A stretch of 64,000 nucleotides of DNA, taken from assembly GCA_018363345.1 (NCBI GenBank), contig JAGZNZ010000002.1, forward strand, positions 13,529 to 77,528, in the 5' to 3' direction. Shown piece after piece: positions 1 through 64,000 of this stretch. Positions within the stretch are counted from its first letter, which is position 1. Every line of letters begins with the position of its first letter. Origin of the DNA: Collinsella sp. (GTDB lineage: Bacteria > Actinomycetota > Coriobacteriia > Coriobacteriales > Coriobacteriaceae). The notes under the pieces were generated by a model that ran no database searches, was not told where the DNA came from, and saw only the letters and a program-made list of their open reading frames with translations. Position numbers and translations under genes: made by a program.

Positions 1-1617
1 ATGCTGCGGGCCTCGCGGATCTTGTAGCCGATCTTCTCGTCGCGATCGTCGCAGACCACGCGAATGCCGGCCTCCTCCAGCTTGGCGCACACCTCATGGG
101 CGTAGTCGCGGCTCTTCTCGGAAACCGGAAGTGCCTTGACCTGCACGGGAGCCAGCCAGGTGGGGAACTTGCCCGCAAAGTGCTCAATCAGAATACCAAT
201 AAAGCGCTCGATAGAGCCAAAGCACACGCGATGCAGCATGATGGGACGCTTCTTGGTGCCGTCGGCGTCCACGTACTCCAAGTCAAAGTTGAGCGGCATC
301 TGGAAGTCGAGCTGCACGGTACCGCACTGCCAGGTACGGCCGAGCGAGTCCTCCAGGTGGAAGTCGATCTTGGGGCCGTAGAAGGCGCCGTCGCCCTCGT
401 TGACCTCGTAGTCCATGCCCAGCTTCTCCAGAGCGGTGCGCAGGCCCTCCTCGGCGCGCGCCCAGTCCTCGTCCGAACCCATGGAGTCCTCGGGGCGGGT
501 GGAAAGCTCAACGTGGTACTTAAAGCCAAACTTCTGGTACACGGAGTCGATAAGGTTGACCACGCCCACGATCTCGTCGGTCAGCTGGTCGGGACGCACA
601 AACAGGTGGGCATCGTCCTGGTTAAAGCAGCGCACGCGGAACAGGCCGTGCAGGGCACCGCGCAGCTCGTGGCGGTGCACCAGGCCAATCTCACCGGCGC
701 GAATGGGCAGCTCGCGATAGGAGTGCGGCTTGGAGGCGTACACCAACACGCCGCCCGGGCAGTTCATGGGCTTAATGCAGTACTCTTCGTCGTCGATGAC
801 GGTGGAGTACATGTTGTCCTTGTAGTGGTCCCAGTGGCCCGAGGTCTTCCACAGCTGCTTGTTCATGATGAGCGGCGTGGAGATCTCCACGTAGCCGGCC
901 TTGTGGTGGATCTCTCGCCAGTAGTCCAGCAGCGTGTTCTTAAGGATCATGCCGTTGGGCAGGAAGAACGGGAAGCCGGGGGCCTCGTCGCGCATCATAA
1001 AGAGGTCCATCTCGCGGCCGATCTTGCGGTGATCGCGCTTCTTGGCCTCCTCCAGCATGTGCATGTGCTCATCGAGCTCTTCCTTGGTGGCAAAGGCGAC
1101 GCCGTTGATGCGGGTGAGCATCTTGTTGTCCTTGTCGCCCTTCCAGTAGGCGCCCGAAACGCCGGTGAGCTTAAAGGCCTTCAGCGCCTTGGTGTAGCAG
1201 ATGTGGGGGCCGACGCACATGTCGATGTAGTCGCCCTGCTGGTAGAAGGTGATGCGGGCGTCGTCGTCCAGGTCGCCGATGTGCTCGACCTTGTACTTCT
1301 CGCCGCGCTCCTCCATAAGGGCGATGGCCTCGGCGCGAGGCTTCTCGTACACGGTGAACTTGAGGTTCTCCTTGACGATCTTTTTCATCTCGGCCTCGAT
1401 CGCGGGGAAGTCGTCCTCGCTGATCTTGACGCCCTCGGGCAGGTCGACGTCGTAGTAGAAGCCGTTGTCGGTCGCGGGGCCGTATGCAAAGTCGGCCTGG
1501 GGGTACAGGCGCTTGATGGCCTGCGCCATGATGTGCGCGGCGGAGTGGCGGATGACGTGCGTGACCTCGTCCTGCGGGAGCTCGGCCACCGAACCGTCAT
1601 TGTAGAGTGCCTTCATG
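1..1617 (-). CDS. thrS: Threonyl-tRNA synthetase (ThrRS), N-terminal about 539 codons; the C-terminus lies beyond the window start.
   Basis: Minus-strand translation from the ATG at 1615-1617 gives MKALYNDGSVAELPQDEVT...HVIRHSAAHIMAQAIKRLYP, the ThrRS N-terminal TGS/editing signature. The ORF runs off the window edge; the long plus-strand ORF 96..2543 is its antisense artefact. Confidence 0.8.
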
Positions 1618-1714
1618 GGTATATTTTCTCCTCTCGGATGCCTGATGCAAGTGCGCGCGATGCGCTAGTCGTTTTAACTTGCATCATTATAGGCAGGTTG
1701 CCTTGGTATACAAG

Positions 1715-1745
1715 CGCCCGCCGCACCTTAATGGCACGGCGGGCG
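1715..1745. terminator. GC-rich hairpin (9-bp stem CGCCCGCCG/CGGCGGGCG) between the zinc-ribbon gene and thrS; possible terminator for the 1845..2276 gene.
   Basis: Perfect inverted repeat read directly, followed by ATTTTCT on the plus strand and only a weak T-run on the minus strand. Confidence 0.3.
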
Positions 1746-1844
1746 ATTTTCTACGCATGCTTCATCGTGTGGGGCGGGTTGCGCGTGTGGCTTGCGCGGG
1801 ACGCGCGGTGCCCGTGGCTTGCGACCGGCCCGGCGATGGATGCG

Positions 1845-2276
1845 TTACTGGATGCGAGTTCGGCAGTAGGGGCAGACCTTCCAGTGCGCATCGAGCGGGC
1901 GATGGCAGCTGGGGCATACGTTGCGAACCTGGGTATCGCACACCGGGCAGACGACGAAGTCCTTCTCGATGGGCGCGCCGCACTGCGGGCAGGTGCCGTA
2001 CTGGGCAAGCTGGCGCTCGCGCAGAGCCATGTCCAGCTCCTGCTCCTCGCGGTCGGAGGCGTAGGAGTGCGGACGCAGGACCAGGTAGGCAATGAGGCCC
2101 ACAAACGGGATGAGGGCGATGATGCCCCATGCCACGTAGGCGCTGGCGCCGCGGCGGCGAGCGTCGATGAACACATAGACGACCGACAGCACGTACAGGG
2201 CGATGATAAAGCCAACGAAGGCATAGACGACGCCCATAAGCTGCGGCGACATGAGCTCGGAGATGTACTTGGACAT
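1845..2276 (-). CDS. Small membrane protein with two N-terminal TM helices and a C-terminal double zinc ribbon (CPQCG...CPVCD...CPSCH...CPYC).
   Basis: 143-aa ORF with a hydrophobic N-terminal half and four CxxC pairs in the C-terminal 50 aa. No close named family recognised. Confidence 0.55.
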   Translation of the reverse strand: MSKYISELMSPQLMGVVYAFVGFIIALYVLSVVYVFIDARRRGASAYVAWGIIALIPFVGLIAYLVLRPHSYASDREEQELDMALRERQLAQYGTCPQCGAPIEKDFVVCPVCDTQVRNVCPSCHRPLDAHWKVCPYCRTRIQ

Positions 2277-2376
2277 TACGGGTACCTTTCGGAATATTTA
2301 CAGTACGGTCAAGTTTACCACGGGGTTTGTTTATATGGGACTACGGCTAGGGACGGGGCTGGTGCGGACACAAACA

Positions 2377-2714
2377 TCTCAATCTGTAACAGGTGGAGGC
2401 GAAATCCGGGTCTAGGTGTTACAGATCGAGACGAACGGAAGGGGCGCCAGACTAACGTCTCAATCTGTAACATCTGGAACCCAAATCCTCGTCTAACTGT
2501 TACAGATCGAGACATTCAAAATCCGCCGGAAGGTTTGTCTTGATCTGTAACATCTAGAACCCAAATCCTCAGCTAGCTGTTCCAGATCGAGACATACGAA
2601 TAACCCGACGGGCTAACGTCTCGATCTGTAACAGTAGGACCGCAATTCCCCTCCTACTGTTACAGATCGAGACGAACGTGCGCCCGTGGTCTCAACATCT
2701 CAATCTGTAACAGG
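2377..2714. repeat. Tandem array of 4.5 units with an exact 80-bp period. Each unit is a hairpin with conserved 16-nt arms GTCTC(A/G)ATCTGTAACA ... TGTTACAGATCGAGAC, a semi-conserved ~25-nt loop (GGAnC..AAATCC..GTCTA) and a ~24-nt variable inter-unit segment.
   Basis: Left arms at 2377, 2457, 2537, 2618 and 2697; right arms at 2417-2432, 2497-2513, 2577-2593 and 2657-2673; the fifth unit is truncated after its left arm. The arms are reverse complements of each other. Confidence 0.85.
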
Positions 2715-2870
2715 TAACGTCGACGACCGCGAGGTTGGGTGGGAAGATCTCGTGGCCTAACGTGGCCGGCATCCGTGCTGGGCGGCCCTCGTCTGCCGTT
2801 GGCGGGTGTTGCGGGGCTGTTCGCCGCATTGCCGCCGCACTAGGGGCGCGCAGACCGTAGGATGGTTTTA

Positions 2871-2885
2871 TTGACAGCCTGTCAA
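2871..2885. promoter_or_regulatory. Perfect palindrome TTGACAGCCTGTCAA 18 bp upstream of the first FAD-oxidoreductase gene; candidate operator and/or -35 element.
   Basis: Palindrome read directly; it begins with TTGACA. The RBS GGGAGG lies at 2893-2898 and the GTG start at 2903. Confidence 0.3.
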
Positions 2886-2902
2886 CTTATCTGGGAGGCA
2901 CC

Positions 2903-4357
2903 GTGGCAGAAACGTTTGATATCGCAATTGTGGGCGCGGGCATTACCGGGTGCGCCATCGCGAGGCAGCTCGCGCGGTTTGACCTATCCATTTGCGTAGT
3001 CGAGGCGGCTAACGATATTGCGCTGGGCGCGTCGAAGGCCAACGGCGGCCTGGTGCACGCTGGCTACGATCCGGCGGCGGAAACCGTAAAGGCACAGGTC
3101 AACGCCCGTGGCTGCGAGTTGTACGGTACATGGGCGCAGGAGCTGGGCTTTCTGTTCTGCCGCACCGGGTCGATGGTGTTGGGCTTTAACGACGAGGACC
3201 GCACGCATCTGGAGCAGCTGCGGTGCAACGGCCATGTCAACGGTGTTCCCGAGCTGTCGATCGTCGGACCCGACCGCATCCACGAATTAGAGCCGCGTGC
3301 CAGTGCCGATGCAACGTGCGCGTTGTGGTGCCCCTCGACTGGGTTTGTCGACCCGTTTGAGGTTGCCATCGCCGCGCTGGAGAACGCCGTGGCCAACGGG
3401 GTGACGTTTATGCGGTCTGCGCCGGTGGAAGCGATTGAAGTCGCGGGCTCGGGCGACGACGCGCACTTTACGTTGGCGACGCCCGCCGGAGACGTGCGCT
3501 GCCGCTACCTGATCAACGCCGCGGGCAACGGCGCCGCCGACATCTCGCATATGGTGGGCGCCGAGGAGTTCCAGATGGTCTGGCGTCAGGGCAACATCGT
3601 GGTGCTGGATAAGGAACCGCGCACGCTCATGCCGCTCTACCCTGTTCCCACGCCAGTGTCCAAGGGCGTTATCGTCACGGGTACCGTACATGGCAACACC
3701 GTGATTACCGCGACGGCTGCCGTGCGCGAGCCAGGCGACACGCAGACCTACGCGACCGATGTCAACGCGCTCCTGACCGGTGCGCACAAGCTGGTGCCCG
3801 ATCTGGACACGCGTCGCGTGGTGCGCGCGTTTGCCGGCGGTCGACCGGTCATTCAGGGAACGAACGACTTCTTTATTGGGCAGTCGGCCGTGGTGCCGGG
3901 GCTGTTCCAGGCGGCGGGCATCCAGTCGCCGGGCGTGGCGAGCGCACCGGCCATTGCCGAGCGCATGGAGCTTGTGATGCGTGAGGCGGGCGTGGAGCTG
4001 CACGAGCGGGCGGACTGGAACCCAATTCGCCGCGAGCCGGACGACTTTGACCGCGCACCGCTGGCGCGCAAGGAAGAACTCATTGAGTCCGATCCCGCGT
4101 GGGGGCAGATCGTCTGCCGCTGCGAAACGGTGCCCGAGGCCGAGATTGTGGCCGCGATCCGACGCCGTCCGGGCGCGATTTCGGTCGAGGGCGTCAAGCG
4201 CCGCTGCCGCGCCGGCATGGGTCGGTGCCAAAGCGGTTTTTGCCAGAGCCGCGTGGTGGCGATCCTGGCGCGCGAGCTGGGCTGCGACCCCAGCGAAGTG
4301 CTGTTGGAGGATGCCGGATCTTGGCTGGTCGAGGGACCTTTGAAGGGGGTGCGCTAG
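2903..4357 (+). CDS. FAD-dependent oxidoreductase (GlpA/L-2-hydroxyglutarate-oxidase-like) with a C-terminal BFD-like [2Fe-2S] Cys cluster.
   Basis: N-terminal IAIVGAGITGCAIARQL dinucleotide-binding motif; C-terminal CRCETV...CRAGMGRCQSGFC. First gene of the widely conserved three-gene unit FAD-oxidoreductase / FAD-NAD(P) oxidoreductase / DUF1667. Confidence 0.8.
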   Translation: MAETFDIAIVGAGITGCAIARQLARFDLSICVVEAANDIALGASKANGGLVHAGYDPAAETVKAQVNARGCELYGTWAQELGFLFCRTGSMVLGFNDEDRTHLEQLRCNGHVNGVPELSIVGPDRIHELEPRASADATCALWCPSTGFVDPFEVAIAALENAVANGVTFMRSAPVEAIEVAGSGDDAHFTLATPAGDVRCRYLINAAGNGAADISHMVGAEEFQMVWRQGNIVVLDKEPRTLMPLYPVPTPVSKGVIVTGTVHGNTVITATAAVREPGDTQTYATDVNALLTGAHKLVPDLDTRRVVRAFAGGRPVIQGTNDFFIGQSAVVPGLFQAAGIQSPGVASAPAIAERMELVMREAGVELHERADWNPIRREPDDFDRAPLARKEELIESDPAWGQIVCRCETVPEAEIVAAIRRRPGAISVEGVKRRCRAGMGRCQSGFCQSRVVAILARELGCDPSEVLLEDAGSWLVEGPLKGVR

Positions 4358-4358
4358 G

Positions 4359-5705
4359 ATGGCGGAATTCAAATCGAGTGCGATTGATTGCGGCGTCGTT
4401 GAGGCCGTGGCAACGCAGGCCTTCGACGTGGTCGTTATCGGCGGCGGACCTGCCGGCATGGCGGCCGCGCTGGCCGCGCATAAGGCAGGCGCACGCGTGG
4501 CCATCGTGGAGCGCGAGCAGCACCTGGGCGGCATCCTCCGCCAGTGCATCCACCCCGGCTTTGGCCTGTCGCACTTTAAACAGGAGCTCACCGGTCCCGA
4601 GTACGCGCAGCGCTTTATCGACCAGGTGCATGCAACCGATATTGCGCTGTTCCTGAACAGCATGGTGCTTGGGATTGATTCAGGCGAGCCTGCGGAAGAC
4701 ACCGCGGTCCACACCGTCACGCTCATGAGCCCTGCCGGCATGCTGCAGCTCACCGGTCGCGCGATCGTCCTTGCCATGGGCTGCCGTGAGCGCACCCGCA
4801 GCGAGATCAAGATCCCCGGCAGTCGTCCCGCCGGCGTGTTTACGGCCGGCCTGGCGCAGCGATACATCAATATCGAAAACCTCAAACCCGGCTCGCGCGC
4901 CGTCATTTTGGGTTCGGGCGACATCGGGCTGATCATGGCACGTCGCTGCACGCTCGAGGGGATTTCGGTCGAGGGCGTGTACGAGCTCATGCCATACGCC
5001 AACGGTCTGCGCCGCAATGTGAAGAACTGCCTGGATGACTTTGGCATTCCGCTACATCTATCCACCACGGTAACGCGCGTGATCGGGCACGACCGCGTGG
5101 AAGCCGTCGAGGTGAGCCAAGTCGACGAACGCCTAGCGCCCATTCAGGGGACCGAGCGCATTGTTCCGTGCGACACGTTGCTGCTTTCGGTGGGCCTGAT
5201 TCCCGAGAACGAGCTTTCGGTTGCCGCGGGTGTAGAGCTTGATCCGCGCACGCGCGGCGCCGTGGTGAACCAGAGCCTGCAGACGGGCGTACCGGGCATC
5301 TTTGCCTGCGGCAACGTGCTGCACGTGCACGACCTGGCCGACAACGTAACGACCGAGTCCGAGCGCGCCGGTGAGGCTGCGGCGGCATACGCGCTGGGGA
5401 GCGGCGGGGGCGCCGTTCCGGACTGCGAGCTCACCGTCTCCCCTGCCGGCATTGCAGGATACGCGCTGCCGGGACGCATTACGGCCGTGGCATTCACCAA
5501 GCTCAACTTCCGCGTGCGCCGACCCGTCGATGCCGCTCGCGTGAGGATCTTGGCCGACGGCGAGGAACTGTTCGCCGGCAAGGTCCGCGCGTTTAAGCCG
5601 AGCGTTATGGAGAGCTTCCCGCTACCGGCAAAGGTGATTCAGCATGCGCTCGACCTAGGTGCTAGCGAGATTATCCTATCTGTCGATCCCGTTGAGGAGG
5701 CGTAA
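4359..5705 (+). CDS. FAD/NAD(P)-binding pyridine-nucleotide-disulfide-type oxidoreductase.
   Basis: VVVIGGGPAGMAAA Rossmann motif plus a second GSGDIGL nucleotide-binding motif. The start lies 2 nt after the stop of the upstream gene (operon). Confidence 0.8.
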   Translation: MAEFKSSAIDCGVVEAVATQAFDVVVIGGGPAGMAAALAAHKAGARVAIVEREQHLGGILRQCIHPGFGLSHFKQELTGPEYAQRFIDQVHATDIALFLNSMVLGIDSGEPAEDTAVHTVTLMSPAGMLQLTGRAIVLAMGCRERTRSEIKIPGSRPAGVFTAGLAQRYINIENLKPGSRAVILGSGDIGLIMARRCTLEGISVEGVYELMPYANGLRRNVKNCLDDFGIPLHLSTTVTRVIGHDRVEAVEVSQVDERLAPIQGTERIVPCDTLLLSVGLIPENELSVAAGVELDPRTRGAVVNQSLQTGVPGIFACGNVLHVHDLADNVTTESERAGEAAAAYALGSGGGAVPDCELTVSPAGIAGYALPGRITAVAFTKLNFRVRRPVDAARVRILADGEELFAGKVRAFKPSVMESFPLPAKVIQHALDLGASEIILSVDPVEEA

Positions 5706-5709
5706 GGCC

Positions 5710-6108
5710 ATGAGCACGAATGTGACCGAGACATTGCAGTTCAACTGCACGACCTGCCCATCCGAATGCCTTCTGACCGTAGAGGTGGAGCGCGACGCCA
5801 ATGGCGTCGTGGTGGAAGTGCGCTCCGTGACCGGCAACAACTGCCCGCGCGGCGATAAGTTCGCACATCAGGAGCTCACCTGCCCCATGCGTGTGCTCAC
5901 GACGACCGTGGCCGTCTCCGGCGGCGACGAAGCCCTGCTCCCCGTGCGCACGGCCGAAGCCATCCCGCTGGCACTCCACGCCCAAGCCATGGACCTCATC
6001 CGAGGTCTAGTCGTCAACACCCCCATCCGCATGGGCGACGTCGTGCTGGAAAATCTTCTCGGCACCAACATTGACTTAGTCGCCAGCATGGACATCGACC
6101 GAGCCTAA
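5710..6108 (+). CDS. DUF1667-type small Cys-containing protein, third member of the oxidoreductase trio.
   Basis: ATG at 5710 preceded by GAGGAGG. Contains CTTCPSEC...CPRGDKF motifs typical of the DUF1667 partner. The longer track ORF beginning at 5659 is rejected because it lacks an RBS. Confidence 0.7.
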   Translation: MSTNVTETLQFNCTTCPSECLLTVEVERDANGVVVEVRSVTGNNCPRGDKFAHQELTCPMRVLTTTVAVSGGDEALLPVRTAEAIPLALHAQAMDLIRGLVVNTPIRMGDVVLENLLGTNIDLVASMDIDRA

Positions 6109-6236
6109 GTAGCTCATTTGGGACGGGCTCTTTTAGCTGCTTTTGCAAGGAGTGTCCCCAGGTGCCGGCATAAAAGGAACGTCCCTAACTGCCGGGCTTG
6201 GGATACCATGGTGGCAGCCTAGCGAAAGGATGTTTC

Positions 6237-7325
6237 ATGGCACATGTCGATGACCAGCGTGTGGCGCGCGTGCTCGATTCGCTCGAGGCTCAGCACCCCG
6301 GCGCGCAGCTCCTCGTAAACGACCCGTGGTCGATCTATTACCTGACCGGCTTTTATGCCGATATGTTCGAGCGTTTTTGTGGCGTGCTGCTCACGCGCGG
6401 CAGCGAGCCGGTAATCCTGGTCAACGCCCTGCACCAGCTGCCCGAGTATGACAATGCCCGCGTTGCCTACCACACCGACACCGATGTCGTGGCCAACGCC
6501 ATCGCGAGTGAGATCGACCCGACCAAACCGCTCGGCATCGACACCGTCATGCGCTCCGGCTTTTTGATGCCGCTTATGGAGTGCCACGCCGCCAGCAAGT
6601 TTTTCCTGGGTGACTTTGCCGTCACCGCCGCGCGCACCCACAAGGATGCCACCGAGCAGGAGCTCATGCGCGTGTCCTCCGCCGCCAACGACGCCGTGAT
6701 GGCCGACGCCATCAAACTCGTCCACGAAGGTGTGACGGAGCGCGAAATTGCTGACCAGATGCTCGGCCTGTATCGCAAGCACAGCTGCGAGGGCTTTAGC
6801 TTTCCGCCGATCGTGAGCTTTGGCGCCAACGCCGGCGACCCGCATCACGAACCCGACGATACCGTGCTCAAGCATGGCGACGTGGTGCTATTCGACATTG
6901 GCGGACGCCATCGCAACTACTGCTCGGACATGACACGCACGTTCTTTTGGGGCGAGCCGGACGAGGAGACCGCGCACGTCTACGACATCGTGCGCCGCGC
7001 CAACGAGGCCGCCGAGGCTCAAATCGCACCGGGCGTGCGCATGTGCGACCTGGACCGTGCCGCGCGCGAAGTGATTGAGGACGCAGGCTATGGCAAATAC
7101 TTTACACATCGCCTGGGCCACTCAATCGGCCTGCAGGACCACGAGCCGGGCGATGTCTCGCTGGTCAACGAGCAGGTCGTAGAGCCAGGCATGACGTTCT
7201 CCATTGAACCGGGCATCTACCTCCCCGGTCGCACCGGCGTCCGCATCGAGGACTTGGCCCTAGTTACCGAGTCCGGCGTCGAGATTCTCAACGCCTACCC
7301 CCACGATCCGGTCCGCCTAGACTAG
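6237..7325 (+). CDS. M24-family Xaa-Pro aminopeptidase/dipeptidase.
   Basis: Pita-bread metal ligands are present (FDIGGRHRNYCSDMTRTF, HRLGHSIGLQDHE, EPGIY...IEDL). The ATG at 6237 has an AAAGGA RBS. Confidence 0.8.
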   Translation: MAHVDDQRVARVLDSLEAQHPGAQLLVNDPWSIYYLTGFYADMFERFCGVLLTRGSEPVILVNALHQLPEYDNARVAYHTDTDVVANAIASEIDPTKPLGIDTVMRSGFLMPLMECHAASKFFLGDFAVTAARTHKDATEQELMRVSSAANDAVMADAIKLVHEGVTEREIADQMLGLYRKHSCEGFSFPPIVSFGANAGDPHHEPDDTVLKHGDVVLFDIGGRHRNYCSDMTRTFFWGEPDEETAHVYDIVRRANEAAEAQIAPGVRMCDLDRAAREVIEDAGYGKYFTHRLGHSIGLQDHEPGDVSLVNEQVVEPGMTFSIEPGIYLPGRTGVRIEDLALVTESGVEILNAYPHDPVRLD

Positions 7326-7330
7326 CCAAT

Positions 7331-7357
7331 GTGCCAAAGGGACAGTCCCTTTGGCAC
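7331..7357. repeat. Perfect 13-bp-arm palindrome GTGCCAAAGGGAC-AG-GTCCCTTTGGCAC immediately after the peptidase stop codon.
   Basis: Read directly. The GGACTGT motif is shared with the REP-like hairpin family at 7597..7661. Confidence 0.5.
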
Positions 7358-7373
7358 ATCCCGTTAACGCAGT

Positions 7374-7533
7374 GCCACGAAAACGGGCCATCTACTACGT
7401 TTAACCCGCATGGGTCGACCATGCGGGTCTTTTTTTAAAAATGGCAAGCCCTTTACCTGCGGTTTTGATTTCGCAATTCTCGGTATGGTCGAGGGTTACC
7501 GGTCAAACGTAGTAAATAGGCCCATTTCGTGGC
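7374..7533. mobile_element. MITE-like element, copy 1: 160 bp bounded by ~32-bp terminal inverted repeats GCCACGAAAACGGGCCATCTACTACGTTTAAC / GTCAAACGTAGTAAATAGGCCCATTTCGTGGC.
   Basis: The terminal inverted repeats (TIRs) are about 85% identical. A second 160-bp copy with the same TIRs but a different interior lies at 45406..45565. No transposase is encoded. Confidence 0.6.
7405..7437 (+). terminator. Intrinsic terminator (CCCGCATGG-loop-CCATGCGGG followed by TCTTTTTTT) carried inside MITE copy 1, 80 nt downstream of the peptidase gene.
   Basis: 9-bp GC-rich stem followed by a T7 run, read directly. Confidence 0.5.
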
Positions 7534-7596
7534 GAGCAAGTCAACTCGAGGCGCAGGGCAGCCAAAAAAGCCCCGTCCCAAATTGACTGCTTTTGA

Positions 7597-7661
7597 GTTG
7601 CGGTGATATACGGACTGTTTGAGGCTTCTGACTTGTACAACAGTCCGTATATCACCGCAAC
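7597..7661. repeat. REP-like hairpin element with a 23-bp perfect stem (GTTGCGGTGATATACGGACTGTT ... AACAGTCCGTATATCACCGCAAC) and a 19-nt loop, in the convergent gap between the peptidase gene and folC.
   Basis: Same family as 63820..63888 and the partial copies at 45293..45360 and 45695..45719 (core AGTTGCGGTGAAATAG...CTATTTCACCGCAACT). Confidence 0.6.
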
Positions 7662-7676
7662 TGATGAGGGGATGGG

Positions 7677-9017
7677 TTAACGGAGCAGCCCCGCTACTTC
7701 GCCGGCTAGGGTGATGGTACCGGCTGCTACGAAGGACTCGCCCGCGGTATCGAAGGCAGCGAGGGCCTCGGGTACGCTCGGATACACGCCCGCAAGCTTG
7801 TCGGCATCCACCAGGGCGGCAAGCTCCTGCGCGGGCAAGGCACGATCGGAATCGGTCTGCGTCACGACCACGCGTGGGAAGGCCGGGATCAGCACGTCGA
7901 CGATACCCGCCACGTCCTTATCGGCCAGCGCGGCGCACAGCAACGTGGGGCGGTTCTCCACGCACGGATCGATCTCGTCCAGCGCGCTCACAAAGTTCTC
8001 GCAGCTCTGGGGGTTATGACAGGCGTCGATCAGCTTGAGCGGATCGGTTCCCAGCACATCAAAGCGACCAGGCGTGGGACAGCCCATAAGCGACGCATCG
8101 AGCTTGTCATGATCGAGCTCGCGACCCAGATACCCCTCGCACAGCATGATCGCACACGCGGCATTCTGCGGCTGATACGCCGGCTTGACCATGCTCGACG
8201 TATAGATGGCACGCGGCGTGGTGCAGCTGAACTCCACCGTGTCGCCCACATGTGCCGGCACCTTGGTCGTGGCATGGTTCACCACCAGCGGCACTATGCC
8301 GCACTCGCGGCAACGTGCATCCATCACGCGCTGAACGCTCGCCTCGTGCGTGCCCTCGCCCAGCACAACCAGGCGTCCGGGCTTAATGACCGCAGCCTTC
8401 TCCCCCGCAATGGCCTCGAGCGTATCGCCCAAAATACGTGTGTGATCGAGCCCAATGCCCGTAATGGCGACGGCCACGGGATCGGTCGCGCTCGTGGCGT
8501 CCCAGCGTCCGCCCATGCCGACCTCGAGCACAGCAACATCAACCGCATCCTCGGCAAACACGACAAGTGCGGCAGCCGTCAGCAGGTCAAACGGTGTGAT
8601 GGCATAGGCACGCTCCCCCGCCGCCACACGACGGGCATTCACGCGATGTCCCGCCTCAACAGCGGCCGAAACGCCACGGGCGAATGCCTCATCGCTCACG
8701 ACGCATCCATCGACTTCCATGCGCTCGGGATAGCGTACCAGCTGTGGCGACGTATACAGCGCGGTCTTGAGCCCCTCACCATGAAGAATGGCAGCCGAAA
8801 AACGCGTAGTCGAAGTCTTGCCATTGGTACCGGCGACCTGAATGCAATCGAAATACTCGTCCGGACGTCCCAGCTCATCAAGCATATCGACAACCGTCTC
8901 AAGCAGAGGCCCAGCATCCCCAGAAATCCGCCCCGTATCAGCAGCAAGTCCCACAGCCTCATCAAACGAAAGCAGCTCAAACGAGAAAGGAACGACATAC
9001 GACCCCGAACGCTTAGC
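7677..9017 (-). CDS. folC: Folylpolyglutamate synthase / dihydrofolate synthase.
   Basis: Mur-ligase-type P-loop IQVAGTNGKTSTT, a DH motif (ITGIGLDHTRILG), and FolC-like length. Start chosen at MAKRSGSYVVPF; the track ORF extends upstream to 9077. Confidence 0.8.
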   Translation of the reverse strand, partial: AKRSGSYVVPFSFELLSFDEAVGLAADTGRISGDAGPLLETVVDMLDELGRPDEYFDCIQVAGTNGKTSTTRFSAAILHGEGLKTALYTSPQLVRYPERMEVDGCVVSDEAFARGVSAAVEAGHRVNARRVAAGERAYAITPFDLLTAAALVVFAEDAVDVAVLEVGMGGRWDATSATDPVAVAITGIGLDHTRILGDTLEAIAGEKAAVIKPGRLVVLGEGTHEASVQRVMDARCRECGIVPLVVNHATTKVPAHVGDTVEFSCTTPRAIYTSSMVKPAYQPQNAACAIMLCEGYLGRELDHDKLDASLMGCPTPGRFDVLGTDPLKLIDACHNPQSCENFVSALDEIDPCVENRPTLLCAALADKDVAGIVDVLIPAFPRVVVTQTDSDRALPAQELAALVDADKLAGVYPSVPEALAAFDTAGESFVAAGTITLAGEVAGLLR

Positions 9018-9180
9018 CATAACCCAAAGTCCCCCATAACAGAAAAAGAGGCCCATCAAAAAGAATGAGCCCCTCACGTTGACAATATCAGCCTTTACCC
9101 GCTTGCAGCGAGATCAAGGCCACAACCCAGTGGCCCTAACACGCCAGATGCAAACAACAACGTAAACGAACTAGGAGCGG

Positions 9181-9281
9181 CCCGATGCTTTGCTCGCCGC
9201 AAGTTCCGCACGCAAAGGACAGCACTTAATGTGCTGTCCGTCTTGCGCAGGACTGTCCGCAGCGGAGAGCAAAGCATCGGG
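9181..9281. repeat. About 100-nt composite hairpin: a 15-bp perfect outer stem (CCCGATGCTTTGCTC/GAGCAAAGCATCGGG) enclosing an inner 9-bp hairpin GGACAGCAC-TTAA-GTGCTGTCC, between valS and folC.
   Basis: Inverted repeats read directly. It lies immediately downstream of the valS stop (9301) on the minus strand and could act as a terminator or processing site. Confidence 0.5.
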
Positions 9282-9300
9282 ACGCGCCCCCGAGTGAACC

Positions 9301-11997
9301 TTACGAGAAGTCAGCAACCTGAGCAGTCAGCGCCGCCAGGATCTCCTTGAGCTCAGCTGCACGGTCCCTCTTCTTCTGGACCACCGCAGGCGCGGCCTTG
9401 GCAACAAAGCCCTCGTTAGCAAGGGTCTTCTCGCAGCCGGCGAGCTCCTTCTGCGCAGCGGCGATCTCCTTCTCCAGGCGCGCCTTCTCGGCCGAAAGAT
9501 CAACCTTGCCCTCGAGCACCACAAAGACCTCGACACCGCTGTCGACCACGGCGATGCTCGCAGCCGGCTTCTCGACGTCGGTACCCATGACCAGCGAAGC
9601 GGTGTTCGCCAGCGGCTCGATGGTCGAACGCAGGCTCTCGAGCTTCTCGGTGTCCTCGGCGCCGGCGCGCACGACCACGTCGAGCTCGGCCTTGGGGCTC
9701 AAGCGATAACGCGAACGCGTGGCGCGAGCGGCAGACACGACGGTGCGGCACAGCTCAAACGCGCGCTCGGCGTCCTCGTCAACATACTTGTCGTAGTCGG
9801 CGGGCTCGGGCCACTTGGCGATCATGAGCGCCTCGGCGCGGTTCACGTTGCCCTCGGCGTCCAGGTCAAGCACACTCGCCGGCATGTTGTCCCAGATCTC
9901 CTCGGTGACAAACGGCATGAGCGGATGCATCAGGCGAATGGAGGTGTCGAGCACAAAGATCAGGTTGCGCTGAGCCTGCAGACGGCCCTCGCCCTTCAGG
10001 CGGGCCTTGGTGACCTCGACGTACCAGTCGCAGACCTCGTTCCAGAAGAACTGCTGCACGCCGCGGGCCATGTCGCCAAAGGTGTACTGCTCGATACCCT
10101 CGGTGACCATCTTCACGGCCTTGGCCAGGCGGCTGAACATCCAAGCGTCGGCCGGCGTCTCCACGACGGGCTCGCCGGGCGTGTAGCCCTCCATGTTCAT
10201 GAGCAGGAAGCGGCTGGCGTTCCAGATCTTGGTCACAAACGACTTGGCCTGGTCGGTACGCGGGCTGTCGATAAGCTTCTTGGTCTTCTTATCGATGTTC
10301 GCGTCAAACTTGACGTCCTGGTTGTTGGTGCACAGCGTGAGCAGGTTATAGCGCATCGCGTCGGCGCCGTACATACCGATGAGGTCCATGGGGTCAACGC
10401 CGTTACCCTTGGACTTGGACATGCGGCTGCCGTCCTTGGCAAGGATCGTCGGGTAGATGACGACGTCCTTAAACGGTACCTCGTCCAAGAAGTACAACGA
10501 GCTCATGACCATGCGGGCGACCCACAACGCGATGATGTCGCGCGCGGTGACGAGCGCCGTCGTGGGGTGATGGCCCTCAAGCAGCTCCGGCTTTTGCGGC
10601 CAGCCCTGCGTGGCAAAGGTCCACAGCTGCGAGCTGAACCAGGTGTCCAGCACGTTCTCGTCCTGATGCACGTGATGGCCGCCGCACTTGGGGCACACGT
10701 CAGTGTCCTCGGTGAGGGCGTCCTCCCAGCCGCAGTCCTCGCAGTAGAACACAGGGATGCGGTGGCCCCACCACAGCTGGCGGCTGATGCACCAGTCCTT
10801 GAGGTTCTCCATCCAGGTGGTGTAGGTCTGCGTCCAGCGCGCGGGGTGGAAGGTGACCTTGCCGGAGTTAACGGCGTCGAGTGCCGGCCCCTTGAGCTTG
10901 TCGACGGCCACAAACCACTGCTCGGACAGCCACGGCTCCAGCGCGGAGTCGCAACGGTAGCAGTGCATGACGGAGTGGTCGAGCTCTTCGACGTGGTCGA
11001 GCAGGTCGTGCTCCTCGAACCACTTGATGACCGCCTCGCGGCACTCGTCGCGGTTCATGCCGGTGAACTCGCCATAGCCCTCGACGACCACCGCGTGCTC
11101 GTCGAAGATGTTGATCTGCGGCAGGTCGTGCGCCTGACCCATGGCGTAGTCGTTGGGGTCGTGGGCCGGGGTAACCTTGACAAAGCCGGAACCGAAGTTG
11201 GCGTCGACATGCCAATCCTCAAAGATGGGGATCTCGCGGTCGACGATGGGGAGCTTGACGGTCTTACCCACAAAGGCGGCCTTCTCGGGGTCCTTCGGGG
11301 AGACGGCAACGCCCGTGTCGCCGAGCATGGTCTCGGGGCGCGTGGTGGCGACGACGATGTAGTCCTGGCCGTTGACCGGCTCGGTCAGCGGGTAGCGCAG
11401 GTGCCACAGGTGGCCCTTCTCGTCCTTATACTCGGCCTCGTCGTCCGAGATGGCGGTGGTGCAGTTGGGGCACCAGTTGACGATACGCTTGCCACGGTAG
11501 ATCAGGCCGTCGTGGTACCAGTCGCAGAAGACCTTACGCACGGCCTGGGCGTAATCCTCGTCCATGGTGAAGCGCTCGTTGTCGAAGTCGACGGAGCAGC
11601 CCATGCGCTTGATCTGCTCGACGATGATGCCGCCGTACTCGTGGGTCCAGTCCCAGCAGGCGTCGACAAACTTGTCGCGACCGATCTCCAGGCGGCTGAT
11701 ACCCTCGCTCTTGAGCTTCTTGTCGACCTTGGTCTGCGTGGCGATACCGGCGTGATCGGTGCCCAGCACCCAGCGCGTGGACTTGCCGCGCATGCGGGCC
11801 ATACGGACGATGGCGTCCTGGATGGAGTCATCGGTGGCATGGCCCATGTGGAGCTTGCCAGTCACGTTGGGAGGCGGAATGGTGACGGTGCAGTCGCCCA
11901 CGCCCTCACGGCGCTTGTAGTAGCCGCCGTCAAGCCACTTCTGCAGGATCGCCGGCTCGTTGGTCGACGGATCGTAGTTCTTGGGCATTTCTTCCAT
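9301..11997 (-). CDS. valS: Valyl-tRNA synthetase.
   Basis: 898 aa. HMGH motif (PNVTGKLHMGHA), KMSKS motif (SRMSKSKGNGVDP), and a C-terminal coiled-coil typical of ValRS. Confidence 0.95.
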   Translation of the reverse strand: MEEMPKNYDPSTNEPAILQKWLDGGYYKRREGVGDCTVTIPPPNVTGKLHMGHATDDSIQDAIVRMARMRGKSTRWVLGTDHAGIATQTKVDKKLKSEGISRLEIGRDKFVDACWDWTHEYGGIIVEQIKRMGCSVDFDNERFTMDEDYAQAVRKVFCDWYHDGLIYRGKRIVNWCPNCTTAISDDEAEYKDEKGHLWHLRYPLTEPVNGQDYIVVATTRPETMLGDTGVAVSPKDPEKAAFVGKTVKLPIVDREIPIFEDWHVDANFGSGFVKVTPAHDPNDYAMGQAHDLPQINIFDEHAVVVEGYGEFTGMNRDECREAVIKWFEEHDLLDHVEELDHSVMHCYRCDSALEPWLSEQWFVAVDKLKGPALDAVNSGKVTFHPARWTQTYTTWMENLKDWCISRQLWWGHRIPVFYCEDCGWEDALTEDTDVCPKCGGHHVHQDENVLDTWFSSQLWTFATQGWPQKPELLEGHHPTTALVTARDIIALWVARMVMSSLYFLDEVPFKDVVIYPTILAKDGSRMSKSKGNGVDPMDLIGMYGADAMRYNLLTLCTNNQDVKFDANIDKKTKKLIDSPRTDQAKSFVTKIWNASRFLLMNMEGYTPGEPVVETPADAWMFSRLAKAVKMVTEGIEQYTFGDMARGVQQFFWNEVCDWYVEVTKARLKGEGRLQAQRNLIFVLDTSIRLMHPLMPFVTEEIWDNMPASVLDLDAEGNVNRAEALMIAKWPEPADYDKYVDEDAERAFELCRTVVSAARATRSRYRLSPKAELDVVVRAGAEDTEKLESLRSTIEPLANTASLVMGTDVEKPAASIAVVDSGVEVFVVLEGKVDLSAEKARLEKEIAAAQKELAGCEKTLANEGFVAKAAPAVVQKKRDRAAELKEILAALTAQVADFS

Positions 11998-12017
11998 ATA
12001 TCTCTCCCTGTCCCGCC

Positions 12018-12130
12018 GGCGTGTCCGCCTGCTTGGTTTTCGCTCGGTCAGGTCCTGGCTCGCACGAAGAGCACATTTAGTGCTCTTCGGCTCGTGCGGA
12101 ATCTACGAAAACCAAGCAGGCGGACACGCC
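12018..12130. repeat. 113-nt hairpin with a 25-bp perfect outer stem (GGCGTGTCCGCCTGCTTGGTTTTCG / CGAAAACCAAGCAGGCGGACACGCC) and an inner GAAGAGCAC-ATTTA-GTGCTCTTC hairpin, 20 nt upstream of the valS start.
   Basis: Read directly. Its architecture mirrors the 9181..9281 element on the other side of valS. Confidence 0.5.
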
Positions 12131-12216
12131 TTAGGTATCGATTACTTCAGTCTGATATGACTTCGCTGAGGCTTAAACAAACACACAGAATAACACAGGT
12201 AGTTGGGGTTATTGCG

Positions 12217-12260
12217 TATATATAAAATAGCCTCCGACCGCGGATGGTCGGAGGCTATTT
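12217..12260 (-). terminator. Intrinsic terminator of clpX (15-bp stem AAATAGCCTCCGACC/GGTCGGAGGCTATTT, then a T-rich run on the minus strand).
   Basis: Perfect stem with a 6-nt loop. The minus-strand transcript continues TTTTATATATA. Confidence 0.6.
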
Positions 12261-12281
12261 GCAAGCACGTTTTTGGCTGGT

Positions 12282-13688
12282 TTACCCGTAGATGCGTTGG
12301 GGCTGTTCTTCGCCCTTAACCGCCGCTTCGGTTACGACGACCTTGGCGACACCCTCCTCGCTGGGGAGGTCGAACATCGTCTGCTGAAGCACGTCTTCGC
12401 AGATGGCGCGCAGGCCGCGGGCGCCGGTCTTGCGAGCGAGCGCCATGCGGGCGATCTCGTGCAGGGCGGCGTCCTCAAACTCAAGCTCAACATCCTCGAG
12501 CTGGAACATCTTGCGGTACTGACGAACCACAGCGTTCTTGGGCTCGGTCAGGATCGACACCAGGTCGTCCTCGTCAAGCGCCTGCGTCTGGGTGACGACG
12601 GGCGTACGGCCCACGAACTCGGGGATCATGCCAAAGGCGTTGAGGTCCTGCGGGAGCACCTGACGCAGCAGGTCGTTCTCGTCGACCGAGGTGGGGCCGG
12701 CGATCTCGGAGTTAAAGCCCACGCCCTTGTTGCCCACGCGGTCGGCGATGATCTTGTCCAGGCCCACAAAGGCACCGCCGCAGATGAACAGGATGTTGGT
12801 CGTGTCGATCTGCAGCAGCTCCTGCTGGGGATGCTTGCGGCCGCCGGTGGGAGGAACGCTTGCCACCGTGCCCTCAAGAATCTTAAGCAGCGCCTGCTGA
12901 ACACCCTCGCCCGAGACATCGCGGGTAATGGAGAGGTTCTCGGCCTTGCGGGCGATCTTGTCAATCTCGTCCACATAGATAATGCCCACCTGAGCGCGCT
13001 CAATGTCGCCATCGGCAGCATTGATAAGCTTGAGCAGGATGTTCTCCACGTCCTCGCCCACATAGCCGGCCTCGGTGAGCGCGGTGGCATCGGCGATGGC
13101 AAACGGCACCTCGAGGATGCGCGCGAGCGTCTGGGCGAGCAGGGTCTTGCCGGTACCGGTGGGACCGAGCAGCAGGATGTTGGACTTGGCGAGCTCCACC
13201 TCGTCCATGTCATCGTCAAGCTGCGAGTCCAAACCGTCGTCAAAGGCCGAAAGCGCAGCACCGCCCTCGATGACGCGGCGGTAATGGTTGTACACGGCAA
13301 CCGACATGGCGCGCTTGGCGTCCTCTTGGCCCATGACATAAGCCGAAAGCTCGTCATAGATCTCGTGCGGCGTCGGCACGTGCGTGATGACCTGGCGGTC
13401 GTCCTCGAGCTCAAAGCCCTCGGCCTCGGGGTCCACGGCGGGCTGCCCAGCAGCCTGACCGTGATCGTTGAGGAAGCCCGGCAGCTTGCCGTTGCGGGCA
13501 GCGTCCATAAAGTCCGAAGCCAGCGACTCCTCCAAGATCTCAGAGCAAGCGGCGACGCACTCGTCACAGATAAAGATGTTGGTCGGACCCTTTACGAGGC
13601 GACGAACCTGGCCCTGCTCTTTTCCGCAGAAGGAGCAGCGGATGGGGTTGCCGTTCTCGTCAAAGTTGTCCTGCATGTTTCCTGCCAT
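12282..13688 (-). CDS. clpX: ATP-dependent Clp protease ATP-binding subunit ClpX.
   Basis: N-terminal zinc finger CSFCGK...CDEC, Walker [12 protein letters not shown], and the GYVG pore motif (GYVGEDVEN). Confidence 0.95.
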
Positions 13689-13689
13689 C

Positions 13690-14340
13690 CTAGGCGTCCT
13701 TCGCGGCGAGGTCGCGCGAGGTAACGATACGGTCGATCAGGCCGTAGTCGAGGGCCTCGGCAGCGGTCAGGTAGTTGTCGCGCTCGGTATCGGCCTGGAC
13801 CTTCTCGATGGGCTGGCCCGAGGCGTCGGACAGGATCTGGTTGAGCTCGCGACGGGTCTTCTTGATCTCCTCGGCAACGATCTCGATCTCGGTCTGCTGG
13901 CCCTGGGCACCGCCGCTGGGCTGGTGAATCATGACCTTGGAGTGCGGCAGGCAGAAGCGCTTGCCCTTGGCGCCGGCCGAAAGCAGCACGGCGGCCATAG
14001 ACGCGGCCATACCGACGCAGATGGTAGAGACCTGCGGCTTGATAAAGTTCATGGTGTCAAGAATCGCCAGGCCGGAGTAGACCTCGCCACCGGGCGAATT
14101 GATGTAGAGCGAGATATCCTTCTCGGCATCCTGGCTCTCAAGATGCAGCAGCTGGGCAACGACCAGGTTGGCGCTGACGGAGTTGATCTCCTCGCCCAAG
14201 AAGATGATGCGGTCGTTGAGCAGGCGCGAATAGATATCGTAGCTGCGCTCGCCGCGCGGTGTCTGCTCGATAACGTATGGCACGAGGGCGGAATCGAACT
14301 TAGCGATCATACGCATCTCCATTTCTCTCTTGCGGACCAA
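13690..14340 (-). CDS. clpP: ATP-dependent Clp protease proteolytic subunit ClpP (exact start uncertain: several in-frame Met codons in the first 12 codons).
   Basis: Catalytic region [11 protein letters not shown] (Ser) and HQPSGG (His). Sits in the canonical tig-clpP-clpX order. Confidence 0.9.
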
Positions 14341-14350
14341 ATTGGTTCTA

Positions 14351-14392
14351 GATAAACGTACGGTGCCCGCATGCTATGCATTGGCTGGCACC
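14351..14392 (-). terminator. Hairpin (11-bp stem CGTACGGTGCC/GGCACCGTACG, 20-nt loop) between tig and clpP; possible partial terminator.
   Basis: Read directly. Only a short T-run (TTTATCT) follows on the minus strand. Confidence 0.3.
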
Positions 14393-14473
14393 GTACGAAG
14401 CAACCGGATAACCGGTGTATAACTTTACCCCATCACGGGCACACGCATGCGCTCGTGGGCAATGTGGCGAGAA

Positions 14474-15786
14474 TTACTCGGCGTCCTTGGCGGTCTCGTC
14501 GACCTCGGTCACCTTGGCGTTCTCGACCAGGTGGTCGACGGCCTTGGAGCGACGGATGGACTCGCGGACGGCAGGCATGCGGCCATCGGCGATGAACTCG
14601 GCCTTGGAAGCCTCGACGTCCTTGACGCCAGCCTTCTCGAACTCGGCGTTGATGTCGTCCTCGGTGACCTCGATCTTGAGCTCGCGGGCGAGGGCGTCGA
14701 GAGCCAGGGACTCGCGGGCGACGTCGTTGGCCTGCTTGTGCAGGTCGCCGATGAACTGCTCCATGGTCAGGCCGGAAGCGGGCAGCCAGGTGTCCAGCGT
14801 CATGCCACGGGCAGCGAGGTTGGACAGGAAGTTCTGGCCAAGCTCCTCAAAGACGGACTGCTCGTAGTCGGCGTCCATCTCGTCGAGCTGCAGGCGCTCG
14901 GCGAGAGCGGAGACGCAACGGTTCTCCTTCTCGGCCGGGAGGCGGGAAGCCTTGTCCTGCTCGATCTCGATCTTGATAGCGTCGCGCATGGCGTCGATGC
15001 TATCGAAACCAAAATCGGACTTGACGAGCTCGTCGGTGAGCTCGGGGGTGTTGCGGACCTTGATGCCCTTGACGGCGACCTCGACGGTGTGGGTCTCGGC
15101 CTCCTCGCCCTCCTCGACCTCGTCGGTCCAGGTAACGGTCTTGACGTCGTCAACGTTAGCGCCGATCAGGGCCTCGTTGAACTCCTTGGGGTTGCTGTCG
15201 CTACCGGCGATGAGCATGCGGCCCTCGGCGGCAAAGTTGTCGGCGTTCTCGACGGCCTTGAGGTCGACGGTGACGTAGTCCTCGGCCTCGACGGCGCGAC
15301 CCTCGACGTCCTCGAAGGTGGCACGGTAGTTGAGGAGCATCTCGACCTGATTGTTGATCTCGGACTCGGTGACCTCCGCAGGGGGCATCTCGATCTCGAC
15401 AGCGTCGAAGGAGGAGAGCTCAGCGGCGGGACGCAGGGAGAACTCGACGGTGTAGGTGTAGTCCTCGTGATCCTTGGCGAGGTCGAGCTCCTTGTAGTCA
15501 CCGCTCTTGGTGGGGACGATGTCCAGCTCGTTGAGGACGGCGGGCTCGTTGGCGGCGATCAGGTCGTTGGTGGCCTGAGCGAGGGTAGCCTCGGCGCCAA
15601 GAGCAGAGTCGATGACCGGACGGGGAGCCTTACCGGCGCGGAAGCCCGGGAAGCGGTACTTCTTGGCGGTGTCCTTGTAGGCCTTCTTGATCGCGGCGTC
15701 GACGTCGGCGGCCGGGATGGTGACCGTAGCGGTGAGCTTGGCGTCCTTGACGTCAGAAGCGGTGATGTTCAACACGTTCCTCCTCA
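14474..15786 (-). CDS. tig: Trigger factor (ribosome-associated PPIase chaperone).
   Basis: Typical length and acidic composition, with the N-terminal ribosome-binding region. Start chosen at MRRNVLNITA; the longer track ORF (to 16000) would read through the tRNA-Leu gene and is rejected. Confidence 0.85.
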
Positions 15787-15862
15787 TACTGCCCAGCTTA
15801 TCTGAGGTGCTGGTACCTTTATGCAACAAGCGTCGCGAGGGCATAAGCCGACGCGGGTGCGT

Positions 15863-15946
15863 TGGTGCGGGCGAAAGGACTCGAACCTTCACGGGAATCC
15901 CACCAGAACCTAAATCTGGCGCGTCTACCAATTCCGCCACGCCCGC
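15863..15946 (-). tRNA. tRNA-Leu (anticodon UAG), long variable arm, CCA encoded.
   Basis: Hand-folded: acceptor GCGGGCG/CGCCCGC, anticodon stem CCAGA/TCTGG, loop TTTAGGT, T-loop GGTTCGAGTCC, 3' CGCCCGCACCA. Confidence 0.85.
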
Positions 15947-16029
15947 ATGAGCGCACAGATTAGGAATGATAGCAGATACGAGCGGCAAGCGCACGCACAC
16001 GTTTTACAGGCTCACGACCTCACCACGAG

Positions 16030-16057
16030 TGCAAAAGGCGGGGCGAGTTGCCCCGCC
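16030..16057 (-). terminator. Intrinsic terminator downstream of the aldehyde-oxidoreductase operon (stem GGCGGGGC/GCCCCGCC followed by TTTTGC on the minus strand).
   Basis: Read directly. Confidence 0.5.
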
Positions 16058-16086
16058 CCGCCAATTACGGCTTGTTCGCCGACCTG

Positions 16087-18918
16087 CTACTCCCCCAGCA
16101 GGGCCTTCTCGGGCGTGATGGGCAGCGAGCGAACCTGGTGACCGGTGGCGTGCGCCACGGCCGAGGCAACGGCGGCGAGCGGCGTGTTGATGACGACCTC
16201 GCCGATCGACTTGGCGCCAAACGGACCCGTCGGCTCGTAGCTCGGCTCAAAGGCCACGCGAATGCTGCCGATATCCAGGCGCGTGGGCAGCTTGTAGCTC
16301 ATAAAGTTGCCGGTGCGCAGGCGACCGCGGTCGTCATGCTCGACGATCTCGTAGAGCGCGTGGCCGATGCCCTGGGCAATGCCGCCCTCGGCCTGGACGC
16401 GCGCGAGCGCCTCGTTGATCACGGTGCCGCAGTCCACGGCCGCCGCGTAATCCACCACAGTCACCTTGCCGGTGGCCTTGTCGACCTCGACCTCGGCAAT
16501 GCCGGCCATAAACGGTGGAGGCGAAACGGGCAGGCAGGCAGAGGCATGCGAGGTGAGCGCGTCGCCGCCCGCGATGTTCTTGACGCACAGGTTGGCAAAG
16601 TCGCGCAGCGTGAGGTAGCGGCCGCGCTCGCGGGCGGCGCGCTCGTCGGACAGACGCACGTACTGGCCATCGAAGACCACGTCGGTGGCGTCCACGTCCC
16701 ACATCTGGGCGGCCTTGGCGCAAATCCTCTCGCGCAGCTCGGTCGCGGCGTTCTTGGCAGCAAGGCCCGTCACATACGTGCCCGAGCTCGCATACGAGCC
16801 GGCGTCGAACGGCGACACGTCGGTGTCTACGCCGCGCACCACGATCTGCGAGCTCTCCACGCCCAGCTCCTCGGCGGCAATCTGCGCCAAGATCGTGTCG
16901 ACGCCCATGCCGTTATCGGTAGCGCCGGTGCCGATGGTAATGAAGCCGTCCTCTTCCAGGCGCATGTCGATACCGGCGATATCCACGTTGGAAATGCCCG
17001 AGCCCTGCATGGTGAGCGCGCAGCCCAGAGCACGCACGCGGTCGCCCAGGTCGACGGCCAGCGGCTTGTCGCGCCAACCGATCATGTCCATCGCGCGCAG
17101 CAGGCAGCGGTCGAGCGCGCAGGCGTTGAGCTTCTCGTTGTAGTACTGCGGCATGATCTCGCCCTCGCGCACGATGTTCTTAAGGCGCAGGTCGGCGGGG
17201 TCCATGTGCAGCATGTCGGCGAGCTCGTTGACGGCGCTCTCCACGGCAAACTGGCCCTGGGTGGCACCGTAGCCGCGATACGCGCCGCCGCGGTTGGTGT
17301 TGGTGTAGACGGCGTCCCAGCTAAAGCGGCTCGCCTTCACATGGTTGTAGATAGGCAGGCTCTTGTGGCCCGAAAGGCCGATCGTCGTGGTGGCGTGCTC
17401 GCCGTAAGCGCCGGCGTTGGACAACGTGTGCAGATCGATGGCCGTGATGGTGCCGTCGTTCATGGCGCCCAGCTTGACGGTCATCTGCATCTGGTGGCGC
17501 GAGTTGCCCGCGGTGATGGTCTCCTCGCGGGTGTAGCAGCAATAGCTCGGACGGCCGGTCTGCTGGGTCACAAACGCCACGAAGATCTCGCAGCAGCCCG
17601 TCTGCTTGGAGCCAAAGCCGCCACCAATGCGCGGCTTAATAACCTGCACCTGCGACTGCGGAATGTCGAGCGACTGCGCGACCATGCGGCGCACGTGGAA
17701 GGGCACCTGCGTGGAGGAGGTCACCGAGATGCGGCCGAACGCGTCGGTCGTCGCGAAGGCACGGAAGGTCTCCATGGGCGCGGTCTGCGTGGCCTGGCTG
17801 GTGTAGGTGCGCTCAAAGACGATGTCGCTCTGGGCGAAGGCCTCGTCCAGGTCGCCAAAATCGCTGGTACCGCTGCACACCAGGTTGCGCGGGACATCGC
17901 CGCCCTGCGGGAACATAAAGGTCACGTCGCCCTCGGGGTGGACCACGATGTCGTTATCGAGTGCCTTGGTAAAGTCGAGCAGCGGCTCGAGCACCTCGTA
18001 GTCGACCTTGATGAGCTTGAGTGCCTTGTCGGCGGCCTCCTCGGTTTCGGCGGCAACGATCGCCACCTCCTCGTTTTGGTAACGCACGAGGTTCTCGAGG
18101 ATCAGACGGTCGTAGGGACTCGGCTGCGGATAGCTCTGACCGGCGATGGTAAAGCGGCGCTTGGGCACGTCCTCGTAAGTGTAAACGCCCACGACGCCGG
18201 GCACCTTCAGGGCGCGCGACGTATCGATGGAGCGGATCTTGGCGCGGGCATAGGGGCTGCGCTTGAGTTTGACGATCAGGGCGCCGGCGGGCACCATATC
18301 GCCCGTGTAAACGGGACGGCCCTCGAGCAGCGCCTTCGAGTCCTTCTTGGGCTGCTTATGGGTGATCTGCTTGTACGAGACACCGTCGCAGCTGGTGTCG
18401 TTGACCGGCAGCTCGGGCATCTCAAAGCCCACCTGCACGCCGGACTCGTTGAGGAAGCGGACAATGGCGCGCAGCTGGCTCTCGTAGCCGCTGCAGCGGC
18501 AGAGGTTGCCGGCGAGCTGGCGCGAGAGCTCCTCGCGCGTGGCGACGAGCGTCGGGTCCTCCTTGGCGGCGCGGGCGAGCGCCAGCACGTTCATGATGAG
18601 GCCGGGAGCGCAAAAACCGCACTGCTCGGCGCCTTCGGCAGCCATTGCGCGGGCAAGCGCCTCGGACTCGGCCTTGAGGCCCTCGAGCGTGGTGATGGAG
18701 CGGCCCTCGACGCGCGCGGCGGGAACCGAGCAGCTCAGCACCGGGTCGCCGTCGAGCCACACCGTGCACAGGCCGCAGTTGGTGGTTTCGCAGGCACAGC
18801 GCACCGACGCGCAACCCTGCTCGCGCAGCAGCGCAAAGAGCATGGTATCGGGGGCAATCTGAACCTTGACCTTGCGGCCGTTGAGTGTAAAGGAAAGATC
18901 GATGAGTTTGGCAGCCAT
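16087..18918 (-). CDS. Xanthine-dehydrogenase-family molybdoenzyme with a fused N-terminal 2x[2Fe-2S] domain (aldehyde-oxidoreductase / MOP-like architecture, 943 aa).
   Basis: N-terminal ferredoxin-like CGLCTV and CGFCAPG...CRCSGY motifs. Large C-terminal molybdopterin-binding domain (GGGFGSK motif). Length and domain order match Desulfovibrio-type aldehyde oxidoreductase. Confidence 0.85.
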   Translation of the reverse strand: MAAKLIDLSFTLNGRKVKVQIAPDTMLFALLREQGCASVRCACETTNCGLCTVWLDGDPVLSCSVPAARVEGRSITTLEGLKAESEALARAMAAEGAEQCGFCAPGLIMNVLALARAAKEDPTLVATREELSRQLAGNLCRCSGYESQLRAIVRFLNESGVQVGFEMPELPVNDTSCDGVSYKQITHKQPKKDSKALLEGRPVYTGDMVPAGALIVKLKRSPYARAKIRSIDTSRALKVPGVVGVYTYEDVPKRRFTIAGQSYPQPSPYDRLILENLVRYQNEEVAIVAAETEEAADKALKLIKVDYEVLEPLLDFTKALDNDIVVHPEGDVTFMFPQGGDVPRNLVCSGTSDFGDLDEAFAQSDIVFERTYTSQATQTAPMETFRAFATTDAFGRISVTSSTQVPFHVRRMVAQSLDIPQSQVQVIKPRIGGGFGSKQTGCCEIFVAFVTQQTGRPSYCCYTREETITAGNSRHQMQMTVKLGAMNDGTITAIDLHTLSNAGAYGEHATTTIGLSGHKSLPIYNHVKASRFSWDAVYTNTNRGGAYRGYGATQGQFAVESAVNELADMLHMDPADLRLKNIVREGEIMPQYYNEKLNACALDRCLLRAMDMIGWRDKPLAVDLGDRVRALGCALTMQGSGISNVDIAGIDMRLEEDGFITIGTGATDNGMGVDTILAQIAAEELGVESSQIVVRGVDTDVSPFDAGSYASSGTYVTGLAAKNAATELRERICAKAAQMWDVDATDVVFDGQYVRLSDERAARERGRYLTLRDFANLCVKNIAGGDALTSHASACLPVSPPPFMAGIAEVEVDKATGKVTVVDYAAAVDCGTVINEALARVQAEGGIAQGIGHALYEIVEHDDRGRLRTGNFMSYKLPTRLDIGSIRVAFEPSYEPTGPFGAKSIGEVVINTPLAAVASAVAHATGHQVRSLPITPEKALLGE

Positions 18919-19832
18919 TAGCGCACCTCGCTAGAATCGACGCCGGGCACGCGGCGGCAGGAATACTCGTCCGTGGCGAACTTGGGGATCTGCACGCCCT
19001 CGAGCTCGCGGGCAAGCGCGGCAGAAAGCTCGATGCCGGCGGCACGGCGCACGGCCTGGATGGCGAGCGGGGCCGAGATGCGGCGGCGGTAGTCGGCCGA
19101 GCCCCACAGGTTGGTTCCGTAGCTCAGGGCACGCACGGATGCAGCAAGGGCGCGAAGCTCGTCCTCGGAAGGCTGCTCGTTGGTAAGGCCGCACGCCACG
19201 CCCTGCAGCTGGGTCGCGCGCAGCGGGCGGGCGCCCACGGTGACGTGCCAGGAGCCGTCCCACCAGGCGGCGGTGACGTTCAGCGAGGGGAAGTCGGTCG
19301 CGGCCTTGCGCACGGCCTCGTAACTCGCACGGTAATCGTGCTTGACGACCACGACGTGCTCGATCACGTCGCGCACGTAGCCCATGTCCACGAACTCGGC
19401 GAGCGGCACGCGACCGGCGCCCGTCAGCTCAACATAGGAATCGAGCGCGAGAAAAGCCGAAAGCACGTCCGAAAAACCAAAGCGGCCGTAGATGCTGCCG
19501 CCCACCGTGGCGGTATTGCGCAGCTGCACGCCCACGATATCGTGGACGGCGAACTCAAAGACGTGGTTGACAAGCGCGTTGAGCCCGGCATGGCGCTCGA
19601 GCTGGCGCAGGGTGCACATGGCACCGATGCGAAACTCGGTCTCGGTCTCCTCGATCTGATCGAGTCCGCAGGCCGAAAGGTCAATCGCCGTCGCCACACG
19701 ACGCGATCCCAGGCGCATCCAGATGCCGCCGCCCACAATCTTGTTGTTGCGGTTCTTCTGTAAGAGCTCATAGGCTTCGGCCGCGTTTCCAACACGGACG
19801 TAGGTACCGAACTTGAGCACGTTCTCCCCCAT
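18918..19832 (-). CDS. FAD-binding subunit (CoxM/XdhB-like) of the molybdenum hydroxylase.
   Basis: FAD-binding PCMH-type domain (GGGIWMRLG...ATVGGSIYG). Its stop overlaps the start of the Mo subunit by 1 nt. Confidence 0.8.
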   Translation of the reverse strand: MGENVLKFGTYVRVGNAAEAYELLQKNRNNKIVGGGIWMRLGSRRVATAIDLSACGLDQIEETETEFRIGAMCTLRQLERHAGLNALVNHVFEFAVHDIVGVQLRNTATVGGSIYGRFGFSDVLSAFLALDSYVELTGAGRVPLAEFVDMGYVRDVIEHVVVVKHDYRASYEAVRKAATDFPSLNVTAAWWDGSWHVTVGARPLRATQLQGVACGLTNEQPSEDELRALAASVRALSYGTNLWGSADYRRRISAPLAIQAVRRAAGIELSAALARELEGVQIPKFATDEYSCRRVPGVDSSEVR

Positions 19833-19927
19833 CTCTTCACTTGTCCAGTACCTTTAAGTGTACCAAACGAGGGGGCACAGCTCGTGTCGGGACAAAATGA
19901 ACCGTTTTCCTCCGTCGCATGCGGATC

Positions 19928-19958
19928 AAAAAAGCTCCCAGCCATGGTGACTGGGAGC
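19928..19958 (-). terminator. Intrinsic terminator of gdhA (stem GCTCCCAG/CTGGGAGC followed by a U6 run on the minus strand).
   Basis: Read directly; A6 run on the plus strand at 19928-19933. Confidence 0.6.
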
Positions 19959-19986
19959 CTTCTGCGATGCTATATCGAGCGAAGAT

Positions 19987-21342
19987 TTAGCAGACGCCCT
20001 GGGCGAGCATGGCATCGGCAACCTTCAGGAAGCCGGCAATGTTGGCGCCCATGACGAAGTTGCCCTCCTCGCCGTACTCCTTGGCGGTGTCGTCCACGTT
20101 GTGGAACATGCCGCGCATGAGCTGTTCGAGCTTGCCGTCGACCTCCTCGAAGGTCCAGGACAGGTGCTCGGCGTTCTGGCTCATCTCCAGGCCGGACACG
20201 AGCACGCCGCCGGCGTTGGCAGCCTTACCGGGCATAAAGGCGACGCCGTTCTCCTGGAAGTAGGTCGTGGCCTCGATGGTCGTGGGCATGTTCGCGCCCT
20301 CGCCGACCACCTTGCAGCCGTTGGCGACGAGCGCCTGGGCGTCCTCGAGCAGCAGCGTGTTCTCGCGAGCGCAGGGCAGCGCGATGTCGCAGGGAAGCTG
20401 CCACACGCCGCGGCCGTCTCCCTCGTGCCACACGGCATTGGGCTTCTCGTCAACATACATGGCGAGCGTAACGCCCTTGTCGTGGCCGGAGCGCTTCTTG
20501 TTGTAGACGTGCTCGAGCACGGTGTAGTCGATGCCGTCGGGATCCTCGACCCAACCGTGGGTGTCGGAGCAGGCCAGCACCTTGCCACCGAGCTGGGAGA
20601 CCTTCTGGACTGCGTAGATAGCGACGTTACCGGAGCCGTGAACGACGACGTTCTTGTCCTCGAAGGAGTCGCCGCGGCTCTTGAGGTACTCGTCCACAAA
20701 GTAGACCAAGCCGTAGCCGGTGGCCTCGGTACGGGCGAGCGAGCCGCCAAAGGAGAGGCCCTTGCCGGTAAGGACGCCGGTCCACTCGTTGGTCAGGCGC
20801 TTGTACTGACCGAACATGTAGGCAACCTCGCGGCCGCCAACGCCCAGGTCACCGGCGGGAACGTCGGTGTTGGGGCCAATGTGGCGATAGAGTTCGGTCA
20901 TGAAGGACTGGCAGAAGTGCATGATCTCGTTGTTGGACTTGCCCTTGGGGTCAAAGTCGGAGCCGCCCTTGCCGCCGCCCATGGGAAGGGTGGTCAGGCT
21001 GTTCTTGAGGATCTGCTCCAGGCCCAGGAATTTGAGCATGCCCAGGGTGACCGTCGGGTTAAAGCGCAGGCCGCCCTTGTAGGGTCCAATGGCAGAGTTG
21101 AACTCGACGCGGTAGCCGCGGTTGACCTGAACCTTGCCCTGGTCGTCGACCCAGGGAACACGGAACATGACGATGCGCTCGGGCTCGACGAGGCGCTCCA
21201 GTAGGGCGGCCTCCTCGTACTCGGGGTGGGCGTCGAGCGCCGGCTGGATGGTGCCGAGGATCTCGGTCGCGGCCTGGATGAACTCAGGCTGCTCGGGATA
21301 GCGGGCCTTGAGCTCGTCGAGAACTTTCTGCGTGTAGCTCAT
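19987..21342 (-). CDS. gdhA: NADP-specific glutamate dehydrogenase.
   Basis: GDH active-site Lys motif GGGKGGSDFDPKGKS and Rossmann motif GSGNVA; about 450 aa. Start at MSYTQKVLDELK. Confidence 0.9.
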   Translation of the reverse strand: MSYTQKVLDELKARYPEQPEFIQAATEILGTIQPALDAHPEYEEAALLERLVEPERIVMFRVPWVDDQGKVQVNRGYRVEFNSAIGPYKGGLRFNPTVTLGMLKFLGLEQILKNSLTTLPMGGGKGGSDFDPKGKSNNEIMHFCQSFMTELYRHIGPNTDVPAGDLGVGGREVAYMFGQYKRLTNEWTGVLTGKGLSFGGSLARTEATGYGLVYFVDEYLKSRGDSFEDKNVVVHGSGNVAIYAVQKVSQLGGKVLACSDTHGWVEDPDGIDYTVLEHVYNKKRSGHDKGVTLAMYVDEKPNAVWHEGDGRGVWQLPCDIALPCARENTLLLEDAQALVANGCKVVGEGANMPTTIEATTYFQENGVAFMPGKAANAGGVLVSGLEMSQNAEHLSWTFEEVDGKLEQLMRGMFHNVDDTAKEYGEEGNFVMGANIAGFLKVADAMLAQGVC

Positions 21343-21594
21343 GCTTCCTCCAATGATGGGAAACGAAAAATGTTGGTCGCGGCACCCCATGCGCCGCGAA
21401 CGTTATCGAGTATGGATAATATCGCACTGTTGCAGCAAAGTTTCGCATAAGCCGACGAGCGGATGTTTCGTTTTGATTACGATGCAGGTAGAAGCGTTTC
21501 TGAGCGCCCGACGTGCAAAACCCGTGTTTCAAACCTGTTTCGTCCACGTGTTCCAAACCACCACATTGGGGACAGCACCTTTGTGGTGTGGTAG

Positions 21595-21990
21595 TTAGAG
21601 GACGAGCTGATGGTAGTCGGCGGGGGTTATGCGGCCCTCGGTGGCAGCGCGAAAGGCGGCGAGCGCATCGCCCGAGAACGGCATGGCCCAGCACAGACCG
21701 CAGCCTGCGGTAATGGAGCCGGGCAAAGGCATAATGCGCCCGGGCACGCCGGCATCCAGGCACAGCTGCTCGCATTCCATCACATCGAACGTGCTGTCGA
21801 ACGATACGATGATCTTGCGTTCGTGGTCGAGGGCATCACCGGACGGGCCTTCGCGGTGTGCCTCACGATACGCCGCGGCGGTCGCTTCCTCTTCCGCGGT
21901 ATGCCCGCAGCCTCCGCAGCCGCAGGTACAGGGTTCGGACCCGTCGCAAGTGCAAGGTTCTCCCGTGTCGGGACAAATATCGTGAGACAT
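21595..21990 (-). CDS. DUF3343 (putative Se/S-carrier-like) protein with a Cys-rich N-terminal extension (CPDTGEPCTCDGSEPCTCGCGGCGH).
   Basis: The C-terminal 70 aa (IIVSFDSTFDVMECEQLCLDAGVPGRIMPLPGSITAGCGLCWAMP) resemble the DUF3343 fold and the paralogue at 48636..48887. ATG at 21990 has a GGGAG RBS. Confidence 0.65.
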   Translation of the reverse strand: MSHDICPDTGEPCTCDGSEPCTCGCGGCGHTAEEEATAAAYREAHREGPSGDALDHERKIIVSFDSTFDVMECEQLCLDAGVPGRIMPLPGSITAGCGLCWAMPFSGDALAAFRAATEGRITPADYHQLVL

Positions 21991-22005
21991 GGCAACTCCC
22001 ATCGT

Positions 22006-22638
22006 CTAGGCAAGCAGCTCGGCTGCCGCAAACTCTTCGGGTGTATTGACGTTTTCGAAGCAGAGCGTGGAGCCCGCGGCCTTAACGATCTGCGACTCAT
22101 CCATATAACCGGCCTGAACGCGATTGATCAGGCAGCGAATGCGCTGGCGGTCGCAGGCGAGCAGCTCTTGGGCAACCGGCGCGCACGCGTCACGGCGCCA
22201 GACGGCGCAAAGCGGCTCAATTCCCCGCTCCTCGCGCGGCACGCACACGTCAAGCGCCTCGGCCTCAACACGATCGGCAAGCGCGTCGATGAGTTCCGAC
22301 GAGACAAACGGCATGTCGCAGGCGACGATAGCCACGAGCGGCAATCGGGCCGCGGCCAACGAGCTCGCGATGCCGCGCATGGCGCCGGCGGGACCGTCGA
22401 CGTCCATGACTACGCGGGGGCGCAGGCCATCAAACATAAGCTTCTCAAGGTAGGCCAGCTCGCTGGGACGCGAAGTCGTCACGACCAACTCGCCGGCAAC
22501 TGGCGCCAGCCGACCCAGCACGCGCTCGATGAGCGGCTCGCCGCAAAACGCCATGCGCGCCTTATCGCAGCCCATGCGCGAGGACAGCCCGCCCGCCTGG
22601 ACGACACAAGAAAGATCGGCACGTCTTACGGTAGTCAT
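22006..22638 (-). CDS. Molybdenum cofactor nucleotidyltransferase (MobA/MocA family); MocA (cytidylyltransferase) is favoured by the XDH-family neighbour.
   Basis: N-terminal LSCVVQAGGLSSRMG nucleotide-binding motif and a mid-protein VACDMPFV motif. About 210 aa. Confidence 0.75.
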   Translation of the reverse strand: MTTVRRADLSCVVQAGGLSSRMGCDKARMAFCGEPLIERVLGRLAPVAGELVVTTSRPSELAYLEKLMFDGLRPRVVMDVDGPAGAMRGIASSLAAARLPLVAIVACDMPFVSSELIDALADRVEAEALDVCVPREERGIEPLCAVWRRDACAPVAQELLACDRQRIRCLINRVQAGYMDESQIVKAAGSTLCFENVNTPEEFAAAELLA

Positions 22639-22792
22639 ACGGCAAAACACCTCCATCGGCATGCTCGAAACCCGGTGCACGAAGCTAAATACAGCCGCCA
22701 AAATAGCGGCGCTACAAAAAGCTCGTGCAAAAACAAGACAGCGCCTTTGCGGCACGCAGCAAGACCGCGAGCACAAAAGCGCTGGTAGCGTA

Positions 22793-22889
22793 TGGCGGGA
22801 ACGTATGTGAATCGAACACATCCAAGACGTTTTGCACGCCTCGCAACGGTTTTGAGGACCGCGGAGCCCACCGGAGCCCATCCGTTCCC
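22793..22889 (-). tRNA. selC: Candidate tRNA-Sec (selC), 97 nt, anticodon UCA.
   Basis: Hand-folded from the minus strand: GGGAACGG acceptor (7 bp plus a G.A mismatch), 6-bp D-stem with a CGGT loop, 5-bp anticodon stem with loop CCUCAAA, a ~7-bp long variable arm, 5-bp T-stem with loop TTCGATT, discriminator G, CCA. Sits between selB and the mobA/mocA gene, the classic selAB-selC context. C33 in place of U33 is atypical. Confidence 0.65.
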
Positions 22890-22925
22890 AAGTGCGCCGG
22901 TATTTTACCAAACCGAGCAGCCAAC

Positions 22926-24893
22926 CTAGCGCAGGGAGCGCAGGCCGCCGGCTTCCTTGTCGAGCACCGTAAAGCGCACGGCATCCAGGTGCTCCAAGAT
23001 GCTGATGGCACGCTTGCGCGACACACCCAGGGCTTCGCGCAACACACTCGTGGTGGCAGCGCCACCGGCTGCCTCAATGGCGGCGGCAACGAGCTCGCGC
23101 GCATGGGCCTCGGCGGCAGCGGACAGGGCAACGTCGCGCTCGACCTTCACGATGGAACGGTTGAGCGAAAGCTCGCGCAGGGCACGCGTCATGGTGTCGC
23201 GATCGAGCTGCAACTGCTCGCCCACCTCGGGCAACGTCGGCGCATCGAGGCCAGCTTCGTCCAGCAAGGAAACGATGCGCTCGCAAGCCTCTCGCACCAC
23301 GCGTGCCGCCGCGGTGGCCGAATGCGGATCGAATACCTCGGCGCCCTCGGCGGCGCACACGCCGCGCGAGCAGCCCTCGTAAATCAGGGCCGCGGCAACG
23401 CCTTCATCAGCGGCAGGCCACGCAGCATGGGCAACGGCGCCGGGCGTAAAGCCTGTCTCCTTGGGAGCCGCCGCGTGCATGGCTGACAGGGTCGCCGCCA
23501 GTGCATCCATCGCAGCGTCGAGCACCACGGCGTCCGCCAAGAGGTCCGCATCACCCACGGCAAGCTTGCGAACGGAGCCCTGCGCCACCAACCCGCGCAG
23601 TGCGGCATCGACCTCGCCGACACCAAGATCCAAAGCCTCGGCAACATCAACCGGCGTAACCGGCAGCGTCTGCAGCGCCAGCCAAGCGCCCACACCGCCC
23701 GCGATATCGCCGGACTCGAGTGCCGCAAACAGCGCGCGCTCGCCGGCCGAAAGCTCGCGCGAGCGACGGCAGCGCGATAGCAGCACGCGCCCGCCGCCGA
23801 TGAGCATCACGGGCGAATAGGACAGCACCACGGCATGGTCGCCGGCGCGCAGCGGCAGCGAGTTTTCCAAGCGCACCTGAACAATACGGGTCTCGCCCAC
23901 CGCCATGGGGGCCTCGCCCTCCATGAACATGATGCGACCGACAACCTCGGCCGTACCCGCCATCACATGCACGCGCGCGCCCGACTCGAGCACGCGCGGC
24001 TTGGCACCCTCGCGGCCCAGGTAAGTGAACACCATCATAAAGCGCATCGTCTGGCCAAAGCGACCCTGCACGCCGAGCATCTCTCCGCGATCGAGCGCGG
24101 CGACGGCATCGCCCACCAAGTTGAGCGCCACACGCTGACCGGGCAATGCCCGCGGCGTATCGCCATGCACCTGAATCCCGCGCACGCGACAGACCGTACG
24201 CGACGGCAGCGCGACGAGCTCATCGCCCACCGCAACCGGCGCATCGTGCAGCGTTCCCGTCACCACGGTACCGGCGCCCTTGATCGTAAAGCAGCGGTCG
24301 ATGGGCAGCCGCGGCGCGGCATCGGTGGTCTCGGCACGGGCACGGCAGGCATCCCAGCAAGCGGCAACCTGCTCGTCGAGTGCAGCAAGCAGGTCATCGA
24401 TCCCCGCGCCGGTCTTGGACGACACGGGCACGATCGACGCGTCGGCAAACACGGTATCCGAAAGAAAATCGTCCACGTCGAGCTCGGCCAGCTCAATCAT
24501 TTCGTTATCGGCCAGGTCGCACATCGTCAGCGCGACCACCATATGCGTAACGCCCAGCAGCTCCAGCACACGCACGTGCTCGCGGGTCTGCGGCATCACG
24601 CCCTCGACGGCCGAAACCACCAGCACGGCCACGTCGATACCCGTGGCGCCCTGCACCATGGCACGCAAGTAATGCGCATGGCCCGGCACGTCGACCAGGC
24701 CAACGATCTTGCCACTCGGCAGCGCCAGCTCACCAAAGCCAAGCTCAACGGTCATGCCGCGACGACGTTCAACTTCCAGGCGGTCGGGGTTTTTACCCGT
24801 CAGCGCCTCGATGAGCGCCGACTTACCGTGGTCAACGTGGCCCGCCGTGCCAACGATAACGGGACACTCCACCAGCGCCTGAACCTCACTCAT
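22926..24893 (-). CDS. selB: Selenocysteine-specific elongation factor SelB.
   Basis: N-terminal GTPase motifs (GHVDHGKS, DVPGH, the NKxD-equivalent LTMCDL), followed by about 400 aa of winged-helix domains; 655 aa. Its start overlaps the selA stop (ATGA). Confidence 0.9.
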   Translation of the reverse strand: MSEVQALVECPVIVGTAGHVDHGKSALIEALTGKNPDRLEVERRRGMTVELGFGELALPSGKIVGLVDVPGHAHYLRAMVQGATGIDVAVLVVSAVEGVMPQTREHVRVLELLGVTHMVVALTMCDLADNEMIELAELDVDDFLSDTVFADASIVPVSSKTGAGIDDLLAALDEQVAACWDACRARAETTDAAPRLPIDRCFTIKGAGTVVTGTLHDAPVAVGDELVALPSRTVCRVRGIQVHGDTPRALPGQRVALNLVGDAVAALDRGEMLGVQGRFGQTMRFMMVFTYLGREGAKPRVLESGARVHVMAGTAEVVGRIMFMEGEAPMAVGETRIVQVRLENSLPLRAGDHAVVLSYSPVMLIGGGRVLLSRCRRSRELSAGERALFAALESGDIAGGVGAWLALQTLPVTPVDVAEALDLGVGEVDAALRGLVAQGSVRKLAVGDADLLADAVVLDAAMDALAATLSAMHAAAPKETGFTPGAVAHAAWPAADEGVAAALIYEGCSRGVCAAEGAEVFDPHSATAAARVVREACERIVSLLDEAGLDAPTLPEVGEQLQLDRDTMTRALRELSLNRSIVKVERDVALSAAAEAHARELVAAAIEAAGGAATTSVLREALGVSRKRAISILEHLDAVRFTVLDKEAGGLRSLR

Positions 24894-26347
24894 CGAACAA
24901 TCGCCTTCTCAACGCACGCGACGAGCGTCGATGCCGCCGTCTCGATATCGCGGTCGCCCACGAGCGTGCGCACATCAAACAGAATGCGGTCGTGCGAGGC
25001 GCGCGTGACGACCGGCGTATCGGAGTCTTGAACGAGCGAGCGTTTGAGCGCGTCGACCGTCAGGCGCTCGTCAACAAGACACACGGCAACGCACATCGTG
25101 GGCAGCTCCACGGTAGGCAGCGAGCCGCCACCGGGGGTCGACGATTCCTCGACAATCTCCAACTCAACGGCACAAGGGCAACCGGCCTTATCGAGCCCGG
25201 CGACCATACGATCGCGAAGCTTGCGGGCACGTCGCTCCAAATGGGCCTGCGGCAGCGTAAGCATGCTGAGTACCGGAATATCGCGATGGGCAACATCGGC
25301 GCCGTCCATGTAGATACGCAGCGTGGCCTCGAGCGCCGACAGAGCCAGCTTGCCAGGACGCAGGGCACGCATAAGCGGATGCGACCCGCAGGCCTGGACC
25401 AGCTCGCGGCGGCCCATGATAATGCCCGCCTGTGCGGCACCGAGCAGCTTATCGCCCGAGCATGATACGATATCGAGCCCCGCCGCGACCGAAGCCGGCG
25501 TGGGCTCCTCACCGCCGCGCACCAGGATGTCGTCGGGCAACAGCGCGCCCGAGCCCTGGTCCTCGTAGAACAGCAGACCATGCTTGTGGGCCAGGGCGGC
25601 AAGCTCCCGAGAGCCCACCTCCTCGTGAAAGCCCTCGATGCGATAGTTGGAAGGATGGACCTTGAGGATCATGGCCGTATCGGGCGTGATGGCGCGCTCG
25701 TAGTCCGACAGGTGCGTGCGGTTGGTGGCCCCGACCTCGACGAGTTTGGCGCCCGAAGCCGCCATGACATCGGGGATGCGGAAGCTGCCGCCGATCTCGA
25801 CAAGCTCGCCGCGACTGACGATGACCTCCCTGCCTGCGGCATGGGTCGCCAGCACCAGCAGCACAGCGGCGGCGTTGTTATTAACGACCAGCGCGTCCTC
25901 GGCACCGGTAAGCGAGCGGATCAGCTGCGCGGCATGTTCCTTGCGCGACCCACGCGAGCAGGTGTCCACACTGTACTCGAGCGTGCTGTACCCACGCGCG
26001 ACCTCGGCCACGGCCTTTGCCGCCGACTCCGCGAGCGGGGCGCGACCCAAGTTGGTATGGATGACCACACCCGTGGCGTTGACGGCAGGACGCAGGCTCG
26101 GCAGTGCGGATCGATGCGCACGCCACTCGATGGCCGAGGCCATGTCGCGCTTAGAGCGCGGGGCGGCACCGGCGCGAATGGCGGCGCGCTCCTCGTCGAG
26201 CTCGGCCGTCACGGCAACATGCACCACCGCGTCGCAGGTCTCCCCCGCCGCCTTCACAACCGGCCACTCTGCGAGCATCTCGTTGACGGAAGGAATAGCG
26301 CGAAGGCGGGCGCGTACCTCATCGGACATGTTCTGGCTATCGCTCAT
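24890..26347 (-). CDS. selA: L-seryl-tRNA(Sec) selenium transferase SelA.
   Basis: PLP-fold enzyme with the characteristic SelA N-terminal segment. 485 aa, coupled to selB. Confidence 0.9.
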   Translation of the reverse strand: MSDSQNMSDEVRARLRAIPSVNEMLAEWPVVKAAGETCDAVVHVAVTAELDEERAAIRAGAAPRSKRDMASAIEWRAHRSALPSLRPAVNATGVVIHTNLGRAPLAESAAKAVAEVARGYSTLEYSVDTCSRGSRKEHAAQLIRSLTGAEDALVVNNNAAAVLLVLATHAAGREVIVSRGELVEIGGSFRIPDVMAASGAKLVEVGATNRTHLSDYERAITPDTAMILKVHPSNYRIEGFHEEVGSRELAALAHKHGLLFYEDQGSGALLPDDILVRGGEEPTPASVAAGLDIVSCSGDKLLGAAQAGIIMGRRELVQACGSHPLMRALRPGKLALSALEATLRIYMDGADVAHRDIPVLSMLTLPQAHLERRARKLRDRMVAGLDKAGCPCAVELEIVEESSTPGGGSLPTVELPTMCVAVCLVDERLTVDALKRSLVQDSDTPVVTRASHDRILFDVRTLVGDRDIETAASTLVACVEKAIVR

Positions 26348-26423
26348 GTGCGGCCTTTCAAAACCAAAGGTGAATCAATCGTTCGGACATCAAACTATCA
26401 GCCAATTCGATCGGCTGAGTCAA

Positions 26424-28541
26424 TCAATCACTATTATCCTCGCGCGCCGCGACCTTTTCCACGCGAACGGCGTTTTCCTGGGTGAGCGCGGCGCCCGTCA
26501 ACGGGTCCCAACGCAAAGGTGTATGGTCGAGTGGGCCGACGCCCAAGGCTTGAACGCCGCCGGCATCAGCGCCAAACGAACGTCCGCCGGGGGCGGCCGA
26601 GGTGAAGATGCACGCCGGATGCAGATACGGCGTCGTCTCCACGCGCACGCGGTCGCGGCCCATATCACTCGCGAGTTCGACGATCTCGCCGTCGGCGATG
26701 CCCATGTGCGCAGCAGCATCGGCATTCATCTGCACGGCATCCAGGTCCGATCCAGCCTCGGCGGCACCTTGGGCCGCAAGCCTGCGCGAGGTGTGCGACT
26801 CAAAGGGACGGTTGCCGCTAATGAGGCGAAACATCCCCAGACCCGGCTCCACCATGGGGGCGATCCAGTTGGGTACACGACCCAGGCCGGCTCGTTCCCA
26901 TACGTCGCTTGCCAGCGCAATTTTGCCGCCATCCAAGGGAATCGCCGGCTCGCCCGTACGCGACGGCAACGCAACGCCCGTGTCGGCCCAGCCGCGCTCC
27001 TTGAGCTCGTCCAGATTGATCCCAAAAGGCGCCACCTGGGCAGCCGCCAGATCGTCAGACGTAAACTGGAAGTACTCGCCCACGCCACACGCCTGCGCCA
27101 GACCGGTAAAAATCTCCCGACCGGGACGCGTGTCGTCATGCTGCACGGGCAACACGGCATTGCGGTAGAACAGGCGCGCGTCGTTGCGGCCCACGACCGT
27201 ACCCACGCCGCGGTCGGCCTCCAGATACGTCACGTCGGGCAGCACGAAGTCAGAAGCACGCGCCGTCTCGGACCAGCGAATATCAATCGTCACGAGCAGG
27301 TCAAGTTGTTCCAGAATCGATAGCCACGCCCCGGCGTTACCATAGCCCGCACCGGGGTTACTGGCATAGACGATGAGCCCGCGCAAATCGCCGGCAAGAA
27401 TCGACTGACCGATGGTCGTACACAGGCCGCGCACCGAATCGACCAGTGGATAGCGCTCGGACCCCAACTTAGGCTCACGCGGCACCGACGGCATCGCGAA
27501 GCGCGCAGGGTCCAAGTCGCCCAGCGCAAGCGGCGTGGGCGGATTGAGCGCGCCGCCCGCATGTCCAATACAGCCCAGCAGCACATCGACCAAACAAATC
27601 GCGCGCGCAGTCTGGGTGCTGTTGGCATACGCAATGCCAATGCCGCCATGAAAGCCGGCGTCCACCACGGCAGCGGGCGCGGCGGCAGCTAGATCGCGCG
27701 CCGTGGCGGCGATCTCTGCGGCCGGCACGTCGCACATCGACTCGGCCCACTCGGGCGTCCAAGCACGGGCCGCCTGCACCAGCTCGTCAAAACCCGTGGT
27801 ATAGCGGGTCACGAACTCGTGATCATACAGGTCCTCGGCAATCAACACATGTGCGATACCCAGCAGCAAGGCCAGGTCGCAGCCCGGGCGCACGCGCAGC
27901 CAGCGGTCGGCAATAGCAGCTGAACCGCTGCGCCGGGGGTCGACCACGATAATCTTCGCCCCACGGCGACGGGCATCGTTGAGCGCATCAACGGCACTCA
28001 TCGTCGACGAATCCACCAGCGAACGCCCGAGGTACATGATGCAATCGGTATGCGCCAGGTCGGAGGCGGGGCTATAGCCCAGGCTGTGTTCCCAACCGGT
28101 AAGTCGGCTTACCTCGCAGGCACCGTCAGCTCCGTACACGTTGGGCGAACCAAGCGCATGCATAAAGCGATACGCCCAGTAACGGTCGAACGAGGGCACG
28201 CCGAGCGTCATGCCCAGCGCACGGGGCCCGCGTTCGTCAACAATCCCCAAAAGACGCTCGGCAATCTGGGCAAACGCCTCGTCCCAGGTAATCGCATCGA
28301 ACCCCGAGCCATCAGCTCGTCGGCGCATGGGGTGCACAATGCGATCGTGCTCGTCAAACGGCATGTCCAGGCGATGGCGCCCGCGGGCGCACAGGGCACG
28401 CGCCGCGCACGGATGCCCCGGCACCGGCAACTCGGCCACCACGCGACCGTCCTCAACGCGTGCCGCAAAGGCGCAATCGGCATAGCATCCCCCGCATGTG
28501 GTCACCACGGCGCGACCGTCACGCTTCACAGCAGATGCCAT
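26424..28541 (-). CDS. Cytoplasmic molybdopterin (bis-MGD, DMSO-reductase-family) oxidoreductase of unknown substrate.
   Basis: N-terminal CGGCYADC...CAARALC Fe-S motif and no twin-arginine signal; about 705 aa with MopB-like organisation. Start at MASAVKRDG. Confidence 0.8.
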   Translation of the reverse strand: MASAVKRDGRAVVTTCGGCYADCAFAARVEDGRVVAELPVPGHPCAARALCARGRHRLDMPFDEHDRIVHPMRRRADGSGFDAITWDEAFAQIAERLLGIVDERGPRALGMTLGVPSFDRYWAYRFMHALGSPNVYGADGACEVSRLTGWEHSLGYSPASDLAHTDCIMYLGRSLVDSSTMSAVDALNDARRRGAKIIVVDPRRSGSAAIADRWLRVRPGCDLALLLGIAHVLIAEDLYDHEFVTRYTTGFDELVQAARAWTPEWAESMCDVPAAEIAATARDLAAAAPAAVVDAGFHGGIGIAYANSTQTARAICLVDVLLGCIGHAGGALNPPTPLALGDLDPARFAMPSVPREPKLGSERYPLVDSVRGLCTTIGQSILAGDLRGLIVYASNPGAGYGNAGAWLSILEQLDLLVTIDIRWSETARASDFVLPDVTYLEADRGVGTVVGRNDARLFYRNAVLPVQHDDTRPGREIFTGLAQACGVGEYFQFTSDDLAAAQVAPFGINLDELKERGWADTGVALPSRTGEPAIPLDGGKIALASDVWERAGLGRVPNWIAPMVEPGLGMFRLISGNRPFESHTSRRLAAQGAAEAGSDLDAVQMNADAAAHMGIADGEIVELASDMGRDRVRVETTPYLHPACIFTSAAPGGRSFGADAGGVQALGVGPLDHTPLRWDPLTGAALTQENAVRVEKVAAREDNSD

Positions 28542-28604
28542 CTCGATTACCCCTTTCATCAGCCAAACACAACAGGCCAAAAGCCCGGCAACGGGCCCCA
28601 GGCC

Positions 28605-28641
28605 CAAAAAGCCTCCCGCACGGCAACGCCCCGCGGGAGGC
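28605..28641 (-). terminator. Intrinsic terminator downstream of focA (stem GCCTCCCGC/GCGGGAGGC followed by a U5 run on the minus strand).
   Basis: Read directly. Confidence 0.55.
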
Positions 28642-28663
28642 CTAACGTCAAACAGACGATACC

Positions 28664-29503
28664 TTACGCCTCGGACTTCTTGGCGTAGATAAACCAGTAG
28701 CCGAGCGCGACCAGAACCGCACCGCCCACGATGTTGCCCAGCGTGGCGGCGGTCAGGTTAAACGCAATGCCCGCGGCGTTGAGTGCATCGGCGCCGACGA
28801 CGTCGGCACCGTAGCCGCACGCGTGCATCACGGCCCCCATGGGCAAAAAGTACATGTTGGCGACGCAGTGCTCAAAACCGCAGGCCACAAAGGCGGCGAT
28901 GGGCAGCAGAATGCCCACAACCTTATCGACCACGGTCTTGCCGGCGGTACCGATCCACACGGCCAGGCACACAAAGATGTTGCACAGGATACCGCGGAAG
29001 AAGATCGTCACCCAGTCGATCGTCACCTTGCCGGCGGCGACGCTCACCATGGAATTGGCAACCGCCTCGCCGTTAAGCTTATAGATGCCGGCCATGTACA
29101 CCAAAAAGACGATGAACAGGGCACCGACAAAATTGCCGACCCACACGACGACCCAGGCCTTGAGCATCTGAGCCAGGGTGATCTTTTTGCTCTTGAGCGC
29201 ACAGACCATAAGCGAATTGCCGGTAAACAGCTCGGCGCCGCACACCAGTACCAGCACCAGGCCCAGGCAAAAGCACAGGCCGCCCACGACGCGCTGAGCA
29301 CCCCAGCCCAGCGTGTTGTCGCTCAAAAACACCGTAAAGAACAGACCGCCGAAGGCAATGAACGCACCGGCGAACATTGCCAACAGAAAGGCCTTAGCGA
29401 CCGGCAGGTTAGCCTTGGTCACGCCGGCGGCCTCGGTCTTGGCCTCGATCGCGGCGGGCGCCAGGCAATCGGGAGCGGGATACTCCACCTTGGAATCTGC
29501 CAT
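28664..29503 (-). CDS. focA: Formate/nitrite transporter family channel (FocA/FocB-like).
   Basis: Six TM segments. FNT-family features such as CGFEHCVANM and the conserved His region. Adjacent to the FHL operon, as for E. coli focB next to hyf. Confidence 0.85.
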   Translation of the reverse strand: MADSKVEYPAPDCLAPAAIEAKTEAAGVTKANLPVAKAFLLAMFAGAFIAFGGLFFTVFLSDNTLGWGAQRVVGGLCFCLGLVLVLVCGAELFTGNSLMVCALKSKKITLAQMLKAWVVVWVGNFVGALFIVFLVYMAGIYKLNGEAVANSMVSVAAGKVTIDWVTIFFRGILCNIFVCLAVWIGTAGKTVVDKVVGILLPIAAFVACGFEHCVANMYFLPMGAVMHACGYGADVVGADALNAAGIAFNLTAATLGNIVGGAVLVALGYWFIYAKKSEA

Positions 29504-29542
29504 GTCAATCACTTCTTTCCTAACAAAATGGAACAAGTGCTC

Positions 29543-30046
29543 CTACTGCTCTTGCCCCAAGCGGACAAAGTGGGAAAAGTCGTTGGCGGCCACGGCGTCG
29601 TACACGGCGTCGACGGCGTCAAAGACTTCCGGGGACATGGGGTTGTAGAACTCCGTGTCGCCCGGCTGAATCCCGACGAAGACGATATCATCGCACGATT
29701 GCTCAATCTCTTCGATCAGAATCGACAAAGGAAGCGAATGCGTGGTGAACATCGACTTGCGGGCCACATCGCACTTGTCGAGCAAACGGATGGACCCAAC
29801 GGGCAGCGCCATGTCGGCGGCATCGACCAAGACCAGACGCGGCGGACGCTCGCGCTTGACCTCGATGATGTCATCCTCGGGCGTTTGGCCGCCGTCGATG
29901 GTGTACCAACCGGCGATGGGCGCGTCCTCCATCTTTTTGGAGAGCACGGGGCCGGCGGCATCGTCGGCACGCAGCACGCTTCCCGCCGTGAGCACGATGC
30001 CCGCAAACGGGGCGCCGTTCACACGTCCATCCACAACGCAACCCAT
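29543..30046 (-). CDS. hycI: Hydrogenase-3-type maturation endopeptidase HycI.
   Basis: Start MGCVVDGR with a GGGAGG RBS. Similar to HycI/HybD proteases with the conserved Asp residues (VLRADDAAGP). Confidence 0.8.
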   Translation of the reverse strand: MGCVVDGRVNGAPFAGIVLTAGSVLRADDAAGPVLSKKMEDAPIAGWYTIDGGQTPEDDIIEVKRERPPRLVLVDAADMALPVGSIRLLDKCDVARKSMFTTHSLPLSILIEEIEQSCDDIVFVGIQPGDTEFYNPMSPEVFDAVDAVYDAVAANDFSHFVRLGQEQ

Positions 30047-30627
30047 TACTGCAACCTCCCCGTCAGATACACGCCCGACACATCGCGCACGCGCTCCACC
30101 AGATCGCGAAACTTCATTAAAAACGCGACCTGCTGGGCATGCAGGCCAAAGTCGTCGTCGAACACCGAGATGCCGGCCTTGGCCGACCCGCGAAAACCGC
30201 GCTCGTCGAGCAACGCATCGCAGGCCTCGAGCAGCGACGGCACCGCCGCCTTGTCGAGCTGGCACTCGCCAAAGGAGCGGATGGCCTCGAACTTGGTCTT
30301 GGCCTCCCCCTCCGGCAGCGCGTCGATAAGCGCATAGAACACATCCACCGGCACCGACAGGCGCGGCTCAAAGCAGTCGAGCACGCCGGTGTGGTGGCCC
30401 ACGGCGAGCGTGTAGTAAAGCACGTCGCAGGCCTCCTGGGGAACGTCTTCCTCGGTCTCCACAAACTTACGCGTGAGCTCGTAAAAGACCACCTGGTCGG
30501 GCGCATGGCCCAGGGAGGGGTCGACGACGCCCTCGGCGGCCTCGTCGCTTGCGCGCGAGGCATCGCCAAAGGAGCCGCCGAGCATACCGGGGCCCGCAAA
30601 GTAACCAGAGCGGTCCGTGAGTTCCAT
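30046..30627 (-). CDS. hycH: Formate hydrogenlyase maturation protein HycH/HyfJ (longer than the E. coli proteins).
   Basis: Position between hyfI/hycG and hycI and weak HycH-like similarity. 193 aa versus about 137 in E. coli. Confidence 0.65.
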   Translation of the reverse strand: MELTDRSGYFAGPGMLGGSFGDASRASDEAAEGVVDPSLGHAPDQVVFYELTRKFVETEEDVPQEACDVLYYTLAVGHHTGVLDCFEPRLSVPVDVFYALIDALPEGEAKTKFEAIRSFGECQLDKAAVPSLLEACDALLDERGFRGSAKAGISVFDDDFGLHAQQVAFLMKFRDLVERVRDVSGVYLTGRLQ

Positions 30628-31410
30628 CTAGCGACCTCCGGCCAGCACCAGATCCTGCAGCGCCGAGTACACCTCGACGCGGCGCGGATCGTCCTGCTTG
30701 TCGATGAGCAGCGCCATGGCACCGCGGATATCGCCCTTGGGCGCGCCCTCGAGCGTATCCATAAACTCGTTAGCCAGGTCGCGGCCATAACGGTAGCCGC
30801 TCATGGCGCGAGCCTCGCGCTCGATGGCAACGCGCAGCTTGTACGGCACGCCGGGGTGCAGGATATCGGCCTGCTCGCCGGCGGCCTCCACCGTGGTCTC
30901 GGCATGGAGCTTTTGGTCCAGCAGACCAAGCGCCATGGCAAAGCCGTAGATGGTCTGCGCGGGGCTGGGCGGGCAGCCGGGGATGTAGACATCGACCGGC
31001 AGAATCTTGTCCGTGCCGCCCCAGACGCAGTAGTTGTCGTAGAAGATGCCGCCGGTGCAGCCGCACGCACCATAGGACACCACAATCTTGGGATCGGGTG
31101 CGGCCTCAAAGGCGCGCAGGGCCGGCATGCGCATGGCACGTGTCACGGCACCGGTGTACAGCAGCACGTCGGCGTGGCGGGGCGAGGGCACGACCTTGAT
31201 GCCAAAGCGCTCGACGTCAAAGACGGGCGTGATGGAACCGAAGATCTCGATCTCGCAGCCGTTGCAGCCGCCGCAGTCGACACGGTAGACGTACACCGAG
31301 CGCTTGATCTTCTTAAGAAGGGTCGCCTTGGCCTTCTCGATGCTCTCGTCGAGCTCGATCTTGGTCGGGCGGTACTGAAGCCGCTCGGGCAAAAGCGTGG
31401 GTTCGGCCAT
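30628..31410 (-). CDS. hyfI: [NiFe] hydrogenase small subunit of FHL (HycG/HyfI, NuoB-like).
   Basis: CxxC motifs (DCGGCNGCE...GACGCTGG...GCPP) for the proximal [4Fe-4S] cluster. Confidence 0.9.
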   Translation of the reverse strand: MAEPTLLPERLQYRPTKIELDESIEKAKATLLKKIKRSVYVYRVDCGGCNGCEIEIFGSITPVFDVERFGIKVVPSPRHADVLLYTGAVTRAMRMPALRAFEAAPDPKIVVSYGACGCTGGIFYDNYCVWGGTDKILPVDVYIPGCPPSPAQTIYGFAMALGLLDQKLHAETTVEAAGEQADILHPGVPYKLRVAIEREARAMSGYRYGRDLANEFMDTLEGAPKGDIRGAMALLIDKQDDPRRVEVYSALQDLVLAGGR

Positions 31411-31412
31411 GG

Positions 31413-32129
31413 TTACTCCTCCTTCGTATCAAAATCCATGATGATGCCCTCGACCGGTGCAGGACCGGCGGGAATCTCGGGCGCATCGGGGTTGAGCTCG
31501 CGGTCGACATACTCCGGGTTCACGCCGTGGCCGCCCAGATACTCCATGCCGGGGCCCTGGGGCTCACCGGACGCAAGCGTCTCGTTGGCAGCCATGCCGC
31601 GCGCGTTGCCGGTCTTGACGGCCGAGGCGGCGCGCAGGGCGTCGAGCTCGCGCTTGCACTCCTGGCACATGCCGACGGTACGGGCGGCCTGCTCGGCCTC
31701 CATGCCGCCGGCCTTTTGCAGCAGGCGCTTGGCGTAGTCGATCTCCTTGTGCGGGGCAAACGGCTTGCCGCAACGCGAGCAGTGCTCGAGCGTATAGACG
31801 CTCTTACTGGTGAGATCGTCCTTGCTCATAACAGCCAGCTCAAACTCCTCGGTGAGCTTGATGGCCTCCATGGGGCAGGCCTCCTCGCAGCGGCCGCAAA
31901 AGATGCAGCGACCGTAGTCGATCGACCAGGTGATGGTATCGGCCGCAAGGTCGGTGTCCATGCGAATGGCATCGGCCGGGCACGCCACGCCGCAGGCACC
32001 GCAGGCGATGCAGAGCTCCGCGTTGTGCTCGGGCTTGCCGCGCATATCCTTGTTGGTGGGAAACGGCGCAAACGGGTACTTGACCGTCGCGTCGCCGGCC
32101 TTGGCGTTAACCTTCCAAAGCTTCAGCAT
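31413..32129 (-). CDS. hyfH: FHL 2x[4Fe-4S] ferredoxin subunit (HycF/HyfH, NuoI-like) with a ~60-aa acidic/Pro-rich C-terminal extension.
   Basis: Two CxxCxxCxxxCP motifs (CIACGACGVACP, CIFCGRCEEACP). 238 aa versus about 180 for E. coli HycF/HyfH. Confidence 0.85.
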   Translation of the reverse strand: MLKLWKVNAKAGDATVKYPFAPFPTNKDMRGKPEHNAELCIACGACGVACPADAIRMDTDLAADTITWSIDYGRCIFCGRCEEACPMEAIKLTEEFELAVMSKDDLTSKSVYTLEHCSRCGKPFAPHKEIDYAKRLLQKAGGMEAEQAARTVGMCQECKRELDALRAASAVKTGNARGMAANETLASGEPQGPGMEYLGGHGVNPEYVDRELNPDAPEIPAGPAPVEGIIMDFDTKEE

Positions 32130-32130
32130 A

Positions 32131-33903
32131 TTAGAGCGCCTCCTCATCGAGCGGAGCGGCCATGGTGCCCTCGCCCGCAAGCGGCGACTTGTCGCGCCAG
32201 ACGTTCTCGAACTGCTCCTTGTCGAGCACGTGGTCGCGCTTGGCGGCGACATCGGTCACCGTCACGCGGTCGGTGCAGGAGTAGCACGGGTCGAGCGAGC
32301 CGACGATCAGCGCCGCGTCGCCCACGGTGTTGCCGCGGAACATGTAGCGCAGGACCGGCCAGTTGCTGTACGTGGCGGCCTTGGCGCGCCAGCGGTAGCA
32401 CTTCTGGTTGTTGCCGAGCATGGCCCAATGCACGTCCTCGCCGCGCGGCGCCTCGGTGGCGCCGATGGCGTACTTGTGCGGGGTGTACTCCCAATCCGTG
32501 GTGAGGATGGGGCCCGACGGGCAGTTCTCGAGCATGGTCTCGATCATGTCGATCGAATCGTAGACCTCCTGGATGCGAACGGCGGTACGGCCGAAGGCAT
32601 CGCAGGTGTCTGCCGTGGCGGCGTGCATCTTTTGGATGTCCGGATCGGCGTAGCCGTCGAAGGGATGGTCAAAGCGCACGTCGCGGGCATAGCCCGAGCC
32701 ACGCATGAGCGGGCCGACCGGCGAGAAGTCGCGTGCGATCTTGCGGTCCAAGATGCCGATACCGCTCGTACGCTCAATAAAGTTGGGCGTGGAGAGCAGC
32801 ACGTCGACGAGCTCTTGAACCTCGGAGCGCAGCTGGTGGATGGTCGTGAGCGTGGAGAGCTTCTGCTCGGCCAAAATGTCGCGACGCACGCCGCCGATCA
32901 CGTTGAGACCGTAGGTCTTGCGGTGACCGGAGAGCTTCTCGGCCAGGTCCATGGACTTCTCGCGGACGCGGAAGAACTGCTGGAAGCCGGAGTCGAAGCC
33001 CGTGTAGTGCGACGCCAGGCCAATGTTGAGCAGATGCGAGTGCAGGCGCTCGACCTCAAGCATGATAGCGCGGATGTATTGGGCGCGCGGCGGGACATGA
33101 ATGCCCTGGGCGCGCTCGACGGCTTCGGCATAGGCAACCGAGTGGGCGCAGCCGCAGATGCCGCAGATGCGGTCGGCGAGGAACGTCACGGCGTCATAGT
33201 TCAGGCGCGTCTCGGCGACCTTCTCCATACCGCGGTGCACGTAGAACAGACGGTAGTCGGCGTCGACGATCGTCTCGCCCTCAACGAACAGGCGGAAGTG
33301 GCCGGGCTCGTCGGAGGTAATGTGCAACGGGCCCATGGGGACGAGTGTGGTCTCCTTGCCCTTGGTGTCGGCCAAGAACTCGTAGTTTTCCATATCGCTC
33401 GCGGGAGCGGGACGGAAGCGGTAGTCCATGGAGTCCTTGCGCAGCGGATACAGACCGCTGGGCCAGTCATCGGGAAGCACCAGGCGGCGACGGTCGGGCA
33501 GACCTTCGGGAATCAGGCCGAACATGTCGCGCAGCTCGCGCTCGCCCCACACGCAGGCGGGGACGAACGGCGTCACGGACGGGAACGTCATCTTGGCGGG
33601 ATCGACCTCGGTGCGCACGGTCACCCAGCCGGGGTCCTCCCCCTCCATGGAGATGACGTAGTACACGGCGTAACGGCCGCACAGGCTGCGCTCGTCGTTG
33701 CCGATGATCACGGGAATCCAGCCGTAGCGCTCGTAATACAGATAGTGGACGGCCTCGGGCAGCTTGTCCTGCTCGACGGTAATCGTCAGCTGGTCCTCGC
33801 ACTGCCACTCGACCTTCTCGATGCAGCCCGGAACGGCGCGACGCAGGGCCTCGACATGGCTCTCGCAGCGACGGGCATACACCTTGTTCTCAGTTTCAAT
33901 CAT
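32131..33903 (-). CDS. hyfG: [NiFe] hydrogenase large subunit of FHL (HycE/HyfG, fused NuoC-NuoD-like).
   Basis: N-terminal RICGICGCAH and C-terminal DPCYSCTDR Ni-Fe ligand motifs; 590 aa. Confidence 0.9.
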   Translation of the reverse strand: MIETENKVYARRCESHVEALRRAVPGCIEKVEWQCEDQLTITVEQDKLPEAVHYLYYERYGWIPVIIGNDERSLCGRYAVYYVISMEGEDPGWVTVRTEVDPAKMTFPSVTPFVPACVWGERELRDMFGLIPEGLPDRRRLVLPDDWPSGLYPLRKDSMDYRFRPAPASDMENYEFLADTKGKETTLVPMGPLHITSDEPGHFRLFVEGETIVDADYRLFYVHRGMEKVAETRLNYDAVTFLADRICGICGCAHSVAYAEAVERAQGIHVPPRAQYIRAIMLEVERLHSHLLNIGLASHYTGFDSGFQQFFRVREKSMDLAEKLSGHRKTYGLNVIGGVRRDILAEQKLSTLTTIHQLRSEVQELVDVLLSTPNFIERTSGIGILDRKIARDFSPVGPLMRGSGYARDVRFDHPFDGYADPDIQKMHAATADTCDAFGRTAVRIQEVYDSIDMIETMLENCPSGPILTTDWEYTPHKYAIGATEAPRGEDVHWAMLGNNQKCYRWRAKAATYSNWPVLRYMFRGNTVGDAALIVGSLDPCYSCTDRVTVTDVAAKRDHVLDKEQFENVWRDKSPLAGEGTMAAPLDEEAL

Positions 33904-33906
33904 TCG

Positions 33907-35466
33907 TTACTCCACCTCGCTCTGAGCGGTCTCGGTACCGAACACAGCGCGGTACATCGGCGTCGCGTGAAGTTCCTCGGTGCTCTGCTCGAGCACGATG
34001 TCGGTCGCGGTCTCCACACCGTGCACGAGAGGCAGCGGGGCGGCGATGCCAAACCACAAGATCATGACAGCCAGGATGATTTCGGGGATAAGCATGAGCG
34101 CCGGGGCCTCATGCTTGCCCATGCCCTGGGGCGCATGGCCGAATACCGACCTGAGTGCGATGCGGGTGAGCGCGGAGATGGCCACGGTAAGACCGAGGGC
34201 GACCACGACGACCAGCCACATGGGACCGGCGGTAACACCGGCAACAAAAGTCAGGAACTCGGAGATAAACATGCCAAAGGGCGGGAAGGCGGCAAGGCCG
34301 AGCAGCGCCAGGATGGCGAGCGCGGCGGTTGCGGGAGCAACCTCGACGACGCCCTGGATCTTGGCCAGGCTACGCGTGCCAAAGGCGTGCTGGATGTTGC
34401 CGGACACGCAGAAGGCAAGCGTCTTGGTAAAGCCGTGGAACACGCAGTGCAGCAGGGCCGCGGCGATACCCAGCGGGCCACCGATACCCAGGCACAGGGC
34501 GATAACGCCCACGTTCTCCACAGACGAGTACGCAAAGCGGCGCTTGAGGTCGTCCTGGCGAAACATCGAAAGTGCCGCCACCAAAATGGACAGCGTGCCG
34601 ACGATCAGCAGCAAAAGTTGCGGATACTCGGCGCCCACGGCTTGGATAGCAAAGCCGTAGAAGCGCATGATCACAAGCATGGCGCACTTAAGCAGCACGC
34701 CCGAGAGCAGGGCCGAGACAGGGCTCGGGGCCTGGGAGTGGGCATCGGGCAGCCAAGTGTGCATGGGGAACAGGCCGGCCTTGGTGCCAAAGCCGATCAC
34801 GATAAACGCAAAGGCGAGGCGCATGAGCGTCGGGTCGAACTGGTCGGCATACGGCAGCACGCACGACAGGAATGCGGCCTCGTGGGCGTTGGGAATCACG
34901 TCGGCGGCGTTGGCGTAGATCAGCAGCGTACCGAACAGGCCGAAGGCCACGCCGGCGGTACAGACCATCGCATACTTCCAAGAAGCCTCGAGGGCCGTCT
35001 TGTTCTTGTAGATACCCACGAGGAACACGGTGGAAAGCGTGGTTGCCTCCACGGCGGCCCACGTAAGGATCATGTTGTTGGACAGGCACGCGAGCAGCAT
35101 GGTGAACACGAACAGGCTAAACAGCGCAAAATACTGCTTGGCGCGCTCGGCGGGCATGGAGCCCTCCTCGATATCGGCCTTTACATAGGGCAGCGAGAAC
35201 AGCCCCGTAAGAAAACCGATAAAGCCGATGAGCAGCACAAAGATCGCGCCCAGCGAATCGAGGTGGAACCACAGGCCAAGAGCGCTCGCGGTGTCGCCGC
35301 TCATAAGGACGTCACCGGCCGTCACAATCGACAGCACCAGGACGGCTGCGACGGAGACCAGGTTGAGACCGGCAAACACGTTATAGGACGTGTTCTTGGG
35401 CAAAAACGCCATGACCAGCGAGAACACCAAAGGAGTCGCGAGCAGGGCGAGAATCAACGTTTCCAT
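33907..35466 (-). CDS. hyfF: Antiporter-like membrane subunit HyfF (NuoN/MrpD-like).
   Basis: About 14 TM segments with the conserved WLPDAH motif; 519 aa. Confidence 0.8.
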   Translation of the reverse strand: METLILALLATPLVFSLVMAFLPKNTSYNVFAGLNLVSVAAVLVLSIVTAGDVLMSGDTASALGLWFHLDSLGAIFVLLIGFIGFLTGLFSLPYVKADIEEGSMPAERAKQYFALFSLFVFTMLLACLSNNMILTWAAVEATTLSTVFLVGIYKNKTALEASWKYAMVCTAGVAFGLFGTLLIYANAADVIPNAHEAAFLSCVLPYADQFDPTLMRLAFAFIVIGFGTKAGLFPMHTWLPDAHSQAPSPVSALLSGVLLKCAMLVIMRFYGFAIQAVGAEYPQLLLLIVGTLSILVAALSMFRQDDLKRRFAYSSVENVGVIALCLGIGGPLGIAAALLHCVFHGFTKTLAFCVSGNIQHAFGTRSLAKIQGVVEVAPATAALAILALLGLAAFPPFGMFISEFLTFVAGVTAGPMWLVVVVALGLTVAISALTRIALRSVFGHAPQGMGKHEAPALMLIPEIILAVMILWFGIAAPLPLVHGVETATDIVLEQSTEELHATPMYRAVFGTETAQSEVE

Positions 35467-35469
35467 GGA

Positions 35470-36123
35470 CTACCCCCTCAGCTCGGACAGGTCGCGCGCA
35501 TCGAGCGAGTGGGAGTCGTCCCAAATGCGACGCACGACGATGGACATGATGATGACGGCAAAGATGGCGTCGGTGGCGATGCCGATCTCGATGATCTCGG
35601 GAGCGGTGGGGGCCAAAAGCGCGAGCGTCACATGGCTGCCGTTTTCCATAAGGCAGTATCCAAAGATCTGCTTCATGATGTTGCGCTGCGAAATGATGCA
35701 GGTGAGGCCCACAAAGAAGTGAGCGAAGCTAATAGCGAGCGCAGGCGTTGCGACCTCGGCCGTGGGCAGGCTGATCTGCGTCACGACGGCAAAGCAGATC
35801 GCGACCTCCACAGCGATGATGCAAATGGCCCACGCGGGCTTAAGGCCGGCCTTGAGCGATGCGTCGCTCGGCTCACCCATCTTCTTGTATGCGCGGTTGA
35901 GGATATAAGGGACCAGGACGACCTTGGTGATAAAAGCGGATCCTGCCCACATGAGCAGCTCCTGCGCACCGGTGGTGACACCGAGCGTGGCGAGTAGTCC
36001 CACGAGCACCAGCGACTGAACCGCATACCAACTGATGGCATGTTTGATGTTCTTGGAGACAACCACCATGGTGGACGTGACGATCAGAAGGCCGCCAAGG
36101 ATGTTGACGATCGAATAACCCAT
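35470..36123 (-). CDS. hyfE: Small membrane subunit HyfE (NuoK-like).
   Basis: 217-aa polytopic membrane protein at the hyfE position. Confidence 0.75.
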   Translation of the reverse strand: MGYSIVNILGGLLIVTSTMVVVSKNIKHAISWYAVQSLVLVGLLATLGVTTGAQELLMWAGSAFITKVVLVPYILNRAYKKMGEPSDASLKAGLKPAWAICIIAVEVAICFAVVTQISLPTAEVATPALAISFAHFFVGLTCIISQRNIMKQIFGYCLMENGSHVTLALLAPTAPEIIEIGIATDAIFAVIIMSIVVRRIWDDSHSLDARDLSELRG

Positions 36124-36136
36124 GTCGTTCTACCTC

Positions 36137-37594
36137 CTAACCGATCCAGCTGGCCGAAAGCGGGCCGCTGACGACGACCATGATGATGAGCACGATGAAC
36201 ACGAACGCCATAGCGCGGGGAAGCGGAGCTCCCGCAGCGACCTCTTCGCTCGGCTCGCCGGGCAGGCAATAGCCCATCCACTTAAGGAACCAGGCAAAGG
36301 TGGCGACGGTCTCGGCGACCATGATGCACACGAGCACCAGGATTGCGACGTTGCCGGCACCCACAGAAAAGCCGCCGGCGATGATCTGGAACTTCGAGAA
36401 GAACGTGTTCATGGGCGGCACGCCGGCAATGGCGAGCGCCGCGACACCAAAGCCCACGCCCGAAATCGGGTACTTCTTTACGATGCCGCGAAGCTTGGGC
36501 AGCATACGCGTGCCGAGGGTAAAGGAGAACGAACCGGCGATCAGGAAGAACAGGGTCTTGGCGAAAGCGTGGTTAAAGATGTGGCACACGGCACCGTCAA
36601 AGGCCAGCTGGCTGCCAAAGACCGAAAGGCCCAGGCCAAAGAACACATAGGAGAGCTGGGCGATCGTTGAGAAGGCCAGCAGGCGCTTCATGTCCTTTTG
36701 CGGCAGGTACATAAGGAAACCAAAGAGCATGGTGACCATGGCGTCGATAATGGCGACCCAGCCCACGATCTCGGGAACCTCTCCGGCAGAGACGAGCGCA
36801 CGCGCGAACACGCACACGCCGACCTTGACCATCGAGGCGCCATGCAGGTAGGCCGAAACGGGCGTCGGCGCCTCCATGGCCGAAGGTAGCCACATGTACA
36901 TGGGAACCTGTGCGGACTTGGCCCAGGCCGCAAACAGCACGAGCAAAAGGACGATAGCCTTGAGCTTGGCATCGAGGCCGGCAATCGCGGTAATGGCGAA
37001 GGTGCCGGTGTGGGCAAACACGATGGCGGCGCCCAGATACAGGCCGAGCGCACCGATATGCGTGATGATCAGGGCCTTCATGCCGGCCTTCTTGGCCGTA
37101 GGCGACATGTAGTAGCTAATGAGGCCCCAAGAGCACGCGCCCGTGATCTCAAAGAACACGAGCTGGCCCAAAAGGGTCGAGCTGTACACGAGGCCGGCCA
37201 TGGCGCCGATGAAGGTCGCGAGGTACGCGTAGAAGCGACGACGCGGCGCATCGGGATGCTCACGGTTATTCTCGCTCATATAGGGAATCGAATAGATCAC
37301 GACAAGCAGGCCGATACCCACAAAGGCGGGCGCGAGCAGCGTGCTCATGCGATCGAAGGTGAATCCCATGACGAGGGTCTGCCCAAACGAGATCAGGGGG
37401 ACCTGCGTGTCGGGCATGCCGGCGCCGGCGAAATTCGCGGCGAGGGCGATGGTGCAGACCGTCGAGACGGCGGCACCCAAAACGCTGAACCACTTGGCGT
37501 ACGGACGGGGGAACAGGGCGACGAGCACCGAGGCCACCATCGGGGCCGCGATAGCGACCAAGCCGAGAAGGGACAGACTGACTGAAAATGACAT
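36137..37594 (-). CDS. hyfD: Antiporter-like membrane subunit HyfD (NuoM/NuoN-like).
   Basis: 485-aa polytopic membrane protein with the WLPSAMEAPTPVSA motif. Confidence 0.8.
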   Translation of the reverse strand: MSFSVSLSLLGLVAIAAPMVASVLVALFPRPYAKWFSVLGAAVSTVCTIALAANFAGAGMPDTQVPLISFGQTLVMGFTFDRMSTLLAPAFVGIGLLVVIYSIPYMSENNREHPDAPRRRFYAYLATFIGAMAGLVYSSTLLGQLVFFEITGACSWGLISYYMSPTAKKAGMKALIITHIGALGLYLGAAIVFAHTGTFAITAIAGLDAKLKAIVLLLVLFAAWAKSAQVPMYMWLPSAMEAPTPVSAYLHGASMVKVGVCVFARALVSAGEVPEIVGWVAIIDAMVTMLFGFLMYLPQKDMKRLLAFSTIAQLSYVFFGLGLSVFGSQLAFDGAVCHIFNHAFAKTLFFLIAGSFSFTLGTRMLPKLRGIVKKYPISGVGFGVAALAIAGVPPMNTFFSKFQIIAGGFSVGAGNVAILVLVCIMVAETVATFAWFLKWMGYCLPGEPSEEVAAGAPLPRAMAFVFIVLIIMVVVSGPLSASWIG

Positions 37595-37609
37595 TGTTTC
37601 TCCCTTCTC

Positions 37610-38536
37610 CTACACGCCGACGACCACGAAGACAAACGCCAGAACGGCGATGCCCACGACGGCCCAGGTCTGATTGCCGAGCACCTTAAAACGCGAGCGC
37701 GAGCAGGAGTTCTCGATCACGCCGCATACGACAAAGTCGATCAGGCACTTCACCAGGAAGATGACCGCGCCCAGAACGGCGGCGGCGCCCACGGTCGCGG
37801 GCTCGCCCCAGGGGACGAAGATCGCGCAGAACCAGGCGACGACCAGGACCTGCTTCATGGACATGGCGAGCTTGGCCATCGCAAGCGACGGGCCGGAAAG
37901 CTCGGCGAGCGGGCCTTCCTGAAGCTCTTGCTCGGCCTCGGCCTGATCAAACGGCAGCTTGCCGAGTTCCATGTAGCAGGCAATCGCAAAGGCGATGCCG
38001 GCGAGGATCACGGCGACCGGCGCGTCGATGGCGCCCGTCATGATGTGCTGACCCATGGTGGCGATGTCGGTGGAACCGCACACCAGGGCGGCGGCAAACA
38101 GCGCCAGTAGCATGGACGGCTCGATGAGAACGCTCATGAGCAGCTCGCGAACGCCACCGACACCGGCGTAGGCGTTGGACGAATCCACGCCGCAGAGGGC
38201 GAAGAAGAAGCGGGCGAGCGCCAGGCTGTACATGATGGTGATGGCGTCACCAAAGACCGGGATGGGACTTTGTGCCGTAAAGAGCGGCAGGCCCATAGCG
38301 AGCATAAAGGCGACGGCGAAGAACAGCGGCGGCATAATGCGCAGCGCAAAGCTCGCGTCCTCGCTCTGGGACTCGGGGCGCGCAAAGAGCTTGGCCAGGT
38401 CGCGGTAGTCCTGCATGATGCTGGGGCCGCGACGGTTGTGCATCTTGGCGCGAATCACGCGACCGAGACCGGAGAAGAACGGCGCGACGGCCATGACGAC
38501 CACGCCCTGCAGAACGGCAAGTACGATGTTGTTCAT
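37610..38536 (-). CDS. hyfC: Membrane subunit HycD/HyfC (NuoH-like).
   Basis: 308-aa polytopic membrane protein. Confidence 0.85.
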   Translation of the reverse strand: MNNIVLAVLQGVVVMAVAPFFSGLGRVIRAKMHNRRGPSIMQDYRDLAKLFARPESQSEDASFALRIMPPLFFAVAFMLAMGLPLFTAQSPIPVFGDAITIMYSLALARFFFALCGVDSSNAYAGVGGVRELLMSVLIEPSMLLALFAAALVCGSTDIATMGQHIMTGAIDAPVAVILAGIAFAIACYMELGKLPFDQAEAEQELQEGPLAELSGPSLAMAKLAMSMKQVLVVAWFCAIFVPWGEPATVGAAAVLGAVIFLVKCLIDFVVCGVIENSCSRSRFKVLGNQTWAVVGIAVLAFVFVVVGV

Positions 38537-38548
38537 GCTCTCCCCTCC

Positions 38549-40567
38549 TTAACCCATTTGCACGGCGAGCACGAGGAACACCACGAGTGCCGCGACGATG
38601 TAGCAGATATAGATGCTGTAGTTGCCGCCCTCGAGCTTAGTCGCGAGGTCGGCGAGCTTCTCGACACCCTTATGCGGGGCATCGACGAGAACCTTGTCGG
38701 GTACGGGCTCCACAGCCTCGGCCACACCGGTGAGCTTCTGGAAGAAGTGCGCGATGGACCAGCAGACGGCCGTGCAGCGGTCGCGCAGCGTGTAGAGCGG
38801 CTGCATAAACCAGGAAACCTCGGAGGCAAAGGTCGTGGCCACGACGGGCATATGCTCGTTGGGAGCATAGCCGCATGCCCACGGCTGGGACTTCTGCACC
38901 TTGCCGACGGTCTTGAGCTTGCGATAACCGCAGGCAAGGCCGACAAGCACCACGAGCGCAATGGCGATCGCAGGCGTGGAGGTGGCAGCGCCGGAGTATT
39001 GGTTCATGAGCTCCATGCCCTCGGTGGCAAACACGCCACCGTACGGATGCAGCACGGACGCGGCGACATCGACCAGCACGGGCGCGATCACGGGAGCGCC
39101 AATGCCCAGCACGACACAGATGGCCGCGAGCAGGCCCTGCGCAAACACCATGGGGGCGGGAACCTCCTTGGCATTGGCCGCGGCCTCGGAACGGGGCGCG
39201 GAGGCAAAGGAGACACCATAGGCCTTGACGAAGCACGTGACGGCCAGCGCGCCGGTAATGGCAAGCGCGACGGCAGCGAACACCGCCACGATCATGACGG
39301 CCTTGTCGCCCTGCATGGCGGCATTAAAGAGCGACTGGTAGGTAAACCACTCGGACACAAAGCCGTTGAAGGGCGGGATGGCCGAGATGGCAAGCGCGCC
39401 AACGAGGAAGCAGATGGCCGTTGCCGGCATACGACGGAACAGGCCGCCCATCTTCTCCATATTGCGCGTACCCGTGGAGTACAGCAGCGCACCGGCGCCC
39501 AGGAACAGCTCGCCCTTAAACATCGCGTGGTTGAACGTGTGGTAGAGGGCGGCCATCAGAGCCAGGACGGCGATGCCGACCGAGTTGAGCGCCATGGCGG
39601 CCATGGAGGCGCCGACGCCGAGCAAAATGATGCCGATGTTCTCGACGGAGTGATAGGCCAGCAGGCGCTTGATGTCATGCTCCTGCAGGGCGAAAGCCAC
39701 GCCGAGGACCGACGAGATCGCACCGAAGACCATGACCATAAGGCCCCACCAGACCTGAACGCCCGAGGCGGAGAGCAGGTCGAGGCCCACCTTGAGGATG
39801 CCGAAGATACCGATCTTGATCATGCCGCCGGACATAAGAGCCGACACGTTAGACGGCGCCTCGGGATGTGCCTTGGGCAGCCAGCCGTGCAGCGGGATGA
39901 TACCGGCCTTGGCGCCAAAGCCAAAGAAGGCGAGCACGAAGCACACGGATGCGACCGCGGGGCTAAACTGCGTGGCGCGGAAATCCGCAAAGGCAAACGA
40001 GCCGCCGGCGAAGTTGGTCATGGTGAGGAAGCTCGCCATGATGAGCACAAAGCCCACGTGCGCGATCACAAAGTAGAGCCAACCGCCATGGATGGAGTTC
40101 TCGTTCTCCTCGATCACGACCAGGAAGTAAGAGGTCAGCGACATGAGCTCAAAGGCGACCAGGAACCAAAACACGTTGTCGGCGGTGATGACGAGCATCA
40201 TGGACGCCACGAAGGTGTTAAAGAAGAAGCCGGCGCGGCCCTTTTTGCCCGGGTACTCATCAAAGTAGTTGAGACCGTAGATCGAACCGGCAAACGCGAG
40301 CACCGAGATGAGTGCCACGAACAGACCGGACAGCTGATTGAGCAGCAGCTGGAAATGGGCAAACGGGAAGAACACGATGGTGTCGACCGACGCGACATTG
40401 CCCAGCACGGCCTGGATACCGGCCACAAACGAAAGCACCGCGGCGACGGCGCCGACAAGGCAGCCGGCGTTCTTGGCGGCGTTATCGGCTTTGATCAGCA
40501 GAACCGAGGCGAGCGCACCGATGCACGAGACGGCAAGCGATGCGATAAACAGCGTCATGCTATCCAT
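38549..40567 (-). CDS. hyfB: Antiporter-like membrane subunit HycC/HyfB (NuoL-like).
   Basis: 672 aa (the E. coli HyfB length) with the WLPKAHPEAPS motif. Its start overlaps the hyfA stop by 8 nt. Confidence 0.85.
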   Translation of the reverse strand: MDSMTLFIASLAVSCIGALASVLLIKADNAAKNAGCLVGAVAAVLSFVAGIQAVLGNVASVDTIVFFPFAHFQLLLNQLSGLFVALISVLAFAGSIYGLNYFDEYPGKKGRAGFFFNTFVASMMLVITADNVFWFLVAFELMSLTSYFLVVIEENENSIHGGWLYFVIAHVGFVLIMASFLTMTNFAGGSFAFADFRATQFSPAVASVCFVLAFFGFGAKAGIIPLHGWLPKAHPEAPSNVSALMSGGMIKIGIFGILKVGLDLLSASGVQVWWGLMVMVFGAISSVLGVAFALQEHDIKRLLAYHSVENIGIILLGVGASMAAMALNSVGIAVLALMAALYHTFNHAMFKGELFLGAGALLYSTGTRNMEKMGGLFRRMPATAICFLVGALAISAIPPFNGFVSEWFTYQSLFNAAMQGDKAVMIVAVFAAVALAITGALAVTCFVKAYGVSFASAPRSEAAANAKEVPAPMVFAQGLLAAICVVLGIGAPVIAPVLVDVAASVLHPYGGVFATEGMELMNQYSGAATSTPAIAIALVVLVGLACGYRKLKTVGKVQKSQPWACGYAPNEHMPVVATTFASEVSWFMQPLYTLRDRCTAVCWSIAHFFQKLTGVAEAVEPVPDKVLVDAPHKGVEKLADLATKLEGGNYSIYICYIVAALVVFLVLAVQMG

Positions 40568-41177
40568 TGTTTACGCTCCCTTCTGCTTTCTCGGACAGGC
40601 CCTGGGCCACAGCGGTGACGTCGACGGCCGGACCGTTTTCGATCGAGCGCAGGCGCTTGGCCTCGTCGAGCTCGCGATCGGCCGCGCCGCCCATGACGGT
40701 CAGCGCCTTGGTGGGGCACGCCGCCACACAATGCGGGCCGTCCGGATCGAAGGCGCACAGGTCGCACTTGACAGCGCAGGTGTACTGGCCGGGAGCCCAT
40801 GTAAGCAGGCTGCTCAGGGACTTAGGATACGAAGGCGTCGGGTCGCACATGCCTGCGACACCGGCGATAGACGTGCCATCGGGATGGATGGCTCCGAAGG
40901 GGCACGCGATGGCGCACAACCTGCACCCGATGCACTCCTGCTCCTTGACGTGGATGCGGTCGCCATCGTGCTCGATGGCATTCACCGGGCAGACCTCGGC
41001 GCAGGGGGCACCCTCGCAATGGTGGCAGGCAAGGGCGGCCGAAATACCGCCGGTCTTCACGAGCGCCAGGCGCGGCGTATCCTGAAGACCCTGCATCCGG
41101 TGGGCGTCGGCACAGGCGGACTGACATGTTCCGCAGCCGATGCACCTCTCCGGGTTGATGTCGATGAAGCGGTTCAT
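40560..41177 (-). CDS. hyfA: Electron-transfer ferredoxin HycB/HyfA with 4x[4Fe-4S] motifs.
   Basis: CIGCGTCQSAC, CHHCEGAPCAEVCP, CIGCRLCAIACP and CDLC...CVAACP motifs. ATG at 41177 has an AAGGAAG RBS. Confidence 0.85.
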   Translation of the reverse strand: MNRFIDINPERCIGCGTCQSACADAHRMQGLQDTPRLALVKTGGISAALACHHCEGAPCAEVCPVNAIEHDGDRIHVKEQECIGCRLCAIACPFGAIHPDGTSIAGVAGMCDPTPSYPKSLSSLLTWAPGQYTCAVKCDLCAFDPDGPHCVAACPTKALTVMGGAADRELDEAKRLRSIENGPAVDVTAVAQGLSEKAEGSVNNG

Positions 41178-41189
41178 CCCCACTTCCTT

Positions 41190-41239
41190 TCAAAATAACG
41201 GGCCGGGCTCCCGAACGTACGGGACGCCCGGCCCAAAAA
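41190..41239 (-). terminator. GC-rich hairpin (stem GGGCCGGGC/GCCCGGCCC) followed by GTTATTTTG on the minus strand, between fdhF and hyfA; possible partial terminator or attenuator.
   Basis: Read directly. Confidence 0.4.
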
Positions 41240-41255
41240 GCCAACGAGAACGGGA

Positions 41256-43478
41256 CTACACGATTTGATTCACGTGCGTCTCGTCGTCGAACTTGGCGGC
41301 GCCGGGCTCAACGTCCTGGGGAGCGGCGGCGTCGACCAGAGCCTGCTTGAGCTCGGTGTACTGACGCTCGACTTCGCCCTCGGCCCAGACCTGGTCGGCG
41401 ATTGGATCGACCTGACAGGCGGAGAACTTGTCCTCGGGCGTATGCGAGACCGGGTCGACCTTGTGCATGGTCAGCTCGTTGCACTTGCCGATCCACCACT
41501 GGTAGGTCATATAGACCGTGCCCTTGTTGATACGGTCGCTCACGTCGGCGCGGCTGTATACCTGGCCGCGGCGGCTGTGAATCGAGACGATGTCGCCGTT
41601 CTTGATACCGCGCGCCTGGGCATCCGCGGGATTCATGCGGACAAAGCCGGGCTCGTCGGCGAGCAGCGCCAGCGTCTTGCAGTTGCCAGTCATCGAGCGG
41701 CAGCTGTAGTGGCCGACCTCACGGACGGTGCACAGGATGAGCGGGTACTCATCGTCGGGAAGCTCGGAGGGCGCCTCCCAGTCGTGCGCCATCAGGTTGG
41801 CGCGGCCGTCCTTGGTGGTGAACTTGCCACCAGCGAACATGTCGGGCGTACCGTGGTCGTTCACATCGGTGCTCTTGACGGGCCACTGGGCGTAGCCGCC
41901 CTCGGGAGCCATCTTCTCGTAGGTCGCGCCCACAAAGTTGGGGCACAGGCTAATGCACTCGTTCCAGATCTGCTCGGTGTTGTCGTAGTGCATGGGATAG
42001 CCCATACGCGTGGACAGGTCCGCGAAGATCTCCCAGTCGTGACGGCACTCGCCCTTGGGCGGAACGGCCGCGTCAAAGTGCTGGAAGCTACGGTCGGATG
42101 CAGTAAAGACACCCTCGTGCTCGCCCCAAGAGGTAGCGGGCAGGATGACGTCGGCGAGCATGGTCGTCTGCGTCATAAAGATGTCCTGGCAAATGAACAG
42201 ATCCAGCTCGGAGAGCGTCTTGCGCATACCGGCCGAATCGGGCTCGGTCTGCACCGGGTCCTCGCCGTAGTTGTAGAAGCAGTGCACCTTGCCCTCGTCG
42301 ACCAGGTGACCCAGGTCGGTGAGCTTGTAGCCCTCCTCCAAGGGGAGCTTTTCCTCGGGCACGCCCCAAGCCTTGGCAAACTTGGCGCGAGCGGCGGGGT
42401 CGGTGACTTTCTGGTAGCCAGGGTACAGGTTGGGCAGCATGCCCATATCGCAGGAGCCCTGGACGTTGTTCTGGCCACGCACGGGCGCGAGGCCGGAGTT
42501 GGGTTTGCCGATCTGGCCGGCAACGCAGGCGATGGAGGCGATGGTGTGCACCGTCTTCAGGTTCTGCTTCTGCTGGCATACGCCCATGCCCCAGCCAATG
42601 ATGGCAGAAGGCTTCGCCGTGGCGTACATCTCGGCAGCTTGGTGGATCAGCGCGGGATCGACACCCGTGATGTCCTGTACGGATTCGGGAGTGTAGTTCT
42701 TGATGGTCTCCCACCACTCGTCAAAGCCGTTCGTGTGCTCGGCGACGAATTCCTTGTCGTAGAGGCCATCGTTGACCAGACAGTTGGCAAAGGCGTTGAG
42801 GAACGCGACATTGCAACCGTTCTTGATCGGAAGGTAGATATCGGCGATACGCGCAGTTTCGATATGGCGCGGGTCGGCGACGATGATCTTGCAACCCTTT
42901 TCTTTGGCTCGCACGATACGCCTTGCGACGATGGGGTGCGAATCGGCAGGGTTATAGCCGAAGAGGAAAATGCAGCCCGCATCCTCCATACCGGGGATGG
43001 AGCATGACATGCAACCTGAACCAACCGTGTCCATCAGACCGAGGACAGTAGGGCCGTGTCAAGTACGGGCGCAGTTGTCCACGCTGTGGGTGCCGATGCA
43101 CGCACGCGTAAACTTCTGCATGACGTAGTTCGCCTCATTGCCGCCGCCTCGCGAAGAGCCGGTGGTCATGACAGCGTTAGGACCATATTCGTCAATTATG
43201 GCCTGCATCTTAGATGCGGTGAAATCCAGTGCCTCGTCCCAGCTTACGCGCTCAAGATCCGCGCCCTTGGTGCGGCGGATCATCGGGTGCAGTACGCGAG
43301 GAGTCAAGATCTTGGTGTCGTTGATGAAGTCGTAGCCGCTCATGCCCTTAAGGCACAGCTCGCCCTGATTGGTGATGCCGTTGAGCGGTTCGGTACCCAC
43401 GACCTGGCCGTTTTGGACCAAGAGGTTAAACTGGCAACCGGCACCGCAGTACGGGCAGATCACTTTATGCTTCTCCAT
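41256..43478 (-). CDS. fdhF: Formate dehydrogenase H (FdhF) selenoprotein: a single ~740-codon frame with an in-frame UGA (selenocysteine) at 43059-43061.
   Basis: The two track ORFs 43059..43586 and 41256..43034 are one frame: ...VDNCART-U-HGPTVLGLMDTVGSGC..., matching E. coli FdhF VDNCARVUHGPSVA. N-terminal CPYCGAGC [4Fe-4S] motif. ATG at 43478 has an AAGGAGG RBS. Confidence 0.9.
43021..43052 (-). promoter_or_regulatory. Candidate bacterial SECIS hairpin starting 6 nt 3' of the fdhF UGA (mRNA CCCUACUGUCCUCGGUCUGAUGGACACGGUUGG; apical GGUCUG as in the E. coli fdhF SECIS).
   Basis: Hand-folded; imperfect stem with GGUCUG in the apical region. Position and motif resemble the E. coli element. 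Confidence 0.4.
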
Positions 43479-43501
43479 GACACCCTCCTTCCTTTCTCTG
43501 C

Positions 43502-43517
43502 TACCGATTAATCGGTA
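43502..43517. promoter_or_regulatory. Perfect 16-bp palindrome TACCGATTAATCGGTA in the fdhF leader, 24 nt upstream of its start codon.
   Basis: Read directly; candidate operator. Confidence 0.3.
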
Positions 43518-43554
43518 CGTATTTGACAATCGTCGGGCCTGTATGGCCGCCCGC

Positions 43555-44073
43555 CTACGCCTCGTTTTCGATGGTGGCGCGGGCACGCTCGGCAGTCAGC
43601 TCCGCCAGGCGCTCCTCGTCTACCAAGGTGAGGCCCTTGGTCGGGCACGCCTCGGCACACGCCGGACCGCCGGGACGGTCCACGCACAGGTCGCACTTGA
43701 GCACGAAGCTCTTAGTCTGCGAACCCACGCGCACGTCGCCCATCAAGACGGGGACCTGCGTGGTCGCCACGCTCACGGCACCAAAGGGGCACGCCATGAC
43801 GCAGCTCTTGCAGCCGATGCAGTTGTCCTCGTTAACGCCGATGCGATGGTTCTTTGGATCAAAGAACAAGGCACCCGTGGGGCAGGCCTTAGCGCACGGG
43901 GCATCCTCGCAGTGATGGCAAGCCACCGGTGCGGAGATCTCGTACGTACGCGTCACGCGCAGGCGCGGCGCGGCGATGTTGCCGGGGATGTCGTGCGCCT
44001 CGATGCACGCCGCCATGCAGGTTTGGCACCCAATGCAGCGTGAGGAATCGGCTACGACTCGTTTATTGCCCAT
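43555..44073 (-). CDS. HycB-like 4x[4Fe-4S] ferredoxin (electron-transfer subunit upstream of fdhF).
   Basis: CIGCQTCMAAC, CHHCEDAPCAKACP, CIGCKSCVMACP and CDLC...CAEACP motifs. ATG at 44073 has an AGGAGGGAG RBS. Confidence 0.8.
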   Translation of the reverse strand: MGNKRVVADSSRCIGCQTCMAACIEAHDIPGNIAAPRLRVTRTYEISAPVACHHCEDAPCAKACPTGALFFDPKNHRIGVNEDNCIGCKSCVMACPFGAVSVATTQVPVLMGDVRVGSQTKSFVLKCDLCVDRPGGPACAEACPTKGLTLVDEERLAELTAERARATIENEA

Positions 44074-44224
44074 GTTGTTCACTCCCTCCTGAATCCCATG
44101 CCGGAGAGACCCTGTCGACGTTGTCCCAAGCCGCCCGTGACCTGGCATCGGCGTATCGAATGCATGCGGCGAAACAGGCACTCGGTAGAATTTCTCCAAC
44201 GGTATACAGGTTGAATATACGCAG

Positions 44225-44277
44225 TTGCAGGGGGTAAACTTGAGCGTAACCCCTGCAATACGTGTGTATTGCAGGGG
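44225..44277. promoter_or_regulatory. Two overlapping, mutually exclusive hairpins sharing a central arm: TTGCAGGGGG-N15-CCCCTGCAA-N10-TTGCAGGGG, in the divergent promoter region between the FHL operon and the toxin-antitoxin pair.
   Basis: Three copies of the 9-mer TTGCAGGGG or its complement, read directly. The second hairpin is followed by TTTGGG. Confidence 0.4.
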
Positions 44278-44500
44278 TTTGGGCTGGTTAGGATTATTCT
44301 TGGGTAGCTATAAAGATAAGTGTATTACACGCGTACGCCAAGAAAGATTTCGCGCTCGTTTATGCAGGATGTAGTACGTTTGTAATGTTGATCGCGCTCA
44401 ATTACTCTAGTGCAATAAAGTAGTAGTTATAAGATTGGCTATTACTAGCCGAAACTGTATGTGACTATTCATACTGCACGCTCATTAAGGGAGGCCAGTG

Positions 44501-44824
44501 ATGTCATCGACTCAAAAACGAGCCATCCTGCAGGTGCGCATTCGCGAGGAAGACAAGCAGCATGCCGAGCGTCTCTACGACGCCATGGGCACATCGCTCG
44601 CCGAGGCTGTCCGTCTATTTGTCGCGCAGAGCATTTTGATGCGCAAGCTCCCCTTTCAGCCGGTCGCCGTGCGCTCAAAGGACGGCACCGCCGCCTATGG
44701 AACGCTCAAAGCATATGGGGACCCCAATCGCCGCTCCAAGGAGCGCAATGCCTGGATTGAATACCTTGCTACAGAAAGCGACGATTCGATTTTGGGTCCC
44801 GAGGAAGTAGATATCCATGAGTAG
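44501..44824 (+). CDS. RelB/DinJ-family type II antitoxin.
   Basis: N-terminal ribbon-helix-helix-like QVRIREEDKQHAERLYDAMGTSLAEAVRLFVAQSI. GGGAGG RBS; 8-nt overlap (ATGAGTAG) with the downstream toxin gene. Confidence 0.65.
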   Translation: MSSTQKRAILQVRIREEDKQHAERLYDAMGTSLAEAVRLFVAQSILMRKLPFQPVAVRSKDGTAAYGTLKAYGDPNRRSKERNAWIEYLATESDDSILGPEEVDIHE

Positions 44825-45272
44825 CACCATCATCGACGAGACCGTCATCCTGCGCTATCTGCTCGACGACGACGAGGTCCTGTCGCCGCGCGCCGCCAAG
44901 GTCATCGCCACGCGCACCGCTCGTGTCTACCCCGAGATCATCACGCGCGTCGTGGTCACGCTGCGCGACGTCTATAAGGTTCCACGCGTTGAGATTGCTG
45001 CGGCCATGAAAAGGCTGATCGATGACGTCATGGTCGACGAGCCCACCGTTGTCGCCCTTGCCGTCAAACTCTTTGGCAAGACCCATATGGACTTTACCGA
45101 CTGCCTCCTCGCAGCCCGAACAGCCATCTACAACGATGATGTCGTGAGCTTTGGCAAGCCCATCATCCAAGGCATGATCGATTACCGCCGCAAGCGCCAA
45201 ACCGCAGCCGAAGCCCGCAGCCGCAGCATCGACTCCACCATCGACAAGCTCCGCCACCGCCCCCGCAGCTAA
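44817..45272 (+). CDS. PIN-domain (VapC-like) toxin candidate.
   Basis: N-terminal IIDETVIL...DDD and later DFTDCLLAARTA resemble the PIN acidic motifs. Translationally coupled to the antitoxin. Confidence 0.5.
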   Translation: MSSTIIDETVILRYLLDDDEVLSPRAAKVIATRTARVYPEIITRVVVTLRDVYKVPRVEIAAAMKRLIDDVMVDEPTVVALAVKLFGKTHMDFTDCLLAARTAIYNDDVVSFGKPIIQGMIDYRRKRQTAAEARSRSIDSTIDKLRHRPRS

Positions 45273-45292
45273 CCCCATCCCCTCCTAAGTTG

Positions 45293-45360
45293 CGGTGAAA
45301 TAGTTCCTAGATTAGGCTTATTCGCGCTTTTCAGAAATTAATTAACCGCAACTTCCAGGT
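45293..45360. repeat. Partial or disrupted copy of the AGTTGCGGTGAAATAG REP-like hairpin (intact left arm, truncated right arm AACCGCAACTT).
   Basis: Starts 20 nt after the PIN gene stop. Same terminal motif CCTAAGTTGCGGTGAAATAG as at 63813. Confidence 0.5.
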
Positions 45361-45405
45361 TGGCCATCCGAAACTGGCAGCCTTGGACCGCGAATCCTAC
45401 TGTTC

Positions 45406-45565
45406 GCCACAAAATGGGCCTATCTACTACGTTTAACCGATTACCCTCGACCATACAGAAATCCGAAATATCAAAACAGCTGGTAGACGGCTTGCCGATT
45501 TTCCGAAACTGCTGCTATGGTCGTCCCCTGCGGGCCAAACGTAGTAGATGGGCCGCTTTCGTGGC
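45406..45565. mobile_element. MITE-like element, copy 2 (160 bp; TIRs GCCACAAAATGGGCCTATCTACTACGTTTAACC / GGCCAAACGTAGTAGATGGGCCGCTTTCGTGGC).
   Basis: Same TIR family and identical length as copy 1 (7374..7533), with an unrelated interior. Confidence 0.6.
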
Positions 45566-45694
45566 TCAACACCAGACCAGTCATTTTGGGGCAGGGCTTT
45601 TTTTGACCACATTTCCCAGCCGATCGCCAGAGCAGTCAAAAAGCCCGCTCCAAATTAGCTACCCCGGCCTTTAATGGGCCCGCAAAAGCCAAAA

Positions 45695-45719
45695 GACAGT
45701 CCGTATTTAACCGCAACTT
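45695..45719. repeat. Right-arm-only copy of the REP-like hairpin (ACAGTCCGTATTTAACCGCAACTT), preceded by CAAAAAGCCCGCTCCAAATTAGCT, which matches the sequence preceding copy 7597..7661.
   Basis: Read directly. Confidence 0.45.
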
Positions 45720-45732
45720 AGGTGGGCGCGGA

Positions 45733-45755
45733 GCGGGTTCGATTCCCGTCGCCCG
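45733..45755 (+). other. 23-nt fragment identical to the 3' T-arm/acceptor portion of tRNA-Gly, in inverted orientation 62 bp from the intact gene.
   Basis: GCGGGTTCGATTCCCGTCGCCCG is the exact reverse complement of 45821..45843 within the intact tRNA-Gly. Confidence 0.6.
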
Positions 45756-45816
45756 GCGCGTAAACGAAAACAGCTCTGATCCCCAAAGGAAACCAAAGCC
45801 GTTAAAACAATTCTTG

Positions 45817-45890
45817 TGGAGCGGGCGACGGGAATCGAACCCGCGTCATCAGCTTGGAAGGCTGGGGTTCTACCATTGAACTACGCCCGC
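45817..45890 (-). tRNA. tRNA-Gly (anticodon UCC), CCA encoded.
   Basis: Hand-folded: acceptor GCGGGCG, D-loop AATGGTA, anticodon loop CTTCCAA, T-loop TTCGATT, 3' CGCCCGCTCCA. Confidence 0.9.
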
Positions 45891-45896
45891 AAGATA

Positions 45897-45973
45897 TGGT
45901 CGGGACGACAGGATTTGAACCTGCGACATCCTGCTCCCAAAGCAGGCGCGCTACCAAACTGCGCCACGTCCCG
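45897..45973 (-). tRNA. tRNA-Pro (anticodon UGG), CCA encoded.
   Basis: Hand-folded: acceptor CGGGACG/CGTCCCG, anticodon stem CCTGC/GCAGG, loop TTTGGGA, T-loop TTCAAAT. Confidence 0.9.
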
Positions 45974-46064
45974 AAGGTGTTGAGCAGCTAAGGTCTAAAC
46001 CTTGCGTGTCCCAAAGCGAAGGAAATTATAGGGGAGACTCCCCGCCTGTGCAAGCGCAGAAACC

Positions 46065-47423
46065 CTAGCTCCTCGAATGTGCGACAAACTTGCTGTGGAG
46101 CAGACCGATCACAAACGCCACCACGGCGACTGGCGCCCACGCGGCACCGATATCCGCCAGGGGCAATGCATCGAACGGCAGCCACGCGCCCGCAAAGAAC
46201 GCATCGCGGACCGAAGTGATCACACTCTGCACCGCGACAACGCCGCCGACCCAGACCCACACCTGCGGATGAGAGTCGCAAAAGCCGTGCACCAGGCCCA
46301 TCAGTACCAGCACGATGGCAACGGGATACAAGGCGTTGAGCATGGGCACCGAGAACATAAGAATCACGTCGAGGCCCACATTGGAGAGCACGCACGAAAA
46401 CGCTGCGAACACAAAGGCGAGAACCGCAAAGGGACGGCGCATGGCCTCCTCAGAGGCCTCCGCTCCCCCTTCGACCACATACGTCTCGCAGAAGTAACGC
46501 GAGCAGCAGCTGATGAGGCCGATGCACACGTTCATGCAGGCGAGGAAGAAGATGGCGAAGACCACGACCGTGCCGGCAAGCCCAAAATGCATGGAGGCCG
46601 AACGGGCGAGGATGGCGGCGCCGTTGGTAGCGTCGGGCATCACGGTGCCGAGCTGCATACCGGCAAGTCCCAAGCCGCAGTAGATGATGGCCATGAGCAC
46701 GCCGGCGATCACGCCGGAGCGCGAAATCTCGAAGGCCACGCGCTTGTCATCGGTAACGCCCAGCTCGTGGATGGTCTCGGCGATGATGATGCCAAAGGCG
46801 AGCGACGCGAGCAGGTCCATGGTCTGGTAGCCGGTCAAAAAGCCCTGCACGGCAGCACCGGCATCATAGGGAGCCTGCGGCGCGGCGGCGGGGCCCAGCG
46901 GCGAGACCATGGCGGCACCCACGACCAATACGATAAGGGCAATGAGAGCGGGGCCCGTAATGCGGCCGAGCACGCGTGTGATGACGCCCGGGCGCAGCGT
47001 GAGCGCAAACGCGACGACAAAGAAGCCGACGGCAAACACCAGGCGCGCCGTGCCGAGCGAGACGCCCTCGGGCAACAGCGGCACCAGCATCTCGAAGGCC
47101 GTAGAGCTTGTGCGCGGAATGGCCAGGCACGGACCGATGGCCAGGTAGACCGCCGCAACGAAGAATTCGCCAAACTTAGGATGCACACGCCCGGCCAGCT
47201 CTCGGGCCGTGCCAGCGAGCGCGACGGCGATAAATCCCATAACGGGCAGACCGATAGCGGCAATCAAAAAGCCGATCATGGCAACCGGCGTGGCAGAACC
47301 TGCCTGCAGCGCCAGCAGCGGCGGAATAATGAGGTTACCGGCGCCAAAGAGCATCGAGAACAGCGCAATGCCGACGGTAACGACATGGTCGGAACGCAGA
47401 CCGCGCGGGGCGGATGAAGCCAT
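46065..47423 (-). CDS. brnQ: Branched-chain amino acid transport system II carrier (LIVCS family, BrnQ).
   Basis: About 12 TM segments and the N-terminal FGAGNLIIPP signature. ATG at 47423 has a GAAAGG RBS. Confidence 0.85.
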   Translation of the reverse strand: MASSAPRGLRSDHVVTVGIALFSMLFGAGNLIIPPLLALQAGSATPVAMIGFLIAAIGLPVMGFIAVALAGTARELAGRVHPKFGEFFVAAVYLAIGPCLAIPRTSSTAFEMLVPLLPEGVSLGTARLVFAVGFFVVAFALTLRPGVITRVLGRITGPALIALIVLVVGAAMVSPLGPAAAPQAPYDAGAAVQGFLTGYQTMDLLASLAFGIIIAETIHELGVTDDKRVAFEISRSGVIAGVLMAIIYCGLGLAGMQLGTVMPDATNGAAILARSASMHFGLAGTVVVFAIFFLACMNVCIGLISCCSRYFCETYVVEGGAEASEEAMRRPFAVLAFVFAAFSCVLSNVGLDVILMFSVPMLNALYPVAIVLVLMGLVHGFCDSHPQVWVWVGGVVAVQSVITSVRDAFFAGAWLPFDALPLADIGAAWAPVAVVAFVIGLLHSKFVAHSRS

Positions 47424-47499
47424 AGGCACACCTTTCGGGTCGAAACAAAAACGGGACGGGCAAAATACCCGTCCCGCAAGTATAAACGGTCCAGCAGCT

Positions 47500-48639
47500 T
47501 TAGCAGACTAAATTGCGCAGAGCATCGATAGCCGTATCGACTTCTTCGGTCGTGTTGAAATACCCAAACGAGAAGCGGACGACACCCTGGCGCTCGGTAT
47601 CTAACGCACGGTGCATGAGCGGAGCGCAATGGGCACCGGGGCGCGTCGCAATCCCCCACCCTTGCATGAGCGCGTCCGAGATCTCGGCCGAGTCGATATC
47701 ACCCACGTTGAGTGAGACGATCGCCGAGCGCACGGGCTGGTCAAACGCACCGTAGAGCGCAATGCCGGGGATTTCGCGAGCACCGGCGAGGAAGCGCTCT
47801 GCAAGCGAGCGCTCATGCGCCGCAATCGCCTCGACCCCACCTTGCGCCTCGATAAAGTCGAGACCGGCAGAAAGTCCCGCGATGCCGTGGCCGTTGAGCG
47901 TGCCCGCCTCAAGACGCGTGGGCCACTCAAGTGGCTGCAGCGGGTCAAAGCTGTGCACGCCCGTGCCGCCCATGGCCCACGGAGACACGTCAATGCCCTC
48001 CGCCACGGCCAGGCCGCCGGTGCCTTGGGGTCCCATGAGCCCCTTGTGGCCGGTAAAGCACACAATGTCGAGCCCCATGGCATGCATATCGATACGCGCC
48101 GTGCCGGCAGACTGAGAGGCATCGACGATCACCAGCGCACCTGCCGCATGGGCCATGGCCGCCACGCGCGCAATGTCGACCGCGTTGCCGGTCACATTAG
48201 AGGCATGCGTCACCACCACGGCACGCGTACCGGGCGTGACTAGCCGCTCGAGCTCGTCGTAGTCGAGCGCGCCGTTCGCGTCGCAACCCGCATGCTCAAC
48301 CGTCACACCCTGCTCTGCCGCCAAGCGATTGAGCGGACGTAGCACGGAGTTGTGCTCGAGCACCGTCGTGACCACGCGGTCGCCGGGGCGCACCACGCCA
48401 CAGATGGCGGTGTTGAGCGCCGCCGTAGAGTTGGGCGTAAAGCACACATGGTCCGCCCTCGGGCAACCTAAAAGGCGCGCGAGCTTGGCACGGCAACCGT
48501 GAATCGTACGAGCGGCATCGAGGGCACCCGACGTGGCGCCGCGCCCGGCATTGCCGAGCGAGCACATCGCCTGCGTCACGGCATCGATGACCGTCTGCGG
48601 CTTGTGCATGGTCGTCGCCGCGTTATCCAGGTAGATCAT
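47500..48639 (-). CDS. Class-V aminotransferase-fold cysteine desulfurase / selenocysteine-lyase-like enzyme.
   Basis: PLP-lysine motif FTGHKGLMGP and C-terminal active-site Cys in RPGAHCAP. ATGA overlap with the upstream DUF3343 gene. Confidence 0.8.
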   Translation of the reverse strand: MIYLDNAATTMHKPQTVIDAVTQAMCSLGNAGRGATSGALDAARTIHGCRAKLARLLGCPRADHVCFTPNSTAALNTAICGVVRPGDRVVTTVLEHNSVLRPLNRLAAEQGVTVEHAGCDANGALDYDELERLVTPGTRAVVVTHASNVTGNAVDIARVAAMAHAAGALVIVDASQSAGTARIDMHAMGLDIVCFTGHKGLMGPQGTGGLAVAEGIDVSPWAMGGTGVHSFDPLQPLEWPTRLEAGTLNGHGIAGLSAGLDFIEAQGGVEAIAAHERSLAERFLAGAREIPGIALYGAFDQPVRSAIVSLNVGDIDSAEISDALMQGWGIATRPGAHCAPLMHRALDTERQGVVRFSFGYFNTTEEVDTAIDALRNLVC

Positions 48640-48887
48640 CGCACGACCTCCCACATATCAATCACGGTATAGCCCTCGGTGGGAACGCCCGCCGCGGCGA
48701 GTTCACCGCGCAGCAGCTCCTCATCGGCAGGCAACGCTTTCCACGCCAGACCACAGCCGGCAGCGACCTCCCCGGGCACGGGAATCGTTCGCCCGGGAAG
48801 GCCACGCTCAACGCACAGGGACTCGCAGCCCATGGCGGCCGCCGTGGTGGGAAACGTGATGACAAGCGCCGGGCGCTTTTCCCTCAT
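48636..48887 (-). CDS. DUF3343 (putative Se/S-carrier-like) small protein, second paralogue.
   Basis: ALVITFPTTAAAMGCESLCVERGLPGRTIPVPGEVAAGCGLAWKA parallels the C-terminal domain of the protein at 21595..21990. Confidence 0.65.
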   Translation of the reverse strand: MREKRPALVITFPTTAAAMGCESLCVERGLPGRTIPVPGEVAAGCGLAWKALPADEELLRGELAAAGVPTEGYTVIDMWEVVR

Positions 48888-48906
48888 GGCAACTCCAACC
48901 AATACG

Positions 48907-49533
48907 CTACGGGCGCACGACGCGCACGGCCTGCTCCATCTTCTCCACGATCACGTACATGTTGGTGACCTCGCCCACCGCAAGCTGGTCTTTAATGCCA
49001 TAGTGGTCGAGGCAGGTACCACAGGTGAGAATCTCGACACCCTGCTCGGCCAGGCCCTTCAGGTCGTCGAGCACCGGCGAGCCCTCAACGGTGAGCTTGG
49101 CGCCGCCGTTGTAGAACAGCATGGTCGCGGGCAGCTCCTCCTGCTGCGTCACGGCAAAGATAAACGCCTTCATGAGCTTGTGGCCCAGCTCGTCGTCGCC
49201 GCGGCCCATGCAGTCGGTGTAGACGGAAATGACGAGCCTGCCCTTGCCGGCGCTGGCATCACAGAAGGCAGCGCCATCCTGCTCGGGATCGGCCATGGCA
49301 ACGGCGCCAGAGGTCGCCACGGTCACGTGCCACTCGGCGTCAGAAACCTTCTCGACCGAGGCCGTGCAGCCCTTCTCCTGCGCCATCTTGGAGATGTTCT
49401 TGACGGCGGTCTCGTTGTCGACCGAGGTCACGACGGCGCCCTCGCCATCGAGCTGCTTCAGAGCTTTGAGCGTCTTGACGACGGGCAGCGGGCAGGCATC
49501 GCCCATGGCATTGACTTCAATCTTGGTAGACAT
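48907..49533 (-). CDS. yedF: YedF-like selenium-metabolism protein (TusA/SirA-like N-terminal domain with CPxP, fused to a DsrE-like C-terminal domain).
   Basis: N-terminal AMGDACPLPVVKT (TusA CPxP motif) and C-terminal LTCGTCLDHYG (DsrE-like). About 208 aa. Confidence 0.75.
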   Translation of the reverse strand: MSTKIEVNAMGDACPLPVVKTLKALKQLDGEGAVVTSVDNETAVKNISKMAQEKGCTASVEKVSDAEWHVTVATSGAVAMADPEQDGAAFCDASAGKGRLVISVYTDCMGRGDDELGHKLMKAFIFAVTQQEELPATMLFYNGGAKLTVEGSPVLDDLKGLAEQGVEILTCGTCLDHYGIKDQLAVGEVTNMYVIVEKMEQAVRVVRP

Positions 49534-49594
49534 AGCAAATTCCTTTCGAAAGAGCCGTTCTAGAGAACGGCAAACAGTTACATAAACGTGCGGG

Positions 49595-50644
49595 CTAGCG
49601 AACAACGCGGACGGCAGGACCGCCCGGCTCCGCCTCGCACACGCGCCCGACAACGGCCGCGATGCGCCCCTCGGCATGCAGGCGACGCGCAAGCTCATCC
49701 ACATCGGCAGCAGGCGCCGCGATGAGCAAACCGCCCGAGGTCTGCGGATCGTACAGCGCATCCAACATGCCCGGCCCCAGGTCATCGTCGGCCGCCACGC
49801 GCGGGCCAAAGAAGTCCTGGTTGCGGTAGGCACCGGCAGGAATAATGCCCAGACGCGCCATGTCGAGCACCTGATCAAAGAGCGGCACCGCCCCCGACAC
49901 AAGCTCAATCTGCACGCCCGAGCCCTCGGCCATCTCGCACGCGTGCCCGATCAGGCCAAAGCCCGTGACATCGGTGCAGCCGTGAAGCTCAAGTCCCTCG
50001 GCCAGACGAATCGGGGCCTCGTTGAGGGCGCGCATCGAGTCGAACATCGGGCTGGCGTCATCCTGTTCGATAAGCTCGCCCTTAATGGCCGTGGTGATGA
50101 CGCCCGAGCCGATTGCCTTGGTCAGCAACAGGACATCGCCAACGCGCGCGCCGCTGTTGGCGAGCATGCGGTCGAGCGAGACAAAGCCGCTCACGGACAG
50201 GCCGTACTTGGGCTCGTCGTCGTTGATGGTGTGGCCGCCTGCGATGGAGCAACCCGCCTCGACGCACTTATCGGCGCCGCCCGCCAGAATCTGACCGGCA
50301 ACCTCAACGCCCAGGCAACTGGGTATGCAAAGCAGGTTCATGGCATGGCTCGGCCGCCCGCCCATGGCGTAGATGTCCGACAGCGAGTTGGCCGCAGCGA
50401 TCTGGCCAAACAGGAACGGGTCATCGACCATCGGTGGGAAGAAGTCGATGGACTGCACGAGCCCCAGGTTCTCCCCTACGCGGAAGACGCTCGCATCGTC
50501 GGAGGTATCGAACCCCACGAGCAAGTTGTCGTTATGCACATTGGGTAAGTCGCCCAGGACCTGGGCGAGGGCTCCGGGAGCCAACTTAGCGGCTCAACCG
50601 CTCGCGGCTGTCATGGACGTGAGCCTCATGGTGTCCTTAGCCAT
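49595..50644 (-). CDS. selD: Selenide, water dikinase SelD encoded as a selenoprotein (in-frame UGA at 50594-50596, equivalent to Cys17 of E. coli SelD).
   Basis: Reading upstream of the track ORF (which starts at a TTG) in the same frame gives MAKDTMRLTSMTAASG-U-AAKLAPGALAQVLGD...NLLVGFDTSDDA. This aligns with E. coli SelD [23 protein letters not shown]...NLLVGNETRDDA. ATG at 50642-50644 with a GGAAGGGGG RBS. Confidence 0.85.
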
Positions 50645-51854
50645 ACGAACCCCCTTCCAACAAATCAACGACTTTAAGTATACGCGCCAGGCACGCTTCC
50701 CAAGAGACCGCCGACGGCTCGAACGTCGAAAGCGGCGCCGCAAGCGCCTGCGCGATAGCATCTGCCAGTGCGCGCTCAAACAACGGAAGGTCGGCCGCCA
50801 CGGGCGTGTCGACATCCGTCACACGCGGCGACGCCGCCCACGTCACGGGAGCACCGGGAAGCATCGCCTCCATCCAGGGACGAACGCCGGGCAAATCGGT
50901 CGCCACAACTTTGCAGCCGCACGCGAGGGCCTCGATCGTCACGAGCGGCAGACCCTCGTAAAACGAAGGCAGCACAAAGACGTCGGAACTGCGGTAGGCA
51001 CGCACGAGCCCATCGCTATCCAGGCGCCCCGCCAGCGTCACCGGCACATCCGAGGCCGCGGTCAAGCGCTCGATACGCGCGTACTCGGCATCGTCCCCGC
51101 GGCCGCCCACAAGTACCAAGCCAGATGGGCGGACGCCATCGTCAATCGGCAATGACACAGCTCGAACCAGCGACTCGACGCCCTTTTTAAAGCAAATCTT
51201 GCCCACGTACACAAGCGATCCCGGCTGCCTCGCCACGCTTGCATCGCGGCAGAAGACGCGATGGTCGTAGCCCGTCCCAATCACGTGGATACGATCGGCA
51301 TCGACGCCGCACACCAGGCCAATCTGCTCAGCCTGCTCAGCATGGAGCGCAAAGACGGCATCGAGCCGACGAACCGCACTTACAATGCGATCGCGTTCGA
51401 GCGTATGCGAACGCAGCTGGCGCAGGTCGGTCGAATGACACACGGCAACAACCGGCACGCCTCGGACGCACTCGCGCGCCAATGCGGTCACCAGATACAG
51501 GTGATGGCAGAGCACCAGATCGGGCCGAAACTCAGCCACCGCTCGATCGATTGCAGCAGCAAATGCCCGCTCAAATGCCTTGAGCATCGAAGGCGTCAGA
51601 TCACGATAGCGTGTGGAGGGATAGGGCATGACATCGGACATGCCACAGATGGGAAACGGCAGCTCGGGCGACTCGAACGGTACGGCAAACACGGCAGCAC
51701 GCCGGTCCAGCTCGCCTTGGGTATCACCCGGTGCCGCGCCGCAAAGCACGGCGGCGCGATGCCCCGTCTCGATCTGCTCGCGTACGAGCGCGGCAAGGTA
51801 GGTGCCGCTGCCAGTGCTATCTGGTTTTTGTGCCGAGATATTGAGGATGCGCAT
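50637..51854 (-). CDS. GT4-family (GT-B, retaining) glycosyltransferase whose stop overlaps the selD start by 8 nt.
   Basis: EX7E motif FYEGLPLVTIEALACGCKVVATD and overall RfaG-like organisation; about 405 aa. Stop TAA at 50637-50639, inside the selD start ATGGCTAA. Confidence 0.75.
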   Translation of the reverse strand: MRILNISAQKPDSTGSGTYLAALVREQIETGHRAAVLCGAAPGDTQGELDRRAAVFAVPFESPELPFPICGMSDVMPYPSTRYRDLTPSMLKAFERAFAAAIDRAVAEFRPDLVLCHHLYLVTALARECVRGVPVVAVCHSTDLRQLRSHTLERDRIVSAVRRLDAVFALHAEQAEQIGLVCGVDADRIHVIGTGYDHRVFCRDASVARQPGSLVYVGKICFKKGVESLVRAVSLPIDDGVRPSGLVLVGGRGDDAEYARIERLTAASDVPVTLAGRLDSDGLVRAYRSSDVFVLPSFYEGLPLVTIEALACGCKVVATDLPGVRPWMEAMLPGAPVTWAASPRVTDVDTPVAADLPLFERALADAIAQALAAPLSTFEPSAVSWEACLARILKVVDLLEGGSYG

Positions 51855-51868
51855 GTCGCGGTACACCC

Positions 51869-52633
51869 CTAGGCCAAGGCGGCGGCGCGGACAGCCGCGC
51901 CGATCGCTCCGGCAAAGCGAGCCTGGGGCGAGGTGGTCACCGGCGACCCCAGTAGCTCGCCCAACCGCTCCACCACGAAGGCGTTCTCGCACAGGCCACC
52001 GGTCAGGTAGTACGGGGCGCCCGCGGCCTGCCCGGCCATGGTCGCCACGCGCGAGACCACACTGTCGATCACGCCACGCGCAATGTTCTCGCGCGGCTCA
52101 CCGCGACCGATCAGGCTGATGACCTCGCTTTCGGCAAACACCGTGCACATGCTGCTGATCTTGGTGGGCTCGCCGGAACGCGCCAGGTCGGCCATCTGCT
52201 GCTGGGAAATGCCCAGGCGGTCGGCCATGATCTCCAGAAAGCGCCCCGTGCCTGCGGCGCACTTGTCGTTCATGGCGAACTTTGCCACGCGGCCGCCCTT
52301 GAGTTGGATGACCTTGGTATCCTGGCCGCCCACGTCGATCACCGTGCCCTGCTCGCCAAACAGGCGGACCGCACCGGCACCATGGCAGGTGATCTCGGTC
52401 ACTACCTTGTTGGCATAGGGCACCGCGACACGGCCGTAGCCAGTCGCGACCACGCGAACATCGTCGCCCGTCACGTCATAGCCGGCTGCGGCGAGTTCAC
52501 CGCGTAGGCGCTCGGCCGCATCGACCGACGAATACCCCGTCGGCATGACGCAGGTCCACGCAATGGCGTTGTCCGTCTCCACCACCGCAGCCTTCGCGGC
52601 CGTCGAGCCTATGTCGATACCAATGCCAACCAC
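51869..52633 (-). CDS. BadF/BadG/BcrA/BcrD-type ATPase; HgdC-like activase of 2-hydroxyacyl-CoA-dehydratase-family enzymes.
   Basis: N-terminal GIDIGSTAAKAAV, the VIDVGGQDTK acetate/sugar-kinase-fold motif, and Cys residues for a bridging [4Fe-4S]. About 254 aa. Confidence 0.8.
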   Translation of the reverse strand: MVGIGIDIGSTAAKAAVVETDNAIAWTCVMPTGYSSVDAAERLRGELAAAGYDVTGDDVRVVATGYGRVAVPYANKVVTEITCHGAGAVRLFGEQGTVIDVGGQDTKVIQLKGGRVAKFAMNDKCAAGTGRFLEIMADRLGISQQQMADLARSGEPTKISSMCTVFAESEVISLIGRGEPRENIARGVIDSVVSRVATMAGQAAGAPYYLTGGLCENAFVVERLGELLGSPVTTSPQARFAGAIGAAVRAAALA

Positions 52634-52683
52634 GGCATCCTCCTTCTATGCGGCAAAGCAGCTATCCCTTTGCCGCATTTGTC

Positions 52684-53847
52684 CTACAGGGTCTCGATAA
52701 AGGCAGCGATGCGCGTCTCGATCTGGCCCATGTCACCGTTGCTGTAGTCGGTCTCGATCTTCATATACGGAATACCCGCACCCTCGACAACCTCCTGCAT
52801 GCGCGCACTCTCCACGTTAAAGGTGTGGCAGGCCTGCAGCACGCTCTCCACCACGCCATCGACGTGGTACTTCTCGCACATGGCCAGCGTGTTTTCCATA
52901 CGACCGTCGTTGGGCGTCATGACCGAGCAGTTGATGACCAGGTAGCGGTCGGCGATGGCACGCAGGATGTCGGGAGCCTCCGGATCGATCATCATGGCCG
53001 CCGTGCGCTCGCCCGAGCAATCGTCCATGCACACGACCACGCCGCCATTGGACTCGATGGTGCGACCGATCTTGTTGATCACGCCGCCCACCGGGCAACC
53101 AGTGATCAGAATGCGCTTGGCATCCGCCGCAACCGGGCGCTCGCCTGCGTCGTAGGCCTCGCGCAGCTTGGCAACCTTTTGCTCCAGTTGCTGCGTATAG
53201 GCCTCGATATCAAAGCTGAACGTAACGGCAAACATGGTGCTCATCAGGTCGACGCCGCTCATGGCCGCCGGCTGGTTAGCCTGCAGCGCAAACATCTCGA
53301 GCTGGGCCGCACGCAAGCGGTTGCGACGACGGACGGCAGCGCGCAGGTCATCGTCGGTAATCGTGATGCCGTAGAAGCCCTCGAGCTCCTCCTTGAGCAG
53401 GCGGCACTCCTCGTACCAGCCTTCACGCTCGTAGGCACGATCGCGACCCTGCGGAAGATGCAGAATGTGCGTGCGCTTGAGCTCGTTGAGTAGCTCGTAC
53501 ATCTTCTTCTTGCCGTCGCAGGTGGTCTCACCGATGATCATGTCGCTAAAGTACGTAAACGGACACTTTTGCGAATAGGCAAAACCATACGTAGACTTGA
53601 TGAGCGGGCACAGGTTTGCCGGCAGCACCTTCTCGGCCTCGGGAATCACCTCGTCGGACGTACCACACAGAGCCACGCTCGAGGCGCCCGCGGCATCGAT
53701 AATCTCGAGCGGCGTATAGCTGCACAGATAACCGACAAGACGATTGCCCGCCTGCTTGTAATCCTTAACGCGAATAAACGCGGCCTTGCGCTGCTCGTTG
53801 AACTCCTCAAACGTGGACGGCAACGACTGCTCAATATTTTCCGACAT
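52684..53847 (-). CDS. 2-hydroxyacyl-CoA dehydratase family subunit (HgdA/HgdB-like, D-component family).
   Basis: Conserved Cys ligands (CSYTP..., [16 protein letters not shown]); about 388 aa. Confidence 0.7.
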
Positions 53848-54001
53848 ATAACTCCTTAACAAACCTTTTAACCAACCAAGGAAACGGCTTTCCCAGGTGC
53901 CCGAGGTTGCCGTGAAAGAGGAGCGTCGCGTACTTTGGTACGCAAGCGACGGTTTGAACAGCAAGATCGGGTGCCTGGGGAAGCCGCCGGGACGAATAGT
54001 C

Positions 54002-55285
54002 CTAAATGGTTTCCAAGAAAGCCTCAATCCTGGTTTGCAGTTGGCCTGCATCCTCGCCGGCGTAGTCGGTCGTGATGTGCATAAACGGAATGCCGGCCTC
54101 CTCGGCAGCCTTCTCCACGGCAAACGACTCCATCTCGTAGAGCGTGCAGAACTGCAGGGCCACGTCGACAATGCCGTCGGCATGCAGGTCCTTGGCCATC
54201 TGGACAATGTCCTTCATACGCTGGTCGTTGGGCGTAAAGACGGCACAGTTGATCTTAAAGTAGCGCTCGGCGATAGCATCGAGCATCTCGTCAACCGTCT
54301 CACCGGACTCATCGACCAAGTCCTTGTAATAGCGCGAACCCGTGCAGGACTCCTCGCCCACCACAACGCCGCCGGCCTTCTCGATGAGGTTGAACAGCTT
54401 CCAGTTGGGCACGGCCATGGGCGTGCCGGTGTACAGAATGCGCTTGGTCCCCTTGGGCGCCACGCCCTCTCCGGCCTCGACACGCTGCTCACACTCGGCC
54501 GCCATATCGTTGATGGCTCCGGTCAGACGCGGCGTGTCGTCCATAAAGGCGGCCTGAACGGTCAGCAGGCTGTCGAGACCGCTAATGGGCGCTGGGTCGG
54601 CAGCGCGCGTGGCAGCGAGGCGCTGCAGGGCACGGCGCTTCTCATTGACGGCGTGGATGGCGGCTTTCAGACGCTCAGGCGTAATCGTGACGCCGCACTC
54701 TTCCTCGATCTTGGCGGCGAGCTTCTTGACCTCGGCCTTCCAGGTCACAAGCGTCGACTCGTCGTGTACGTTGGGAATATCCATGACGTACATGTTCTTT
54801 TGCGTGGCAAAGAACTCGTAGGCTTTCTTCTTGCCGTCGCAGGTGTTCTCGCCTACCACCAAGTCACTCGACTCAATGTAGGGGCAGACCTCGCCCAGCT
54901 TAAAGCCGGCAAAGCTCTTGATGAGCGGACAAGTGTTGCGCGGCAAGTGCTCCTCGACCTTGTCGGTCGCCCAATCGGCACCCGAGCACAGACCCACGGG
55001 GATACCGTCGCAGGCGAGCACAATCTCCTCGGGCACGTAGACGCAGAAGCTGCCCACGATCTTGGTGGCCTCGCCGGCCTCCTTCTTGTCGAGCATCTCC
55101 TTAATACGGCCGCTGTGGATGTTGGTGGCGACAAAATCCAGGTAGGACGTGGACTTGGGGCGATTATTCTGCGACAGGAACATGTCCCCGTACATCTGGC
55201 CCACGGCGCCCAGCAGCATATCGTGGTCGGCAAGATTCATGCCGAGGCTCTCCCACATCGGATGGAAATCGAATTCTTCAGCCAT
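54002..55285 (-). CDS. 2-hydroxyacyl-CoA dehydratase family subunit (second HgdA/HgdB-like paralogue).
   Basis: Paralogous to 52684..53847 ([23 protein letters not shown]). GAGAGGGGAA RBS. Confidence 0.7.
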
Positions 55286-55716
55286 GACGGTTCCCCTCTC
55301 GAACCAAAAACGGATAACAGCGGTATCGATGCACGACGGACGGCGATTGCCCGACCGTGCTCAAACCCGGAATTTTAGGGAACCTGCTTTGCGGTCGATT
55401 ATTTAGTTGTGCGTCGCCTCTCCCGGAGCCGTGAACATACCTGCTCATATGCGACTCCGAGCCATATACAGGGCGCGCGCGGCAACGCGGCGAATATATG
55501 TCGTCTGCGGCATGTGCGCACCCTCCTTTACAAGTTGAGGTCAACTATATCAACGGTCATCGACCATGCGAACACCGTTGACATTCGTACGACAGCGTCG
55601 TGTGCCGTCGTTTAATAAATAATTATCTTGATTGATAAGAGTTTGTCATTCCTCATTCGGCGAACGGCAAAAACAAAGCCGCCGAGGCTTATATTCCCCG
55701 ACGGCATTACCCGGCG

Positions 55717-56787
55717 CTATCGACAAACCAAATGGATCCTGCTGGCATCAAAATGCATGCGCAGCGTCTCGCCTGCTTGCGGCAGCTCGTCGACAGGCAT
55801 GCGCACTTTGTTGACCTTCCACTGCAGGCGCGTCGGCGCGTCGGCGCGCGGCACGTCCAGCAGCACCAGGCGCTCAAAACGTGAATCGCTCACGCGGGCC
55901 ACATGCAGGTCGTAGCTGTTGCGACCCCGCTCAGCACGGTTGTCCACATGGAAGTAGCTCGCACGAATACCCAGGTACGCCACGTTATCGGGAACCTCAC
56001 GGCCCACGTTGAAGGTCATGCCCCAGTCGAGGGCCTCAACTTCTTCGTCGCCGATCTTGCGCGCGCGGCTCGTATTCTTGCAGCCCGTCAAGCGCAGCGC
56101 GGCCAACGTCTGCGGATGACGGACCACGTCCTCGACGGAGCCGATCTCCTCAACATGCCCGTTGTGCATCACGCAGATGCGCTCGCACAGACGGCACGCT
56201 TCGTCGATGTCGTGGCTCACGTAGAGCACGGTTCGGTTGCATACATCGAACAGATCGAGCATGTTTTGCTCAAGCGCGCTCTTGAGATACGCGTCGAGCG
56301 CGCTCATGGGCTCATCGAACATAAAGATGCCCGGATGCGCCGCCACCATGCGCGCAAGCGCCACGCGTTGCTGCTGACCGCCCGAGAGGCGCACGGGGTA
56401 GCGGTCGACAAAATCGGCCAGACCGAAAATGCCCAGATAACGCTCGGCGAGCTTTTTGCGCGCGGCGGCGTCGCCCGCATCCTTTACGCCGGCGCACACG
56501 TTATCGGCCACCGTCATGTTGGGAAACAACTGATAGTTTTGGAACAGTAGGGCGCATTTTCGCTCCTGGGGCGACAGGTCGATGCCCGCGGCCGAGTCAA
56601 AAAAGGTCACGCCGTTGACGACGATCTTGCCCTCGTCGGGCGTCTCCACACCGGCAATGCAGCGCAGCGTGCAGCTCTTGCCGCAACCCGAGGCGCCCAG
56701 CAGTGCCACGCGCTCCTCGCCGGCCTCAAGCTGCATGTCGAGCACAAACCCGGGATAACGTTTCTTAATATCCAAAACGAGCGACAT
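55717..56787 (-). CDS. modC: Molybdate ABC transporter ATP-binding protein with C-terminal TOBE domains.
   Basis: Walker A GASGCGKS, signature LSGGQQQRV, Walker B IFMFDEP. The C-terminal about 120 aa is TOBE-like. Confidence 0.85.
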   Translation of the reverse strand: MSLVLDIKKRYPGFVLDMQLEAGEERVALLGASGCGKSCTLRCIAGVETPDEGKIVVNGVTFFDSAAGIDLSPQERKCALLFQNYQLFPNMTVADNVCAGVKDAGDAAARKKLAERYLGIFGLADFVDRYPVRLSGGQQQRVALARMVAAHPGIFMFDEPMSALDAYLKSALEQNMLDLFDVCNRTVLYVSHDIDEACRLCERICVMHNGHVEEIGSVEDVVRHPQTLAALRLTGCKNTSRARKIGDEEVEALDWGMTFNVGREVPDNVAYLGIRASYFHVDNRAERGRNSYDLHVARVSDSRFERLVLLDVPRADAPTRLQWKVNKVRMPVDELPQAGETLRMHFDASRIHLVCR

Positions 56788-56790
56788 GGC

Positions 56791-58215
56791 CTATCGACCT
56801 CCCGTCGAGACGGCGTCATCGCGCATGAGCTCGGCCAGCGCCTCGCGATCGATACGCAGCGCATCGCCGCCGACCGGGTCGAGCGAATCGCCCTGTCCGG
56901 CGAATTCTTTGGCCTGCCTGCGCTCCGCACGGGAAAGGCCCCGTTCGCGATACTTTTGCGAATGCGCCGTGTACATGTTGATGAACAGGATGACCAGGAA
57001 ACTGAACACGATTACGACAATGACCCAAAAGAGAGCTACCGACGTGTTGCCGCCCATCCACTCAAAGTAGATGGCGATGGGAATGGTCTGCGTAATGCCG
57101 GCATAGTTGCCCGCAAAGAACAGCGTGCAGCCAAACTCTCCCATGGCGCGGGCAAAGGCGAGCACCGTACCGGCGGCAATCGAGGGCCAGCCGAGCGGCA
57201 TCATAAGCTTGGTAAAGATGCGACGTTCGGACCACCCCAAGGTTCGCGCGGCGTCGAGCATCTGCGTGTCGAGGCTCTCGAAGGCTCCGAGCGCCGTGCG
57301 GTAGACCAGCGGAAACGACACAACGACGGCCGAAATGACCGCCGCGGGCCAGGTAAAGACGATCGAGATACCGTGCGCGATGAGCCACTGGCCCACCCCG
57401 GTCGAGCGGCCAAACAGCATGAGGAGCAGAAAGCCGCAGACCGTGGGCGGCAGCACCATAGGAATCGTAAAGACCGAATCGAGCAGGCCCTTGATGCGAC
57501 TCGAGGTACCCATAGTCTTCCACGCGGCAAACAGGCCCAGTGCAAAGGCAATCAGCAGGGCAAGGCCGCTCGTTTTGATAGACACCCAAAACGGGCGGTA
57601 GTCGATGCCGCCTAAAAAGGAGGCCAAAGAGGTCAAGGGCCCCTGCTCATTCCGCAACACGACTGACGATGCTTCTACCATTTGAGCGCTATCAAGCCAA
57701 CGCGCGCCGCCCTTGGCATCACCCGAGGCCGATGCAATCACCACATAGCGGTCCCCATCCGCACCGCGTTCGTCAAAGCCATAGGTATACCCGCCGGCAT
57801 CAAACGTTGTTTCCGCCGTGACATACCAAGGAAGATCCACGTCCCCCAGCTGCGCACCTCCCATGCAGTTTGCGCTGTCGAGCTCACAGACGAGGGTCTT
57901 GAGGCCCGATACGCACTCGTTGTCCTGCGGATCCAATCCATACTTCTCGACCGCCTTGGGCGATATCCACACCACAACGCGATCGGCAGCAGGCGCCACT
58001 ACAAGGTCCACGTCCTCGTCAACGGGAAACCGGTAGCCCTCAGGCTGGCCCTCCATGGCACGAGCGGTCCCCTTGGCCAACCGCTCAAAACCCTCGATCC
58101 CATAGGAAAGCCCATGAGCGGTCGCAGCAACCTGGGCCCCGTCCTCGGCGTCCCCAGCAAACGCAAATCCCGGCACCCAGCAAAGCGCGAAGGTCAAAGC
58201 ACAGGCGACAAGCAT
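56791..58215 (-). CDS. modB: Molybdate ABC permease ModB fused to a ~220-aa N-terminal signal-peptide-bearing extracytoplasmic domain of unknown function.
   Basis: The C-terminal half has the ABC permease EAA-loop region (ARTLGWSERRIFTKLMMPL). The N-terminal MLVACALTFALCWVPGFAFA looks like a signal or anchor peptide, followed by a novel domain. One continuous ORF. Confidence 0.7.
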   Translation of the reverse strand: MLVACALTFALCWVPGFAFAGDAEDGAQVAATAHGLSYGIEGFERLAKGTARAMEGQPEGYRFPVDEDVDLVVAPAADRVVVWISPKAVEKYGLDPQDNECVSGLKTLVCELDSANCMGGAQLGDVDLPWYVTAETTFDAGGYTYGFDERGADGDRYVVIASASGDAKGGARWLDSAQMVEASSVVLRNEQGPLTSLASFLGGIDYRPFWVSIKTSGLALLIAFALGLFAAWKTMGTSSRIKGLLDSVFTIPMVLPPTVCGFLLLMLFGRSTGVGQWLIAHGISIVFTWPAAVISAVVVSFPLVYRTALGAFESLDTQMLDAARTLGWSERRIFTKLMMPLGWPSIAAGTVLAFARAMGEFGCTLFFAGNYAGITQTIPIAIYFEWMGGNTSVALFWVIVVIVFSFLVILFINMYTAHSQKYRERGLSRAERRQAKEFAGQGDSLDPVGGDALRIDREALAELMRDDAVSTGGR

Positions 58216-58301
58216 GCGGAATCTATTAAGCACAAAAAGCTCCAAGAGAATACAAGGACGGAGTTAAACACAAAACGATGGAATTATCGCGCCAAGCCGC
58301 A

Positions 58302-59174
58302 CTACGCGGAAAGCTCAAAGCCGTATTTGGCCCAAATCTTCTGGGCCTTCTTGTTGGACAGGCAAAAGTCGATAAACGCCTTGGCCTCGTCGGCATGTTC
58401 GGAGCCATCGGCGACAGCGCCCGGATACACGATGGGCTTATGCGAGTCCTCGGGACACACAAAGGCCTCCTCGATGCCGTCGTAGCGGTAGATGTCGGAG
58501 CTGTAGACAAAGCCAGCCACGCAGTCGCCCGTAGAGACGTAAGACGCAGCCGTGCCGACCTTGTCGGCCAGGGCCACCTTGTTGGCGATCTCGGGGGCGT
58601 ACTCGCCGTCGTCGCCCTCGGTGCCGGTGTAGAGGCCCACGGAGGCCAGGGCCTGGTTGGCGTACTTGCCGGCGGGAACGGTCTTGGCGTCGCCAATGGC
58701 GATCTTGCCGTCCAGATTCGCGACGTCGGCGATGGCCTCGACCTTGGTGTCGGAGCCCTCAGCGCGAATGATCACGAGGTCGTTGACGAACATATCCTCA
58801 CGGGTGTCGGCGTCGACGAGCTCGGCGGCCTCGGCGTCATCCATGGTGCCCTTGGAGGCTGTGATGAGCACGTCGACGGCGGCACCGGCGCGCATCTGCT
58901 CGACAAGGTCGCCGGACGCTTTGAACTGCGTGTCGGCAAACGTGGTGCCGGTCTGCTCGGTGTAGAGCTCCTGGACCTCGGGCAGAGCCTTCTCGAGAGA
59001 GTTAGCAGCGAAGACCTGAAGCTCGACAGCCTTCTTGGACGAAGTCTTGGCGGAACCGGCATCGGAGCCAGTCGACTCAGGTGCCTTATTGTCGGAGCAG
59101 CCGGCAAGGCCAAGGCCAGCAGCGGCGACAGCAGAAAGCGAGACGAATCCGCGGCGAGAAACCATATCGAACAT
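58302..59174 (-). CDS. modA: Molybdate ABC transporter substrate-binding lipoprotein.
   Basis: N-terminal SRRGFVSLSAVAAAGLGLAGC (RR motif plus lipobox) and a ModA-type periplasmic binding fold. ATG at 59174 has a GAAAGGG RBS. Confidence 0.8.
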   Translation of the reverse strand: MFDMVSRRGFVSLSAVAAAGLGLAGCSDNKAPESTGSDAGSAKTSSKKAVELQVFAANSLEKALPEVQELYTEQTGTTFADTQFKASGDLVEQMRAGAAVDVLITASKGTMDDAEAAELVDADTREDMFVNDLVIIRAEGSDTKVEAIADVANLDGKIAIGDAKTVPAGKYANQALASVGLYTGTEGDDGEYAPEIANKVALADKVGTAASYVSTGDCVAGFVYSSDIYRYDGIEEAFVCPEDSHKPIVYPGAVADGSEHADEAKAFIDFCLSNKKAQKIWAKYGFELSA

Positions 59175-59330
59175 GTTCAACCCTTTCGAAGACTACACCC
59201 GGGCGCCCCGCCGCGAGCTTTGTTCTGTTACTAGATTATACTTTCACGCGAATAATGTTTCTGATGAATAGCTCTCGCCCGATAATTTTCTTTTACCAAT
59301 AACCGCGAGACGGCCCGCACCGTCACTGCA

Positions 59331-59365
59331 TAAAAAGGCGGAGCAGCCCGTAGGGTTACTCCGCC
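59331..59365 (-). terminator. Intrinsic terminator after mogA (stem GGCGGAG/CTCCGCC, 15-nt loop, then UUUUUA on the minus strand).
   Basis: Read directly. Confidence 0.55.
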
Positions 59366-59378
59366 GCAGGTAGTGCGC

Positions 59379-59858
59379 TTATTTGGCATGCCCGCCGCCC
59401 GCCGTCATTTGGGCCGCATGCTCCAGCTGATCGCTCACGGCCTCCCAGCTTTCGCGGGCCGCTTTCGTGGATCCCGGAAAGTTGATGACAAGCGTATGCC
59501 CACGTTGCATGCACACGGCGCGCGAGAGCATGGCGCGGCGCGTCTTGGTCATGGAGTACGCACGGATTGCCTCTGCAATACCCGGCACATCGCGCTCGCA
59601 GACGGCACGCGTCGCCTCGGGCGTCACATCGCGCATCGAAAGCCCCGTGCCGCCGCAGGTGAGCACGACATTGGCGTGGCACTCATCGGCGGCTTCCACA
59701 ATGGCATCACCGATCTCGCTGACGTCGTCGCGCACGACCACATGCGAGGCGACCGTCCAGCCCTGCGCCTCGATAAGTTCCTCGAGTGCGGCTCCAGCCT
59801 CGTCCTGGGCTAGATCGCGCGTATCCGAGCACGTCACGATCGATATCTTCAGCTCCAT
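59379..59858 (-). CDS. mogA: Molybdenum cofactor biosynthesis protein MogA/MoaB.
   Basis: MoCF-biosynthesis fold with the GGTG motif (LTCGGTGLSMRD). About 159 aa. Confidence 0.8.
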   Translation of the reverse strand: MELKISIVTCSDTRDLAQDEAGAALEELIEAQGWTVASHVVVRDDVSEIGDAIVEAADECHANVVLTCGGTGLSMRDVTPEATRAVCERDVPGIAEAIRAYSMTKTRRAMLSRAVCMQRGHTLVINFPGSTKAARESWEAVSDQLEHAAQMTAGGGHAK

Positions 59859-59868
59859 AGCATTCCTC

Positions 59869-61131
59869 CTACAACACGGCGCCCTCGGGCAGATCGACGC
59901 GAACAACGTCCACGACGTCGCCCGCCTTGAGGTCGCACGGCCCTTCTTCAATACGCAGTAGGCAGTTGGCCCGCTGCATCGTGCCGAGCAACGCCGAATT
60001 CTGCGTCTTGGCCTCGGTCACCAACAGCTCACCGGTCTCGGGGTCGCGCAAAACCGTGGCGCGATCGAAGAAGCGGCGATGCTGTCGCTTTTTCACGCCG
60101 TGAGTGAGCGTCGCCTGCTGCACGGGACGCGCACCCTCGGCAAAGCCGCGCATCTTGCGGATCGCCGGACGCGCAAGCATCTCAAAGCCTACATACGCCG
60201 CGGCCGGATTGCCTGAAAGTCCCAGGCAGGGCTTACCCCCGAGCAAGCCAAACGTGATGGCCTTGCCCGGACGCATCGAGATGCGATCGAACAGCACCTC
60301 GCCCTCGCGCCGGACGAGCGCCGTCACGTAGTCGTAGTCGCCTGCCGAGGCGCCACCGCTCGTAATGACAAAATCGCACTCCAGCACGGCGCGATGCACC
60401 AGCTCGGCAATCGTCTGCTCATCATCGGGCGCAATGCCGTAGAACACGGGCTCGGCTCCTGCATCGAGCGCTTCGGCCATCAACGCCGACGAGTTGGAGT
60501 CGCGAATCTGCCCGCGCGCCGGCACGTTGCTCGGTGCAACCAGTTCCGTGCCCAGCGAGATGATGCCCACACGCGGGGCAGCGTGCGCCTTCACGCTCGC
60601 GTATCCGGCGCTTGCCAGCAGACCCGCGCCCGCCGGAGCCACGACCTCGCCGGCGTGCATCACAACGTCGCCGGCATGGGCCTCTTCGGCGGCAGAGCGA
60701 ACGTTCTCCCCTACCTTGGCAGGCGCCGAGAACCTCACACGCGAGCCCTCGTTGCCGTCACCGTCGAGCACGTCGACGATCTCGTATTTCACCACGGCAT
60801 CGACACCTTCGGGTACCGGCGCGCCCGTCATGATGCGAACCGTCTCACCCGCGCCGATTGCGCCCTCAAACACATGGCCCGCGGCCTCGTGTCCGATAAC
60901 GTCGAGCGTCACCGGCGCCTCGCCAGATGCCTGCGCCAAGTCCGACGAGCGCACGGCATATCCGTCCATAGCGCTGTTGGCAAACGGCGAGATGTCGATA
61001 TCGGCCACCGCGTCCTCGGCCAAGGGAAGACCGACGGCCTGCCACACGGGAATCTCGACAACTTCGGTGCGATTCACGTGCGACAAGACGATCGCCTGCG
61101 CGTCCTCCAACGGAATGAGTTTCTCAGCCAT
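59869..61131 (-). CDS. moeA: Molybdopterin molybdenumtransferase MoeA.
   Basis: MoeA N-terminal and MoCF domains with the GGVSMG-type motif (SGGASAGDYDY). About 420 aa; AGAGGTG RBS. Confidence 0.85.
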   Translation of the reverse strand: MAEKLIPLEDAQAIVLSHVNRTEVVEIPVWQAVGLPLAEDAVADIDISPFANSAMDGYAVRSSDLAQASGEAPVTLDVIGHEAAGHVFEGAIGAGETVRIMTGAPVPEGVDAVVKYEIVDVLDGDGNEGSRVRFSAPAKVGENVRSAAEEAHAGDVVMHAGEVVAPAGAGLLASAGYASVKAHAAPRVGIISLGTELVAPSNVPARGQIRDSNSSALMAEALDAGAEPVFYGIAPDDEQTIAELVHRAVLECDFVITSGGASAGDYDYVTALVRREGEVLFDRISMRPGKAITFGLLGGKPCLGLSGNPAAAYVGFEMLARPAIRKMRGFAEGARPVQQATLTHGVKKRQHRRFFDRATVLRDPETGELLVTEAKTQNSALLGTMQRANCLLRIEEGPCDLKAGDVVDVVRVDLPEGAVL

Positions 61132-61341
61132 ATACACCTCTAGCATGCAGCGGCGCGCAACAAAAGCGCCGATTCTTTATGTTTCTCTCAGTATAATCCC
61201 CGCCGCACGACGGCGACTTGGCCTGTACCCGCAAATACATCTGTCGGCCGCAAGCCGCGAAACAAAACCAAAACCAACCCACCGGCTCGTCGCGTTTACC
61301 GCGTTTTATAATGCTCGTGTTGCAACCCAAAAGAGGAACGT

Positions 61342-62763
61342 ATGACTTTTACCGACAAACCCGAAAGCGCAAACGAAGCGCAGGATCATTCTCAGTCGCT
61401 CGACGATGGCGGTTTTTTCTCCCTGAACGACGTCATCATGGCCGGCAGGCATCAGCTCACCCGCTCCGAGCATCTCTTGGCCGCCGACACGCGCCGCAAC
61501 GCCCGCAACCTACTCGCGAGCGCCAAGTTGCTCACACTCGTCGTCATCGTCTCGCTCGCCATGGGCGTTGCCGCCTGGGCGTTTTTGACCTCGCTGAATA
61601 TCGCAACCGACTATCGCGAGCACCATGCATGGGTCTACGCCTTGCTTCCCGTTGTGGGCGTTGCCACCGCATGGGTGTACAAAAACCACGGCCTTGCCGC
61701 CAAACGCGGTAACAACCTGGTCATCGACTCCGCTCTGGGCACACGCCTCATCCATATGCGTATGGCCGTTCTCACCTTCGTCTGCTCCACGCTCACGCAC
61801 CTAACGGGCGGATCTGCCGGTCGCGAGGGGGCCGCGGTGCAGATTGGCGGCACCATCGCCAGCAACATCTCGAACCTCGCCCACCTCAAAAAACATGACC
61901 ACCACGACCTCATGCTCGCAGGCATCTCGTCGGCCTTTGGCGCCGTATTCGGCTCGCCCCTTGCTGGAGCTTTCTTTGGCATGGAGATGTGCTTTATCGG
62001 CAAAATCGACTACACCGCGGGCATCTACTGCCTGGTCGCCTCGTTTACCGGCTACTTTACGTCACTTGCCTTGGGAACCGAGTACGAGGCGAATGTCATC
62101 GCCAGCGTTCCCAACATGACACCACGGACGGTTGTCATCGTTGTTATCAGCGCAATTATCTTCGGTCTGACGGCACGCCTCTTTGCCTGGTCGGTTCGAA
62201 CCGTCAAAAGCCTTTACGGTCGCTTTATCACCAATTACCTTACTCGCGCACTCGTGGGCGCACTCGTGGTTTTGGCCGCCTATGCCCTCCTTGACGCCTG
62301 GGACTACGCCGGCCTTTCCACGTGGCTTTCCGGCGCCGGATTTGCAGGCAACACCACCTTGGCGGACGCAGCCATCAAGTTGGTCGTCACAGCGCTTACC
62401 CTGGGCGCGGGCTTCCAAGGTGGCGAGGTCACGCCCCTGTTTGGCATCGGTGCGGCACTCGGTGGCTGGATCGGTTGCCTTACCGGGCTTGACCCCAGTT
62501 TTCTGGCGGCTCTCGGCATGCTCGGCGTGTTCTGCGCCGGCCTCAACGTGCCCATCACCACCTGCATGATGGCCATCGACCTGTTCCACGGCACGGCCGC
62601 CGGGTTCTTTGTCATCGTGGCCTTTATCAGCTACCTAACCGGCGGACACCGCGGCGTGTACCCCGCCCAGCGCATCATCTCACCCAAGCGCCGTTCGCTT
62701 ATTGTGGATGAGGGCGGTACGGTAGCGGATGCTATCGAGCGCCACAACGACCTGATAGAGTAG
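61342..62763 (+). CDS. CLC-family anion channel / antiporter.
   Basis: GSAGREGA (gating-Glu motif) and GGEVTPLFG (GxFxP-equivalent), with about 10-12 TM segments. Variant selectivity-filter motifs (GNNLV in place of GSGIP). Confidence 0.85.
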   Translation: MTFTDKPESANEAQDHSQSLDDGGFFSLNDVIMAGRHQLTRSEHLLAADTRRNARNLLASAKLLTLVVIVSLAMGVAAWAFLTSLNIATDYREHHAWVYALLPVVGVATAWVYKNHGLAAKRGNNLVIDSALGTRLIHMRMAVLTFVCSTLTHLTGGSAGREGAAVQIGGTIASNISNLAHLKKHDHHDLMLAGISSAFGAVFGSPLAGAFFGMEMCFIGKIDYTAGIYCLVASFTGYFTSLALGTEYEANVIASVPNMTPRTVVIVVISAIIFGLTARLFAWSVRTVKSLYGRFITNYLTRALVGALVVLAAYALLDAWDYAGLSTWLSGAGFAGNTTLADAAIKLVVTALTLGAGFQGGEVTPLFGIGAALGGWIGCLTGLDPSFLAALGMLGVFCAGLNVPITTCMMAIDLFHGTAAGFFVIVAFISYLTGGHRGVYPAQRIISPKRRSLIVDEGGTVADAIERHNDLIE

Positions 62764-62848
62764 ATGTAATAATCGCCGTGCAGCCACAATCGGGGCAACG
62801 TAACCCGAGCGCGACCGCACCGTCATGTCACACGCCGGGAGTCGCCCC

Positions 62849-63811
62849 ATGCACGCAACTGATTTTGGTCGCACGCTCATCATCGCCAACCCAGCCGCCC
62901 AGTCGGGTGCGGCACGCGAAGTTGCCGAGCGCCTACAACGCTTTTTGGACATGACTGCACGCGCATCCCAGTTTGACCTGGTGTTGACCGAGCGTATGGG
63001 ACACGCCAAGGAGCTGGCCGCACAGGCTCAGGGCTATCGCACCGTTATCGCACTCGGCGGCGATGGCGTGATTCACGAGGTCGTCAACGGGCTTATGACG
63101 CAAAAGGAGGACGCCCGCCCCGCTCTTGCCGTCCTGCCCGTGGGCTCCGGCAACGATTTTGCCCAGACGCTCGGCATCGACGATTTCTCCGGCAAGGATT
63201 TTGGCGCGCTGCTCACCTGCGAGCTGCAGCGTCAGGATATCGGGCGCATTCGCTCGTGGAGCCCTTCGAGCGGCAGCGGCGAGGCTACCGTTGAGTACTA
63301 CGACCAGACGCTCTCGGTCGGCATCGATGCTGCCATCGGCCTTAGCACCACCGAGCTGCGCAAAAAGACCGGCTTGACGGGCGCGCCGCTCTACACCTTC
63401 TCGGGACTTGAGCAGTTTGGCCTACGCTATCGCAACTATCCTATGACAGTCAGCTTTGACGGCGCGCCCACAGAGCGCGTGAGGGCGATCATCATGGCGA
63501 TACAGCTGGGCCCCACGTATGGCTCGGGCTATCGCATCTGCCCCGATGCCGACCCCTGCGACGGCATACTCGACGTCTGCTACGCCTGCGGCCCCGTCCC
63601 CCGTGCGGTCGCCCTACCCATGTTCCTTTCGGCCAAGGACGGTCACCACACCAAGCTGCCGCCGGTACGCATGCGCCGCTGCCGCCATGCCGAGTTCACC
63701 TTTGAGGAGCCCGACTACCCCATCCAGGCCGACGGCGAGCCCGTTGTCGCCTCGCGCATCGAGGTCGACATCCTTCCCGCCGTCCTCGAGGTCTGGCACC
63801 CAACCCGCTAA
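62849..63811 (+). CDS. Diacylglycerol-kinase-catalytic-domain lipid kinase (YegS/DagK-like).
   Basis: IANPAAQSG, ALGGDGVIHEVVNG and PVGSGNDFA motifs. ATG at 62849 has a GGGAG RBS. Confidence 0.75.
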   Translation: MHATDFGRTLIIANPAAQSGAAREVAERLQRFLDMTARASQFDLVLTERMGHAKELAAQAQGYRTVIALGGDGVIHEVVNGLMTQKEDARPALAVLPVGSGNDFAQTLGIDDFSGKDFGALLTCELQRQDIGRIRSWSPSSGSGEATVEYYDQTLSVGIDAAIGLSTTELRKKTGLTGAPLYTFSGLEQFGLRYRNYPMTVSFDGAPTERVRAIIMAIQLGPTYGSGYRICPDADPCDGILDVCYACGPVPRAVALPMFLSAKDGHHTKLPPVRMRRCRHAEFTFEEPDYPIQADGEPVVASRIEVDILPAVLEVWHPTR

Positions 63812-63819
63812 CCCCACCT

Positions 63820-63888
63820 AAGTTGCGGTGAAATAGGGACTGTTTATGCAGCTAAAGCCGCAAAACAGTCCCTATTTCACCGCAACTT
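63820..63888. repeat. REP-like hairpin, full copy (24-bp stem AAGTTGCGGTGAAATAGGGACTGTT ... AACAGTCCCTATTTCACCGCAACTT, 19-nt loop), 9 nt after the lipid-kinase stop.
   Basis: Same family as 7597..7661, with the same CCTAAGTTGCGGTG junction as at 45286. Confidence 0.6.
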
Positions 63889-63898
63889 ATTGAGAAGG

Positions 63899-64000
63899 TC
63901 ATTCCTCCCCGCCCGGTTTGCGGCGGTTGGCCTTTTTAATCGCGTTGAAGTGCTTGTCATTGAGCCTGCGCTGGCGAGAGCGCAGAGGCACCTTAGTCTT
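63899..64000 (-). CDS. C-terminal 33 codons of a minus-strand gene continuing beyond the window (...KTKVPLRSRQRRLNDKHFNAIKKANRRKPGGEE*); product unknown.
   Basis: Open frame on the minus strand with stop TGA (plus 63899-63901). Basic C-terminal tail. Too short to assign. Confidence 0.3.
   Translation of the reverse strand, partial: KTKVPLRSRQRRLNDKHFNAIKKANRRKPGGEE

Follow-up and report, generated by a model that had tools for sequence, protein, structure and literature searches.

A tandem hairpin array in Collinsella is probably one locus of a genus-wide palindromic repeat family with protein-recognised arms

A tandem array of hairpins between two divergently oriented genes raises the question of whether it serves those genes or belongs to something larger than the locus. 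The array considered here lies in a 64,000-nucleotide stretch of DNA from a Collinsella sp., hereafter the window. A sequence-only reading of that stretch had offered three kinds of role for it: a multi-hairpin regulatory RNA or sRNA array, a protein-binding array, or a structured satellite. The answer that we favour, with somewhat better than even confidence, is that the array belongs to a family of palindromic repeats interspersed in genomes across Collinsella, the arms of which are probably sites for a sequence-specific protein. The best reading of the family is that it is new, restricted to the genus and similar in kind to REP/BIME elements. The protein-binding array and the structured satellite both fit this answer, whereas the regulatory RNA or sRNA array is unsupported. 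In particular, the array as a dedicated riboregulator of the adjacent glycerol-phosphate-type oxidoreductase operon is not supported, which removes a false lead.

The tandem hairpin array itself is real. The 16-mer RTCTCRATCTGTAACA is present in nine copies of strictly alternating orientation, and a search with GTCTCRATCTGTAACA at zero or one mismatch places the arms at 2376, 2417 (minus strand), 2457, 2498 (minus), 2537, 2578 (minus), 2618, 2658 (minus) and 2697. By chance, about 0.33 matches to GTCTCRATCTGTAACA with up to three mismatches would be expected in the entire 64-kb window, and none of 100 shuffled sequences equalled nine. The arms make up four complete hairpin units of 56-57 bp plus one extra arm (Table 1), repeating every 79-81 bp; Tandem Repeats Finder gives 3.8 copies at a period of 80-81. 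The period had been described as exactly 80 bp, and it is indeed near that value but not exact: successive plus arms are 81, 80, 81 and 79 bp apart, the loops measure 25, 25, 25 and 24 nt, and the linkers 24, 23, 24 and 23 nt. Likewise, the 16-bp stems that had been described are perfect in unit 4 only, with an A.C mismatch at arm position 6 in units 1 and 2 and both a wobble pair and a mismatch in unit 3. Both strands fold far more stably than shuffled sequence (z = -11.5 and -12.2). As each right arm pairs equally well with the next left arm, two registers are possible; the hairpin register is the correct one, because arrays throughout the family start and finish with complete loop-centred units. 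The flanking genes, a double-zinc-ribbon gene on the minus strand and an oxidoreductase operon on the plus strand, are as originally described, and so is the architecture, in which the repeats form inverted pairs and are not direct as in CRISPR, with alternating arms and variable loops and linkers.

Table 1. Features of the array and its surroundings; positions are those of the window unless preceded by a locus label (L and a number)
Feature	Position	Strand	Remarks
Spurious 815-aa ORF	96-2543	+	crosses the array
Double-zinc-ribbon membrane protein gene	1845..2276	-	100 bp from array
Whole array	2376..2712	.	nine alternating 16-nt arms = four palindromic units and a terminal arm
Unit 1	2376..2432	.	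ATCTCAATCTGTAACA / 25-nt loop / TGTTACAGATCGAGAC; common to 5/7 orthologous arrays in other species
Linker 1	2433..2456	.	24 nt, variable sequence, AWW...WWT-type ends
Unit 2	2457..2513	.	
Linker 2	2514..2536	.	23 nt; orthologous copies in L023, L091, L117; diverged copy in L004
Unit 3	2537..2593	.	one mismatch in each arm; loop 21/25 identical to unit 2 loop
Linker 3	2594..2617	.	24 nt
Unit 4	2618..2673	.	24-nt loop; perfect 23-bp stem 2617-2639/2652-2674
Linker 4	2674..2696	.	23 nt
Terminal lone arm	2697..2712	+	ATCTCAATCTGTAACA, identical to first arm; half unit also in ortholog L004
Perfect 7-1-7 palindrome	2871-2885		candidate operator
First gene of operon (DAO/BFD oxidoreductase, Pyr_redox_2, DUF1667)	2903..4357	+	190 bp from array
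Second palindromic family, copies	7596-7662; 45288-45353; 63821-63887		
Second palindromic family, lone arms	43212-43226; 45704-45718		
Selenocysteine tRNA gene	22797-22889	-	Rfam, 64.6 bits
Duplicates bracketing an ATPase gene	L035 4609-4854, 6033-6302; L043 2290-2560, 3710-3990		
364-aa protein without Pfam match	L013 5004-6098; L041 4917-6011; L054 1001-2095		
IMG/VR contigs and the chromosomal contexts that they match	L137, L140, L149, L152, L154 vs L039/L100; L153, L158 vs L080/L108		

The sequence-only reading had proposed a comparison of unit number between strains. Seven orthologous arrays from other Collinsella species lie between the same two flanking genes and comprise from 1.5 to 8 units (8 in L023). 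Recognisable units and linkers follow one another in the same order, the first unit being mostly the same as that of the window, while whole units are missing or duplicated. These common, ordered units point to vertical inheritance at the window site, with unit turnover by recombination or slippage between identical arms. More generally, arrays persist at orthologous sites in different species and change there by the gain and loss of whole units. Between collinear orthologous arrays, differences per site were 0.017 at the 13 constrained arm positions, compared with 0.13 at arm positions 1, 5 and 6, 0.107 in loops, 0.138 in linkers and 0.199 in the outer flanks, so that loops, linkers and flanks change 6-11 times faster than the 13 positions. 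Gene conversion is not homogenising the arms, since orthologous arms have the same variants at positions 1, 5 and 6. Purifying selection on the arms at orthologous sites is thus clearly indicated by the sequence comparison. In addition, 81% of arms show no deviation at any of the 13 constrained positions, and degenerate arm slots amount to just 8 of 743. An outgroup locus was sought through homologs of the oxidoreductase, and the best 120 were all Collinsella, at least 92% identical over their full length, with no outgroup among them.

The unit is by no means confined to this site. A scan with the pattern ATCTGTAACA-N(10-40)-TGTTACAGAT in one genome per species returned at least 120 loci, and nearly all of those listed are titled Collinsella, the remainder being unnamed or probably mis-binned MAGs. 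The listed loci hold 806 arms in 152 arrays of 1-8 units, among which 1, 2, 3 and 4 units are the common sizes, and in almost all of the 152 arrays the arms alternate regularly, with a plus arm first and a minus arm last. Clustering by flanking sequence distinguished at least 23 unrelated genomic contexts, several of them with two array sites. Gene calls based simply on codon usage put no array inside a gene; about 7 sites separate divergent genes, about 10 convergent and about 9 tandem ones. The genes that they flank or bracket are unrelated (NRAMP, phosphoglycerate mutase, an AAA ATPase, membrane proteins, a 364-aa protein without Pfam match), and a cassette- or integron-like role of arrays around single genes was accordingly rejected. 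Arrays with common flanks are segmental duplications, because the 3' end of a gene, the array and a terminator are duplicated together.

The sequence-only reading had held that a motif abundant genome-wide as a generic REP would speak against its proposal. In kind, this is what we find: a dispersed REP-like family in at least 23 contexts across the genus, although its copy number is far below that of E. coli REPs. C. aerofaciens TSDC17.2-1.1 has three arrays with 17 arms in 400 kb, or about one array per 130 kb, and the window has one per 64 kb; the genome-wide copy number rests on those 400 kb of one strain together with the scan of at least 120 loci. This direct count replaces the '26 places' that BLAST had given for the 0.9-Mb C. 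aerofaciens record, a figure that overstated abundance because a palindromic unit also aligns with the opposite strand and in a shifted register. It is worth noting that the record in question (NZ_OY725717.1, strain TSDC17.2-1.1, our L128-L135) was deposited as 'plasmid 6', but is a piece of chromosome, since it contains ribosomal-protein operons, rpoBC, tuf, recA and ftsK. No Rfam family reached its gathering score with the array, and below threshold there were only chance matches to miRNA hairpins; literature searches on the organism with repeat terms and on the arm sequence found nothing relevant. No such repeat family is present in Rfam or in the literature searched, and we consider it new.

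Across the family the consensus reads gWWT / RTCTCRATCTGTAACA / nCTAGn SSSS WWW SSSS nCTAGn / TGTTACAGATYGAGAY / AWWc, a 57-bp unit of two inverted 16-bp arms around a 25-bp centre, which contains CTAG boxes and, in the middle, an A/T tract. The loop core that had been singled out earlier, GGAnC..AAATCC..GTCTA, is present in the window array but is local to it and is not the family-wide loop pattern. Units are joined by linkers of 23-24 bp throughout the family. From arm to arm, the distance is 41 nt over the loop in 369 of 385 cases and 39-40 nt over the linker in 247 of 256. The sequences in between are very diverse, with 302 distinct loops among 380 and 197 distinct linkers among 253, and at least 126 loops are set apart from all others by more than 4 of 25 positions. 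Spacer length must therefore be constrained, because loops and linkers of different sites have diverged past recognition and yet their lengths are nearly invariant. Independent hairpins give no reason to expect a constrained linker length, which would easily be explained by a protein assembly that touches successive arms at fixed DNA distances. Helical phasing of A/T tracts, as in DNA wrapping, was considered as well and rejected, Fourier power near a 10-bp period not being significant (p = 0.11-0.19).

Conserved inverted arms may be maintained for their sequence or for the helix that they form. Appreciable arm variation occurs only at positions 1, 5 and 6, and the two sides of the stem vary independently: pair counts at positions 6/52 (GC 99, AT 77, AC 76, GT 70) are as expected under independence, and positions 5/53 have essentially no compensatory pairs. 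A covariation test on 126 units with unrelated loops, covering the 16-bp stem and its CTAG/CTAG extension, found 87.8% paired versus 88.7% in shuffles and a score of 0.101 versus 0.114, with 500 of 500 shuffles at least as high on both measures, invariant arm positions being by definition unable to reveal covariation. Family-wide, units oriented by their central A tract have no excess of G.U over A.C, and a hint of minus-strand transcription given by the G.U and A.C mismatches of the window units was dropped in view of these balanced counts. Since the arms do not covary, the helix is a by-product of two conserved inverted sequences and is not visibly selected. By analogy with RAYT or Cas6, a protein that recognises a folded hairpin of single-stranded DNA or RNA by its sequence would give the same signature.

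This leaves it unlikely that the family works as structured RNA, with transcribed hairpins acting as 3'-UTR stabilisers, terminators, RNase III substrates or an sRNA array. E. coli REPs do act as 3'-UTR stabilisers, terminators or RNase III substrates, and two features of the Collinsella arrays would agree with such a function. Both strands fold very stably (z about -12), and several arrays begin 9-28 nt past a stop codon and upstream of an intrinsic terminator, which places them in 3' UTRs as a transcribed part of the mRNA. However, other arrays lie past a terminator or between divergent genes, so that array position relative to transcription is inconsistent. The hairpins have no U-tracts and no Rfam match, their arm mismatches (A.C and others) occur at chance frequency with neither covariation nor strand asymmetry between G.U and A.C, and independent hairpins leave the constraint on linker length unexplained. 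Moreover, the palindrome is symmetric and is used in either orientation, about a quarter of the sites being between divergent genes. The original idea of a regulatory RNA tied to the divergent promoter fares no better, as the unit adjoins unrelated genes in every kind of intergenic region.

It is also improbable that the unit is a selfish mobile element, MITE- or REPIN-like and moved in trans by a RAYT/Y1 or DDE transposase, with arrays arising by repeated insertion or duplication. Such an origin would suit a palindromic unit with terminal inverted arms that is dispersed, intergenic and found in one genus only, and A/T-rich triplets indeed flank every unit, with AAAC on both sides of some arrays. 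Nevertheless, the flanks contain no consistent direct repeat that could be a target-site duplication, 4-nt flanks matching at 1.50 of 4 positions in direct and 1.51 of 4 in inverted comparison. The sites are orthologous and old, the loops form 126 unrelated lineages, and purifying selection acts on the arms site by site, which is unexpected for dead copies. No empty site was found among the loci collected, a sample biased to occupied sites in which the minimum state is one hairpin; one site was cut down to a single arm by deletion. Nor did a RAYT or a parent IS emerge from 400 kb of C. aerofaciens and 120 array-bearing loci. Arms are absent from the roughly 200 bp around the sole IS200/IS605-family tnpA of the 400 kb, tblastn found no homolog of the C. 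aerofaciens IS200/IS605 TnpA, a Y1 transposase, in the 120 array-bearing loci, and the ends of the 11 transposase genes annotated in the 400 kb carry no arm-like sequence with up to four mismatches. As for other vehicles, the window array has no match in the phage collection, and in the plasmid collection it matches only a mislabelled piece of Collinsella chromosome. A phage origin was rejected, the IMG/VR contigs with true arrays matching chromosomal contexts on one side and only 74 bp on the other.

We regard as quite improbable an operator array through which a transcription factor would control the adjacent genes as a regulon. Operators would have inverted half-sites that are conserved and evenly spaced, and the window copy does lie between divergent promoters, but many sites are in 3' UTRs or between convergent genes, the neighbouring genes have no common function, and one and the same site varies from 1.5 to 8 units between species. 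For the window copy, the search gave a single weak promoter-like site and nothing that resembles a terminator. The oxidoreductase gene has a perfect palindrome, TTGACAG-C-CTGTCAA, 18 nt ahead of its GTG start codon, directly preceding the GGGAGG ribosome-binding site and overlapping a -35-like TTGACA; as a candidate operator, it is the more plausible local regulatory site than the array. The 815-aa ORF that crosses the array is a spurious high-GC ORF without Pfam match, antisense to the threonyl-tRNA synthetase and zinc-ribbon genes. Finally, hypervariable fixed-length segments that alternate regularly with conserved repeats recall a CRISPR-like or guide-bearing array whose loops or linkers are acquired or functional sequences, but this is very improbable indeed, given that the repeats are inverted and not direct, dozens of sites have no recurrent neighbouring gene (none among at least 23 contexts) and no cas family among the neighbours scanned, the loops and linkers obey composition rules (CTAG boxes, A/T tract, AWW ends) and are vertically inherited with point changes, three linker 20-mers have no protospacer match in IMG/VR in a test of low power, and 539 distinct loops and linkers have no significant self-target match in 1.66 Mb of Collinsella DNA, where one borderline 18-nt match is consistent with chance.

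The palindromic repeat family would, by analogy, work most like the REP/BIME elements of E. coli, yet it does not qualify as a REP/RAYT element, as a BIME, as a MITE, as a CRISPR array or as an RNA family already known. With REP/BIME elements, and BIME-2 especially, it shares short conserved sequences that alternate in tandem arrays with fixed-length linkers, as well as a strictly intergenic location, dispersal over the chromosome in many copies and a variable number of units. E. coli BIMEs are bound by host proteins, namely gyrase, IHF and Pol I. In contrast, a REP is itself a palindrome while the 16-nt arm is not self-complementary, and BIME linkers are conserved motifs whereas Collinsella loops and linkers are hypervariable, with a few positions and their length conserved. 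Collinsella has about 40 arms per Mb compared with roughly 600 REPs in E. coli, its sites include divergent promoter regions, and no GTAG/CTAC tag was found in the unit, the conserved motif being CTAG within the loop. The REPIN/RAYT systems of Pseudomonas and E. coli resemble the family in having two inverted conserved sequences around a less conserved spacer as a hairpin-capable doublet, and in their vertical inheritance, long persistence and restriction to a lineage. They differ in that no repeat-flanked RAYT gene was found in the Collinsella sequence covered (the 400 kb and the 120 loci). Furthermore, REPIN stems are reported to have compensatory changes, which the Collinsella stems lack, and REPINs are not known to form regular tandem arrays in which the linker length is constrained.

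Other repeats share fewer traits. MITEs such as Correia/NEMIS, RUP and ERIC are likewise small, non-coding, intergenic and hairpin-capable with terminal inverted repeats, but the Collinsella arrays have no target-site duplication, no unoccupied sites among the loci collected and no parent IS with matching ends among the 11 transposase genes, and their copies are internally unrelated and stand in tandem at a fixed period. Mycobacterial MIRU-type VNTRs, also from an actinobacterium, occupy a few dozen intergenic loci with tandem units some 50-100 bp long, in numbers that vary between lineages. MIRUs are direct repeats oriented with their operon and often carry short ORFs; the Collinsella units, by contrast, are palindromic, accept any gene orientation and repeat every 80-81 bp, a period not divisible by 3. 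In sopC of plasmid F, fixed-period tandem units contain a short inverted repeat recognised by a dimeric DNA-binding protein. The same combination of fixed-period tandem units, each with a short inverted repeat, is seen here, although centromere arrays of the sopC type are single and lie beside partition genes, whereas Collinsella has dozens of chromosomal arrays with no associated gene.

What distinguishes the Collinsella repeats is a REP/BIME architecture combined with CRISPR-like spacing and purifying selection, which speaks for a specific factor that reads every copy. In the mechanism that we propose, the arms would be recognition sites of a host DNA-binding or nucleoid protein, or of a domesticated recombinase or transposase, and this candidate protein would contact both arms of a unit and the neighbouring units at fixed DNA distances. 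Recombination or slippage between identical arms would expand, contract and reshuffle the arrays. Any effect on neighbouring genes would be a by-product of position, where an array forms part of a 3' UTR or of promoter-distal DNA, and not dedicated regulation. More tentatively, we suggest as a possibility that a putative Collinsella protein assembles cooperatively on the arrays, which would then be selected by the host and would be neither junk nor selfish DNA. If this is true, the arrays may, at a few dozen places between genes, act as insulators of topology or transcription or anchor the nucleoid, for which the exact spacing of 25 and 23-24 bp would matter and the intervening sequence would be free, and Actinomycetota would have an element of a new kind that structures the chromosome. 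The genus Collinsella is abundant in the human gut and very diverse, and the 57-bp unit offers a defined bait for finding the predicted binding factor. The arrays are also ready-made VNTR markers for strain typing, and they are a probable cause of assembly breaks in Collinsella MAGs; several of the contigs examined start or end beside an array.

Several minor observations concern the window and individual array sites. A second, unrelated palindromic family is present in the window (Table 1), with arms AGTTGCGGTGAWATAnGGACTGTT and AACAGTCCnTATWTCACCGCAACT separated by about 19 nt. Its stems are perfect and reach 27 bp, and its copies adjoin a conserved TAACCCCAyCCCCTC-like flank. With eight arm matches against 0.07 by chance, it is denser in the window than the array family; it has no matching Rfam family and looks like another REP- or MITE-like element, so that this genome carries several such families. 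The window also encodes a selenocysteine tRNA, and a related C. aerofaciens record encodes a selenium-dependent xanthine dehydrogenase and YgfK. At two array sites one flank matches the chromosome over 1.5 kb and the other over only 74 bp; both sites look as if they lie about 74 bp from prophage junctions, and a tRNA-type attachment site may be involved. In several species, arrays stand a few bases from both the start and the stop codon of a conserved 364-aa protein, whose C-terminus may, judged by eye, resemble DUF559/AbiEi-like proteins. In two loci, an AAA-ATPase gene (AAA_16, with a weak BrxC/D-like match) is found between direct duplicates, each of which combines the 3' end of a gene with a two-unit array and a terminator. 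In sister species (L022 and L048) the duplicated segment is present once and the ATPase gene is missing, which suggests that the gene was inserted by homologous recombination.

Follow-up and report, generated by a model that had tools for sequence, protein, structure and literature searches.

Palindromic 160-nucleotide intergenic repeats of Collinsella: an old, mostly vertically inherited family with a constrained core

Downstream of a peptidase gene in a Collinsella genome lies a short non-coding segment whose ends are inverted repeats of each other, and a second segment with matching ends lies farther along the same contig. A first-pass annotation of this 64,000-nucleotide stretch of DNA (hereafter the window) read the two as copies of a MITE-like element, mobile, non-autonomous and engaged in delivering terminators. 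Whether the segment is such a remnant of transposition with a terminator as its cargo, or belongs to a repeat family that its hosts keep for other reasons, is the question that the locus raises. The parts of the first segment (copy 1) and the gene that precedes it are the following, numbered from the first letter of the window.

6198-7325, + strand: M24 peptidase gene
7374..7533, + strand: copy 1, a palindromic element of arm type A, with the core strand on +
7404..7437, + strand: strong intrinsic-terminator-like hairpin of 10 bp (7 G-C) with T7, in the left interior, specific to the peptidase/folC site
7417..7422, + strand: GACCAT, 5' half of the conserved inner helix P2 (0.044 differences per site)
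7444..7460, - strand: central hairpin GCAGGTAAAGGGCTTGC then CATTTTT, weakly terminator-like, facing folC
7456..7466, + strand: asymmetric conserved core CCTGCGGTTTT, 11 nt, comprising the 3' half of the central hairpin and the T-tract
7485..7490, + strand: ATGGTC, 3' half of the inner helix P2 (0.044 differences per site)
7534..7564, + strand: right tail GAGCAAGTCAACTCGAGGCGCAGGGCAGCC, common to copy 2 and, loosely, to other sites

The ends of copy 1 fall exactly at 7374 and 7533, as first quoted, and delimit a unit of 160 nt. In both window copies the 32-nt ends are complementary at 26 of 32 positions, and the fold is far stronger than that of shuffled sequences (z = -7.5 for copy 1 and -6.7 for copy 2). 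Copy 1 is flanked by convergent units, the M24 peptidase gene on the + strand and a FolC-like gene of the Mur-ligase family on the - strand, and at this peptidase/folC site at least 12 other Collinsella genomes carry its orthologue. The hairpin and T7 noticed at the outset downstream of the peptidase gene are likewise real features of the sequence: a terminator scan places the hairpin at 7404-7428, followed by CTTTTTTT, beginning 79 nt past the peptidase stop codon at 7325. With the weaker hairpin read from 7460 to 7444 on the other strand, copy 1 bears terminator-like hairpins on both strands. A separate perfect hairpin, TGTGCCAAAGGGACAGTCCCTTTGGCACA, lies at 7330-7358, directly 3' of the peptidase stop; it has no T-run and is kept in the orthologous loci.

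The second copy is present with the length and ends attributed to it, and has these parts.

45406..45565, - strand: copy 2, arm type A, inverted relative to copy 1
45473..45483, - strand: core of copy 2, in the variant form CCAGCTGTTTT
45375..45405, - strand: right tail of copy 2, homologous to 7534-7564

Its interior had been taken as unrelated to that of copy 1, a view that held for one strand only. Copy 2 is the same element inverted: when it is reverse-complemented the two copies agree at 125 of 160 positions overall and at 68 of 96 interior positions (71%), as against 39 of 96 (41%) when the interiors are compared on the same strand. Nor does the likeness end at the 160-bp boundaries originally drawn, since it runs 31 nt past the right arm (7534-7564 vs 45375-45405; 191 nt in total at 75%). 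The repeat thus exceeds 160 nt and has asymmetric tails, and the right tail, being common to copy 2 and loosely to other sites, belongs to it. Copy 2 sits between convergent units, a RelB-like pair (+) and tRNA-Gly/tRNA-Pro (-), and the terminator scan found no terminator-like site in it. Upstream of copy 2, at 44498-45272, an ORF of 108 aa for the RelB-like antitoxin overlaps one of 151 aa without a Pfam match, and the two are a possible toxin-antitoxin pair.

The extent of the family was surveyed with the pattern TACTACGTTT-N(87-117)-AAACGTAGTARAT, which fixes 23 arm positions as invariant and was run on one genome per species. At least 120 loci matched, far more than the two copies of the window, and those listed are almost all from Collinsella genomes or MAGs, together with two that bear the label Coriobacteriaceae and some contigs that are unlabelled or probably mis-binned; one locus (L096) shares 99.2% identity with the window across 8 kb, which places the window in a Collinsella species. 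Unit length is 160 nt in 112 of the 121 copies among the matches listed, and 112 unique sequences give a nearly gapless alignment (A2) once they are oriented by the central motif CTACCTGCGG. A profile built from this alignment, a search biased toward copies with an intact core, recovered 57 more matches within the same loci and none in the window. Among the loci listed, other genomes hold more than 160 copies. Many of the profile matches lie 100-250 nt from a canonical copy and so form clusters of two or three, as at L088 (6358-6515, 6607-6766 and 6858-7010, flanked by convergent genes); 37 of the 124 clusters among the loci listed hold 2-3 elements. Clustering of the flanks of these loci gave about 23 site groups, an approximate figure because some flanks are built of other short repeats, which can confuse the definition of a site. 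Additional, non-ascertained clusters occur at about 9.7 per Mb, which corresponds to roughly 20-25 sites per genome, and the family marks about 20-30 gene 3' ends in each.

The copies fall into four arm types.

Arm type A: GCCACGAAAnnGGCCCATCTACTACGTTT
Arm type B: TATCAAAACTATGCCCATTTACTACGTTT
Arm type C: CAAAACTATGCCGGTTTACTACGATGAAT
Arm type D: CATTTCAAAACTATGCCGGaTTACGGGGC

All four have in common GCAAGCCGTCTACCTGCGGTTTT and (G)ACCAT...ATGGT. Copies other than type A have different arms that are again almost perfectly self-complementary, and their interior motifs are unchanged. Types C and D were detected through the interior, so that the conservation of their core partly reflects how they were found, whereas the type-A search pattern did not include the core. 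Allowing at most one mismatch, the core occurs 154 times inside elements and five times outside them in 0.93 Mb, the five being three elements cut by contig ends, one apparent chance match (L059) and one possible degenerate copy (L005).

The family does not correspond to any catalogued gene or RNA among the collections searched. Most copies have no open reading frame (even the best one is uninterrupted in just 42 of 103), and a small ORF or a type I toxin was rejected on this ground. An Rfam scan of the whole window at gathering thresholds returned tRNAs only and none at the elements, and scans by E-value of both window copies and of the three-element cluster returned generic hairpin and terminator matches far below threshold. 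The Collinsella-1 motif, listed as RF01700 (PMC2864571), has no match to the elements. No phage record among 50,697 matches the element, the annotated records that do match are C. aerofaciens replicons only and carry no annotation under it, and a search of the literature on repeats, MITEs and inverted repeats of Collinsella and Coriobacteriaceae found no description of the family. Three small PLSDB records of C. aerofaciens TSDC17.2-1.1 (NZ_OY725714.1, NZ_OY725716.1 and NZ_OY725722.1; 423-1785 bp) consist partly of type-D element sequence and are probably assembly fragments caused by the repeats; 'plasmid 6' of that strain, 900 kb long, has the look of a chromosome. A phage or plasmid origin of the family was accordingly rejected. 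Four IMG/VR contigs classed as viral (L121-L124) each carry an element copy and may be prophage host flanks or misclassified host DNA.

Aligned in this way, the unit proves to be a rod-like imperfect palindrome throughout rather than terminal inverted repeats around filler. In the arms, of about 30 bp, and in the inner helix GACCAT/ATGGTY, the partner of column i is column 162-i; the linkers vary in sequence and are constant in length; and the apex is a central hairpin, AAAACCGCAGG-loop-CCTGCGGTTTT, bordered by an A-tract and a T-tract. In the proposed structure 82.3% of cells are paired, compared with 32-42% when the partners are slid by 1-3 columns, and type A shows 197 double changes against 139 in shuffles, a modest covariation, since relatedness alone can yield such an excess. 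Folding energy is the same for both strands (-75.1 vs -75.5 kcal/mol), and each strand is the more stable one in half of the copies. Counts of G.U and A.C are 171/201 in the arms, 126/69 in P2 and 65/90 in the central hairpin, and this lack of an overall bias gives transcription of one particular strand no support. Within the apex, an A.C mismatch stands at columns 74-84 in 65 of 112 copies. The string CCTGCGGTT resembles the 3' strand of helix 45 of E. coli 16S rRNA, presumably by coincidence.

Among the loci listed, elements at one site are 86% identical to each other and elements at different sites 68%, and 95 of 100 elements have their nearest relative at the same site. Copies thus group by site and not by genome, as expected of elements that are old and mostly inherited vertically. 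The family had therefore already reached about 20-30 intergenic sites when the sampled Collinsella species split, and copies have been gained or lost only occasionally since then. Two sites that are empty in the window illustrate such turnover.

22797-22889, - strand: tRNA-Sec gene (Rfam score 64.6 bits)
22913..22925, unstranded: empty site beside tRNA-Sec; L017, L009 and L007 have a type-A element there with tails and other repeat boxes (alignment A3)
6109..6197, unstranded: empty site, the 89-nt spacer upstream of the peptidase gene; filled in other loci (alignment A4)

At the second of these, L050, L078, L026, L075 and L081 carry a type-D element together with an GTTGCGGTG hairpin. At the first, the filled L017 differs from the empty site of the window (22913-22925) by about 183 inserted nt, and no direct repeat flanks the insertion. 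Target-site duplications, which a transposition model had led one to look for, are likewise absent from the flanks of the roughly 23 site groups, where no common duplication was found and the palindrome just extends by at least 1 bp. Solitary arms of types A-D, or an IS with such ends, were found nowhere outside the elements in 0.93 Mb of sampled Collinsella DNA. An annotated transposase gene 3 kb from one copy was considered as belonging to a partner IS and rejected, its ends being unrelated. The GC skew of the window carries too much noise for the elements to be related to replication direction. Of the suggestion that this is a mobile non-autonomous element, then, one part stands, in that the unit is short, non-coding, multi-copy, bounded by inverted ends and present in some genomes where it is absent from others; little recent movement is seen, and copies group by site.

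The vertically inherited copies also permit a comparison of rates. Among 12 orthologues at the peptidase/folC site, pairwise differences per site are 0.214 at the 4-fold synonymous sites of the peptidase gene and 0.032 at its codon positions 1+2. Within the element they are 0.205 in the linkers (positions 30-43, 50-63, 94-111 and 124-131), 0.083 in the outer arms, 0.044 in GACCAT/ATGGTY (P2) and 0.030 in the core CCTGCGGTTTT, and the ranking is unchanged when all sites are pooled. The linkers thus evolve at the synonymous rate and are neutral in sequence, though fixed in length. Arms, inner helix and core are under purifying selection in the vertically inherited copies, which speaks for a function that benefits the host. 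Constraint on the apex is one-sided: the 5' partner of the core (positions 68-76) differs at 0.129 per site within sites and at 0.41 between sites, and a plain hairpin-terminator model fails to account for this.

The placement of the elements relative to genes bears on what that role might be. A stricter gene caller placed 26 of 60 element clusters between convergent genes and the other 34 between tandem genes; no cluster had divergent neighbours. These 60 contexts are non-independent across orthologous sites. Every element so placed is 3' of at least one gene. Relative to adjacent genes the elements run both ways (7 same, 16 opposite). Under the simple criteria of the scan tool, terminator-like sites occur on the core strand of 74 of 158 unique copies and on the opposite strand of 39 of 158, compared with about 14 and about 5 in shuffled sets. 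The family consensus has its own central terminator-like hairpin, found in about half of copies. The left-interior hairpin of copy 1 has the G+C-rich stem and T-run, 3' of a gene, by which intrinsic terminators are predicted, and it had been proposed that the element delivered this terminator as cargo. The distribution speaks for a different origin: the strong hairpin is confined to the peptidase/folC site, where 11 of 15 orthologues have it and the other 4 keep the family-typical CCATACCCGYGTTTTCGC, so that it evolved in place through few substitutions and was not delivered.

Taken together, the evidence leans, if modestly, toward an old family of palindromic intergenic repeats, non-autonomous, specific to Collinsella and of the ERIC, Correia/NEMIS or REPIN kind, that serves as a cis-acting module at gene 3' ends and is partly functional. 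To the observed anatomy, distribution, age and constraint this account adds predicted transcription and termination. Lying 3' of genes, the element would be transcribed within gene 3' ends; its RNA would fold into a long rod, and the central hairpin with its U-tract would terminate transcription or stabilise the 3' end, in many cases for either direction. In the left interior of the peptidase/folC copy, a few substitutions would have produced an extra, strong terminator for the peptidase gene. Counting against the termination part are the facts that only about half of the copies have a terminator-like site by the simple criteria, that copy 2 has no such site and that the 5' partner of the core is poorly kept. 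The modest covariation, the lack of an overall strand bias and the mixed orientation relative to genes weigh against the account as well.

A bolder proposal, which we put forward tentatively and rate as unlikely, is that of a genus-wide functional module, as opposed to a selfish repeat in decay, in which the 11-nt core and the short inner helix, held at fixed spacing at the tip of a long interchangeable stem, are read sequence-specifically by a putative factor. That reader may be an HUH-type enzyme acting on hairpin DNA, a protein that binds DNA, or a factor for RNA 3' ends or RNA processing.

Recognition might instead take place at the level of DNA, the core CCTGCGGTTTT and the arms being putative protein binding or cleavage sites in DNA that is duplex or folded as a single-stranded hairpin. 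The protein could be a REP-associated HUH tyrosine transposase, a recombinase of another kind or a nucleoid protein, and the element would be REPIN-like or a domesticated site of fixed spacing; we consider both the general idea and these candidates doubtful. Strands that fold equally and show no overall G.U bias suit such a role, yet the excess of G.U in P2 on the core strand hints at RNA. The core sequence is kept on one side only, length is constant despite about 50% divergence of the linkers, orientation relative to genes is mixed, and target-site duplications are absent as they are from HUH-mobilised elements; however, no candidate enzyme was found, tblastn with IS200 TnpA, a weak query, having returned nothing below E = 1 in 0.93 Mb, and copies per genome number only tens. 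GTAG is the cleavage-associated tetranucleotide of E. coli REPs, and the core loop as well as arm types A-C contain CTAC/GTAG strings, which offers a lead only; type-D arms have no GTAG.

The classical alternative, with which the annotation began, is a TIR-type MITE: an IS that has lost its interior, is moved in trans by a DDE transposase acting on the 32-bp TIRs and carries the terminator as cargo. Small size, inverted ends, lack of coding capacity and multiple copies are what such an element would have, as is polymorphism of presence and absence, and within type A the arms are better kept than the linkers. Across subtypes, however, it is the arms that vary and the interior core that is common. 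Set also against a MITE are the missing target-site duplications at the filled/empty pair and at 23 site flanks, the lack of solitary arms or a matching IS in 0.93 Mb, the clustering of copies by site rather than by genome and the origin in situ of the copy-1 terminator. Moreover, constraint on the core and P2 in vertically inherited copies is not expected of a dead MITE, and the reading is improbable.

At odds with much of the evidence is a multi-copy family of independently transcribed genes for structured small RNAs, which we regard as quite improbable. Such genes would explain the strong folding (z about -7), the constant length, the purifying selection on the core, the G.U excess of P2 on the core strand, and an architecture in which the apical motif is kept while the closing stem varies and still pairs, arm subtypes staying complementary. 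Yet flanks differ by site, so that there is no conserved promoter, and copy 1 has no promoter-like site; no Rfam family, Collinsella-1 included, matches; both strands are equally stable; and covariation is modest given relatedness. A near-perfect duplex of about 30 bp is, further, unusual for a stable bacterial sRNA. Finally, a chance likeness or the placement of two copies inside a larger segmental duplication, for which only the 31 nt of likeness past one end could be adduced, is refuted by shuffles, family scan and flank comparison, with negligible probability left to it: the arm pattern has 4 matches in the window and zero expected by chance (0 in 100 shuffles), more than 160 copies exist in other genomes, and the flanks past the 191 nt are unrelated apart from other short repeats.

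By anatomy, the preferred family of old 3'-end repeats is closest to Correia/NEMIS, ERIC and REP/REPIN elements. Correia/NEMIS elements of Neisseria measure about 100-160 bp, have inverted ends of several subtypes around an asymmetric conserved central IHF site, and occur in tens to hundreds of intergenic copies kept at orthologous sites; they are co-transcribed with neighbouring genes and can act as terminators, and we know of no transposase for them. The Collinsella unit, also of about 160 nt, likewise has inverted-end subtypes and an asymmetric central site. Whereas Correia elements duplicate a TA target, the Collinsella family has no duplication of TA or of any other target, and its central motif TCTACCTGCGGTTTT is unlike the IHF consensus WATCAANNNNTTR. 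It differs further in host phylum (Actinomycetota) and in its lower copy number of about 10 sites per Mb; sequence likeness is not expected.

ERIC/IRU elements are imperfect palindromes of about 127 nt in transcribed intergenic regions of Enterobacteria, old, vertically inherited and better kept than the surrounding intergenic DNA, and their mobility has, to our knowledge, never been demonstrated. The Collinsella unit resembles them in being wholly an imperfect palindrome, intergenic, old and vertically inherited. By description it is set apart through its length (160 vs about 127 nt), its consensus and its taxon, as well as by its several arm subtypes and one-sided conserved core.

REPs measure 20-40 nt, and REPINs, about 100 nt long, are made from two of them. 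Shared with the REP/BIME and REPIN-RAYT systems are palindromes 3' of genes, often convergent ones, clusters with conserved linker boxes, a lack of target duplication, and long-lived vertical inheritance. The Collinsella unit is, in contrast, a single 160-nt palindrome with a conserved apex and not a doublet of short REPs; the string CGTAGTA/TACTACG is present in its arm types A-C and absent from type D. No RAYT-like gene accompanies it in the 0.93 Mb covered by the IS200 TnpA query, a weak test, and copy number is far below that of typical REPIN populations. Classical IS-derived bacterial MITEs, such as those of the IS630 or IS5 families, are likewise short, non-coding and multi-copy, with TIRs and insertion polymorphism, but the Collinsella family has no target-site duplication, no partner IS (0.93 Mb) and no sign of recent bursts, and across its subtypes the interior core is better kept than the ends. 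Bidirectional intrinsic terminators resemble its apex, a hairpin between an A-tract and a T-tract, and its setting between convergent or tandem genes; ordinary terminators, unlike it, are neither set in a 160-nt palindrome with 30-bp arms nor members of a repeat family with a conserved loop and a one-sided stem half. Integron attC sites were rejected: the strings GTTTAAC/GTTAAAC stand at the inner, not the outer, ends of the arms, and the elements are solitary or in short clusters, in both orientations, with housekeeping genes as neighbours.

Collinsella is a prevalent genus of the human gut, and the family is apparently undescribed. Its repeats probably break assemblies, to go by the tiny contigs of C. 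aerofaciens TSDC17.2-1.1 that consist partly of element pieces, and its sites of presence and absence could serve as markers for typing strains or species. The copy-1 site is a clean case of a repeat reshaped in place into a strong terminator. More broadly, neutral linkers set beside a constrained core, helix and arms make the family a tractable case for the persistence of old palindromic repeats, and it speaks to the same question that ERIC and Correia elements pose, namely what keeps them alive. Were the tentative functional-module reading true, it would represent a new REPIN-like partnership of host and element, or a new 3'-end control element, in Coriobacteriia.

Several other repeats share the window. 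A second family of hairpins, AAGTTGCGGTGAaATAgGGACTGTT...AACAGTCCcTATtTCACCGCAACTT, lies at 7596-7662, 45289-45356, 45696-45726 and 63813-63889; these often adjoin the 160-nt elements, here and at other Collinsella loci, and their presence varies by genome. Short flank boxes, AGCYAAAAAAGCCCCGTCCCAAAWWGACTG and CCAAAATGATCCGTTTTCCTCCGTCCCC..GGGATCAG, form a BIME-like mosaic and lie as follows.

7562-7590: short flank box
45582-45610, - strand: short flank box
45634-45663: short flank box
about 6124-6155, - strand: short flank box
L001, L006 and L088: short flank boxes in other loci

The boxes have strings in common with the type-D arm and, on that likeness, may be solo type-D arms. At 2373-2716 there is a separate array of four palindromic units about 80 nt apart, each of the form GTCTCAATCTGTAACA...(about 22 nt)...TGTTACAGATCGAGAC. 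Intergenic inverted repeats, one a perfect 25-nt pair and one a 27-nt pair at 89%, lie at 12018-12042/12106-12130 and 9174-9200/9262-9288, on both sides of the gene at 9301-11997 (-), which from its translation alone we take to be valS.

Follow-up and report, generated by a model that had tools for sequence, protein, structure and literature searches.

A YgfM-XdhD-like molybdenum hydroxylase operon near selenocysteine genes in Collinsella

Described molybdenum hydroxylases and the Collinsella locus

Bacterial enzymes of the xanthine dehydrogenase (XDH) family typically carry the cofactor MCD. The described system closest to the one reported here is YgfM-XdhD of Escherichia coli, in which a FAD gene is followed by a gene for an N-terminal 2x[2Fe-2S]-Mo fusion and which lies in a purine/YqeB/YqeC context, as do Collinsella relatives of our enzyme. 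In the XdhABC type (E. coli XdhA and Clostridium sporogenes XDH), the Fe-S subunit is separate, and the nicotinate dehydrogenase of Eubacterium barkeri (PDB 3HRD), known for its terminal Mo=Se ligand, consists of four separate subunits and has another substrate. DOPDH/XdhAC (TIGR03311) is a fused Fe-S/Mo polypeptide without a FAD subunit and, in Oscillospiraceae (loci L023 and L078), adjoins YqeB and YqeC. XdhD-YgfM is NADH dependent and reduces urate to 2,8-dioxopurine (PMC12507026). Selenium dependence was shown experimentally for DOPDH of C. sporogenes, and both XDH and DOPDH of this organism require SelD; selenium use has no known sequence signature (10.1101/2025.04.24.650524). DUF3343, YedF, and the EF2568-type desulfurase are associated with SelD in general, not specifically with selenium-dependent molybdenum hydroxylases (SDMHs), and are thought to act ahead of selenophosphate synthesis (PMC2276186, PMC5322559).

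The window (the whole stretch of Collinsella DNA analyzed, 64,000 nucleotides) contains the following features around its hydroxylase genes:

16087-18918, minus strand: Mo subunit, 943 aa, fused 2x[2Fe-2S] and molybdopterin-binding parts, xanthine oxidase family (Pfam, NCBIfam, PDB, motifs, tree)
18918-19832, minus strand: FAD subunit, 304 aa, YgfM/XdhB-like (PF00941, FAD_binding_5, 81 bits)
19928-19959, minus strand: intrinsic gdhA terminator, GC-rich hairpin with UUUUUU after it (sequence and folding)
19987-21342, minus strand: gdhA, NADP-specific glutamate dehydrogenase, monocistronic (NF006929, 717 bits versus a cutoff of 536)
21595-21990, minus strand: DUF3343/Se_S_carrier protein, 131 aa (PF11823)
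22006-22638/22662, minus strand: MobA-like molybdenum cofactor guanylyltransferase (NTP_transf_3), 210 to 218 aa (HMMs, BLASTP, identical public protein)
22793-22889, minus strand: tRNA-Sec, selC (ARAGORN; Rfam RF01852, 64.6 bits)
22926-24893, minus strand: selB (TIGR00475, 286 bits versus 242)
24890-26347, minus strand: selA (TIGR00474, 516 bits versus 268)

The layout given by the original prediction was recovered, with the 943-aa Fe-S/Mo enzyme, FAD subunit, gdhA, DUF3343, transferase, and selC-selB-selA genes all encoded on the minus strand, at or close to the positions it proposed, and gdhA interposed between FAD-XDH and DUF3343; so was its cluster of a second DUF3343, YedF, and a cysteine desulfurase-like gene with selD (47500-50635).

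Architecture and family placement of the hydroxylase

The Mo subunit contains Fer2/Fer2_2, Ald_Xan_dh_C, and MoCoBD_1/2 domains, all above Pfam gathering scores, and the active-site motifs GGGFGSKQ, RGYG, and SIGE; the substrate-binding Arg of RGYG and the catalytic Glu of SIGE are both intact. Comparison of its gene with that of L009 gave a dN/dS of 0.16, indicating purifying selection. Because the FAD gene stop and the Mo gene start share 1 nt, the two form a translationally coupled two-gene operon, and the FAD-then-Mo pair is kept in all relatives examined, with an Fe-S gene in between in three-gene forms. The features of the xanthine oxidase/molybdenum hydroxylase superfamily (2x[2Fe-2S], a/b hammerhead, MoCoBD_1/2, catalytic Glu, and a FAD_binding_5 partner) are all found, and FAD-XDH is a self-contained operon for an enzyme of the xanthine oxidase family with a YgfM-XdhD-like build. 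Electrons would pass between the Mo-pterin site, the two [2Fe-2S] clusters, and FAD.

In a neighbor-joining tree (50 replicates), the enzyme belongs to a clade nearest to E. coli XdhD, and its subclade is sister, with only 56% bootstrap support, to the subclade found in islands (see below). XdhD, the nearest reference in the tree, is 35% identical over the full length of the Mo subunit. The XdhA and XdhD models score the Mo subunit at 534 to 607 bits, and the enzyme remains below every NCBIfam equivalog cutoff. With TIGR03313 at 534 versus 1102 and TIGR03312 at 48 versus 241, the match to YgfM-XdhD is one of architecture and gene order only. The XdhABC type shares with our enzyme the FAD subunit, the GGGFGxKQ, RGYG, and xGE motifs, and the best-scoring NCBIfam models (NF043082, 607 versus 780; PRK09970, 573 versus 916), but its Fe-S subunit is not fused and it falls into another clade of the tree. 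DOPDH/XdhAC has the same fused polypeptide, whereas our enzyme has a dedicated FAD subunit, is about 28% identical to it, and scores 377 versus 830 with TIGR03311. The E. barkeri nicotinate dehydrogenase belongs to the same superfamily, with distant similarity only (159, 113, and 87 bits for subunits L, M, and S).

Glu606 of XdhD was considered as a guide to the substrate and dropped, since it sits in a 10-residue insertion missing from the window enzyme; substrate and regiochemistry are therefore not assignable from it. The Arg of the RGYG motif is replaced by Gln in XdhD. A riboswitch as a substrate clue was likewise dropped: Rfam matches were tRNAs only, with no purine or Moco riboswitch.

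Selenium and molybdenum genes around the operon

Synteny of gdhA with XDH is seen in L005, L009, L015, L052, and L107, across Collinsella and other Coriobacteriaceae. The gdhA terminator was missed by a consensus terminator scan and came to light when the sequence was read through and folded (−28.4 kcal/mol, z −5.45; of 200 shuffles, 0 were as stable). With a promoter region of its own and this strong terminator, gdhA is a separate unit, so that FAD-XDH lies two transcription units from DUF3343, and the terminator is predicted to isolate FAD-XDH from the genes upstream.

The DUF3343 gene is located 15 nt downstream from mobA, is bicistronic with it, and stands outside the XDH operon. Alignments and a homolog search showed that the Cys-rich N-terminal extension of the 131-aa protein is Collinsella specific and conserved in homologs. 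The transferase gene at 22006, originally taken for MocA-like, turned out to be MobA-like: MobA models give 102 to 125 bits, compared to 38.6 bits for the MocA model TIGR03310 (cutoff of 186), and BLASTP aligned it over its full length with E. coli MobA (29% identity, E value of 1.7e-11) and yielded no match to E. coli MocA. A public protein identical to it is named molybdenum cofactor guanylyltransferase. It is predicted to make MGD for bis-MGD enzymes such as FdhH and the PhsA-like oxidoreductase, not MCD.

Farther along the window, the following genes were found:

26424-28559, minus strand: PhsA-like bis-MGD oxidoreductase, inside the block missing from L107
28664-44199, minus strand: focA and formate hydrogenlyase locus (hycI, hycH, hycG, HycE-like subunit, membrane subunits, ferredoxins)
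41256-43586, minus strand: FdhH, selenocysteine-containing (CART-U-HGP), inside the formate hydrogenlyase locus
47500-48654, minus strand: EF2568-family cysteine desulfurase/Sec lyase (TIGR01977, 411 bits versus a cutoff of 377)
48636-48902, minus strand: second DUF3343
48907-49536, minus strand: YedF (TIGR03527, 213 versus 110)
49595-50635, minus strand: selD (TIGR00476, 335 bits versus 125), with an in-frame UGA (SG-U-AAKL)
55717-59180, minus strand: modABC-like molybdate transporter, general Mo-cofactor supply
59869-61146, minus strand: moeA, general Mo-cofactor supply

No twin-arginine motif was seen in the N terminus of the PhsA-like oxidoreductase. Two selenoproteins, FdhH and SelD, are encoded in the window, and because they and the bis-MGD formate hydrogenlyase are present, selABCD, mobA, modABC, and moeA are fully accounted for. 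Judged by gene content, FdhH of the formate hydrogenlyase is the putative client that sel and mobA serve; the selD-YedF-DUF3343-Sec lyase genes, modABC, and moeA, together with DUF3343-mobA-selCBA, would supply it with selenocysteine and bis-MGD. The gene order of the window is conserved in at least eight independent Collinsella contigs. L107, of a sister lineage, has neither the formate hydrogenlyase block nor the selA-selB-selC-mobA-DUF3343 block and retains gdhA-FAD-XDH, so adjacency of XDH to selABC, mobA, and DUF3343 is dispensable. The DUF3343-mobA-selC-selB-selA block thus appears to belong with formate hydrogenlyase rather than to an XDH maturation module, and the two would be gained or lost together.

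Relatives in YqeB/YqeC islands and competing readings

YqeB, YqeC, XdhC, and MocA/YgfJ were not detected by tblastn and Pfam searches within the whole 64-kb window, which therefore does not show the SDMH combination of YqeC and MocA/YgfJ near the hydroxylase (no YqeC, TIGR03172; the transferase is MobA). SelD, another SDMH marker, is present and non-discriminating, since the Sec trait needs it too. Relatives with 50 to 79% identity, from other Collinsella, other Coriobacteriaceae, and Phascolarctobacterium, directly adjoin YqeB and YqeC (TIGR03309, 350 bits versus 220; TIGR03172, 155 versus 73); members of the Coriobacteriia clade in these SDMH islands are 63 to 79% identical, and the Phascolarctobacterium homolog (L040) is 50% identical. 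Most islands also contain XdhC and MocA, and some contain SelD or genes for uric-acid degradation (ygeX, ygeY, ygeW, hyuA, and carbamate kinase [CK]). The order is YgeY-YgeW-CK-MocA-HyuA-YqeC-YqeB-XdhC-FAD-XDH in L007/L008 and MocA-YqeC-YedF-NifS-DUF3343-YqeB-SelD-XdhC-FAD-XDH in L011 and L014, and in L015 and L052 a YqeB cluster is followed by gdhA-FAD-FeS-Mo; in all of these loci, as in L040, related hydroxylases colocalize with YqeB and YqeC. The syntenic locus of C. ihumii reads YedF-NifS-DUF3343-SelD-gdhA...XDH-tig, with the YqeB island on a separate contig. In deeper lineages, enzymes of the XDH clade recur beside selenium genes in differing arrangements. Because selenium genes are missing from the vicinity of the Olsenella and Thermophilibacter relatives (60% identity) and SelD is reported to be lacking in O. 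uli DSM 7084, the clade may not be uniformly selenium dependent.

Only two Collinsella were Sec positive in a 2016 survey, C. aerofaciens ATCC 25986 as well as Collinsella sp. CAG:166, and both have SelD, SelA, SelB, YqeB, and YqeC (PMC5029168, Table S1); uric-acid genes are found in C. aerofaciens ATCC 25986 along with YqeBC (10.1101/2025.04.24.650524). A GTDB scan with a Collinsella YqeB gave five Collinsella-titled entries among the matches listed (80 loci), and absence from it is uninformative because ATCC 25986, reported as YqeB positive, is not among the matches listed. Cluster size was tried as a proxy for YqeB frequency (50,017 members in the XDH cluster versus ≤126 in Collinsella-type YqeB clusters) and dropped, because the XDH cluster also holds the FAD subunit and control clusters of same-locus proteins vary widely (MobA, 254; ClpP, 803; DUF3343, 8,333). 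The P0195 contig, a candidate source of a C. aerofaciens-type YqeB, was rejected as not Collinsella (41.7% GC versus ∼62% in the window); its translated genes have repeated segments resembling assembly artifacts.

We consider it probable that the enzyme is a purine-type hydroxylase of YgfM-XdhD build and that the neighboring sel and mobA genes serve FdhH, not XDH. It is plausible that it is a selenium-dependent purine or urate oxidoreductase: selenium dependence is a reasonable hypothesis because the relatives are physically embedded in SDMH islands. This support comes from the gene neighborhoods of relatives and not from the local one, and it is this part of the selenium-dependent module proposed originally that stands, whereas the local sel, mobA, and DUF3343 genes are tied to formate hydrogenlyase, and DUF3343, YedF, and the desulfurase, then cited as SDMH-linked, are general companions of SelD. 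As clade members in sister species adjoin YqeB/YqeC and ygeX-ygeY-ygeW-carbamate kinase-hyuA, the enzyme most likely acts on the purine side (xanthine, hypoxanthine, or urate) in the anaerobic purine degradation of Collinsella, and it most likely bears the labile selenium ligand provided that yqeB is in the genome. A selenium-independent enzyme with the ordinary sulfido ligand found in most of the xanthine oxidase family, whose gene parted from or lost its YqeB/YqeC island and whose proximity to sel genes is a relic of rearrangement, seems rather unlikely. The lack of SDMH-specific markers in the window, the XDH of L107 without adjacent sel genes, and the Olsenella, Thermophilibacter, and O. 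uli cases would fit it, as would the variation of uric-acid use among close Collinsella (10.1101/2022.07.24.501321), but beyond the window subclade the nearest relatives sit in SDMH islands, and both Sec-positive Collinsella of the 2016 survey have YqeB and YqeC. Marker absence from 64 kb also says little, because a sulfido enzyme usually needs an XdhC-type chaperone and MocA as well, and these are likewise missing.

Direct maturation of XDH by the local genes, with the Cys-rich DUF3343, the nucleotidyltransferase, and the sel genes inserting selenium free of YqeB/YqeC, is very unlikely. The genes are close together on one strand, many Collinsella contigs share their order, and the Cys-rich DUF3343 variant is lineage specific and conserved; the transferase, however, is MobA and not MocA, gdhA with its own terminator separates the two units, the block is missing where formate hydrogenlyase is missing while XDH persists, and FdhH (Sec, bis-MGD) suffices as a client. 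It is highly improbable that most window-type genomes are without yqeB/yqeC and have an XDH that is still selenium dependent, served by YqeB-free delivery through the Cys-rich DUF3343/nucleotidyltransferase beside selC and the SelD-YedF-DUF3343-Sec lyase module. We give hardly any credence to an aldehyde oxidoreductase of the MOP type or some other hydroxylase not acting on purines (for example, of the 4-hydroxybenzoyl-CoA reductase [4-HBCR] or nicotinate dehydrogenase type): the fused Fe-S/Mo chain aligns end to end with Desulfovibrio gigas MOP (1VLB/1SIJ), and 4-HBCR alpha (316 bits) followed by MOP (291 bits) head the PDB sequence matches, but MOP is without the FAD subunit whose coupled gene is present here, NF045668 (407 bits versus a cutoff of 1100) and TIGR03194 (467 versus a cutoff of 995) score below the XdhA and XdhD models, and relatives lie in a purine catabolism, not an aldehyde, context. 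The enzyme is assigned to the XDH family and not to MOP-type enzymes.

The locus illustrates that the selenium-cofactor trait cannot be read from nearness to Sec genes, DUF3343, or YedF alone; for this trait, YqeB, YqeC, XdhC, and MocA are the discriminating markers. Collinsella are among the commonest human gut actinobacteria, and host urate levels are affected when gut bacteria degrade purines and urate anaerobically; the Coriobacteriia clade, with its YgfM-XdhD architecture, scores below all curated cutoffs, and link to YqeB/YqeC, is a candidate uncharacterized purine-side Mo enzyme.

Molybdenum and selenium genes of the region

All genes named in the original prediction were found in the window (GC content, ∼62%), in the following layout.

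Features of the window in order of transcription (all on the minus strand)
61.1-55.7 kb, minus: modABC-like transporter and moeA
55.3-50.6 kb, minus: two double-cubane-cluster reductases, activase, and glycosyltransferase
50635-49595, minus: selD, with an in-frame UGA (SG-U-AAKL)
After selD, minus: YedF, DUF3343, and an EF2568-family Sec lyase/desulfurase
Between the Sec lyase and formate hydrogenlyase genes, minus: branched-chain amino-acid transporter, then tRNA-Pro and tRNA-Gly
44.2-29.5 kb, minus: formate hydrogenlyase locus, including FdhH with selenocysteine (CART-U-HGP)
Downstream of formate hydrogenlyase, minus: focA, PhsA-like bis-MGD enzyme, selA, selB, and tRNA-Sec
After tRNA-Sec, minus: NTP transferase, DUF3343, gdhA, FAD subunit (18918-19832), and fused Fe-S/Mo subunit (XDH; 16087-18918)
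After the Fe-S/Mo subunit, minus: tRNA-Leu, tig, clpP, clpX, and valS

A molybdate ABC transporter and moeA (55717-61146, minus; modA TIGR01256, 140 bits; cutoff, 62.5) are also encoded in the 64 kb, so that genes for Mo uptake, for assembly of the Mo cofactor, and for selenium activation are brought together with those for three Mo enzymes. The two paralogous anaerobic reductases (50637-55285, minus; NF040772, ∼493 bits; cutoff, 350) lie with their ATP-dependent activase and a GT4 glycosyltransferase, and the group adjoins the Sec-containing selD, an association also listed for Slackia heliotrinireducens (PMC5322559, Table 1). In-frame UGA codons were observed in two genes, both encoding selenoproteins, SelD (49595-50635, minus) and FdhH (41256-43586, minus), a count that agrees with the 2 selenoproteins of C. 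aerofaciens ATCC 25986 (PMC5029168, supplementary file 3). The PhsA-like oxidoreductase between focA and selA (26424-28559, minus) scored 303 bits (PhsA cutoff, 694), and its N terminus showed no twin-arginine motif; it is present in every contig with the window-type gene order and missing from the relative locus L107. No Moco or purine riboswitch was found in the window.

Identity of the hydroxylase

XDH (943 amino acids) and its FAD subunit carry the complete xanthine-oxidase-family domain set, with FAD_binding_5 on the separate subunit (Pfam), and their genes are translationally coupled through a one-base overlap. XDH contains the motifs GGGFGSKQ, RGYG, and SIGE, in which we take the Arg of RGYG and the Glu of SIGE to be the equivalents of Arg880 and the catalytic Glu of bovine XDH. 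The dN/dS ratio of 0.16 against an 89% identical ortholog indicates that the gene is functional; an identical protein is on public record (MBS4778933.1, Collinsella sp. metagenome-assembled genome [MAG]).

XDH scored below every NCBIfam equivalog cutoff: XdhA (NF043082), 607 bits (cutoff, 780); XdhD type (TIGR03313), 534 bits (1102); 4-hydroxybenzoyl-CoA reductase (TIGR03194), 467 bits (995); aldehyde oxidoreductase (MOP; NF045668), 407 bits (1100); and 2,8-dioxopurine dehydrogenase (DOPDH; TIGR03311), 377 bits (830). It is 35% identical to E. coli XdhD over its full length and 34% identical to XdhA, and a neighbour-joining tree grouped the Coriobacteriia sequences in a single clade adjoining E. 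coli XdhD, apart from the XdhA clade and from DOPDH-type enzymes. The E. coli ygfM-xdhD pair, recently demonstrated to carry out NADH-driven reduction of urate to 2,8-dioxopurine (PMC12507026), likewise has the FAD gene followed by a fused Fe-S/Mo gene, but its proposed specificity residue, Glu606, sits in a 10-residue insertion that XDH lacks, so no substrate is assigned from the sequence.

In C. ihumii (L005, 9437-12430), two genes in the same frame, divided only by a TAG codon, encode the Fe-S and Mo subunits that share one ORF in the window, a difference that suggests a recent fusion or fission event in this clade. Two small Cupin_2 genes lie directly upstream of FAD-XDH in three relatives (L009, 8312-8989; L107, 5427-6157; L108, 118-934); in the window, only 154 nt, without Cupin_2 genes, separate gdhA from the FAD gene.

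Gene neighbourhoods in relatives

Comparative genomics is the decisive evidence. Haft and Self defined TIGR03309 (YqeB), TIGR03172 (YqeC), and TIGR03310 (YgfJ/MocA) as markers of selenium-dependent molybdenum hydroxylases (SDMHs) (PMC2276186), and the XDH relatives that adjoin such markers are 63 to 79% identical to the window protein (50% in L040). L007/L008 has the order YgeY-YgeW-carbamate kinase-MocA-HyuA-YqeC-YqeB-XdhC-FAD-XDH, with YqeB, YqeC, YgeW, HyuA, and carbamate kinase each above the NCBIfam cutoff, and two loci from Collinsella spp. (L011 and L014) have MocA-YqeC-YedF-NifS-DUF3343-YqeB-SelD-XdhC-FAD-XDH. L015 and L052 carry a YqeB cluster followed by gdhA-FAD-FeS-Mo, and in Phascolarctobacterium (L040), the fused XDH and FAD subunit adjoin NifS-DUF3343-YqeC-YqeB. 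The syntenic C. ihumii locus reads focA-YedF-NifS-DUF3343-SelD-gdhA-...-FAD-FeS-Mo-tig-clpP-clpX-valS, with the YqeB island on a separate contig. The window-type order is kept in L009, L092, and L095-L100.

Beside the FAD-XDH genes of Olsenella and Thermophilibacter relatives (60% identity), an ECF transporter and no selenium genes were found. In L001 (6020-9998) and L003 (6100-10007), from Thermophilibacter and Olsenella, the pair is divergent from this transporter (S component, CbiQ, and two ATPases), a hint that the substrate of this subclade is a different one, possibly a vitamin-like heterocycle; the AGAYGEH motif of the subclade also has its Glu replaced by Tyr.

In the window, tblastn with Collinsella and E. 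coli queries gave no match for YqeB, YqeC, XdhC, MocA, YgeW, YgeX, YgeY, YgfK, SsnA, HyuA, or carbamate kinase, and Pfam scans of ORFs selected across it (covering part of the formate hydrogenlyase membrane-subunit ORFs) gave no XdhC_CoxI or YqeC domain. The SDMH module that had been predicted stands in part: XDH is a credible SDMH candidate by virtue of what its relatives adjoin, whereas its neighbours in the window lend no support.

Local accessory genes and possible selenium dependence

The nucleotidyltransferase, originally called MocA-like, is better described as MobA-like: profile searches gave 102 to 125 bits for MobA models and 38.6 for MocA, E. coli MobA aligned end to end whereas E. 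coli MocA gave no match in sequence comparison, and public records list an identical protein as a molybdenum cofactor guanylyltransferase. The linked DUF3343 protein (21595-21990, minus) has a Cys-rich N-terminal extension of ∼55 residues with 8 conserved Cys (CPDTGExCTCDGxEPCTCG..GCGCGH), which matched no Pfam family and is kept in homologs (P0349-P0414) down to 56% identity; of 77 matches, one alone carries a source name, that of a Collinsella MAG. Haft and Self placed the YedF-like and EF2568 families before selenophosphate synthesis (PMC2276186), and Lin et al. found SelD linkage to be general for DUF3343 and YedF, with no selenium-specific DUF3343 subfamily (PMC5322559). A GC-rich hairpin and trailing six-U tract at the gdhA 3' end (−28.4 kcal/mol; z, −5.45), the 252-nt AT-rich region between the DUF3343 stop and the gdhA start, and the 15-nt mobA-DUF3343 spacing together place the XDH operon two transcription units from DUF3343.

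That these genes mature XDH, as originally proposed, is improbable. L107 has an 83% identical XDH within the window subclade, and its gene order is tRNA-Gly/Pro, the ORFs of window 44.5-45.2 kb, focA, gdhA, a transporter gene, a pair of cupin genes, FAD-XDH, and tig. Neither the formate hydrogenlyase block (window 29.5-44.2 kb) nor the PhsA-like-selA-selB-selC-mobA-DUF3343 block (window 21.6-28.6 kb) is present there, with FAD-XDH and the flanking tRNAs, focA, and gdhA retained. This joint absence shows that the two blocks, a coupled presence/absence polymorphism, travel together and independently of XDH. The selenocysteine-containing, bis-MGD FdhH of formate hydrogenlyase accounts for the local selenium and molybdenum genes, which would meet its selenocysteine and bis-MGD needs. 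A non-purine or MOP-type enzyme is less probable still, given the MOP score of 407 bits against 1100. A selenium-independent enzyme is a more serious contender, if a less likely one than the reading favored here: it fits the window, where no SDMH markers were found, but not those relatives whose FAD-XDH adjoins them.

In C. difficile, growth on xanthine and urate requires yqeB (Johnstone and Self; PMC11448449), and in C. sporogenes, XDH and DOPDH require SelD; Liu et al., who detected no signature of selenium use in the active site, reported YqeBC and SelD in all strains with uric acid genes, C. aerofaciens ATCC 25986 included (10.1101/2025.04.24.650524). Peng et al. scored ATCC 25986 and Collinsella sp. 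CAG:166 positive for SelD, SelA, SelB, YqeB, and YqeC, and six other Collinsella and O. uli DSM 7084 negative for all five (PMC5029168). Selenium insertion into XDH by the source genome would depend on a yqeB outside the window. On balance, we favor XDH as a probable purine-side enzyme that would be selenium dependent where yqeB is present, with the neighbouring sel and mobA genes serving FdhH.

Follow-up and report, generated by a model that had tools for sequence, protein, structure and literature searches.

What does a glycosyltransferase do beside a selenophosphate synthetase in an anaerobic bacterium? In the 64,000-nt stretch of Collinsella sp. DNA analysed here, referred to as the window, the gene of a GT4-type glycosyltransferase (GT) runs into the start of selD. 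A glycosyltransferase gene overlapping that of a SelD homologue is also the arrangement of senB-senC (bioRxiv 10.1101/2022.04.13.486033), and the original prediction proposed a SenB/SenC-like selenosugar module for the Collinsella pair. We examined the two genes, their operon, the kinship of the GT and the gene neighbourhoods of its family.

The overlapping gene pair and its operon

The features of the pair are as follows.

50637..51854, minus strand: GT4 glycosyltransferase of an unnamed subfamily, 405 aa; ATG at 51854, TAA at 50639-50637
49595..50644, minus strand: selD (selenide, water dikinase); ATG at 50644-50642, TAG at 49597-49595, Sec at codon 17
50637..50644, minus strand: 8-nt GT/selD overlap, ATGGCTAA, with the start codon of selD and the stop codon of the GT
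50594..50596, minus strand: in-frame TGA of selD (Sec17), context ...AASG-U-AAKLAPG, at the catalytic Cys/Sec position
50575..50600, minus strand: candidate SECIS hairpin from the MFE fold, spanning the selD TGA and extending 3' of it

Scored with C in place of U, the selD product reaches 357 bits on TIGR00476, where the cut-off is 125; it matches at full length, with U17 in the N-terminal Gly-rich loop (SG-U-AAK). It also exceeds the cut-off of PRK00943 at full length (residues 2-347; 323.6 bits against 299), and the alignment of its residue 2 with position 2 of that model supports the first ATG as the start. A Shine-Dalgarno-like stretch, GGAAGGGGG, is located 5 nt 5' of this ATG. Moreover, Collinsella species with a GT of 66-70% identity lack the window's second in-frame ATG, and for this reason we take the overlapping start as the real one. 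These species retain ATGGCTAA or ATGGCTGA, and the 8-nt overlap is also present in L171 and L172.

It had been claimed from the window that the GT gene ends inside the selD start, with the pair coupled, and that selD decodes UGA as Sec. Both claims hold, and the arrangement is conserved in relatives: the 8-nt overlap and the in-frame TGA occur together in 76 of 80 Collinsella loci, while the TGA codon (50596-50594) is kept in all 80 and in the selD of Oribacterium as well. The candidate SECIS hairpin is plausible only, with a z of -1.2 versus shuffles that is not significant alone. Three database proteins of 602-669 aa (P0001, P0004 and P0013), considered as activase-GT Rosetta-stone fusions, were rejected as frameshift or assembly artefacts, because they are singletons that arise by read-through into an out-of-frame 5' extension of the GT ORF or by internal deletion.

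The pair lies within a predicted eight-gene selenium-handling operon of Collinsella on the minus strand (47500-55285), in the order double-cubane reductase (two copies), activase, GT4, SelD(Sec), YedF, DUF3343 and SclA-like desulfurase. The other members of the operon, together with the Sec-related genes elsewhere in the window, are listed below.

54002..55285, minus strand: double-cubane-cluster reductase copy 2, which opens the predicted operon; NF040772, 492 bits (cut-off 350)
52684..53874, minus strand: double-cubane-cluster reductase copy 1; NF040772, 494.5 bits against 350
51869..52633, minus strand: BcrAD/BadFG-type ATP-dependent activase, 14 nt 5' of the GT; TIGR00241, 236 bits against 125
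48907..49533, minus strand: YedF, a selenium metabolism protein of TusA-DsrE type; TIGR03527, 213 bits against 110
48636..48902, minus strand: DUF3343 / Se_S_carrier small protein; PF11823, 66 bits against 25
47500..48654, minus strand: class V aminotransferase of the cysteine desulfurase family, SclA-like; TIGR01977, 411 bits against 377
47451..47477, minus strand: terminator-like hairpin ending the predicted operon; 12-bp stem with 8 GC pairs, T tract
41256..43478, minus strand: fdhF, formate dehydrogenase H, a selenoprotein client with Sec140; TGA at 43059-43061 in ...CART-U-HGP
22793..26347, minus strand: tRNA-Sec (ARAGORN; Rfam RF01852, 64.6 bits), selB (TIGR00475, 286 bits against 242) and selA (TIGR00474, 516 bits against 268), the Sec-decoding machinery

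Promoter-like sites are found 5' of reductase copy 2 (55649-55622 and 55572-55544), and further upstream a second terminator-like site follows modC (55705-55678). Together with the hairpin at 47451-47477, these sites enclose the operon. The Rfam scan of the 64-kb window returned tRNAs only, with no riboswitch near the operon. The nearby transporter is a true ModABC; ModABC beside the GT was dismissed as a general trait, since the true form occurs in Collinsella only and other lineages have a PhnS2/U2/T2-like importer.

The neighbours named in the original prediction were partly confirmed. YedF, DUF3343 and the cysteine-desulfurase-like gene all reach their family cut-offs, and the desulfurase scores 344 bits with the SclA model NF040779, below its cut-off of 525. 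The supposed 2-hydroxyacyl-CoA-dehydratase-like trio is something else: a dehydratase is ruled out by the assignment of the two HGD-D proteins to NF040772, and the trio consists of the double-cubane reductase pair and the activase. In fdhF, TIGR01591 matches the C-terminal 592 aa with 638 bits, and the in-frame TGA lies upstream of the matched part.

SelD itself had been regarded as SenC-like. It appears instead to be the canonical SelD of a Sec-decoding organism, as tRNA-Sec, selA, selB and the Sec-containing fdhF share its window. A housekeeping selenophosphate synthetase fits its position, less than 25 kb from tRNA-Sec, selA and selB and beside YedF and DUF3343. Such an enzyme would supply selenophosphate for Sec in FdhF and in SelD itself, and it probably serves the Se-dependent Mo-hydroxylase trait too.

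Kinship of the glycosyltransferase

The GT falls in the GT4-type GT-B class (PF13439, 66.6 bits; PF13692, 73.5 bits; PF00534, 61.6 bits), and its AF2 model (pLDDT 91) has two Rossmann domains. Its nearest structures are GlgM, BshA, sucrose-phosphate synthase (SPS) and MshA. GlgM, SPS and MshA act on small phosphorylated acceptors; BshA is the exception, its acceptor being L-malate. The GT remains below the cut-offs of the named equivalogs MshA (TIGR03449, 43.9 against 462.5) and BshA (TIGR03999, 32.9 against 273.7), and below that of the GlgM model TIGR02149 (glgA_Coryne; 60 against 302.4 bits). The signature residues of the family (Q9, P11, T14-G17, G71-MSDxMPY-78, H118, H140, R145, Q146, K219, K224 and E308) are common to members in selenium and non-selenium contexts. 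Assignment to the GT4 enzymes of defence ("conflict") systems was rejected: PF20706 gives 39 bits (cut-off 26), well under the other GT4 domain matches (55-74), and PADLOC gave zero matches.

The GT had been thought SenB-like, and the profile comparison with SenB does not bear this out. With TIGR04348 the score is 20 bits (E = 2.8e-4), where the cut-off is 300, and the match is confined to residues 214-324. When the GT family profile was compared with V. paradoxus SenB by hhalign, only the donor domain aligned (214-332 with 144-258, 84% probability); the acceptor domain was unalignable, and no N-domain alignment was obtained for the N-terminal selenophosphate pocket of SenB, which consists of N20, H58, R61, T83 and T85 (PMC10891094, PMC10702425). 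SenB is also absent from the top 50 Foldseek matches and from the 60 PDB profile matches listed for the GT. K224 of the GT aligns with K158 of SenB, and every part of the surveyed GT family has this Lys. An equivalent Lys is generic to GT4 enzymes. The donor motif is E300-GLPLV where SenB has EGGAHV. What stands of the claim is the fold class, both enzymes being near the SPS, BshA and MshA structures: these are SenB's own closest structures, and its selenophosphate pocket matches the phosphate-acceptor pocket of MshA (PMC10891094, PMC10702425).

Judged by these profile and structure comparisons, the Collinsella GT is not SenB. A true SenB/SenC-type module for a selenoneine- or ovoselenol-like product, with the GT orthologous to SenB, is refuted already at the level of family membership and is hardly credible, even though the GT gene overlaps that of a SelD homologue as senB does and the SelD shares 40% identity with V. 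paradoxus SenC. The GT has 405 aa against about 326 in SenB, and SelD appears to be the housekeeping enzyme of the Sec pathway. In keeping with the original prediction, no EgtB/SenA-like gene came up: the family scans, which took in part of the window's large ORFs and left aside, for instance, the formate hydrogenlyase genes at 32131-41183, gave no match to SenA, EgtB or OvsA. SenA and OvsA need O2, whereas the GT hosts are strict anaerobes. These two consumers of selenosugars are non-haem iron sulfoxide/selenoxide synthases (PMC11030361).

Gene neighbourhoods of the GT family

A profile search of genome contigs with a Collinsella-led alignment returned only Collinsella loci at least 95% identical; a metagenome search led by a divergent GT member did bring in diversity. 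Across Coriobacteriia, at least 11 different arrangements were found in which GT orthologues of 48-70% identity lie among or beside selenium genes. The selenium genes of these clusters are SelD, YedF, DUF3343, SclA-like desulfurase, SelA/B, YedE and double-cubane reductase. The order is SelD-SelA-SelB-YedF-DUF3343-GT-Csd in Thermophilibacter, YedE-TusA-DUF3343-GT-Csd-YedF in L113/L121 and simply Csd-GT in L111/L118; Arabiibacter has selBA followed by a divergent GT-Csd-YedF-DUF3343, and L123 has SelA-SelB-GT with a convergent SelD. In such rearranged loci the GT often has selenium genes on both sides, at distances of -1 to 30 nt. In our own count (the cluster list plus L171 and L172), 13 of the 17 Coriobacteriia-type GT clusters with usable flanks adjoin selenium genes.

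A comparable cluster is present in Oribacterium sinus and relatives (Lachnospiraceae, GC 42%), where the order is ABC-Csd-YedF-DUF3343-GT-SelD(Sec)-LysR_Sec_metab. An NJ tree, built without bootstrap, places this GT among those of Firmicutes, and the SelD is only 48% identical to the nearest SelD of the query panel; both points argue against a recent transfer of the whole cluster into Oribacterium. The selD of O. sinus was seen directly in the locus, and 7 selenoproteins are recorded for this species (PMC5029168, supplement file 3). Among the other named GT-bearing species with a published selenium status, C. aerofaciens, O. profusa and Dorea formicigenerans all carry SelD (PMC5029168, supplement file 2). 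This recurrent, rearranged co-localisation in two phyla strongly suggests a functional link between the GT family and selenium genes. With SelD, YedF, DUF3343 and Sec-lyase-like genes as its recurring companions, the GT behaves as an accessory gene of selenium use, by a link that is not universal.

There is a realistic, though minority, possibility that the GT is unrelated to selenium. It would then make an ordinary phospho-glycoside, compatible solute, glycolipid or low-molecular-weight-thiol precursor, and would be kept in the clusters by inherited synteny or operon hitch-hiking. In fact, about half of the family's contexts are without selenium genes; in our tally, some 19 of the roughly 32 GT clusters whose flanks were usable lack a selenium gene within 10 kb, e.g. 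Dorea, L122, L154 and L135. The GT fusion partners DUF6873, GFO/IDH/MocA and GGACT do not indicate selenium. Moreover, L087 has a complete selenium cluster in which the activase is followed directly by SelD and the GT is absent within 10 kb, which suggests that the GT is dispensable for the core pathway. In 7 clusters of Firmicutes type a PHP phosphoesterase is found immediately 3' of the GT, and Olsenella has a HAD hydrolase 5' of it. Solute pathways classically pair a synthase with a phosphatase in this way, an arrangement that fits a phosphorylated product, and the top structural matches GlgM, SPS, BshA and MshA agree with such a role. Against it stands the position of the GT inside selenium operons, flanked on both sides and in many orders in the two phyla, as well as its translational coupling to selD, which persists in Collinsella species whose GT is as little as 66% identical. 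Chance adjacency to a cluster of about 10-15 genes in a genome of about 2 Mb would amount to some 1-2% per lineage, a rough estimate that was not computed.

The PhnS2/U2/T2-like ABC importer raises a salvage role. In Thermophilibacter and Oribacterium, as in Olsenella, L085 and L086, it adjoins either the GT or the selenium cluster. In the last three it is all that the GT adjoins, which counts against a selenium link. The GT-B enzyme might thus be degradative, cleaving an imported seleno-glycoside or other organoselenium by phosphorolysis or in an NDP-dependent way, with the selenol passing through the desulfurase, YedF, DUF3343 and double-cubane proteins to SelD. The hosts are represented largely by metagenome and genome assemblies from the human gut, and selenosugars circulate in habitats such as the human gut. 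We nevertheless consider this purely inferential idea improbable: the Collinsella transporter is not of the PhnS2/U2/T2-like type, and neither a glycoside hydrolase nor sugar-1-phosphate enzymes are conserved nearby.

More improbable still is that the GT glycosylates a protein of the cluster, such as a conserved Cys of DUF3343 or YedF, or SelD, and so protects or regulates a selenium carrier. DUF3343 is located directly 5' of the GT, with an 8-nt gap, in Thermophilibacter and L113/L121. However, this adjacency is not universal, the nearest structures are small-molecule rather than protein glycosyltransferases, and we know of no precedent for protein glycosylation in selenium metabolism.

Proposed role and comparison with known systems

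Since the subfamily is recurrently built into the selenium-utilisation clusters of anaerobes, we infer that the GT serves selenium handling. A selenium-linked function of some kind is what we slightly favour, and our judgement is evenly balanced on the narrower reading from genomic context, in which the GT is a selenium-linked accessory glycosyltransferase acting on a small anionic acceptor. It would move a sugar from an NDP-sugar onto an acceptor made or carried by neighbouring proteins. Among the candidates we place selenophosphate, made by the translationally coupled SelD, first, and as the specific acceptor we propose it only tentatively. The likeness in fold to SenB, whose selenophosphate pocket matches the MshA acceptor pocket, and the phosphoesterases beside the GT in other lineages speak for this reading. 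A seleno-glycoside (phosphate) would result, serving to store, buffer or hand on reduced selenium, and the GT/SelD pair would be functionally analogous to SenB/SenC and evolutionarily independent of it.

In the widest form of this reading, which we put forward with considerable doubt, the GT4 subfamily of these strictly anaerobic bacteria of gut and mouth would be a second, evolutionarily independent family of selenium-glycoside enzymes, which use SelD-made selenophosphate or cleave an imported selenosugar. Apart from SenB, no selenium-specific glycosyltransferase has been identified (PMC10891094), and the selenometabolite pathways known to draw on SenB are two, those of selenoneine and ovoselenol (PMC11030361). 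If the wider reading is true, there would be a selenosugar-based route of selenium storage, trafficking or salvage that works without a SenA/OvsA-type partner, and hence a new branch of selenium metabolism that could bear on the competition of microbiota and host for selenium. The question bears on how anaerobes store and buffer reduced selenium and pass it to SelD, and it concerns a conserved GT in selenium operons of abundant human gut and oral bacteria, including Collinsella, Eggerthellaceae and Oribacterium. If the GT is unrelated to selenium, the locus is a warning that overlap with selD need not mean selenium chemistry.

The locus can be compared with four known systems. First, double-cubane (8Fe-9S) reductases of NF040772 and their activase are reported to co-occur almost exclusively with SelD (Haft 2022, bioRxiv 10.1101/2022.07.06.499078). 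Two NF040772 proteins and the activase are directly 5' in the same predicted operon here, and the trio also adjoins SelD in L087, L108, L111 and L113; the GT is unmentioned in that study. Second, the locus resembles the selenium-utilisation neighbourhood of Lin et al. 2015 (PMC5322559), which comprises SelD, YedF, DUF3343, Sec-lyase-like genes and YedE, in that its SelD, YedF, DUF3343 and Sec-lyase-like genes reach curated cut-offs and the order SelD-YedF-DUF3343-Csd is typical, whereas a glycosyltransferase was not proposed as a member of that set. In the literature on GT4 enzymes in selenium clusters, we found only an undiscussed STRING partner of YedE, Shel_25140 of Slackia heliotrinireducens.

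Third, the GT shares with GlgM, MshA, BshA and SPS the two-Rossmann GT-B fold, the K/R diphosphate-binding residues and an EX7E-like motif, and in some lineages a phosphoesterase partner, as in SPS/SPP or MshA/MshA2. It differs from them in the N-domain signature of its subfamily (AQKPDSTGSG, GMSDxMPY, HSTDLRQ) and in being surrounded by selenium genes, not by glycogen or thiol pathways. Fourth, the pair differs from SenB/SenC in the greater length of the GT and in lacking a SenA or OvsA partner among the scanned window ORFs, and its Sec-containing SelD appears to be the housekeeping form found in anaerobes rather than a second copy with a dedicated role. The chemistry would differ as well, since SenB inverts and GT4 enzymes are retaining; the nearest structures of the GT are GT4-type, MshA being described as retaining. 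What the two pairs have in common is the gene of a GT-B glycosyltransferase overlapping that of a selenophosphate synthetase, together with the conserved Lys and an EX7E-type donor motif.

The GT–selD junction and its predicted operon

The GT4 glycosyltransferase (GT) gene runs into selD within a predicted eight-gene operon ordered as two double-cubane-cluster reductases (DCCP), activase, GT, SelD, YedF (TIGR03527), DUF3343 and a TIGR01977 desulfurase (SclA-like, Csd).

Features of the operon and its surroundings
55705-55678 and 47477-47451: terminator-like hairpins bracketing the predicted operon
55649-55544: promoter-like sites on its start side
51869-55285, minus: both DCCP genes and the ATP-dependent activase, sharing the predicted operon with SelD
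51854 (ATG) to 50639-50637 (TAA), minus: GT, 405 aa
50644 (ATG) to 49597-49595 (TAG), minus: selD
50596-50594: TGA, selD codon 17, in the loop ...AASG-U-AAKLAPG
41256-43478, minus: fdhF, formate dehydrogenase H, Sec140; in-frame TGA 43059-43061, ...CART-U-HGP
22793-22889: tRNA-Sec, with selB and selA in the window
55717-59180: true ModABC
16087-19832, minus: XDH-like Mo hydroxylase (943 aa, fused Fe-S/Mo-binding) and FAD subunit
44498-45272, plus: two small ORFs (108 aa and 151 aa, 8 nt shared), between hydN and a tRNA-Gly/Pro pair

The sequence ATGGCTAA is common to the GT end and the selD start, forming an 8-nt overlap on the minus strand, and 5 nt ahead of the selD ATG is the stretch GGAAGGGGG. 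With U read as C, SelD scored 357 bits against TIGR00476 (cut-off 125). PRK00943 aligned with it end to end, residue 2 falling on model position 2, in support of a genuine start at the overlapping ATG. Overlap and TGA were both kept in 76 of 80 Collinsella loci (GT identity 95-100%), and the junction is ATGGCTAA and ATGGCTGA in two further Collinsella species with GTs 66% and 70% identical, which lack the window's second in-frame ATG. The arrangement is clearly conserved and not due to chance, and the overlap with a Sec-decoding selD, as originally noticed, is confirmed.

A SenC-like role had also been proposed for this SelD. No match to the EgtB/SenA-like family was found among the window ORFs scanned, a set excluding the large ORFs at 32131-41183; since the Sec-decoding genes lie in the same window, SelD is taken as the housekeeping enzyme rather than a dedicated SenC-like copy, and the proposed role was not upheld.

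The window, which belongs to the Collinsella aerofaciens group, forms an island of selenium, molybdenum and formate genes. Near fdhF, which mechanical ORF calling had split, are formate hydrogenlyase-type genes (hydrogenase 4 subunit H-like and NuoB-like), hycI and focA; modABC, moeA and the XDH-like hydroxylase are also present. C. aerofaciens is listed as SelD+, SelA+, SelB+, YqeB+ and YqeC+ with two selenoproteins (Peng et al., PMC5029168 supplement), which SelD and FdhF fit. The XDH-like pair matches selenium-dependent Mo-hydroxylase models below cut-off and may be a client of the YqeB/YqeC selenium-cofactor trait. The 108- and 151-aa ORFs look like a toxin-antitoxin-type pair, a candidate by appearance.

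The two DCCP proteins scored 492 and 494 bits against NF040772 (cut-off 350). These proteins recur beside SelD or the GT in other lineages (L087, L108, L111, L113, L139), the activase directly preceding SelD in L087. This fits the observation that NF040772 proteins are almost confined to SelD-positive genomes (Haft preprint, 10.1101/2022.07.06.499078) and suggests that they may help to reduce a selenium species. In some Collinsella strains (L089, L092, L094, L099, L107) an insertion of ~5.5 kb with ABC-ATPase-like ORFs, absent from the window, separates the two DCCP genes. Six database proteins of 602-669 aa (P0001, P0002, P0004, P0009, P0010, P0013) look like fusions of activase and GT. In P0001, P0004 and P0013 the sequence continues into the 5' extension of the GT ORF, which is out of frame, so that these three are rejected as artefacts that arose by frameshift or deletion in metagenome assemblies.

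Conservation of the selenium context

The main result is the conservation of this context, surveyed in 11 looked-up loci and in a metagenome scan that took a divergent family member as its lead; together these gave 41 GT clusters when grouped at about 85% identity. In the gene maps, at least 11 distinct orders place the GT among or adjacent to selenium genes, often with gaps of -1 to 30 nt to the flanking ones.

Gene orders around the GT
Collinsella: DCCP-DCCP-activase-GT-SelD-YedF-DUF3343-Csd
Thermophilibacter immobilis: SelD-SelA-SelB-YedF-DUF3343-GT-Csd-ABC
Arabiibacter: selB-selA, divergent from GT-Csd-YedF-DUF3343; then SelD, other strand
Slackia faecicanis: selB-selA divergent from GT
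L102: GT-Csd-YedF-DUF3343
L105: GT; then selB-selA, other strand; then YedF-DUF3343-SelD
L106: selA divergent from GT-YedF; then SelD, other strand
L108: selA divergent from GT-DCCP-Csd-activase-DUF3343
L111 / L118: ...SelD, (activase), Csd-GT
L113 / L121: YedE-TusA-(DCCP-activase)-DUF3343-GT-Csd-YedF-DUF3343
L123: SelA-SelB-GT; then SelD, other strand

Coriobacteriia-type GTs form one group in the neighbour-joining tree, and 13 of its 17 clusters with usable flanks adjoin selenium genes (our tally, including L171 and L172). Oribacterium sinus and relatives (GC 42%, assigned by EF-Ts) show such a neighbourhood independently, with ABC-Csd-YedF-DUF3343-GT-SelD(Sec)-LysR_Sec_metab (LysR: NF040786, 339 bits, cut-off 250) constant over GT identities of 63-100%. 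Because their GT branches with other Firmicutes GTs, and identity to the nearest query-panel proteins is only 38-48% for SelD, YedF and Csd, recent transfer of the whole cluster is unlikely. Their GT-selD spacer (L169 11267-11385; L170 9064-9240) holds a conserved inverted repeat, GGGAAGGGGTTTTCTGTACCTTTCCC and GGGAGGGTATTTTCTATACCTTCCC respectively, a candidate that could be an attenuator, terminator or LysR_Se operator.

GTs outside selenium clusters

About 19 of some 32 GT clusters with usable flanks, mostly low-GC Firmicutes types, have no selenium gene within 10 kb (our tally). Among these is Dorea formicigenerans (L165), listed as SelD+ (PMC5029168 supplement); conversely, the selenium cluster of L087 is complete (YedE-TusA-DUF3343-DCCP-activase-SelD-YedF-DUF3343-Csd), with no GT within 10 kb. 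Such loci speak for a GT that is unrelated to selenium, works on a solute, thiol or glycolipid and sits in these clusters through synteny alone, and the recurrent gene orders speak against it; we regard this as rather improbable, though a serious rival. Signature residues are identical in both contexts, and one chemistry probably underlies them.

A PHP phosphoesterase lies immediately downstream of the GT in seven Firmicutes-type clusters that lack nearby selenium genes (L135, L137, L141, L146, L148, L154, L162), and an HAD hydrolase upstream in Olsenella. Fusion partners are DUF6873 (twice), a GFO/IDH/MocA oxidoreductase and GGACT (P0312, P0326, P0380, P0341), with no pointer to selenium; these partners and the PHP phosphoesterase are clues to the acceptor. 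That the acceptor is a carrier protein is very unlikely.

In Olsenella, L085 and L086 the GT adjoins only a PhnS2/U2/T2-like ABC importer, as salvage of selenosugars with such an importer would have it; Collinsella has true ModABC where other lineages have this importer, and we hold salvage unlikely. The importer, whose components all score below NCBIfam cut-offs and whose fused permease has ~560 aa, adjoins GT or selenium clusters in Atopobiaceae-type genomes and Oribacterium, and may take up a selenium compound. The GT and permease genes as called in L086 have 11 nt in common.

Locations of the importer
L081: 10420-14111
L084: 11223-14998
L085: 9368-12909
L086: 1424-5240
L168/L169: 3759-7636
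L170: 1520-5369

Family identity and comparison with SenB/SenC

Pfam gave only generic GT4 domains, and no NCBIfam family came near its cut-off (best glgA_Coryne, 60 bits vs 302). The subfamily comprises 642 representatives (50% clustering, E <= 1e-30) with invariant N-domain motifs AQKPDSTGSG, GMSDxMPY, H118, H140, R145 and Q146, and its AF2 model, with a pLDDT of 91, is of high confidence. V. paradoxus SenB, from the supplement of bioRxiv 10.1101/2022.04.13.486033, was used for profile comparison. Only the C-terminal donor domain of the GT (214-332) aligned, at 84% probability. K224, conserved across the GT family, stood opposite SenB K158, a position where Lys is generic to GT4 enzymes, and the aligned donor motifs differ (SenB EGGAHV, GT E300-GLPLV). 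The SenB selenophosphate pocket lies in the N-domain (N20, H58, R61, T83, T85; PMC10891094), which did not align with the GT in this comparison. TIGR04348 gave 20 bits against a cut-off of 300; true orthology with SenB is extremely improbable. Of the SenB/SenC-like module originally proposed, a selenium-linked GT is partly supported and the SenB/SenC identity is not.

What is observed is a translationally coupled GT-SelD pair and its place in a predicted selenium-handling operon; we hold it slightly more likely than not that the GT serves selenium handling. It has the GT-B fold of a class with several phospho-acceptor enzymes (GlgM, sucrose-phosphate synthase (SPS), MshA). The GT might move a glycosyl onto selenophosphate; this is the most economical single hypothesis, covering selD coupling, phospho-acceptor-type fold and phosphoesterase partners together, and is offered tentatively.

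The SelD-YedF-DUF3343-Sec-lyase neighbourhood (PMC5322559), DCCP and SelD co-occurrence (10.1101/2022.07.06.499078) and the senBC cassette (10.1101/2022.04.13.486033, PMC11030361) are already known. No description of a GT4 in selenium clusters was found in searchable papers, the sole trace being a STRING entry, passed over without comment, that partners one with YedE in S. heliotrinireducens; one reason may be that gene callers cut a Sec-containing selD short at its UGA. The nearest structures of SenB are SPS, BshA and MshA, its selenophosphate pocket corresponding to the MshA phosphate-acceptor pocket (PMC10891094, PMC10702425), so that GT and SenB share a structural neighbourhood, not a family. 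If selenophosphate is the acceptor, the GT/SelD pair would be analogous to SenB/SenC, of independent origin and probably of different stereochemistry.
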